Of a stretch of DNA of 24,000 nucleotides, positions 1 to 24,000 are shown one piece after another. The notes under the pieces were generated by a model, which was not told the DNA's origin, searched no databases, and was given only the letters and a program-made list of their open reading frames with translations. This DNA is from Terriglobia bacterium. Its GTDB lineage: Bacteria > Acidobacteriota > Terriglobia > Bryobacterales > Bryobacteraceae. Within the stretch, counting starts at the first letter, position 1; each line of letters starts with the position of its first letter. The position numbers and the translations under genes are program-made. Location of the stretch: NCBI GenBank assembly GCA_963823095.1, contig CAWGKI010000019.1, positions 309,705 through 333,704 of the forward strand. The letters run 5' to 3'.

Positions 1-56
1 CACCACAAACCAGAAAAGCCGGAAACGACGACGCGCCTGAAGAAGGCCTGCGGCCG

Positions 57-536
57 TTGGATTGGGTCCGCACAAGACTCGCTTTCCTTTGGTTGGCAGG
101 GGCCTGCCTCATTCTGTCGTTGGTGGTGCTCCAGACGCTGAATGGCCGCTACGGCGACCACATACAGGAGGCCTGGACCTGGCTGATGCCCAATCTCATG
201 CCAACTATGGGGACCATCCTGGCTGGGCTCGGCTATACGGCGCTCGATCCGCACCGCTCCCGCACAAGGGTGCGGTCCAGCTTCTACCATGTGGCTTATT
301 GGTTGTCGCTCTTCTATCTGGCTCTCGTTCTGCTGACGATACTGATTGCGCCTACTCGGCCCGAGGGCGTAACCGGAAAAGGCGCGGTCGAGCTGATGCA
401 CACGGCGAATTTGTGGCTGGGTCCGCTGCAGGGGTTGGTCGCGACGGCGCTCGGTGTGCTTTTCGCCTCGAAACAGAAAAGCCAGGCAGACAAGCCCGCC
501 GCTGGCACGGAGAGTGACGCGTCAGATGGTGCTTGA
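57..536 (+). CDS. hypothetical integral membrane protein
   Basis: 159-codon ORF from TTG 57. Hydrophobic stretches (LAFLWLAGACLILSLVVL, TMGTILAGLGY, YWLSLFYLALVLLTILIA, LQGLVATALGVLFA) suggest about 4 TM helices. The frame stays open back to base 3, so the true start may lie upstream of the window. No family recognised. Confidence 0.45.
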   Translation: MDWVRTRLAFLWLAGACLILSLVVLQTLNGRYGDHIQEAWTWLMPNLMPTMGTILAGLGYTALDPHRSRTRVRSSFYHVAYWLSLFYLALVLLTILIAPTRPEGVTGKGAVELMHTANLWLGPLQGLVATALGVLFASKQKSQADKPAAGTESDASDGA

Positions 537-572
537 CCGGCGGTTCCTCGCCGATGCCATCCCCGATTCGAC

Positions 573-1411
573 TTAGTTGAGCGTCAGCCGGAAGTTGATG
601 TCCAGCGCGCGGGCCGAATGCGTGATGGCCCCCGCTGAAACGAAATCCGCGCCTGCTTCGGCGTAGGCGCGAGCAGTCTCCAGCGTGATGCCGCCGGAGA
701 GTTCGATACTCGCCCGTCCGTCGATTCTGGAGATCCATTCGCGGGCTTGCTCAGGCGTCAGATTGTCGAGCAGCAGCCGCTTGGCGCCACACGCCAGGGC
801 TTCGTCGAGTTCGGCGAGCGTGCGTACTTCAATCTCGACCGGGATCTTTTGTCCAGCCACCGAGGCCAGCGCCGCGCGCACTCCACCGGCGGCAGTGATG
901 TGGTTGTTCTTGATCAGAATCGCGTCGAACAGGCCCTGGCGATGATTTGTGACGCCGCCCGCCGCCGCGGCCATCTTCTCGAGCGTGCGCAAGCCTGGCG
1001 TAGTCTTGCGCGTATCCAGGACGCGGCATTTCGTTCCGTCGACGGCAGCGGCGAACCGGCTCGCGAGTGTCGCTACCCCCGACAGACGCTGGACGAAATT
1101 GAGCGCCGTGCGCTCGCATGTCAGCAGCGTGCGCGCCGGGCCGCGAACGCGGGCCAAGCAGTCACCCGGCTCGGCACGGTCGCCGCTGTGCTTTAGGACT
1201 TCCAGCGATTCCACGCCGCCGCGCAGTCGATAAACGACGGAGAGCAACTCAGTGCCCGCGACCACCATCGGCTCGCGTGCGTAGAACGCCCCGGAGGCGA
1301 TTCACGGTCAGCGGCGACGGTCAATTCCGTGGTGACGTCGCCGGAGCCTATGTCTTCCTCAAGTGCGCGCCGGACGGCGCCCAGGACTTCTGGATGGGTG
1401 GTGTCAAACAT
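573..1411 (-). CDS. nadC: nicotinate-nucleotide pyrophosphorylase (quinolinate phosphoribosyltransferase) NadC, reading frame broken once near 1296-1306
   Basis: The N-terminus MFDTTHPEVLGAVRRALEEDIGSGDVTTELTVAADR lies in the frame of ORF 1193..1630 (ATG 1411..1409, GAGGAGG about 9 nt upstream). The rest, IASGAFYAREPMVVAGTELL...KNNHI...LDNL...SGGITLET...INFRLTLN, lies in ORF 573..1268. Total length is 839 nt, i.e. 280 codons minus 1 nt. Confidence 0.85.
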
Positions 1412-1445
1412 GGAGCAAGCCTCCTCAAGTGGTGGTGGCGAATGC

Positions 1446-1540
1446 TGTGGCGCACGCTTCAGCGTGCCGTGGTGGCATTCATGCCACCATGCCGGACGTC
1501 GAGATGAATCTCGACGCTGCACGCTCAAGCGTGCGCCACA
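1446..1540. repeat. REP/MITE-like palindromic element (family A)
   Basis: A 22-nt inverted repeat, tgtggcgcacgcttcagcgtgc (1446-1467) and gcacgctcaagcgtgcgccaca (1519-1540), encloses two small hairpins (ggtggcat-tc-atgccacc; cgtcgagat-gaa-tctcgacg). It lies between the nadC start and the valS stop. Confidence 0.7.
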
Positions 1541-1547
1541 ATGCCCG

Positions 1548-4255
1548 CTACGCTTCCCGCTCAGCCAGCGCCGCGCGGCTGCGTTCGATCTGCGTCTCGT
1601 AGTCGGCGAGCTTGGCGCGCATCTCTTCAATCACGTGGGCCGGCGCCTTCGCGGTGAACTTCTCGTTCGAGAGCTGGCGGCGCGTATTCTCCACCACCTT
1701 GGTGAGCTGTTCGATCTCTTTCTGCAGCCGGACCTTCATCGCATCGGCCTGCGCGCCGGAGAGCTTCAGCACCACGTCGAATTCGGGCGTCGAGCGCAAT
1801 GCGCCGGCTTCATGCGGCGTCCCCGCATTGCCCAGACTGAACGTGGTGTTGGTGAGAGCTTCGAGAGCGGCATGTTCCGTCGCCGCCAGCTCGGCCGTCG
1901 CGTCATCATGCGCGTAGAGCGCGCCTTCGAGCCGCTGTTTCGGATCGAGCTTCTGGTCGGCGCGCAGCGCGCGCGTCGCGGTGATCATCTCCTGCAACAG
2001 CGCCATCTGACGGGCCGCCGTCTCGTTCAGCGCAGCCGGGTTCGCCTGCGGATACGCGGCGATGCAGAGCGACTCGGGAATGCCCTCGCTGCGCTTCACC
2101 AGCCGCTGCCATAGCTCCTCGCTGAGGAACGGCATCACCGGATGCAGCAGGCGCAAGAGCGCATTCGAAAACGCGCAGCAGATTCGACGAGATGAACCTG
2201 CGCGTCGGGGCTCTGAGCTTCAAGGGCATGGTTAATCCGCAGCTTCTTCAGCTCCACATACCAGTCGCAGAACTCGTCCCAGAAAAAGCCGTAAAGCAGG
2301 TCGGCGCATTCATGGAAGCGGAACGTCTTTTGCGCGTGATCCATCTTCGCGGCGACGTCGCTCAGACGATGGAAGATCCAGGCGTCTTCGAGCGCGACCG
2401 TCCCGCCTGCCGGAAGCGGCGTGGGCGCAGTGGCGTCGATCGAGTCAAGCTGGAGTTGTTCGACCTCCAGCTTCTCCATCTGCATAAAGATGAAGCGCGC
2501 GGCATTCCAAATCTTGTTGGCGAACGCCCGCGAACTGGTCATGCGTTCTTCGCTGAAAACGATATCCGTGCCGGGCGCGGCTCCTCGCAGCAATGCGAAG
2601 CGCACCGCGTCGGTGCCGTACTGCTCGGTGACCACCAGCGGGTCCACCACGTTGCCTTTAGTCTTCGACATCTTCTGGCGCTCGGCGTCGCGCACCAGAC
2701 CGTGGATGTAGACCGTGCGGAACGGGATGTCGCCCATGCACTCGATGCCGAGCATGATCATGCGCGCCACCCAGAAAAACAGGATGTCGAAACCGGTGAT
2801 CAGCAGCGAGGTCGGGTAGTAGGTCTTCAGCTCCTCGGTCTCGTCCGGCCAGCCGAGGGTCGAGAAGGGCCACAGGCCGGAGCTGAACCAGGTGTCCAGC
2901 ACGTCCGTGTCCTGGGTGATCTTGTCCGAGCCGCACTTCACGCACGCTTCGGGCGTCGTGCGCGAGACGGTCACTCCGCCGCAAACGGCGCAGTGCCAGG
3001 CCGGAATGCGGTGGCCCCACCAGAGCTGGCGCGAGATGCACCAGTCGCGGATGTTGTACATCCATTCGAAGTAAGTCTTCGACCAGTTCTCGGGCACGAA
3101 GACGATGCGGCCCTCTTCGACCGCCTTGATAGCGGGTTCGGCCAGAGGCTTCATGCTGCAGAACCATTGCGTGGAAACCAGCGGCTCCACCACGGTCTTG
3201 CAGCGCTGGCACGTGCCTGCGTTGAGCTTGTAGTCCTCGGTCCGCACCAGCGCGCCTTCGGCTTCGAGGTGTGCCAGCACGGCTTTCCGAGCTTCGTAAC
3301 GGTCGAGACCCGCGAACTCGCCGGCTTCGGCGGTCATCATCGCGTTCTTGTCGATGACGACAATCAACGGCAGCTTGTGACGCTTGCCGGCTTCAAAGTC
3401 GTTGGGATCGTGCGCGGGCGTGACCTTCACCACGCCGGTGCCGAACTGCGGATCGGCCAGCGTGTCGCAGATGATCGGGATCTCGCGGTTCATCAGCGGC
3501 AGGATCACGCTCTTGCCGTGCAGGTCCAGATACCGCTCGTCGTCGGGATGAATGGCGACCGCGGTATCGCCGAGCATCGTCTCCGGCCGTGTGGTGGCCA
3601 CGGTGACGAAGCGTCCGGGCATGTCCTTCACTGGGTATTGGATATGCCACAGCTTACCCTGCGACTCGACATGGACCACTTCCAGGTCCGACAGAGCCGT
3701 CTGGCAACTCGGGCACCAGTTCACCATGTACTCGCCGCGATAGATGAGGCCCTTTTCGTAAAGCCGCACGAACACTTCGCGGACTGCTCGGGACAGCCCT
3801 TCATCCATCGTGAAGCGGTTGCGCGACCAATCGCACGAATCGCCAATCCGCTTCATCTGGCTGAGGATCGTGCCGCCATACTGCTCTTTCCAGGCCCAGA
3901 CGCGCTTCTCGAACTCCTCGCGGCCCAGGTCGTGCCGCGTGAGGTTCTCCGTAGCCTTCAGATTGCGTTCCACCACCATCTGAGTGGCGATACCGGCGTG
4001 ATCGGTACCGGGCACCCACAGCGTCTGGTCGCCCTTCATGCGGTGCCAGCGCGTGGTGACGTCGATCTCGCTGTGCTCCAGCATGTGGCCGATGTGCAAC
4101 ATGCCGGTCACGTTGGGCGGAGGAATAACGAGGGAGAAGACCTCGCGTCCCGGCGAGGTCAGCGCCGCCGGCGCCGTGAAAAAGCCGCGGTCAATCCACC
4201 ATTGGGCCCAATGCTTCTCAAAGCGCTGGGGCTCGTACACTTTCTCTAACTGCAT
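1548..4255 (-). CDS. valS: valine--tRNA ligase (ValRS), reading frame broken once near 2160-2175
   Basis: The 706-aa ORF 2135..4255 carries class-I aaRS hallmarks ([21 protein letters not shown]) and the ValRS editing/CP1 region. The C-terminal anticodon-binding/coiled-coil part (..[23 protein letters not shown]..) continues in ORF 1548..2156. The frames join at the a-run 2168-2171. Total length is 2708 nt, i.e. 903 codons minus 1 nt. Confidence 0.9.
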
Positions 4256-4452
4256 GGGAAATCACCAGTTTAGCATGGGGCGCGAGCCCGGTTTGCGGTT
4301 TAGAATGTGCGGTTTTGGCGTGGGTGCCGGTACAGGCGATTCACTGGAGAGAGGTAGATGGACCAGCCGTGTGAAGATTAACTCCCGGCAATCTCTATTA
4401 GGCGAGCCCTCCTGGGCGATAAGCTAGGAAGGCCACGGCTTTTGCTGCTGTC

Positions 4453-6432
4453 ATGGAACTCCTCACGCGCCTCTCGCTATTTCTGGTTTGTTTCTTCGCT
4501 CTCACCGCGACTGCGGCTTCCCCCGCCGAGCCCAAGGACGTGCAAGCCATCGACCACGTGCAGCAACTCGCTTTCGATCACCAGAATGTGCAGGTTCTAG
4601 TTCGCGGCGTGGTGATCGAGGCGCCCGGCCGCCTGCCCGCAGACCCCCGTTTCTTTCACATTCAGGACCCGAGCGGTGGCATCGCGGTCCTGCCGACTAC
4701 CCGCCTGGCGCTGAATCTGGGCGATTGCGTGGATGTCGCCGGGACCACCATGCTGTTTAACGACCTGGAGCCGCAGATCGAGGCGCCTTCCGTCAAGATC
4801 GCCACTGCGGCGTGCGCGCCGCCCGAGGCCCGCTTCCTTTCGGTGGGCGAGGTTCGCTCCGGCCGTGGTTCGGGCGGTCTGGTTCGAGTCCTGAGCCGCG
4901 TGGTGGACTCCAGCGCGGGGGATGATCGCGCTCTGATTCTGGTTGGCAGTGCCAAGCCGCCCCTGCGGGTGGTTCTGCGCCGGCCGGGCGCGGCACTCGC
5001 GGAGATCCGGCAAAAGGCCGCGGAAGGGGCACTGGTTGAGGTCGTCGGGGTCTCACTGCCTTCCGCCGATGGAAAGTCGAATTTCTTGCGTTTGCGGCGG
5101 CCATCGGACATCGTGCAAAAGGTACCGCCTCCCTTCCGCCCCCATCCGGGCGTGGTTTGGCTTTCATTGGCTCTGGTCGGCGTTGGAGGGGTTACCACCG
5201 CCTGGATCATCACGCTGCGCCGCGCCGTTGCGCGGAAGACGCGCGAGATCGGCCGCCTGCTTGAACAGGCCCAGGCCACCTCGCTGCTGAAGAGCCAGTT
5301 TCTGGCGAACATGAGCCACGAAATTCGAACTCCGATCCACGGAATCATGGGCATGCAAGAAATGGTTCTGCAGTCCGATCTCGAGCCGATACAGCGGGAG
5401 AGCCTGGAAATCGCCCACTCCGCGACGCGCTCGCTGCTCTCCCTGCTCAACGACATCCTGGACCTGTCGAAGATCGAAGCCAACAGCATGAAGATCGCTC
5501 CGGAGCCGATGAGCCTGCAGGGCTTGATGGCTGAGTTGGAGCGCCAGTTTCAGGCCCGGGCCCGCATGTCGGGTGTCGCATTCGAGGTTACGGTGGACCG
5601 GGACGTGCCCGAGTATGTCGTGGGCGATGCGTTGCGGCTCCGCCAGGTGCTCACCAATCTGTTGAGCAACGCATTCAAGTTCACCGAAGAAGGTTCGGTG
5701 ACCATGAGCTGTTCGGTGGCCGGACAGGTAGAAGTGGGGAACCGGGCGAACGCCGCGCGGGTCTGTTTCGCCGTTCAGGATACCGGCATCGGCATCGCAA
5801 CGGCGGATCTGGAGAAGGTCTTCTCCGCATTTCACCAGGCGGACGGCTCGATCACCAGGCGATTCGGAGGGACCGGGTTGGGCCTGACCATCGCCAGCCA
5901 CCTGGTGGACCTCATGCACGGCAGCTTGAATTGCGACAGCACGGAGGGCAGAGGTTCGGTCTTCTCCTTTGAAGTAGAACTGCCGCTCGCCGAAAGACCT
6001 CCGGCGGATGAGCCTCAATCCGAAGACGGCTTGCCAGTCCTGCCATTGCGCCTTCTGCTGGCCGAAGACAATCCTATCAATCAGCTTGTCGTCCGCCGCC
6101 CGCTCGAGGCGCTCGGCCATGAAGTCGTGGTCTGCGAAGACGGCCAGCGGGCAGTGGAGCTTTGTGAGGAGACGAGCTTCGACATCGTACTGATGGACGT
6201 CCAAATGCCAGTCCTGGACGGGTTGGAGGCGGCGCGGCGCATTCGTCAAGGGGAGTTGCGATCGCGAGGTCCGCGAGTGCCGATTCTGGCCTTGACCGCG
6301 AACTCTCTTCGCGATCAGATCGACGCCTGCTTCGAAGCCGGGATGGACGCCTGTCTCTGCAAGCCTTTTCTTCCCGCGGACCTATTGAACTTGATCGCGG
6401 TTCACGGACGGCATCCGCAGAAGATGGCTTAG
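4453..6432 (+). CDS. hybrid sensor histidine kinase / response regulator
   Basis: Contains a signal peptide (MELLTRLSLFLVCFFALTATAAS), a ~200-aa extracytoplasmic domain and a TM segment (VVWLSLALVGVGGVTTAWIITL). The kinase boxes are present: H-box MSHEIRTPIHGIMG, N-box LTNLLSNAFKFT, and G-boxes DTGIGI and GGTGLGLTI. A C-terminal receiver follows (LLLAEDNPINQ..DIVLMDVQMPVLDG..ALTAN..KPF). Confidence 0.9.
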   Translation: MELLTRLSLFLVCFFALTATAASPAEPKDVQAIDHVQQLAFDHQNVQVLVRGVVIEAPGRLPADPRFFHIQDPSGGIAVLPTTRLALNLGDCVDVAGTTMLFNDLEPQIEAPSVKIATAACAPPEARFLSVGEVRSGRGSGGLVRVLSRVVDSSAGDDRALILVGSAKPPLRVVLRRPGAALAEIRQKAAEGALVEVVGVSLPSADGKSNFLRLRRPSDIVQKVPPPFRPHPGVVWLSLALVGVGGVTTAWIITLRRAVARKTREIGRLLEQAQATSLLKSQFLANMSHEIRTPIHGIMGMQEMVLQSDLEPIQRESLEIAHSATRSLLSLLNDILDLSKIEANSMKIAPEPMSLQGLMAELERQFQARARMSGVAFEVTVDRDVPEYVVGDALRLRQVLTNLLSNAFKFTEEGSVTMSCSVAGQVEVGNRANAARVCFAVQDTGIGIATADLEKVFSAFHQADGSITRRFGGTGLGLTIASHLVDLMHGSLNCDSTEGRGSVFSFEVELPLAERPPADEPQSEDGLPVLPLRLLLAEDNPINQLVVRRPLEALGHEVVVCEDGQRAVELCEETSFDIVLMDVQMPVLDGLEAARRIRQGELRSRGPRVPILALTANSLRDQIDACFEAGMDACLCKPFLPADLLNLIAVHGRHPQKMA

Positions 6433-6486
6433 GGCCCGTCAAGAAATAATCATGCCGTTCGGTGGTTGCGCTGCTGGCGTTGCGGT

Positions 6487-6554
6487 GCACGCTTGAGCGT
6501 GCGGCGTCGACACTTTTGTCGACGTTCGGACTATGCCGCAGGAGTGCCGGCACT
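6487..6554. repeat. REP-like hairpin cluster (family A related)
   Basis: Three hairpins or palindromes: gcacgcttgagcgtgc (6487-6502, the same motif as at 1452 and 1519), cgtcgacacttttgtcgacg (6505-6524) and agtgccggcact (6543-6554). Located in the intergenic region after the sensor kinase. Confidence 0.6.
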
Positions 6555-6715
6555 GCACAGTGAAGCGCGCGCGACAAAGCTCCTGGACTCCCCAATGCCG
6601 CGAACTCTGTCGAGACTGCAACTGTTATTTCCTGACGGGCTGTTGGCCGGTTCCGCCCCACGCATGCGAGCGACTGACCTGCTCGACTGGCGAGCCACTC
6701 GTATAAAGTAAGTGC

Positions 6716-7892
6716 ATGGCTCCTATCGAGGCGATTCAAGAGGCACTGCGTGCGGAAGGTCTGGACGGCTGGCTGTTCTTCGACCACCACCGGCGGGACC
6801 CGCTGGCATATCGCGTCCTGAAGTTCGAGCCCGGCCAAATGGTGTCGCGGCGCTGGTACTACCTCGTGCCCGCCCAGGGCGAGCCGCGGAAGCTGGTTCA
6901 TAAGATCGAATCGCACGTGCTAGATCCCCTGCCGGGCGCCACGACGCAGTACTCCGGGTGGCGCGACCAGCAGGTTCTTTTGCCTGCTCTCTTGGCCGGG
7001 TCCAAGCGCGTGGCGATGCAGTACTCGCCTAACTGCGCGGTGCCGTATGTCTCGAACATCGACGCCGGCACGGTGGAATTGGTGCGCGGCTGTGGCGTAG
7101 AAGTTGTGACTTCCGCCAACCTGATCCAGGTGTTTGAGGCCGTGTGGAGCGAGGCCCAGTACGCCATGCACAAGCGCGCTGGGACTCTCGTGGACGCGGC
7201 CCGGCGAGCTGCGTTTGCGCGCGTCTCCGACGTACTGCGCTCTGGCCACCACGTCACCGAATACGAGATTCAACAGTTCATTTGCGACACGTTCAAGAGC
7301 AGCGGGTTGACCTATGACCACGGTCCGATCGTGGCAGTCAACGGCAACGCCTCGAATGCCCATTACGATCCGGACCGCACGAACAGCTCCGAGATCAAGC
7401 GAGGCGACCTGCTCCTGATCGACCTGTGGGCCAAGCTCGACCAACCCGGCGCGGTCTACTACGACATCACCTGGACGGGATACTGCGGTACCGATCCCGC
7501 CGACAAGATGCTGAACGTCTTCGCCGCCGTCACGGGCGCGCGCGACGCCGCAGTGGCTCGCGTGAAGAGCGCCGTGAACGAAGGCACGCCGCTCGCCGGA
7601 TATCAAGTGGACGACGCATGCCGCAGGCTTCCTGCGGGAGCGCGGCCTCGACGAGCATTTCTTCCATCGCACCGGCCATTCCATCGGCGAGGAAGTGCAC
7701 GGCAACGGCGCCAATATGGACAACTTCGAGACCCACGACGAGCGCATCGTCATTCCGGGTACCTGCTTTTCCGTGGAGCCTGGAGTGTACCTTCCCGATT
7801 TCGGTATTCGCAGCGAAGTGAATGTCTATCGGGCGCAGTCCTCGGCCGAGGTGACTGGCGAGATCCAGACCGCGCTGCTGCGGCTGCTCTAA
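6716..7892 (+). CDS. M24 family metallopeptidase (Xaa-Pro aminopeptidase-like), reading frame broken once near 7617-7630
   Basis: The N-terminal ~300 codons are in ORF 6716... up to ..AGYQVDDACR. The catalytic C-terminus FLRERGLDEHFFHRTGHSIGEEVHGNGANMD..FSVEPGVYLPDFGIRSEVNVY..LLRLL is in the +1 frame and ends at TAA 7890-7892. Total length is 1177 nt, i.e. 392 codons plus 1 nt. Confidence 0.85.
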
Positions 7893-7916
7893 AAGCCCTG
7901 AACGGGGCCACCGCCC

Positions 7917-8580
7917 GGAAACCGAGCCGCGACCGTGAGGGATCTTTAGCATCGAGCCTTGTCAGATCCCCAGCACGGAGCCGCGAACGAAGAGAGCGGC
8001 CCCCCTCAAACCACCTCTCCTTTTCGGTCATGGCACAGATCTGAAACCGAGCCGCGACCGTGAGGGAGTGGTTGCAGCTTCTTCAGGCCCCCAGCACCGA
8101 GCCGCGAACGAAGAGAGCGGTCCCCTCTCGAACCACCTCTCCTTTTCGGTCATGGCTCACTCCTGAAACGGAGCCACGACCGCGAGGGAGTGGTTGCATC
8201 GAGCTGCTCGTCGCATGTCAGCACCGAACCGCGAACGAAGAGAGCGCCCCCCCCTCAAACCACCTCTCCTCTTCGGTCATGGCACCACCCTGAAACGGAG
8301 CCGCGACCGTGAGGGAGTGGTTGCATCGAGCTGCTCGTCGCATGTCAGCACCGAACCGCGAACGAAGAGAGCGCCCCCCCTCAAACCACCTCTCCTTTTC
8401 GGTCATGGCACCACCCTGAAACGGAGCCGCGACCGTGAGGGAGTGGTTGCAGCTTCTTCAGGTCCCCAGCACCGAGCCGCGAACGAAGAGAGCGGTCCCC
8501 TCTCGAACCACCTCTCCTTTTCGGTCATGGCTCACTCCTGAAACGGAGCCACGACCGCGAGGGAGTGGTTGCATCGAGCT
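7917..8580. repeat. tandem array of a ~122-127 bp hairpin-forming unit, 5 full copies plus one truncated copy
   Basis: Unit boundaries are about 7917, 8041, 8163, 8290, 8416 and 8538. The conserved arms are ctgaaacSgagccRcgaccgYgagggagtggttgca and ccgaRccgcgaacgaagagagcg...tcRaaccacctctccttttcggtcatggc. There are two internal variants (gcttcttcaggYccccagca versus tcgagctgctcgtcgcatgtcagca). Segment 8041-8205 recurs almost identically at 8416-8580, a 375-bp higher-order period. Confidence 0.9.
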
Positions 8581-8681
8581 TCCTTTTTGGCACGGATGCC
8601 GGTCCCGTCCGGAAGGCCCGCGCTCCCAGCGTACCGATACCGCTAAAATCAGTATGGGAAGACGGGCAGGGAGGCACGCCT

Positions 8682-9010
8682 ATGGATGGGTACTATCACC
8701 AGGACGATCTCGCCCATTTCGCGGACATGGGCAAGGATGCGCCGGAGCTGTGGCGCAAATTCTCTGAGTGGTATGGCGCGGTGTTCGCGGAAGGCGCTTT
8801 GACGGAACGGGAGAAGTGCCTGATCGCACTAGGCGTCGCGCACGCCGTACAGTGCCCGTATTGCATCGACGCCTATACGCAAGCGTGTCTTGAAAAGGGC
8901 TCGAATCTGGAGCAGATGACCGAGGCCGTGCACGTGGCGAGCGCCATCCGTGGCGGCGCTTCGCTGGTGCACGGCCTGCAAATGCGAAATGCCGCCGAAA
9001 AGGTAAGCAT

Positions 9011-9014
<4 letters not shown>
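8682..9014 (+). CDS. arsenosugar-biosynthesis-associated peroxidase-like protein (AhpD/carboxymuconolactone decarboxylase fold)
   Basis: MDGYYHQDDLAHFADMGKDAPELWRKF...ALGVAHAVQCPYCIDAYT carries the AhpD-like CxxC motif. GGGAGG lies about 8 nt upstream of ATG 8682. The 3' end overlaps the arsS start by 4 nt. The longer ORF from 8565 runs into the repeat array and is unlikely to be real. Confidence 0.75.
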
Positions 9015-9982
<968 letters not shown>

Positions 9983-10070
9983 TCGCGAGTATCGCCGGAC
10001 TTGTCTCCGGATTAAAACACGCGTCGTGAGTTCGATCGCGAGTTTTAGCATCTGATACGCTCTTTCAAGG

Positions 10071-10409
10071 ATGAAGCTTCCTAACGGCGCTGCGGCGATC
10101 GTCGAAATGTCCAAGCTCCGAGATTACTGCCTCGATCCGTATCATTCCCGCGGCCGGCACAAAGCCCGCATGTTCCAGTCCACACTGGGGATTTCCCAGG
10201 CGGACGCTGGCTGGCTGCGTGCGGCGTTGATTGCGGCGGCCGGCGAAGCGGACGCGGTGGAAGGTGTATCCGATGAATACGGCGACCGGTACACAGTGGA
10301 TTTCGAAATCAGCCGAAGCGATCGCCGTGCAATGCTCCGGAGCGCTCGGATTGTCTTCCGGGGCGAGACGGCACCGCGTTTGACGAGTTGTTTTGTACTA
10401 TTGAATTGA
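10071..10409 (+). CDS. DUF6883 domain protein (putative toxin-like partner of DUF4926)
   Basis: 112 aa. KLRDYCLDPYHSRGRHKARMF...GDRYTVDFEI...IVFRGETAPRLTSCF matches my recollection of the DUF6883 pattern. The next gene follows 9 nt downstream. Confidence 0.65.
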   Translation: MKLPNGAAAIVEMSKLRDYCLDPYHSRGRHKARMFQSTLGISQADAGWLRAALIAAAGEADAVEGVSDEYGDRYTVDFEISRSDRRAMLRSARIVFRGETAPRLTSCFVLLN

Positions 10410-10417
10410 GGTGCGCT

Positions 10418-10636
10418 ATGCGCGAACTCGAGCTGCTTTCCGTAGTTGCGCTGCTGGAAGACGTCTCCGGTAAGGGTCTCCTGCGTGGCCAGGTCGGCAC
10501 CGTGGTCGAGCGGCTTGCTGCCGGTGTATACGAGGTCGAGTTCAGCGACGACGAGGGGCGTTCGTACGCGGAGCTTCCGCTGCGGGCGGAACAGTTGCTC
10601 CAACTGCATCACGAGCCGACTCATCGGGCGGCCTGA
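10418..10636 (+). CDS. DUF4926 domain protein
   Basis: 72 aa from ATG 10418, with GAGGTG 5 nt upstream. MRELELLSVVALLEDVSGKGLLRGQVGTVVERLAAGVYEVEFSDDEGRSYAELPL is the typical DUF4926 pattern. The annotated ORF start at 10388 is probably too early. Confidence 0.65.
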   Translation: MRELELLSVVALLEDVSGKGLLRGQVGTVVERLAAGVYEVEFSDDEGRSYAELPLRAEQLLQLHHEPTHRAA

Positions 10637-10796
10637 ACAGGCGACCGGCGACCGGGGACAGCCTGACCCGTCCCATCTGCAACTCATTGAGCGCAGGGAA
10701 TTTGGTGAATCAGAGCAGGTGAGTATCAGATTCCTCCCGCCCCCATGCTGCTTGCCCGCCGCTTGATCGTATATCCGATAACCCCAGACAGAGTCC

Positions 10797-10991
10797 ATCG
10801 GCTGGGACGGAGCGCTCTACGATTGCGACTTCAACCAGATGCTGGGCCTCGAAACGAACCACGGCGCGCCCGCCCACATCCGCGACTTTTTCGTGGAGAT
10901 GCTCAACCGGCGGCAGATTGTCACCGGTCAGCATTGCTATGCTTGCACCGCCGGCGGCGGGTCGAGTTGCACGGGCGCGAGCGTCAAGTAG
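10797..10991 (+). pseudogene. 5'-truncated copy of the arsS 3' end (last 64 codons plus stop), copy 1
   Basis: Translates without interruption as IGWDGALYDCDFNQMLGLETNHGAPAHIRDFFVEMLNRRQIVTGQHCYACTAGGGSSCTGASVK*. The first 68 nt differ from arsS 9788-9855 at 1 position. The remaining 127 nt differ at about 17 positions, mostly synonymous. Confidence 0.9.
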
Positions 10992-11002
10992 TCAGCCGGC
11001 CG

Positions 11003-11542
11003 TTACTGGATCTTGGCCAGTTCCTGCTCGATCACACGCTTCATCTGCTCGAATTCCGCCGCTTCGTACCCGGAGGATTGGAATGCAATCCTGCCGTCGG
11101 CCCCGACCACGTAACTGCGCGGAATGCCGGCATTCGCAAACCGTTTGTAGATGGCGCGGTGCGGATCTGCGGCCAGCGGATAAGTAACGCGAAGCTTCGG
11201 CAACTCCTTGAGGATCACACCCTGCGTCTGTTCTCGCGCAATACCGACCATGGCGAACTTGCGGGACTTGAATCGGAGCCAGACTTCCTTCTCCAACTGC
11301 GGCATCTCCCCGCGGCACGGCCCACACCACGTCGCCCAGAAGTTCACCAGCAGGACTTTCCCCTTGAGGTTCTGTACATCGAACTTCTCACCCTTGATGC
11401 TGGACACCGTGAACGCAGGCATAGCTTGGCCAACCTTGGTGTACGTCTCCCACTTCACATCGGCAGGTGCAGCGTCCTGACCGCTGGCGAAGAACTGAGC
11501 CGTCAGTACCGCAATTGGCAACCAGCGGATCGATCTCATCAT
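11003..11542 (-). CDS. TlpA/ResA-family thiol-disulfide oxidoreductase (redoxin), secreted or periplasmic
   Basis: Start MMRSIRWLPIAVLTAQFFASGQ (signal peptide) at ATG 11542. Thioredoxin motif LVNFWATWCGPCRGEMP. The longer ORF reaching 11737 has no support. Confidence 0.85.
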   Translation of the reverse strand: MMRSIRWLPIAVLTAQFFASGQDAAPADVKWETYTKVGQAMPAFTVSSIKGEKFDVQNLKGKVLLVNFWATWCGPCRGEMPQLEKEVWLRFKSRKFAMVGIAREQTQGVILKELPKLRVTYPLAADPHRAIYKRFANAGIPRSYVVGADGRIAFQSSGYEAAEFEQMKRVIEQELAKIQ

Positions 11543-11724
11543 GTCGTCTTGCCCTTCGTCTGAATCGTACCGCACGAGCGGAGAAGAGGAGTTGCGCGTG
11601 CCCACTTTGGAGGGGTGTGCGACATAGAAGTGGACGCTAGCGTAATTCGCTGGCAAGGTGGCCGCAAGCCGGGCGTATGAGCAGGCCAGGCGGAAGGCGC
11701 GGTTGGGGCAGCTTGGTAAGCTGC

Positions 11725-12018
11725 GGCCGATTGGCAATCGGCCCTGGAGATTCTACATTTAAGCACGGCTGCATCAGGCCAAGATAGAAGAGGCGTGAGC
11801 GCGTTGTATCAGGGCATGGCTTCAGCCGTGCCGTAAGAACGCGCTCAGTCCAGGGCTTTAGCCGCCGCTGCTTTCCGGCTGCGCCGTTCACAGGGGCTAA
11901 AGCCCAATTCCTTTCCGCAACGGTTCGGCACGGCTAAAGCCATGCCCTGATACAAAGCCGGCCATGCCCAAATGCACCACCAGATGTAGAAACTGCAGGG
12001 CCGATTGTCAATCGGCCC
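11725..12018. repeat. triple-nested palindromic element (~294 bp), MITE/REP-like
   Basis: Outer inverted repeat: ccgattggcaatcggccctggagattctacat (11727-11758) versus atgtagaaactgcagggccgattgtcaatcgg (11985-12016). Middle: ttgtatcagggcatggcttcagccgtgccg (11804-11833) versus cggcacggctaaagccatgccctgatacaa (11926-11955), 29/30 complementary. Inner: gggctttagcc versus ggctaaagccc. Confidence 0.85.
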
Positions 12019-12046
12019 ACTTGCACTTTGGCGCGAGACGGCGGCG

Positions 12047-12074
12047 TTGACACGTTCCGCCGGTTTGTTATGCT
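12047..12074 (+). promoter_or_regulatory. candidate sigma70-type promoter of the AbrB/RelE module
   Basis: TTGACA (12047-12052), a 16-nt spacer, then TATGCT (12069-12074), 51 nt upstream of ATG 12126. Confidence 0.4.
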
Positions 12075-12084
12075 ACCGGCAGGG

Positions 12085-12099
12085 GTCAGGATTCCTGAC
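12085..12099 (+). promoter_or_regulatory. candidate operator palindrome
   Basis: gtcagg-att-cctgac is a perfect 6-bp inverted repeat just downstream of the putative -10 element. TA antitoxins typically autoregulate at sites in this position. Confidence 0.3.
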
Positions 12100-12125
12100 T
12101 TCCGGATTTAGTGAACATTCGGCAT

Positions 12126-12475
12126 TATGAACTCGACTACCAGAATTCAGCACAAGGGCCAGGTGACCATTCCCACTCGCGTCCGCGAACTCGCCGGGTT
12201 GTCGAAGGGCGACCTGGTGGAGTTTTCTTTTCAACGCGGCAAGATCGTCATCACGCCGAAGCTGATTGATTGACCGTTCGAAGTTTCCGAACGCCGGCAA
12301 CGAGTACACGCCGGAGCAGCGCCGCGTGATCGACGGCCGCCTGGCTTTGGCCGACGCCGACATCAAGGCGGGCCGCGTATCCAAAACCTTCTCGAACGCC
12401 GGCGATTTCATCGCCGATTTGCAGAAAGCAGTCAAGAAGAACCGCAAGGCCGCAAGTAAACGCGCCGCCAAATGA
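12126..12475 (+). pseudogene. AbrB/MazE/SpoVT-type antitoxin with C-terminal extension, disrupted by two small insertions
   Basis: MNSTTRIQHKGQVTIPTRVRELAGLSKGDLVEFSFQRGK is in frame 0. The canonical continuation IVITPKLI is in frame +1, after the aaa at 12240-12242. The rest, LIDRSKFPNAGNEYTPEQRRVIDGRLALADADIKAGR...KRAAK*, is in frame +2, after an apparent gatt/gatt 4-nt duplication at about 12264-12271. Confidence 0.65.
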
Positions 12476-12717
12476 ACATTCGCCGAACCACTCACTTCGA
12501 TCGCGCCTACGGCAAAGCGCCTGAGGATATCCAGGCCGCATTTAACAAACAACTGGTACTCCTGCTTCAGAACCTCCGCCATCCCTCGCTCCACGCCAAG
12601 AAATACGACGAAGGTCAAGACCGCTGGTAGGCTCGTGTCACTCGCGACTGGCGATTCTATTTTCGAATCGAAGATGACACGTACATCCTGCTCGACATCA
12701 TCCCTCGCCCCAAGTAG
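12472..12717 (+). pseudogene. RelE/ParE-family toxin with an in-frame TAG
   Basis: The ATG overlaps the antitoxin stop (aATGa). MNIRRTTHFDRAYGKAPEDIQAAFNKQLVLLLQNLRHPSLHAKKYDEGQDRW-TAG(12628-12630)-ARVTRDWRFYFRIEDDTYILLDIIPRPK*. The family pattern continues in frame across the stop codon. Confidence 0.75.
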
Positions 12718-12814
12718 TAGTCATTCAATCCTGCATCGACTCGCTCAGCCCACCAAGTATCTTTCGAACGAGGTGGCTGGCAATAACTGACGCTCCCCCT
12801 CCGTCCTGTTCGCG

Positions 12815-13129
12815 ATCGGCCGCTTCCGCGATTTCCGGGATGCCAGCGGAAAATGCGAAGCGTACATGCAGCGGCTGGTGCAGGCGTACAACCCCGTGGC
12901 GGCGGCGGGGGTGATGTGCCGCTATACGCGGCCCATCGGCTGGGATGGAACGCTTTTCGACTGCGACTTCAACCAGATGCTGGGCCTATCGACCAACCAC
13001 GGCGCACCCACGCACATCCGCGACTTTTCCGTGGAAATGCTCAACCGGCGGCAGATCGTCACCGGCCAGCACTGCTACGCGTGTACGGCGGGCGGTGGCT
13101 CGAGTTGCACGGGCGCGAGCGTCAAGTGA
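12815..13129 (+). pseudogene. 5'-truncated copy of the arsS 3' end (last 104 codons plus stop), copy 2
   Basis: IGRFRDFRDASGKCEAYMQRLVQAYNPVAAAGVMCRYTRPIGWDGTLFDCDFNQMLGLSTNHGAPTHIRDFSVEMLNRRQIVTGQHCYACTAGGGSSCTGASVK*. It is colinear with arsS 9668-9982 with no indels and roughly 14-20% nt divergence. Weak similarity may extend to about 12808. Confidence 0.9.
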
Positions 13130-13333
13130 TCTGTCCCCGGAATTACCCTTTTGCCGGATTTGCTGTGCCTGAATGCGAAAGGCTTGATTATACCGAAGAT
13201 GGAGCATAACATGCATAGCGAGTAAACAGGCTCTCCACATAATTGCGAACTATACAGAAGACGCAAACTTGTGCGAGCCTTTTGCGTGGTTTTGGAAAAC
13301 GTTCGTGAAACTGGATCATCATGTGGAGGATGA

Positions 13334-13750
13334 ATGAAGTTACTTACTTGGTTCGGAACTAACGTAACATTACGATATGCTTTGCTGATGGTGTTGGCCG
13401 CCTCGGTCGGTCCGGGGGTCGTAGCCGCATATTCGCAATGCAGCGGGTGTGACTGCATGAAATCGTGCGGCGATGGAGCAACGAGCAGCTCGGGAACGCG
13501 CTGTAGTACGTGCAACGTGAATGGCTCTGGATCGACGCCGTGTTATTGGCGGAATTGCACCAACACGAAGACGTGTTGGACATGGAGCGCGGATTTGTCC
13601 ATTTGCATTCCGACATCACACTGCGGCCCCGTAAACCCTCCTCAGGGATCCTGTACTGACCACTACTCGGATGCGTGCATCCAAAGTGGCAGCAATTGCG
13701 CCTGTGACCATATGAGCTGCGACGATCCTTTGTGCGGGTCGAAAACGTGA
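13334..13750 (+). CDS. secreted cysteine-rich small protein (17 Cys in about 105 mature residues), function unknown
   Basis: GGAGG lies 5 nt upstream of ATG 13334. The signal-like N-terminus ends ..ALLMVLAASVGPGVVAA/YSQ. The mature part is rich in C/S/T/G/N (CSGCDCMKSC..CSTCNVNGSGSTPC..CTNTKTC..CACDHMSCDDPLC). The local GC content is lower than in the flanking DNA. Confidence 0.6.
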   Translation: MKLLTWFGTNVTLRYALLMVLAASVGPGVVAAYSQCSGCDCMKSCGDGATSSSGTRCSTCNVNGSGSTPCYWRNCTNTKTCWTWSADLSICIPTSHCGPVNPPQGSCTDHYSDACIQSGSNCACDHMSCDDPLCGSKT

Positions 13751-13773
13751 GACAAGCAACAAAGAGGTGGATC

Positions 13774-14598
13774 ATGAAGTACAGAATTCTGCTACTTGTA
13801 GGCATCGTCGCTTTATCGACGTTCGCGTCGTTCGGCGTTCGGTCCTGGTTTCGAGGGCAAGCGGTAAGGGCCAATGAAAAGCGTGTGGCCGACACTGTTG
13901 CAGCTCTTCCGCCAATTGTGCCAGCCACCGTAACATTTAAAGAGATCCTCAGCGCCCCGGGTAAATCCGATATCCTCTCCACAGAACGCCAGTATGCTGT
14001 TCGTGTGGATGGATCTGAGGTGTGGACCGACCGGCAACATACCAATGCAGGCGACATATACCTCACTCACTGGCACATGCGTTTAAGTGATGGGACGGAC
14101 GCAGAGGGCGACGATGTGACAAAAACGATGACGGCGGTGAGGGTGCCGTCATCCAGATCGGATAGGGTGCTAGAGAGATGGGATCCTAATTCGGGATGTA
14201 CCACCCAGGCGAGCGGTTTCAACAAGACTCCTGCGCCAGTGGCTGAGGAGACACTCTTGGGCATCAACACGATGAAGATTGCATTGAGCGATTCGAAAAC
14301 TGCGCGTATCACTGTGTGGCGAGCACCCGGCTTGAACTGTCTCGAACTGCGCCGTTTAGCGGAGTTTATGAACTCGGACGGTTCCGTGAAGGATGCCAGC
14401 GATCTAGTCGCCACCGAAGTACTGCTTGGTGAGCCAAACGGTTCGCTGTTCCTTCTTCCGACAGGGGAAGAAAACGTTAGCTATTCAGAACGTTACAGGC
14501 GCCTTGCTGCCGCCCAAGGTGGTCAACCCAACGAGAGTGATCTACAATCTCTTCAACGTAGCGACAAGGTATTCTCGAGATATGCGCTCAACCCCTAA
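13774..14598 (+). CDS. hypothetical N-terminally anchored or secreted protein, 274 aa
   Basis: AGAGGTGG lies 4 nt upstream of ATG 13774. N-terminus MKYRILLLVGIVALSTFASFGV. No family recognised. Same strand and same lower-GC block as the Cys-rich gene, starting 24 nt after its stop. Confidence 0.55.
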   Translation: MKYRILLLVGIVALSTFASFGVRSWFRGQAVRANEKRVADTVAALPPIVPATVTFKEILSAPGKSDILSTERQYAVRVDGSEVWTDRQHTNAGDIYLTHWHMRLSDGTDAEGDDVTKTMTAVRVPSSRSDRVLERWDPNSGCTTQASGFNKTPAPVAEETLLGINTMKIALSDSKTARITVWRAPGLNCLELRRLAEFMNSDGSVKDASDLVATEVLLGEPNGSLFLLPTGEENVSYSERYRRLAAAQGGQPNESDLQSLQRSDKVFSRYALNP

Positions 14599-15055
14599 GA
14601 AACGTGGCTGAGCCGCGCGCAATAGAGACCGCGACAGGCCGAAGGAGGGGACTGTGCAAGTTCTCCCCTCTCTCGGCCGAAAGCACGGGGCTCACCACGT
14701 TGTGCGGACCATTGGCTCCGTTCTAATCCGGGGACGCAAACACCGTTCGGCCACCTGGCGCAATCAAGCACCAAAGAACTCCAGACGACCACAGCCCGAC
14801 GACAGGTTTCCAACGCGGCGAGTCATGCACTTGGCGCCACGCGGCGCGCTTGCGCCTGGGTCTATACCCTTGGCGGCGAAGAGAAATCGGCTGATTCGCG
14901 AAGCAAAACCGCAAGGCCTTACTGAAATTCCACTGTATCTTACAGATTCTAAAGAGGCGTTTCGGTAAGCCTTACGGTTTTGCAGTCGCGCTCGACGCAG
15001 TTTTCCTGTCCCGAAGCATGCGAAACACATAGCCGGAGCGGATGCCATGCCGCTC

Positions 15056-15435
15056 ATGGAGGATACACTAATCCGGGTAAATCCGAGAATCCGCGGATAG
15101 GATAGGCGATTCGCTCAAATGCCTTCGTGATTTCCCCGAAGATGCCCGGCACGATGCGGGTTATCAACTGGACACAAGTACAGACAAAGTACGAGCGGGG
15201 AACAGCCGGATGATTTCAAGTCCTATGCCGGCCATCGGCAAGGGTGTCGAGGAGATTCGCGTTTCGGATGACAGCGGCGCTTATCGTGTGATCTACGTCG
15301 CCAAACGCGCGGATGCCGTGTACGTGCTGCACGCTTTCCAGAAGAAGACGCAGGCAACTCCGAAGCCGCATCTACGAAAGGACTATCGATGCGGCGAAAA
15401 GACGATTTGCGCAACTGCTGAGAGGTGCGAAATGA
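15056..15435 (+). pseudogene. HigB/Gp49-like (RelE/ParE superfamily) toxin, multiply frame-disrupted
   Basis: Family-like strings are split across frames. IGDSLKCLRDFPEDARHDAGYQLD and PMPAIGKGVEEIRVSDDSGAYRVIYVAKRADAVYVLHAFQKKTQATPKP are in frame 0. QVQTKYERG is in frame 1 and GEQPDDFK in frame 2 (15172-15220). The C-terminus IYERTIDAAKRRFAQLLRGAK* is in frame 1, ending at TGA 15433-15435. The only upstream ATG (15056) runs into TAG 15098. Confidence 0.6.
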
Positions 15436-15713
15436 GCAAACCCGAGAGCTATTTGAGTGTTTGGGATGCGATCGCGGACACGCCCGAGCAGGCTGCGAAC
15501 CTGAGGGCGCGCGCCGAACTGATGCAGAAGATCACGGCCATCGTAAAGCAGCAGGATTGGACCCAGGCCGAGGCCGCGAGCCGCTGCGGGGTGACGCAGC
15601 CACGGATCAACGATTTGCTGCGCGGCCGGGTCTCGCGCTTCTCGCTTGACGCGTTGGTAAACATCGCCACGGCGCTGGGGTGCCGCGTGCGGGTAGATCT
15701 TGAAGCTGCCTGA
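15432..15713 (+). CDS. XRE-family HTH antitoxin (HigA-like)
   Basis: 93 aa, with the ATG overlapping the toxin stop (aATGa). MSKPESYLSVWDAIADTPEQAANLRARAELMQKI...WTQAEAASRCGVTQPRINDLLRGRVSRFSLDALVNIATALG is the typical partner of Gp49-like toxins. Confidence 0.8.
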   Translation: MSKPESYLSVWDAIADTPEQAANLRARAELMQKITAIVKQQDWTQAEAASRCGVTQPRINDLLRGRVSRFSLDALVNIATALGCRVRVDLEAA

Positions 15714-15902
15714 GCGGCCGCCGGGCCGGGATCGCGAGACGCACCAGCTTTGGCGGAGAGTAAAGGGCAGGACTCCCTCCTCGCGCTGGGTGACTTTCTT
15801 CTTGACCCAACGACTCAGCCTTCGGTGACAGTTTACGATCCTGGGGCAGTATGCTCAAATCCCAAGCCCGACGTGATCGGTCTCACGCGCCGATTCAGAG
15901 GC

Positions 15903-16013
15903 CTACCGCTCGATATGCCGCTTGACGGCATCTGTGAACTGCCGGGTTGTCGCAGAGCCGCCGAGATCGCACGTCAGCACGTCGCCCTGCCTGAACGCCA
16001 CCATGACGGCCTT
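15903..16013 (-). pseudogene. 5'-truncated copy of the icd 3' end (last ~36 codons plus stop)
   Basis: The minus-strand translation ..KAVMVAFRQGDVLTCDLGGSATTRQFTDAVKRHIER* matches the icd C-terminus ..KAIMAAFRQGDVLTRDLGGRATTRQFTDAVKRHIES* (19868-19978). Nucleotide identity is about 70% with no indels. Confidence 0.8.
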
Positions 16014-16068
16014 GGGCGTGACATCCAAGCACCGTGCGCTACAAGTGTCGTGAGCTACCAGCATTTGG

Positions 16069-16422
16069 ATGGATAATGGGCCTGTGATGACCAAGCAGGA
16101 GACTATTGCCGAGATCACTCGCCGGCTCGTCGAATTCTACCGGCCGGCATGTATCTACCTTTTCGGCTCGGAGGCGAGAGGCGAGTCCGGGCCCGACAGC
16201 GATCTGGATTTCTGTGTTGTCCTGCCCGACGATGCGCCGGCGAGCTTATACCGCGACCGGAGTATCCACCGGCGCTTTTGGGGCTTGGGTGTGGCTGTGG
16301 ATATCGTTCGTTTGCCCCGCAACGACTTTGAAGCGCGCGCCGCGCATGTTGTCGCTTCACTGCCGGCAACCATTCTGCGCGAAGGGAGGCTGCTCTATGA
16401 CGCCGGACGAATTGCTGCGTAA
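16069..16422 (+). CDS. nucleotidyltransferase-domain protein (MNT-type antitoxin)
   Basis: LFGSEARGESGPDSDLDFCVVL is the GSxxRGx(n)DxD minimal-NTase motif. 117 aa. An alternative start exists at ATG 16087. Confidence 0.8.
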   Translation: MDNGPVMTKQETIAEITRRLVEFYRPACIYLFGSEARGESGPDSDLDFCVVLPDDAPASLYRDRSIHRRFWGLGVAVDIVRLPRNDFEARAAHVVASLPATILREGRLLYDAGRIAA

Positions 16423-16801
16423 AGAGGCGGCAAAGTGGCTCCGCGAGGCGGAAAAAGACCGCAACGCCGCGCGAGTCCTGGCGGACGTCGAGCCGTCGCG
16501 CTCAGTCTTTCACAGCCAGCAGGCTGCGGAAAAGGCCATCAAAGCGTTTCTCACGTTTCGCCAGATTGCCTTCCGGAAGACGCATGACCTCTCCGACCTG
16601 GGAGCGCAATGTGCGGCGTTGGACCCGACTCTCGAATCAACGCTGCGGGATGCCGAGGAACTGACCGACTATGCGTCGGCTTTCCGGTATCCGGATTCGC
16701 CATATGAACCCGATGCCGCGGAAGCGGCCCAGGCGTTGACGCTGGCTGCCCGGCTCGGCGAGGAAATACAGCAACGAATCGCCGCAAACGGGACCTTTTG
16801 A
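16397..16801 (+). CDS. HEPN-domain protein (toxin partner of MNT)
   Basis: 134 aa from ATG 16397, with GAAGGGAGG upstream. WLREAEKDRNAARVLAD...FHSQQAAEKAIKAFL...KTHDLSDL carries the HEPN Rx4-6H-type region. It overlaps the NTase gene by 26 nt, the classic MNT-HEPN arrangement. Confidence 0.8.
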   Translation: MTPDELLRKEAAKWLREAEKDRNAARVLADVEPSRSVFHSQQAAEKAIKAFLTFRQIAFRKTHDLSDLGAQCAALDPTLESTLRDAEELTDYASAFRYPDSPYEPDAAEAAQALTLAARLGEEIQQRIAANGTF

Positions 16802-16935
16802 TGTATCTGGAGGCAGCATGCTTAATCCCCAAGCCCCACGCTGATCAGGTTGCCCAGAGCATGTAGCGCAAAATGCACAGAGGGGCAAAAGGGCAAAGGT
16901 CTTAATTCCCGGGAACGTATGTGTTGCCCTAAAAC

Positions 16936-17289
16936 TTGGTAGAGCTACTCGAATACGTGAATGCCGCTGGGATTTCTCCCTCTGCGATGTGGCGCGAGAA
17001 ACTCGATGCGACAACCCGGGCGCGGGTCACGGTCGCAGTTCTCAGGCTGGAGACCGGCAAGTTCTCAACTGTCTAAGGCGCTGGGTCCTGCATTCTCGAA
17101 ATGCGCCTGGATTTCGGCCCCGGCTATCGTGTGTATTTCGGCAAAGACGGAGAGCAGTTGACGATCCTGCTTGGCGGCGGCACGAAGAAGCGGCAAGAGT
17201 CCGATATCAAAGCGGCGCAAACGCTCTGGCATGAATCCAAGCGGACGAAAGGGGGGCGGGGGAACGATGGCAAACACGCGGAGATTTAG
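16936..17289 (+). pseudogene. addiction-module killer protein (RelE/ParE superfamily, HI1419-like) with an in-frame TAA
   Basis: (TTG 16936) VELLEYVNAAGISPSAMWREKLDATTRARVTVAVLRLETGKFSTV-TAA(17074-17076)[55 protein letters not shown]... The stop is in frame. The family normally has Lys or a similar residue at this position. Confidence 0.7.
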
Positions 17290-17599
17290 CGAGACGGTTA
17301 AGGCGGACCTCGAAAGGAATGTGGAGTTTCGCCGTGCACTCCTGAGCGAAGCTGTAGCTTGCATGGTCTCGGGAGATTTGGAGACGGGGAAAGTCGTTCT
17401 GCGCGAGTACGTCAACGGGACGGTTGGATTCCTCAAACTCGGGTCGGATCTTGGCCGGTCCCCGAAGAGCCTGATGCGGATGCTCAGTCCGGCAGGGAAC
17501 CCGCAAGCGCGGAATCTATTTGAGATGGTCGCCTATCTGCAGAAGATTGAAGGCACCGTGCTCGAAGTCCGCCCAAGCAACAACAAAGTCGCGGCGTGA
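17267..17599 (+). CDS. addiction-module antidote protein (HI1420-like HTH)
   Basis: 110 aa from ATG 17267: [49 protein letters not shown]...[31 protein letters not shown]. It overlaps the killer gene's 3' end by 23 nt. Confidence 0.8.
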
Positions 17600-17772
17600 C
17601 CCGCCGGGTTCTCGTTTGAACCGAGCAAGATCTCAAGGGCAGCGACGTCTGACCCGCGCTCAAGTGTCTGAACTGCCCCAAGTAGCAGCCGTCGGGCTTT
17701 CCAGGCTTGGTTCGATTCGTCGGACCGGGTTTGGCCCCCGAGGATGAGACCCCGGCCGATTGCCTACGCTGG

Positions 17773-18135
17773 TTAAATCGGCAGTAACCGAATTCTGTTC
17801 CGGTTCAGGTCTACGGTGACCAATGCGCCGGTTTCCAGGTGGGAGCGGCTGGCGTGCAACGCGCGAACGACAATCTCGCCGATCGCCGATGGAAGAACGT
17901 CCTGGGTACGGACTTGGATCACGCTCGGCCGGCGCAACTTCCGAGTTGCGAGGAGCGCGCCAAAATCCAGATCGTGAGTGAAGATCACCAGCCCGTTTGC
18001 ACTGGCGTAGTCCAGTATTTCGGTGTCTGGCGCGGATGGCTGACCGATCTCAGACCAGTGCGTACTGTCGAAACCGGCATCGGCCAGGAACTGGACCCAA
18101 AGCGGGCTCAAATTCATGTCGATCAGGAGTTTCAT
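17773..18135 (-). CDS. DUF5615 family PIN-like protein
   Basis: 120 aa: MKLLIDMNLSPLWVQFLADAGFDSTHWSEIG...DTEILDYASANGLVIFTHDLDFGALL. There is a 4-nt overlap with the upstream DUF433 gene. Confidence 0.75.
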   Translation of the reverse strand: MKLLIDMNLSPLWVQFLADAGFDSTHWSEIGQPSAPDTEILDYASANGLVIFTHDLDFGALLATRKLRRPSVIQVRTQDVLPSAIGEIVVRALHASRSHLETGALVTVDLNRNRIRLLPI

Positions 18136-18359
18136 GCCGCAGGTAGGGGGACTTCAAACTCCTCGACTCGCCAGGCGGCGTAGGCAAGCGCCTGTCGAAT
18201 GTCCTCTTCTTCAAGGTAAGGGTATGCGGCGAGAATCTCAGAGTTGGATCGCCCCGAGGCGACGAGCCCGACAATCGTCCCCACCGTGACACGCATTCCG
18301 CGCACGCAGGGCTTGCCGCCCATCACTTCCGGGTTTCGCGTGATTCGATCAAGCACCAT
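18132..18359 (-). CDS. DUF433 domain protein (putative antitoxin of the PIN-like protein)
   Basis: 75 aa: ITRNPEVMGGKPCVRGMRVTVGTIVGLVASGRSNSEILAAYPYLEEEDIRQALAYA is the typical DUF433 pattern. Confidence 0.8.
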   Translation of the reverse strand: MVLDRITRNPEVMGGKPCVRGMRVTVGTIVGLVASGRSNSEILAAYPYLEEEDIRQALAYAAWRVEEFEVPLPAA

Positions 18360-18509
18360 GGCAAGTACAGCTAATTCTACCTCGTGGCGATTGATACCGG
18401 GTGCCTCACCCGCCCTTAAGCAATTACATCCCCACGCGGCGCCCGGTCAACAAGGACGTGGGTTCTCATCGTGAACGACAACACCCCCTCGATCCGCGGG
18501 CAACCAGCA

Positions 18510-19188
18510 TTATCGAAGCAGCCTCAATCCCACTACGAACAGCACACAAACGGCCCAGCCAGAAATCAGCGCAACTAGCCCCCAGGCACGCTTCCTCGGC
18601 AGCCGCCACCACATGTAGTAGCTACCGAAAATCATGACCAGCAGACCAGCCGCGACTGCATCCATCGACAGCGCCCAAATGCTGGTCAGAATCCAGTCCC
18701 GCTGGTTCCGGGAATCGCCGGCCCGGACGCCGGTGAACGTGTGCAGGATGCGCATCACGCCCCAAGCGTTTACGTCGATGCGCTGCACCTTGACTCGCTC
18801 TTGAACCAGGTCCGTTTTGATTTCAAACATGTGGCCCGGACGGCTCGCCCGGAAATTGAGTTGGCCAGAATCGTCCTGCGCCGACGTCCACTCGATCTCG
18901 CCCGCGATACCGAGCTGCGCCAGGATGTTCTGCGCGCGAGCGAGGTCGGAGCCCGCAGGCGGACGGCTGATTTTGCTGTTCGAAGGTCGTTTGCTTTCGT
19001 GCCGGCCAGAAGTCGGCAAAGGTCCACTTCGGGTGATTCAGCAGAAGGCCCGTGAAGGCGAACAGCCAGATGAAGAAGAGCAGGAAGAGGCCGATGTAGA
19101 AATGCAGCCTGCGATTCCATGTTTCAAAGCCCTCCGCGGCTCGCGCAGGCAGAGGCTTCTCCGGGAGGTTGTTAACCGGCGATTGCAT
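18510..19188 (-). CDS. PepSY-associated TM-helix membrane protein, reading frame broken once near 18965-18980
   Basis: The N-terminal part MQSPVNNLPEK...WNRRLHFYIGLFLLFFIWLFAFTGLLLNHPKWTFADFWPARKQTTFEQQ is in ORF 18823..19239. The continuation ISRPPAGSDLARAQNILAQLGIAGEIEW...MWWRLPRKRAWGLVALISGW is in ORF 18510..19019. The frames join at the t-run 18971-18974. Total length is 679 nt, i.e. 226 codons plus 1 nt. Confidence 0.7.
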
Positions 19189-19804
19189 AGAGCACCCCGA
19201 AGAAGCTGAACGCGCCGGCCGCCAGGAGGACAATTCCAATCCGCCTTTCCGATCGCAACACGAACCACAGGTAGATCCCGCTCATCGTTATGAAGAACAA
19301 GAGGTAGCAGGTGCCATCGGCCAGCCACTTCCAAACAATCGCGGGATACCAGTTCATGCGGATGTCGGCCAGGTGCGGGCCGGGGGACTTGTGGAGCAGG
19401 ATGAAGGCGTCCACGAGCCCCGTCTTGCGTTCCGTGACCGTTGCGGTGCGCGTGGACAGGTCGAGATCGAGGATGGTCTCCCGCCCCGGTACGCTCACAG
19501 GGATGCTGAGTTCGCGTTTCTTTGGGGAGTATGAGATGAACCCGATCTCCCCGCGGATATGGGCCTGATCGAGCAGAGTACGCACCGCATCCACTCTGGC
19601 TCGTCCGGAAAGGCTCTCGATGCCCGCGGGGATTTGGAGATTCTCAACCTGTCTGGAGAGACGAGCCACCGAGCCTGGGGGAGCGGCGCCCGGCGGGTGA
19701 ACCAGCGCAAACACGCTGATGGCGAACACGACCACGAACGGGCTGATAAACAGACCCGCGTACAGATGCAGGTCGCGCGTGACGAGATAGAAGCGTTTAC
19801 TCAT
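19172..19804 (-). CDS. PepSY-associated TM-helix membrane protein (paralog of the downstream gene)
   Basis: 210 aa: MSKRFYLVTRDLHLYAGLFISPFVVVFAISVFALVHP...TLLDQAHIRGEIGFIS...WYPAIVWKWLADGTCYLLFFITMSGIYLW. Same architecture as 18510..19188. Confidence 0.7.
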   Translation of the reverse strand: MSKRFYLVTRDLHLYAGLFISPFVVVFAISVFALVHPPGAAPPGSVARLSRQVENLQIPAGIESLSGRARVDAVRTLLDQAHIRGEIGFISYSPKKRELSIPVSVPGRETILDLDLSTRTATVTERKTGLVDAFILLHKSPGPHLADIRMNWYPAIVWKWLADGTCYLLFFITMSGIYLWFVLRSERRIGIVLLAAGAFSFFGVLYAIAG

Positions 19805-19867
19805 ACTGCACTTGAGGACCTCGCAGGAATCGGCGCCATACGATTTTCAACGCGCGGGCGACTGGAT

Positions 19868-20878
19868 CTAAGATTCGATGTGCCGCTTCACCGCGTCGGT
19901 GAACTGGCGCGTGGTCGCCCTGCCTCCCAGATCCCGCGTCAGCACGTCGCCTTGACGGAAGGCGGCCATGATCGCCTTCTGCAGCCGGTTGGCGGCCTCG
20001 CCCTCGCCCAGATGGCGCAGCATCAGGATGGAAGAAGACATCAGCGCCGTAGGATTTGCGACACCCTTTCCCGCAATGTCGGGCGCCGATCCGTGCACGG
20101 CTTCGAACACCGCGCACTTCTCGCCCATATTCGCTCCGGGGACTACGCCTAAACCGCCGACGAGCCCGGCGGCCAGATCCGACACGATGTCGCCATACAG
20201 GTTCGGCAGCAGCAGGACGTCGAACGTTTCGGGCCGCATCACGAGTTGCATCGACGCGTTGTCCACGATCAGTTCGTTGTACGCGATGTCGGGGTAATTG
20301 GCGGCAACTTCCCGGCAGCAGCGGATGAACAGGCCATCCGACAGCTTCATGATGTTGGCCTTGTGGACGGCCGTGATCTTCTTGCGGTTGTTTTTCTTTG
20401 AGTAGGCGAAGGCATAGTTCGCGATGCGCATGGAGGCGTAGCGCGTGATGATCTTCAGGCTCTCGACGACGTCCTTGATGATCTCGTGCTCCAGGCCGGA
20501 GTACAGGTCTTCCGTGTTTTCGCGGAAGATGACCATGTCGATATTGACGTCCTGAAAGCGTGTTTTCAGGCCCGGCAACGTGAACACCGGACGCACGTTG
20601 GCAAACAGATCGAGCTGCTTCCGGATGGCCACGTTCACGCTCTTGAAGCCGCCCGCGATGGGCGTGGTGACCGGTCCTTTTAGCGCCACGCCAGTGCGTT
20701 CGACCGATTCGAGAACATGCGGTGGCAGCGATACGCCGGCCTGCTCGATGATGGCTGCGCTCAACTCCACGCGCTCCCATTCGATCGGCACGCCGAGCGC
20801 GCTGAGGACTTCAACGGTCGCATCGGCCACCTCGGGCCCAATGCCGTCGCCGGGGATGAGGGTGATCTTGTATGCCAC
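19868..20878 (-). CDS. icd: isocitrate dehydrogenase, NAD-dependent type (isocitrate/isopropylmalate dehydrogenase family)
   Basis: 336 aa from GTG 20878: (M)AYKITLIPGDGIGPEV...KSVNVAIRKQLDLFANVRP...FRENTEDLYSG...LPNLYGDIVSDLAAGLVGGLG...EAVHGSAPDIAGKG. The 417-aa extended ORF would leave no promoter space before the divergent purH. Confidence 0.85.
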   Translation of the reverse strand: MAYKITLIPGDGIGPEVADATVEVLSALGVPIEWERVELSAAIIEQAGVSLPPHVLESVERTGVALKGPVTTPIAGGFKSVNVAIRKQLDLFANVRPVFTLPGLKTRFQDVNIDMVIFRENTEDLYSGLEHEIIKDVVESLKIITRYASMRIANYAFAYSKKNNRKKITAVHKANIMKLSDGLFIRCCREVAANYPDIAYNELIVDNASMQLVMRPETFDVLLLPNLYGDIVSDLAAGLVGGLGVVPGANMGEKCAVFEAVHGSAPDIAGKGVANPTALMSSSILMLRHLGEGEAANRLQKAIMAAFRQGDVLTRDLGGRATTRQFTDAVKRHIES

Positions 20879-20957
20879 GGTTTCATCGTAACGCGCGGCG
20901 CAATCTGGAACACTTCCGTGCGAGCCTCCGGCCGCGACGTGTGAAAATGAGAATTCC

Positions 20958-22517
<1,560 letters not shown>

Positions 22518-22554
22518 AGATCTGTCAGAAAACAACCATTTCAGCGGACCTAAG

Positions 22555-22658
22555 TGGGGCGGACTTTAGTCCGCGTGGGACTTCAGTCCCGCTTCTGAAG
22601 TTTCCCCAAATGCACACAATCGGGACTGAAGTCCCGCGCGGGTTGAAACCCGCCCCAC
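22555..22658. repeat. REP-like compound hairpin element (family C); probable bidirectional terminator
   Basis: gtggggcggactttagtccgcgtgggacttcagtcccgc (left) versus gcgggactgaagtcccgcgcgggttgaaacccgccccac (right). Each arm contains its own short hairpins (gcggac-ttta-gtccgc, gggac-ttca-gtccc, gcgggt-tgaa-acccgc). Located between the convergent purH and ATP-grasp gene. Confidence 0.7.
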
Positions 22659-22684
22659 GTCTGGAGCGCCGCCCTACTCTCACT

Positions 22685-23596
22685 TCACCGCCGCGCCCAT
22701 CGCAGGGCGTCTAATCTGCGTTCCAGATAATCGACGAAACGTGAGGTCGGATTGAAGCCGACGACGGTTTCCGCGTTGGCGATGAAGTTCGACAGCGCGT
22801 TGATGTCGTAAAACAGCGGCTCGCCTGTAGCGGCATCTTCCAGGTATTCCACGCCTCCGACGTCCAGCCGCGAGGCGCGCGCCAGCGATAGCGCCGCGGT
22901 GACGATCTCCTGCGATGGCTCGAAGCGCTCCACTTTGTGCGGGGTTAATCCACAGACGTCCGCGGGGCAGAGATTGAACGACTTCGCCTCGATCCGGATG
23001 GCGTACAGCACCTCGCCGCCGAGGACTTCCACTCGTTGAATGAAGCCTCCGCGCGGGGCGTGATACTCCTGCACCAGCGCAACGTTGTCTGCGCCGAAAT
23101 CGATCTGCGCGGCGGCCCGTTCGAGATCGCCGAGGGAATCGAAGCGCTGCATGGCGCTCCCCGCGCCTCCGCAGTTCGGCTTCACCATGATCGGGAAGCG
23201 CAGGCCGGCCGCGGCGCCAGCTAGCAGCTTCGGGCAATTGACGGCGCGCGTGCGTGGGGCGGCGACCCCACAGCGGCGGAAGACCTCCAATTGGCGCAGT
23301 TTCGAGATTTCGACTTCGTAAGCCGCCGTACCGTTGATGACTTCGACGCGCCGCGCCTCCAGCAAGCGCAGCATTTCCAGCACCGCGAATTGCCCGCAGC
23401 CGTGCTCGCGCCAGCGGGCCGATGGACTCATGCGGTTCAGAACAAGGTCGGGCCACTCGTCGCGTTCGGGGTTCAGCGTCAGTGACTCGGCCTTCCACTC
23501 TTCAAACGCGATGCCGCGCGCGCGCAGTTCGGCAAAGATGCATTCAAACCAGCGCGGGTGTTCGTAGAGGATGGCAAGTCGAGGAGTCACAGGCAC
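22685..23596 (-). CDS. ATP-grasp domain protein (RimK-like ligase family)
   Basis: PRLAILYEHPRWFECIFAELRARGIAFE...FPIMVKPNCGGAGSAMQRF...ALVQEYHAPRGGFIQRVEVLGGEVLYAIRI...VGGVEYLEDAATGEPLFYDINALSNF. The start is uncertain: GTG 23596 or 23590 is proposed, and the ORF is open up to 23671. Confidence 0.7.
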   Translation of the reverse strand: MPVTPRLAILYEHPRWFECIFAELRARGIAFEEWKAESLTLNPERDEWPDLVLNRMSPSARWREHGCGQFAVLEMLRLLEARRVEVINGTAAYEVEISKLRQLEVFRRCGVAAPRTRAVNCPKLLAGAAAGLRFPIMVKPNCGGAGSAMQRFDSLGDLERAAAQIDFGADNVALVQEYHAPRGGFIQRVEVLGGEVLYAIRIEAKSFNLCPADVCGLTPHKVERFEPSQEIVTAALSLARASRLDVGGVEYLEDAATGEPLFYDINALSNFIANAETVVGFNPTSRFVDYLERRLDALRWARR

Positions 23597-23690
23597 TGTT
23601 TCTATTGTGCCTTGCCTGGGCACAGGCCGGAGCGTGAATGCCTCCTTGGCCCCGACCTTCCAAAGGAACAAACCCCGGTCCCGGACTAAT

Positions 23691-24000
23691 TCAACGCGCG
23701 CCTTCCTGGTATAACCCGATCACGTTTCCCGCCGGGTCGCGGAACCCGGCGATCCATTCGCCGCCTGGAGAGTCGAGTTGCTTTGCCTCGATGATCTCGC
23801 CGCCGTGGGCGGGAACCCGAGCCAGAGTGGCGTCAATGCTGTCCACCCAGATATAGGGCAGCAAGCCCGGTTCCTTGGAGATTGCGCGGCCAGTGACCCA
23901 GGCGCCGCTTACGATCCCCGAGGCGTCATCGAAGCTGGGATGATTGCTCTCGCGATGCCGGATGTTCCAGCCGAAGACCTTCTCGTAGAAAGCAATCGAC
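23691..24000 (-). CDS. VOC (glyoxalase/bleomycin-resistance) family protein, 5'-partial at the window edge
   Basis: Minus-strand translation ..SIAFYEKVFGWNIRHRESNHPSFDDASGIVSGAWVTG...PYIWVDSIDATLARVPAHGGEIIEAKQLDSPGGEWIAGFRDPAGNVIGLYQEGAR*, with the stop at 23691-23693. The ORF continues past base 24000. Confidence 0.7.
   Translation of the reverse strand, partial: SIAFYEKVFGWNIRHRESNHPSFDDASGIVSGAWVTGRAISKEPGLLPYIWVDSIDATLARVPAHGGEIIEAKQLDSPGGEWIAGFRDPAGNVIGLYQEGAR

Follow-up and report, generated by a model that had tools for sequence, protein, structure and literature searches.

A fast-changing gap between arsS and icd gathers toxin-antitoxin and other accessory genes in a clade of Bryobacteraceae

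In one clade of soil acidobacteria (Bryobacteraceae), the gap between arsS and icd is a hotspot of rapid change where toxin-antitoxin and other accessory genes collect. In the window, the whole 24,000-nucleotide stretch of DNA analyzed here, the gap spans 9.9 kb and holds partial copies of the 3' ends of both flanking genes. We lean toward the view that it is a recombination hotspot without an integrase, of the kind known as minimal mobile elements, and that homologous and illegitimate recombination anchored in the flanks enlarged it. The gene-end copies are most likely scars of homology-guided uptake of DNA from related species, not attachment (att) sites of a new mobile element.

Results

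The genes arsS and icd are convergent and intact (Table 1). The interval between their stop codons, 9983-19867, is wholly accessory, as a preliminary description of this DNA had proposed: in the closest empty site, in L001, the two stop codons are 9 bp apart. The rest of the window comprises housekeeping genes. Flanks, gene-end copies, and modules, the main elements of the array, were found where they had been placed previously, and genes of the interval occupy both strands. The RelE-like ORF, the killer/antidote pair, and both PepSY genes of that description are present, but at least two toxins (RelE and the killer) are inactivated by in-frame stops and the second PepSY-like gene is split over two frames.

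Table 1. Features of the arsS-icd interval and its flanking genes (positions in the window)
Feature	Position	Strand	Evidence or remark
arsS, arsenosugar radical SAM enzyme	9011-9982	+	intact; TIGR04167 ArsS 430 bits vs cutoff 300; DUF3641
arsS end A (last about 312 nt)	9671-9982	+	sequence repeated downstream; three-end alignment
arsS-downstream spacer, conserved	9983-10020	+	short form of motif M(+), tcgcgagtatcgccGGACTTG..TCTCCGGATTaaaac
Module c1: DUF6883 (10071-10409) and DUF4926 (10388-10636)	10071-10636	+	
Copy B, arsS 3' end	10793-10991	+	last 66 codons and stop (198 nt including stop); 90% identity to resident end
Module c2: TlpA/ResA-like thiol-disulfide oxidoreductase	11003-11737	-	Pfam AhpC-TSA/Redoxin; NCBIfam ResA/TlpA below cutoff
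Nested long palindrome	11715-12030		arms 11725-11758/11984-12017 and 11801-11833/11926-11958
MazE/AbrB antitoxin	12127-12273	+	MazE_antitoxin match, six-frame scan
69-aa ORF	12266-12475	+	translation
RelE-like toxin	12472-12790	+	sequence pattern only, no Pfam match; in-frame stop 12628-12630
Copy C, arsS 3' end	12813-13129	+	last about 312 nt (about 104 codons and stop); 83% identity
M(+)-like spacer after copy C	13130-13165	+	weak match; tccccGGAATT...ccGGATTT
Cys-rich secreted protein pair, low GC (13334-13750, 13732-14598)	13223-14698	+	
Non-coding gap	14699-15120		CCGGATT half-sites in M(-) orientation; 14725-14735 exact; three GGATT in 15070-15100
HigB/Gp49-like toxin and HTH_37/XRE antitoxin	15123-15713	+	one read-through ORF from 15210
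Motif M(-) (15836-15868) and terminator-like hairpin remnant	15836-15902	-	sequence just downstream of icd stop in L166
Copy I', icd 3' end	15903-16013	-	last 35 codons and stop; about 75-78% identity
MNT nucleotidyltransferase (16069-16422) and HEPN (16397-16801)	16069-16801	+	toxin-antitoxin pair
Motif M(-), second copy	16801-16835	-	directly after HEPN stop; nhmmer E 4e-6
RelE/ParE "killer" and antidote (17267-17599)	16996-17625	+	TIGR02683; killer in-frame stop at about 17074
Conserved non-coding segment, 119 nt	17637-17755		common to islands of L161, L171, L178, L180
DUF5615 PIN-like (17773-18135) and DUF433 (18132-18359)	17773-18359	-	
PepSY_TM gene (19172-19804) and frame-split PepSY-like gene (18510-19239)	18510-19804	-	
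icd, NAD-dependent isocitrate dehydrogenase	19868-20881	-	intact; TIGR00175 443 bits vs cutoff 432

All six frames of the interval were converted to pseudo-proteins, with stops replaced by X, and scanned with Pfam at E<=1. No integrase, recombinase, transposase, TnpB, or relaxase family was detected in 9983-19867. The scan, in which no recombinase remnant surfaced either, supports the earlier view of the interval as modular and recombinase-free. Pfam annotation also revealed no integrase in any variant of the arsS-icd gap among relatives, and none of the unknown ORFs in L161 or L166 was identified as an integrase or a transposase. In L178, a divergent locus with icd absent downstream, arsS is followed by a methyltransferase gene and a truncated HTH_32 ORF, the latter perhaps the remnant of a transposase.

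Gap contents are hypervariable and differ from one Bryobacteraceae relative to the next. The gap holds a 182-nt MITE in L176, a PepSY pair as the whole island in L167, four unknown genes and DUF433 in L161/L164, NOV_C, ParDE, and a killer/antidote pair in L166, and an MmeI-like type IIG restriction enzyme in L171. In the closest relative, L177 (a partial contig), module c1 lies directly after arsS. The spacer behind arsS is common to relatives with differing islands, and heterology begins beyond it. At the other end, the icd-side block of the window stacks icd-adjacent modules of three relatives. Specifically, icd and the PepSY pair are collinear with L167, DUF433 adjoins icd in L161, and positions 17116-17620 share 94% identity with the killer/antidote module of L166 that abuts M(-) and icd. 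The sequence beside copy I' is the icd-downstream spacer of L166. The Cys-rich pair recurs at 77% nucleotide identity in an unrelated locus, L182.

The copies of the arsS end (B and C) and of the icd end (I', which corresponds to the last 105 nt of icd, end I) are far beyond chance repeats. B and C both match DUF3641 (E values of 2e-20 and 7e-32, respectively), have intact reading frames, and lie at a distance from the resident end, A, that matches the distance between congeneric species. Copy B differs from A at 19 of 198 nt, yet at just three amino acids, and includes one or two amino-acid changes absent from other clade members. Copy C is a more diverged allele, with a dS of 0.66-0.78 and a dN of 0.056-0.074 relative to A. 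In I', an R-to-C change occurs in the LTRDLGG motif, which is invariant elsewhere. Overall, dS for the gene-end copies is 0.5-0.8 and dN/dS is about 0.1; the copies are alleles from congeneric lineages, shaped by purifying selection.

That homologous recombination acts on the gene ends, as previously suggested, is documented by copy C. Its positions -139 to -70 from the stop are identical (70/70 nt) to the functional arsS of L177, and A differs at 12 of these sites. Between the window and L177, module c1 has 96-98% nucleotide identity, versus about 90% for arsS and CMD; divergence is about 3% in c1 and about 10% in arsS, and the change point lies just behind the arsS stop. Both the patch and the lower divergence of c1 show recombination at the arsS flank.

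Junctions vary between events. They fall at -198 and -312 in arsS, at -105 in icd, and, in several cases, in spacer DNA. Neither gene-end copies nor short direct repeats were found in L161, L166, L167, L171, L176, or the partial contig of L177, or in 160 more distant arsS loci; L178, where icd does not follow, also has no gene-end copies. No arsS or icd ends were present in the viral contigs or phage records searched. The killer/antidote pair, DUF433, the PepSY pair, and the Cys-rich pair all occur in relatives without a gene-end arm. The preliminary description had the copies taking the place of att sites. Yet the copies do not resemble the att sites of a cassette system: the six other fillings of the gap have neither copies nor short direct repeats, modules recur without the arm, and junction positions vary.

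Discussion

Under the preferred explanation, a recombination hotspot, congeneric DNA carrying the homologous locus would pair with the flanks, which are arsS and its downstream spacer on one side and icd and its terminator on the other. Homologous recombination at both ends would replace the island, and this is the state of all sampled relatives. In the lineage of the window, we infer that several events were additive: one end would recombine in the flank, and the other would join illegitimately a short way off, either within the 3' end of the resident gene (at the arsS and icd positions given above) or in the spacer behind it. Each additive event would place a new module beside the core gene, displace older modules outward, and mark the junction with a truncated gene end or with what remains of a terminator/M-motif sequence. 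Most of the cargo kept consists of toxin-antitoxin pairs, which are resistant to loss. Against the hotspot, we found no donor genome in which B ends a working arsS with the TlpA gene behind it, and none in which C and I' flank the central block; the sole placeable homologue of that block (L182) sits in another locus. Motif M recurs at several boundaries, which the hotspot does not account for with certainty.

The arrangement of intact gene, cargo, and direct partial copy is equally expected from a site-specific integrase and from a Campbell crossover. It is conceivable, if unlikely, that the modules are remnants of integrative elements (prophage, ICE/IME, or CIME type) that a tyrosine or serine integrase inserted into the arsS and icd 3' ends, each element bringing a replacement gene end. 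Accretion would have been tandem, and the integrases either lost later by deletion or always supplied in trans, as by the trans-acting recombinase that the preliminary description also considered. The array has attL/attR topology, surviving element remnants typically carry toxin-antitoxin genes, and the last icd residue varies among relatives (S/A/G/V/R), as expected if elements supply the gene end. Precedents exist as well. Both accretion and cis-mobilizable elements that lack an integrase have been described. Moreover, icd is an attachment site already described, contrary to the preliminary description, which knew of no such system: in E. coli, e14 inserts into the icd 3' end, and a 163-bp icd' copy stays behind (PMC6379469). 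However, integrase remnants are missing from the interval at the Pfam threshold used and from the six other fillings, islands of relatives have no att-like direct repeats, the two arsS copies start at different positions, most icd-side junctions have no gene-end copy, and the viral and phage records searched offer no source of such ends. Less probable again is a proposal of the preliminary description, in which circles of gene-end arm plus cargo enter and leave by RecA-type recombination and the arm is portable homology maintained by selection. With lengths of 198-312 nt and perfect runs of 27-41 nt, the arms suffice for RecA; the 70-nt patch documents recombination between arsS-end alleles, and the frames are intact. 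But intact frames are equally explained by recent displacement of formerly functional alleles, the arms are confined to this window, cassette modules are found elsewhere without them, and on the icd side at least four modules come with a single arm.

Motif M, of roughly 33 nt (TTGAATCCGGGGACAGTATACTCAAATCCCAAG), could itself be the real recombination site and the gene-end copies incidental, a reading to which we give little credence. A cargo-carrying MITE or transposon would then end in M as its inverted repeat, or else a recombinase encoded away from the locus would act on M. The motif lies in opposite orientations at either end of the variable region, and further copies mark some of the boundaries between modules. 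Within 2.25 Mb of loci searched, M is restricted to the arsS-icd gap. It brackets the variable part of L161, L171, and L166 in inverted orientation, recurs after HEPN, and appears in degenerate form after the killer/antidote module. Three TGTCCCCGGATT iterons lie beside M in L161, the terminal repeats of the L176 MITE contain CCCGGAT, and putative IS-derived fragments occur nearby (DDE_3 beside the L176 locus, HTH_32 in L178). However, M is absent from the DUF433/PepSY and PepSY/icd boundaries, from all of L167, and from L182, the other locus with the Cys-rich module; no target-site duplications were seen, and the similarity to the MITE end is weak. The U-tract of the icd terminator forms part of M, so M may be mere conserved flank sequence that travels with imported fragments. 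An assembly artifact, in which sequences from several co-occurring strains or species were joined into a chimera, is scarcely credible. The copies do derive from different congeneric alleles, but the junctions c1/B, c2/C, and I'/MNT have no k-mer in common with the genes abutted, the copies are 75-90% identical and not collapsed, and the order arsS-c1 is found independently on the related contig of L177.

Minimal mobile elements of Neisseria were reportedly described by Saunders and Snyder in 2002 and by Snyder in 2007. In these elements, variable regions between conserved flanking genes are exchanged by homologous recombination (PMC3787668). As in Neisseria and in core-gene-flanked defense hotspots, close relatives here carry differing modules between one and the same pair of conserved genes. 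Restriction-modification, toxin-antitoxin, and unknown genes are common to both, as are the lack of mobility genes and exchange via homologous recombination in the flanks. Unlike in minimal mobile elements, the outcome in the window is additive, not replacive, with truncated copies of both flanking gene ends left behind, and the host is an acidobacterium. The additive outcome has a counterpart in homology-facilitated illegitimate recombination, which de Vries and Wackernagel are said to have described in 2002 in naturally transformable bacteria: a one-sided homologous anchor, an illegitimate far join, and foreign DNA added beside the anchor. That process is known mainly from laboratory transformation, whereas the case of the window is reconstructed from natural footprints alone.

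With e14 and phage 21 in E. coli icd the window shares the target gene and the order of intact icd, inserted DNA, and partial icd'. Yet e14 encodes its own integrase and has one fixed core, whereas in the window there is no integrase and several modules come with a single icd'; in relatives whose islands differ, icd' is missing. Streptococcal ICE/IME accretion and CIMEs are similar in their integrase-less segments, att-like direct repeats, location at a gene 3' end, and tandem stacking; a CIME, however, retains att sites from a known ICE family, whose integrase mobilizes it, and the window shows no such family, integrase, or constant core. Displaced 3' ends with small cargo genes downstream of an intact gene are also a feature of the orphan C-terminal/immunity arrays of Rhs, CdiA, and MafB, which are reshuffled without a recombinase by homologous recombination via the retained gene stretch. 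There, what is displaced is the variable tip of the toxin, and the cargo encodes the cognate immunity protein; here, the ends are conserved housekeeping sequence, to which the cargo has no relation. Chromosomal integrons and CALINs likewise string together small cassettes, many of them with toxin-antitoxin genes, and have no recombinase nearby. We rejected the integron-like array that had been suggested, since the window has no IntI and no R''/R' attC box pair, and its genes occupy both strands and have operon structures of their own. In addition, its boundary motif is conserved in sequence and missing from many boundaries.

The nested long palindrome beside module c2 is probably MITE-like. 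As single-stranded DNA it folds at -102.8 kcal/mol (z = -12.9).

Content and decay of the interval

The convergent genes arsS and icd are both intact. In the interval between their stop codons (9983-19867) GC content falls to 54-59%, with a minimum at 13000-15500, compared with ~62% for the window. The flanks are of housekeeping character (nadC, a class I tRNA synthetase, a hybrid histidine kinase, an M24 peptidase, a CMD-family gene upstream of arsS, purH, and an ATP-grasp gene), and no tRNA genes were found in the window. Family scans bore out the module annotations of the preliminary description, with signs of decay. On the arsS side these modules are c1 (DUF6883 and DUF4926), c2 (a TlpA-like gene, a palindrome and a MazE/AbrB plus RelE-like pair), and a central block (a Cys-rich gene pair and HigB/HTH). 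Part of the island is a graveyard: in-frame stops interrupt at least two toxin genes (the RelE-like gene at 12628-12630 and the RelE/ParE "killer" at ~17074), and one PepSY-like gene (18510-19239) is split across two frames.

Within c2, a nested palindrome of ~300 nt (11715-12030) overlaps the start of the TlpA-like gene. It is predicted to fold into a single long hairpin (-102.8 kcal/mol, z = -12.9) and is probably a MITE-like element. The Cys-rich pair has 77% nucleotide identity to positions 2510-3980 of an unrelated locus, L182, where a PIN gene adjoins it and a second partial copy of the pair follows at 4620-5138. A search for the donor of this block led to that homologue, whose locus has neither arsS nor icd.

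The earlier statement that no recombinase is encoded here stands. Six-frame translation of 9983-19867, with stops replaced by X and searched against Pfam at E<=1, revealed no integrase, serine recombinase, DDE transposase, TnpB, or relaxase, and returned only the families already named. PHROGs gave no match in the ORFs of unknown function, and no integrases were identified in the islands of relatives. The sole mobility-gene exception in the variable regions is a truncated HTH_32 ORF in L178, possibly an IS remnant. No match was found in viral contigs scanned with the arsS and icd ends, in phage records, or in Rfam (9500-20500, E<=1), and plasmid records contained only distant toxin-antitoxin homologues.

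The arsS-icd gap in related genomes

The contigs compared (each designated L and a number) carry relatives of the arsS protein at 89-96% identity, plus L001, the only non-distant relative among the matches listed in an arsS search of genome and metagenome contigs. The group belongs to the Bryobacteraceae (Acidobacteriota). The convergent gene pair encloses differing content, with seven fillings if the window and the empty site are both counted. The interval had been proposed to be wholly accessory, and this is supported by the 9 bp that separate the two genes in L001, the closest empty site. In the closest relative, L177 (96% amino acid identity), arsS is followed by the c1 pair and then by the contig end. 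No icd was found downstream of arsS in L178, the only long-enough contig among L178-L180.

Tblastn and repeat searches detected no second arsS or icd end in relatives, nor did a blastn-short comparison between each gene's final 120 nt and its own island. L161, L166, L167, and L171 contain neither gene-end copies nor repeats longer than 11 nt, and no duplicated arsS ends occur in 160 more distant arsS loci among the matches listed. Given the variable fillings and the lack of repeats in relatives, the gap is a hypervariable hotspot in which ordinary turnover leaves behind no att-like repeats.

Two small elements occur in these gaps. The L176 element, with 91-94% identity between copies, has terminal repeats GCCCGGATGTTGCACCA. 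A 119-nt non-coding segment is 83-84% conserved in four otherwise different islands, and belongs to a 414-nt block common to L161 and L171. Neither an RNA structure (covariation is weak, with 2 compensatory pairs, and Rfam gave no match) nor a transposase remnant (there is no conserved reading frame) is supported for this segment.

Features of the arsS-icd locus in the window and in relatives
Feature	Location	Coordinates	Strand	Remarks
arsS	window	9011-9982	+	TIGR04167, above cutoff
icd	window	19868-20881	-	TIGR00175, above cutoff
B, partial arsS 3' end	window	10793-10991	+	198 nt; DUF3641 still scores
C, partial arsS 3' end	window	12813-13129	+	~312 nt; DUF3641 still scores
I', partial icd 3' end	window	15903-16013	-	35 codons
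Gap	L001			9 bp
Gap	L176	10979-11160 (further copies at 3262-3443 and 16291-16486)		182-nt palindromic element, a dispersed MITE, 3 copies in 21 kb
Gap	L167-L169			PepSY pair
Gap	L161, L162, L164			four unknown genes and DUF433
Gap	L166			231-aa ORF, NOV_C, ParDE, killer/antidote pair
Gap	L171			1018-aa MmeI-like restriction-modification enzyme
Downstream of arsS	L178-L180			methyltransferase and truncated HTH_32 ORF
119-nt segment	window	17637-17755
119-nt segment	L161	14731-14849
119-nt segment	L171	12521-12638
119-nt segment	L178	3446-3563
119-nt segment	L180	4040-4147

Partial copies of both gene ends

Direct repeats of the 3' end are present for both flanking genes, and both genes are intact. 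The resident arsS end (A) is accompanied by partial copies B and C, and the resident icd end (I) by partial copy I'. The joints of the copies lie at 10792/10793, 12812/12813, and 16013/16014. The left borders of the arsS copies differ (-198 in B, -312 in C); on the icd side, one junction is at -105 and the rest are at various positions in the spacer. Of 198 nt, 19 differ between A and B, with only 3 amino acid differences; between A and C, dS is 0.66-0.78 and dN is 0.056-0.074. Sampled congeneric lineages share 84-92% arsS nucleotide identity, and the copies are about equally far from the resident end; the arsS genes of L001 and L176 are 75% identical to that end, and B and C are much closer. 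This allele-like divergence implies that each copy evolved within a working arsS of some related lineage. On these substitution patterns the copies are alleles, each non-functional only briefly, and not decayed local duplicates. As to which arsS end is native, distance ratios favour A, whereas for this sub-lineage a sequence patch in L177 (below) points to a C-type end.

The last icd residue is different in each lineage (S, A, G, or V in window positions 19868-19873 and relatives; R in I'), and similarity between relatives at the icd ends ceases exactly at the stop codon.

Stacked modules and traces of recombination

Reading outward from icd, the interval is a stack of modules that occur in different relatives. 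The PepSY pair comes first and is collinear with L167, where it forms the whole island. Next are DUF433, a PIN gene, and the 119-nt segment, which match L161, where DUF433 adjoins icd. The killer/antidote pair that follows is 94% identical to that of L166, compared with only ~84-87% for the flanking core genes; in L166 this pair adjoins the icd terminator and a ~33-nt motif, M. MNT/HEPN genes come after it, and I' is last. The outer flank of I' (15838-15902) is the icd-downstream spacer of L166. Taken in order, copy C, a spacer resembling M in its arsS-side (+) orientation, the central block, M in its icd-side (-) orientation, a terminator remnant, and I' are arranged as in a complete L166-type locus.

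The functional arsS of L177 is A-like except from -139 to -70, where it is identical to C at 70 of 70 positions (L177 1579-1648, window 12991-13060) and A differs at 12 sites. At 10% background divergence, a 70-nt run free of differences has P ~6e-4 by our own arithmetic; the patch is a gene-conversion tract. Between the window and L177 there are ~10 differences per 100 nt in arsS and the CMD gene and ~3 in c1, with the identity change point at ~10040-10090, directly behind the arsS stop codon. The patch and the change point directly indicate that homologous recombination has acted at this flank.

M follows the arsS stop codon directly in several relatives and is inverted before the icd terminator in L166. 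Further sites are at 14554 in L161, inside L166, and at 15836 and 16801 in the window, with weaker half-sites elsewhere. In a search of 2.25 Mb of locus DNA, M was confined to the arsS-icd gap. It includes the U-tract of the icd terminator, and CCGGAT is the sole stretch that it shares with the L176 MITE end. We read M as conserved flank sequence carried with imported fragments; its copies may represent both arms of a MITE or of some other old palindrome. At 14518-14567 in L161, three direct TGTCCCCGGATT iterons with 17-21 nt spacing lie next to M, on the inner edge of the variable region, an arrangement that resembles multiple protein-binding sites. A Tn7-like reading of these iterons was rejected, as there are no tns genes and no target duplications.

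Origin of the island

Minimal mobile elements are variable regions between conserved genes that are exchanged by homologous recombination (PMC3787668). A hotspot of this type best fits the locus, with several additive acquisitions in this lineage that joined homologously at one end and illegitimately at the other, and we favour it with modest confidence: content varies between the same core genes, mobility genes are absent, and there are signs of recombination at the flank. Each new piece would enter next to icd and push older pieces outward. The icd-side joints would then all be in spacer DNA except the oldest, which is inside icd (-105). The arsS-side joints are at -198 and -312.

The direct repeats and regenerated genes also have the topology expected of classical integrative elements at gene 3' ends (e14-type elements, tandem accretion, CIME). 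The preliminary description knew of nothing described for icd, but e14 in icd is a precedent (PMC6379469). We nevertheless consider this origin unlikely, as no gap variant contains an integrase, the occupied sites of relatives have no repeats, and the joints vary, with no common crossover core. Less probable still is the earlier proposal that gene-end copies serve as portable homology arms that carry cassettes via RecA-type exchange. It is right in that homology is at work here, with exchange of the RecA type, but every other island lacks the arms, and modules recur without them. At the far end of the range, and very improbable in our estimation, the gap would be a platform dedicated to cassettes, on which an unlinked recombinase or transposase acts with M (inverted at the edges, direct between some modules) as its recombination site. 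M might then have arisen from MITE-like ends, and the gene-end copies might be by-products of imprecise events. If true, Acidobacteriota would have an integron-like system that collects toxin-antitoxin genes without IntI and without attC.

A resemblance to integron cassette arrays had also been suggested. An IntI-type tyrosine recombinase beside the array is a criterion for integrons but is not needed for CALIN. A search of either strand for attC boxes (R'' RYYYAAC and R' GTTRRRY pairs at 50-150 nt spacing) found 0 pairs, versus 1.3 expected by chance. Integron and CALIN cassettes are co-oriented and mostly promoterless single genes, whereas here genes lie on both strands and include two-gene toxin-antitoxin operons. 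Without IntI, without attC boxes, and with mixed gene orientation, an integron is excluded. Xer-dependent elements (IMEX and pdif modules, with a 28-bp XerC/XerD site) are weakly rejected: no dif core was matched with <=3 mismatches, using an E. coli-type consensus that may not be that of the acidobacterial host.

On present evidence the locus is not a new mobile system. What had been observed is confirmed, and its interpretation is partly supported. Many defence and toxin-antitoxin islands lie between core genes and have no mobile-element hallmarks, and their assembly is usually inferred from presence and absence alone. This locus retains physical footprints of assembly: the ends of both flanking genes in truncated copies that are still allele-like, remnants of terminators where modules join, and stacked modules that each match what lies beside the core gene in a different relative. 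It is a natural footprint of integrase-free island growth, of a kind already known, and a warning against taking regenerated gene ends that lack an integrase as a sure sign of a new mobile element. If our reading is right, the locus also records, in nature, recombination between species of one soil acidobacterial genus that was additive and flank-anchored; the routes of gene transfer in this group are, to our knowledge, little known.

Upstream flank

Upstream of the CMD gene and arsS (window 1-8600 compared with L161-L175), the window has the kinase and M24 peptidase genes and the relatives have glycogen phosphorylase. L178 9889-9970 matches the far-left flank of the window (1461-1540) and lies among the genes that follow arsS in place of icd. 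This difference in upstream synteny and the L178 gene order suggest rearrangement breakpoints at the hotspot. A tandem array (7914-8580) with ~5 copies of a 122-127-nt unit separates the M24 peptidase gene from the CMD gene, and its repeats recur at the start of L177.

Follow-up and report, generated by a model that had tools for sequence, protein, structure and literature searches.

About 4 kb downstream of icd, the gene for NAD-dependent isocitrate dehydrogenase, the 24-kb window (i.e. the whole stretch of DNA analysed here, 24 kb of a 469-kb contig) carries a second copy of the gene's tail (icd'; 111 nt, positions 15903-16013, minus strand), a genuine if not very unusual trace of gene exchange. 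The best explanation, whose chances we consider about even, is that icd' was left as a scar when this Bryobacteraceae-like acidobacterium took up DNA, by homology-anchored, integrase-free recombination, from a sister lineage in which the second icd allele, now reduced to its 3' end, had evolved as a functioning gene; the scar lies in a hotspot rich in toxin-antitoxin modules.

The resident icd (19868-20878, minus strand; Pfam Iso_dh, E=3e-102; NCBIfam TIGR00175, score 443.9 against a cutoff of 432.4) has its probable start at a GTG at 20878, in a reading frame that is open as far as 21121, and its product is identical at 98% of amino acids to that of L161 and at 95-96% to those of L162 and L167 (L numbers denote the loci fetched for comparison). 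The repeated span comprises the final 36 codons and the TAG stop codon; the resident copy (19868-19978, minus strand) is orthologous to the 3' ends of the relatives' genes, with identities of 0.89 to L161 and 0.81-0.87 to the others. Aligned with it, icd' matches at 84 of 111 nucleotides (75.7%) with no gaps and, at the protein level, at 32 of 37 positions, the stop being counted; the second copy and the lack of indels described in an earlier note on this DNA are confirmed, its figure of about 70% nucleotide identity being too low. The pair was also recovered by an independent repeat search of the window (family D5), and the similarity, with self-BLAST E values of 1e-19 to 3e-17, is far beyond chance. 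Upstream of 16013 only 2 of 23 in-register codons match icd, so that the 5' edge of icd' is sharp, and on the opposite side the homology stops at the stop codon; therefore, icd' is not part of a longer degraded paralogue, a possibility that the earlier note had raised against its own model. The copy has the orientation of icd, with frame and stop codon intact, and the mismatches are distributed over codon positions 1/2/3 as 5/3/19 (P=9e-5), so that icd' stems from a separate working allele and not from a local duplication. Its identity to every functional icd allele in the clade is 0.76-0.82, as compared with 0.79-0.93 among those alleles themselves, the nearest being that of L167/L168 (0.82 over 111 nt; 84.6% over 104 nt by BLAST). 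Four amino acid changes are private to icd', one of them an R-to-C replacement in the TRDLGG motif, which is invariant elsewhere, and its flanks (15723-15902 and 16014-16068) have no match in any fetched locus.

Beside icd lie PepSY1 (19172-19804, minus strand), a conserved neighbour that encodes a PepSY-TM-like membrane protein (weak Pfam PepSY_TM matches; 1560 homologues found), and its paralogue PepSY2 (18510-19239, minus strand), split into two overlapping frames by a +1-nt frameshift near 18975-18985, a 1-nt insertion with respect to L161; the relatives' PepSY2 is intact, with 225-236 residues. The order icd-PepSY1-PepSY2 is kept in five related contig groups, with L161, L162, L163, L167-L171 and L172-L174 among the carriers, and L162 and L167 are collinear with the window from purH through PepSY2. 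Because this order is common to L161, L162/L163, L167/L168 and L172/L173, the PepSY pair is not the mobile cargo that the earlier note had taken it to be; moreover, L161, L165, L167 and L172 all have the pair and are devoid of icd', a combination which that note had itself named as contrary to its model. L161 is identical to the window at 92.5% of nucleotides; identity to it is 0.88-0.98 on either side of 19978 and collapses only at ~18490, past PepSY2. A breakpoint at 19978 (position -111 of icd) was sought through the identity of the window to its relatives and none was found, identity being uniform across the point; judging from these comparisons, icd' did not arise by insertion at -111 of the resident icd.

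Within the window, only 9983-18490 is variable, a mosaic of small modules, for the most part toxin-antitoxin pairs, several of them decayed, which sits between the conserved convergent blocks CMD-arsS and purH-icd-PepSY1-PepSY2; some of the modules recur in unrelated contexts elsewhere. Between the two icd ends lie, as the earlier note had it, the two PepSY-like genes and three toxin-antitoxin-like modules: (i) a DUF433 antitoxin (18132-18359) with a DUF5615 PIN-like toxin (17773-18135; the pair at 17773-18359, minus strand; Pfam E=1.5e-25 and 2.9e-28), not found at this position in L161, L165, L167 and L172; (ii) a RelE/ParE-family toxin pseudogene followed by its antitoxin (~17267-17599; together 16990-17599, plus strand), with a homologous toxin and antitoxin pair in L011; and (iii) an MNT nucleotidyltransferase (16069-16422; Pfam NTP_transf_2, E=1.6e-11) with a HEPN partner (~16397-16801; Pfam HEPN, E=2.7e-21; the pair at 16069-16801, plus strand). 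The RelE/ParE pseudogene has an in-frame stop near 17047, seen in the translation, which leaves an ORF at 17101-17289, and its match to NCBIfam TIGR02683 covers profile positions 50-94 only. A dispersed noncoding element of ~120 nt (17637-17755), with no Rfam match and a folding z-score that is not significant, has copies of 79-82% identity downstream of PepSY2 in L165 and L167, and also at an unrelated locus in L179-L188.

On the arsS side of icd', the 618-bp HigB*/HigA module (15105-15722, plus strand; Pfam) consists of an N-terminally truncated Gp49 toxin and an HTH_37 antitoxin, for which more than 7900 HigA homologues were found; it recurs with 89% nucleotide identity in the unrelated locus of L179-L188, where HigB is likewise truncated (44 aa). 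A two-gene module of low GC content (13223-14698, plus strand; GC 0.51-0.56) encodes a Cys-rich 138-aa protein (13334-13750) and a 288-aa protein (13732-14598); it has no Pfam or NCBIfam match and is collinear with L178 at 77% nucleotide identity in a different context. For both modules, sequence comparison shows independent mobility. Closer to arsS are found a decayed pair (12100-12790, plus strand) of a frameshifted AbrB/MazE-type antitoxin (Pfam MazE_antitoxin, E=1.3e-8 on joined frames) and a putative RelE-like toxin with an in-frame stop, assigned from its translation alone (no match in Pfam or NCBIfam); a thioredoxin-like redoxin (11003-11737, minus strand; AhpC/TSA, TlpA-like; Pfam E=5e-19); and a small two-gene module, DUF6883 (10071-10409) with DUF4926 (10388-10636; together 10071-10636, plus strand; Pfam E=3e-23 and 3e-21), which looks like a toxin-antitoxin pair. 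The window has no integrase, transposase or tRNA gene, no excisionase or phage gene was found between the icd repeats or anywhere in the 24 kb, and no phage or viral contigs were found to carry these icd or arsS gene ends.

The intact arsS (9011-9982, plus strand), convergent with icd, encodes an arsenosugar-biosynthesis radical SAM protein (NCBIfam TIGR04167, score 429.6, cutoff 300; Pfam DUF3641 and Radical_SAM). The mirror-image architecture that the earlier note saw here, and linked to the icd duplication, holds more strongly than claimed, the arsS 3' end being present in three copies (9668-9982, 10793-10991 and 12815-13129), and the link stands. The relic arsS'2 (10793-10991, plus strand; 199 nt) corresponds to the final ~65 codons and the stop, is 91% identical to the intact end and has one mismatch in its first 68 nt and 17 in the other 127 (Fisher P=0.004); the change from near identity over a 68-nt block to 13% divergence beyond it reads as the signature of a crossover within the repeat. 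The relic arsS'3 (12815-13129, plus strand; 315 nt) corresponds to the final 104 codons and the stop, is 83% identical in nucleotides to the intact end, with mismatches of 9/6/38 by codon position, and has an identity of 0.82-0.83 to the other alleles, which share 0.89 among themselves; icd' and arsS'3 are, thus, comparable outliers, each with private amino acid changes. In L001, icd and arsS are convergent with stop codons 9 bp apart, and the relics arsS'3 and icd' are convergent in the same way. The left junction of arsS'3 and its upstream flank are common to L172 (2825-3206 in L172 against 13130-12749 in the window, 81%), which has neither the Cys-rich/288-aa module nor icd'; this suggests that these two parts arrived later, beside an existing arsS' anchor. 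In L172, the PepSY pair is only 960 bp from the junction.

Homology-anchored recombination without a dedicated integrase is put forward as the most likely route, and the preferred and most likely sub-model takes 12815-16013 as a single imported slice of a foreign, L001-like convergent arsS/icd locus. On one side the incoming DNA would pair with the conserved end of a gene, and on the other it would be joined illegitimately, a process of homology-facilitated illegitimate recombination that would lead to 'sequential displacement'. The order within the slice is arsS'3, Cys-rich/288-aa module, HigB*A and icd'. The arsS' relic already resident would have served as its anchor, and its opposite end, which breaks off 111 nt into the foreign icd, would have been joined beside the MNT/HEPN module. 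In place of two independent mirror-image insertions, there may have been a single imported block bounded by the two gene-end relics. Such recombination has been described in the transformable bacteria Acinetobacter, S. pneumoniae and P. stutzeri (as cited in PMC5361080 and PMC3240628), where one homologous anchor and one illegitimate joint likewise insert foreign DNA beside a conserved gene, which accounts for the sharp boundary of a truncated gene end of foreign origin; there it was shown experimentally with selected markers, whereas here it is inferred from a natural genome. Counting against the slice, both the Cys-rich/288-aa module and HigB*A are also found in other loci that have neither arsS nor icd; they may have entered separately, and the contiguity of 12815-16013 is therefore presumptive. 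None of the fetched loci is of the donor type, with an icd allele and flanks that match, so that the direction of transfer and the extent of the block are inferred; the same holds for the anchor and the illegitimate joint.

A possible, if rather doubtful, alternative is sequential displacement on the icd side, namely that an original icd of the icd' type adjoined the HigB*A and Cys-rich/288-aa modules and that a long tract from an L161-like relative recombined in, reaching from at least part of icd via its 3' end, PepSY1 and PepSY2 to the toxin-antitoxin modules, with a homologous crossover upstream and an illegitimate far end at -111 of the old icd, whose 3' end was pushed inward. The layout (intact gene, new DNA, co-oriented old end) agrees with it, the same logic accounts for both arsS relics, icd' is intact enough for recent function, and arsS/icd neighbours without PepSY exist (L001). 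However, identity to L161 is flat across icd, which places the crossover at more than 575 nt upstream of the icd stop codon; L172, with its arsS'3 junction, nearby PepSY pair and no icd', would need a secondary deletion; and purH, icd and PepSY, when compared, give no distinct backbone signal. Of the earlier note's sequence of gene, cargo and displaced old end, the co-orientation and the different allele stand, but the resident icd has no breakpoint at 19978, the PepSY genes are not mobile cargo and no integrase is present; that model survives only when modified to a long donor tract from a PepSY-native relative with the distant crossover just mentioned. For the arrays of orphan 3' ends at Rhs, CDI and T6SS effector-immunity loci, the model preferred above, with its sequential displacement, has already been proposed (Kirchberger et al. 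2017, PMC5361080, with the Rhs literature that it cites): there, too, incoming DNA is anchored in a conserved gene part, older 3' ends and companion genes are displaced downstream as co-oriented relics of different lineages, and the proposed mechanism is integrase-free homology-facilitated illegitimate recombination. Those genes, however, are polymorphic toxins with variable C-terminal ends under diversifying selection and immunity genes as companions, whereas icd and arsS are housekeeping/metabolic genes with conserved ends, accompanied by toxin-antitoxin modules.

It is unlikely that the region is a decayed or trans-mobilized integrative islet, in which a tyrosine-recombinase element with a replacement icd 3' end entered icd and its integrase was later lost or lies elsewhere in the genome, the present state resembling a cis-mobilizable element. 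The precedent is E. coli icd, into which e14 and phage 21 integrate, leaving the icdC pseudogene (Hill, Gray & Brody 1989, as related in PMC13626634). The parallels with e14 icd/icdC are the target, which encodes an isocitrate dehydrogenase in both cases, an alternative 3' end on the functional gene, a C-terminal fragment of the same orientation beyond the intervening DNA, and differences between the two ends that are mainly at synonymous sites; direct repeats of a gene 3' end are the classic attL/attR footprint, a 15-nt exact run inside the repeat (GGCGACGTGCTGACG) could be an integrase core, and toxin-antitoxin-rich cargo is typical of islands. Yet e14, a prophage of 15 kb, has an integrase of its own and is excised upon SOS induction, whereas the window has no integrase or phage gene, although an integrase may act in trans from outside it; the inter-repeat DNA includes the vertically conserved PepSY pair, the resident icd has no junction at the repeat edge, the arsS relics are of unequal length, no viral source of these ends was found, and the enzymes differ in type (336-aa NAD-IDH, TIGR00175, as opposed to the 416-aa NADP-IDH of E. 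coli). Even less probable is that the relics are kept for their usefulness, as RecA homology arms for excision and re-integration of the adjacent toxin-antitoxin islets or as gene-conversion templates for arsS and icd. Old as the junction is, an 87-codon frame of arsS'3 has stayed open in the window as well as in L172, and the arsS' copy of L172 is nearer to functional arsS genes (0.89) than to the arsS'3 of the window (0.82), which suggests ongoing gene conversion; nevertheless, both relics have private replacements where the other alleles are invariant, in keeping with relaxed constraint, icd' occurs in one lineage only, and circles or mobility are without direct evidence. A local segmental duplication of the icd end with subsequent drift, or a remnant of a longer icd paralogue, agrees with the shared strand, contig and phase of the copies, but the sharp boundary at 16013 and the distribution of mismatches over codon positions in effect refute it: the third-position bias, the lack of indels and the conserved stop indicate that most of the divergence arose under purifying selection, and icd' is about equally distant from the resident allele and from those of other lineages.

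Integrase-less hotspots of horizontal transfer lie between conserved core genes. Relic copies of both flanking gene ends are, to our knowledge, not standard for such hotspots, which the window otherwise resembles in its conserved flanks, a content that is different in every relative examined and an enrichment in small modules of the toxin-antitoxin or defence type.

The 3′ end of icd, an intact gene whose product is identified as an NAD-dependent isocitrate dehydrogenase by Pfam Iso_dh and by a TIGR00175 score above the cutoff, is found twice on the minus strand, as the earlier note had proposed: a relic at 15903-16013 (icd′) aligns without gaps, and in the same orientation, with the resident gene end at 19868-19978 over the last 36 codons and the TAG stop codon. 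The lack of indels is as first described, while the identity is higher than the estimate of about 70%, at 84/111 nucleotides (75.7%) and, with the stop counted, 32/37 amino acids; the pair was also recovered independently by a search of the whole window for repeats (self-BLAST E of about 1e-19 to 1e-17). Similarity stops at the stop codon and, at the other side, begins abruptly at 16013, 2/23 upstream codons being matched, so that the relic is not part of a longer degraded icd paralog. The 27 nucleotide differences between the two copies are distributed 5/3/19 over the three codon positions (P=9e-5) and, therefore, the divergence mostly accrued while each copy belonged to a working gene. The relic icd′ has 0.76-0.82 identity with the icd ends of the window and of loci L161, L162, L167 and L172 from other genomes, which are 0.79-0.93 identical among themselves, and its nearest allele is that of L167/L168. 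Thus, icd′ is a foreign allele rather than a local duplicate. It has also begun to decay, and not for long, because it carries four private amino acid changes, one of which replaces R by C in the TRDLGG motif, invariant in the other alleles. The flanks of icd′ have no match in any fetched locus, and no gene-end duplicate besides that of the window was found when icd loci totalling 1.9 Mb were scanned; a second icd match in locus L053 was rejected as such, being a full tandem Iso_dh paralog.

The gene that faces icd across the variable interval encodes ArsS (TIGR04167), and on this side, too, the reported 3′-end duplication is borne out, by two relics on the plus strand: besides the intact end at 9668-9982 (copy 1), arsS sequences are found at 10793-10991 (arsS′2, copy 2; about 91% identical) and 12815-13129 (arsS′3, copy 3; 83%). 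The arsS copies are also third-position biased (9/6/38 and 2/1/15 mismatches by codon position) and, in all pairs of arsS and icd relics, the divergence has this bias and the relics are not the nearest neighbours of the resident ends. Copies 1 and 2 differ by one mismatch in the first 68 nt versus 17 in the remaining 127 nt (P=0.004). A relic is found in locus L172 as well, 960 bp from the PepSY2 gene, and shares with arsS′3 both the left junction and the upstream flank. This junction is either old or was transmitted as a block; despite its arsS′ relic, L172 has neither icd′ nor the two-gene module of unknown function that is present in the window. An ATG-started open frame of 87 codons is kept by arsS′3 in the window (12866-13129) and by its counterpart in L172 (2826-3089). 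The L172 copy is nearer to functional arsS genes (0.89) than to arsS′3 of the window (0.82), which hints at gene conversion between the relic and a resident arsS. As for a possible boundary motif, three of the four CGATCGG heptamers of the 24-kb window lie at 9666, 9786 and 12813; the first two are the only ones in the 3′ half of arsS and coincide with the start points of both relics, and the third falls at the arsS′3 junction itself. The parental arsS allele probably had no CGATCGG at −195, because this site reads CCATCGG in arsS′2, arsS′3 and L172, and the motif was set aside as a coincidence or, at most, microhomology.

The gene order between arsS and icd was established with Pfam and NCBIfam on frames read by eye, reconstructed pseudogenes being scanned as well. 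From the arsS side, it comprises a DUF6883/DUF4926 pair, arsS′2, a redoxin gene on the minus strand, a 290-bp nested inverted repeat, a frameshifted AbrB-type antitoxin gene with a RelE-like toxin gene interrupted by an in-frame stop, and arsS′3; then a low-GC two-gene module of unknown function, a truncated HigB with HigA, icd′ and an MNT/HEPN pair; and, finally, a RelE/ParE toxin gene with an in-frame stop and its antitoxin gene, a noncoding element of about 120 nt, a PIN(DUF5615)/DUF433 pair, a frameshifted PepSY2, PepSY1 and icd. The adjacent small genes fit known type II toxin and antitoxin families, namely MNT/HEPN, DUF433/DUF5615-PIN, RelE/ParE (TIGR02683), Gp49-HigB/HTH_37-HigA and a MazE/AbrB-type antitoxin, and three of the toxins are truncated or interrupted. 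Pfam revealed no integrase or transposase in any sizeable ORF of 9983-19867 or in the flanking genes, which are housekeeping ones (nadC, valS, a histidine kinase, an M24 peptidase, CMD, purH and an ATP-grasp gene), and there is no tRNA anywhere in the window.

Scans of public genomes and metagenomes with icd, which place the window among Bryobacteraceae or Paludibaculum-like Acidobacteriota, gave no relative nearer than 90% at the amino acid level and only one locus (L001, icd 90% identical) in which arsS adjoins icd, the two convergent stop codons being 9 bp apart. The informative relatives were obtained by protein search with PepSY1 followed by inspection of gene context. Exact look-ups of the PepSY1 and PIN proteins of the window returned no record, although protein P0249 is identical to this PepSY1; P0248, encoded on a 13-kb contig, is at least 90% identical to it. 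L161 is 92.5% identical over 1958 nt and collinear with the window from 20443 down to 18486; on either side of 19978, the edge of the repeat in the resident icd, all bins of 60 nt are 0.88-0.98 identical, and the identity drops away only at about 18490, just past the PepSY2 stop codon. The (purH-)icd-PepSY1-PepSY2 order is kept in L162/L163, L167/L168 and L172/L173 (78-82% nucleotide identity). No second icd end is found in the PepSY-bearing relatives, including L165 and L167 (7 kb downstream of PepSY2), and the DNA downstream of PepSY2 is unlike that of the window in the relatives compared there. Because the order is kept and the identity is even across the repeat edge, the PepSY pair is conserved synteny rather than cargo of an islet, and the resident icd has no junction at that edge. 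The earlier picture of an intact gene followed by cargo and a displaced older end thus holds for the co-oriented relic ends and fails for the PepSY genes, which are not absent when the fragment is absent: L161, L162, L163, L167 and L172 have the pair and no fragment. L165 has the PepSY pair, then a few genes, then convergent arsS-CMD; on account of this arrangement and that of L001, the locus can be described as a conserved frame, with CMD-arsS facing (PepSY-PepSY-)icd-purH around a variable middle.

How did a foreign icd end come to lie some genes away from the resident one? Direct repeats of the icd 3′ end that bound a DNA segment and leave icd intact recall an element of the e14 or phage 21 type, with att duplication of a gene 3′ end, and the icd/icdC pair of e14 (PMC13626634) is the same gene-end footprint, but one produced by a prophage integrase. 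If site-specific insertion of this type had taken place, one would expect an integrase, relatives devoid of the cargo, and a junction within icd at the edge of the repeat. All three predictions fail, since the interval has neither integrase or transposase nor tRNA, PepSY1 and PepSY2 follow icd in the fragment-less relatives, and identity is uniform across 19978; the e14-like reading is improbable, and a homology-anchored process is a better fit. Phage, plasmid and viral searches returned nothing relevant. The relic ends might, instead of being inert scars, be working homology arms: RecA would excise toxin-antitoxin islets with housekeeping 3′ ends as circles between the repeats, a single crossover after transfer would re-insert the islet in the arsS or icd of a relative while the gene stays active, and gene conversion would keep the arms coding-like. 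This would provide an integrase-free route of islet movement, and we regard it as very improbable. It is also possible that a long donor tract, with icd, the PepSY genes and toxin-antitoxin modules, displaced an older icd end, an account in which the crossover has to lie more than 575 nt upstream of the stop codon of icd, and in which L172 has to have undergone a later loss. When purH, icd and the PepSY genes were tested segment by segment for a breakpoint, mosaic relationships and no backbone signal were obtained, and such comparisons fit the long tract and a single imported slice equally well.

The likeliest mechanism, to which we would give roughly an even chance, is an integrase-independent, homology-anchored acquisition. 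The source would be a foreign locus with arsS and icd next to each other and convergent, as in L001, and with accessory modules between them; one slice of it, 12815-16013, would have anchored on an arsS′ relic already present and joined illegitimately at its far end, at 16013/16014. That this stretch arrived as a single block is a sub-model held more tentatively, at somewhat below an even chance. The near-identity of arsS copies 1 and 2 over the first 68 nt of their repeat, at its 5′ end, fits the trace expected of a crossover inside a repeat. The icd pair has no such near-identical block, which suggests that the icd′ edge is the mere end of an incoming piece of DNA: its longest exact run is 15 nt (GGCGACGTGCTGACG), in conserved codons (GDVLT), and this run might be an identical core at a crossover point or might equally result from coding constraint. 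Import of a single slice of a foreign locus would be the simplest account of all observations, explaining at once the orientation and position of icd′, why arsS′3 and icd′ are similar outliers, the junction shared with L172, the lack of icd′ in relatives and the lack of a breakpoint in the resident icd. No donor-type genome was found in the searches made.

In T6SS, Rhs and CDI loci, orphan 3′ ends occur in arrays that have been explained by sequential displacement or homology-facilitated illegitimate recombination (PMC5361080). As in those arrays, an intact gene is here followed by co-oriented relic 3′ ends with a sharp internal start (two for arsS, one for icd), and the relics come from different lineages rather than from duplication in situ. 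However, the Rhs, CDI and T6SS loci encode polymorphic toxins with a variable C-terminal domain and an immunity gene, whereas the C-terminal ends of NAD-IDH and ArsS are conserved. The locus is a further instance of such scars, here at the ends of housekeeping genes, in a hotspot that is rich in toxin-antitoxin modules and has no integrase. If this is right, it provides a clear natural case of a process mostly known from laboratory transformation and toxin loci, in which foreign DNA enters beside conserved genes by one homologous anchor and one illegitimate joint and leaves datable relic gene ends. Where hotspots of uncultured Acidobacteria lack an integrase, such relics could serve as markers of the order in which DNA was acquired; no new kind of element is involved, and no long-standing open question is touched.

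Several components of the variable middle recur elsewhere. The module of two genes (13223-14698) has a counterpart with 77% identity in L178, in a different context; the homologues of its 288-aa protein in L178 occur without arsS or icd, and the module locus was not confirmed as a ‘fossil locus’ source. The truncated HigB with HigA (618 bp) shares 89% identity with L179-L188, an unrelated locus whose toxin is truncated in the same way, and HigA contexts in general reflect a widespread module, uninformative on icd. Modules of the middle are thus mobile independently. The noncoding element of about 120 nt (17637-17755) is 79-82% conserved in L165 (4381-4500) and L167 (4689-4793), downstream of PepSY2 in both, and in the unrelated toxin-antitoxin-bearing locus (L179, 9268-9380). 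In every case it borders variable DNA; Rfam gave no match for it, and its predicted folding is not significant. The PepSY pair of L165 is bracketed by a longer version (about 300-440 nt), as 86% direct repeats; 306-nt direct repeats there were rejected as att sites, since they overlap the dispersed repeat of unrelated loci. A 57-nt sequence just past the HEPN stop codon (16805-16861) is 84% identical in L179 (5476-5532), and lies 167 bp upstream of the HigB-HigA module in L179-L188 and downstream of it in the window, the order being permuted. Both short elements recur among L165, L167 and L179-L188.

Other repeats and frame lesions were observed along the window. Nested inverted repeats at 11725-12017, with 34-nt (91% complementarity) and 33-nt (94%) arms, separate the redoxin gene from the decayed AbrB/RelE pair and form a hairpin-capable element of about 290 bp, of which no copy was found in any fetched locus. 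The purH and ATP-grasp genes are separated by a REP-like palindrome (22554-22658) whose 44-nt arms are 82% complementary, and a 41-nt piece of it recurs at 88% downstream of PepSY2 in L167 (4375-4415) and L169. PepSY2 (18510-19239, minus strand), intact in all relatives (225-236 aa), is split in two frames by a 1-nt insertion at 18975-18985 relative to L161, L162 and L165, and is either a pseudogene or the product of an assembly error. In one related population (L168, 1480-1492, and L171), icd is called as two ORFs, of 284 and 57 aa, and lacks about 13 nt in the region of residue 270; L167, otherwise near-identical to both, has an intact icd, and the break may be an assembly error or a real lesion. 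The valS gene (1548-4255, minus strand) appears as two overlapping ORFs, one (2135-4255) with tRNA-synt_1 and the start of the anticodon domain, the other (1548-2156) with the rest of that domain and the C-terminal arm, which indicates a frameshift or sequencing error near 2135-2156. Finally, a unit of 122-127 nt is repeated about five times in tandem (84-87% matches) at 7914-8580, in an array that takes in the 3′ end of the M24 peptidase ORF (6716-8044) and reaches the CMD gene upstream of arsS; the C-terminal region of the peptidase gives weak repeated tblastn matches across it.
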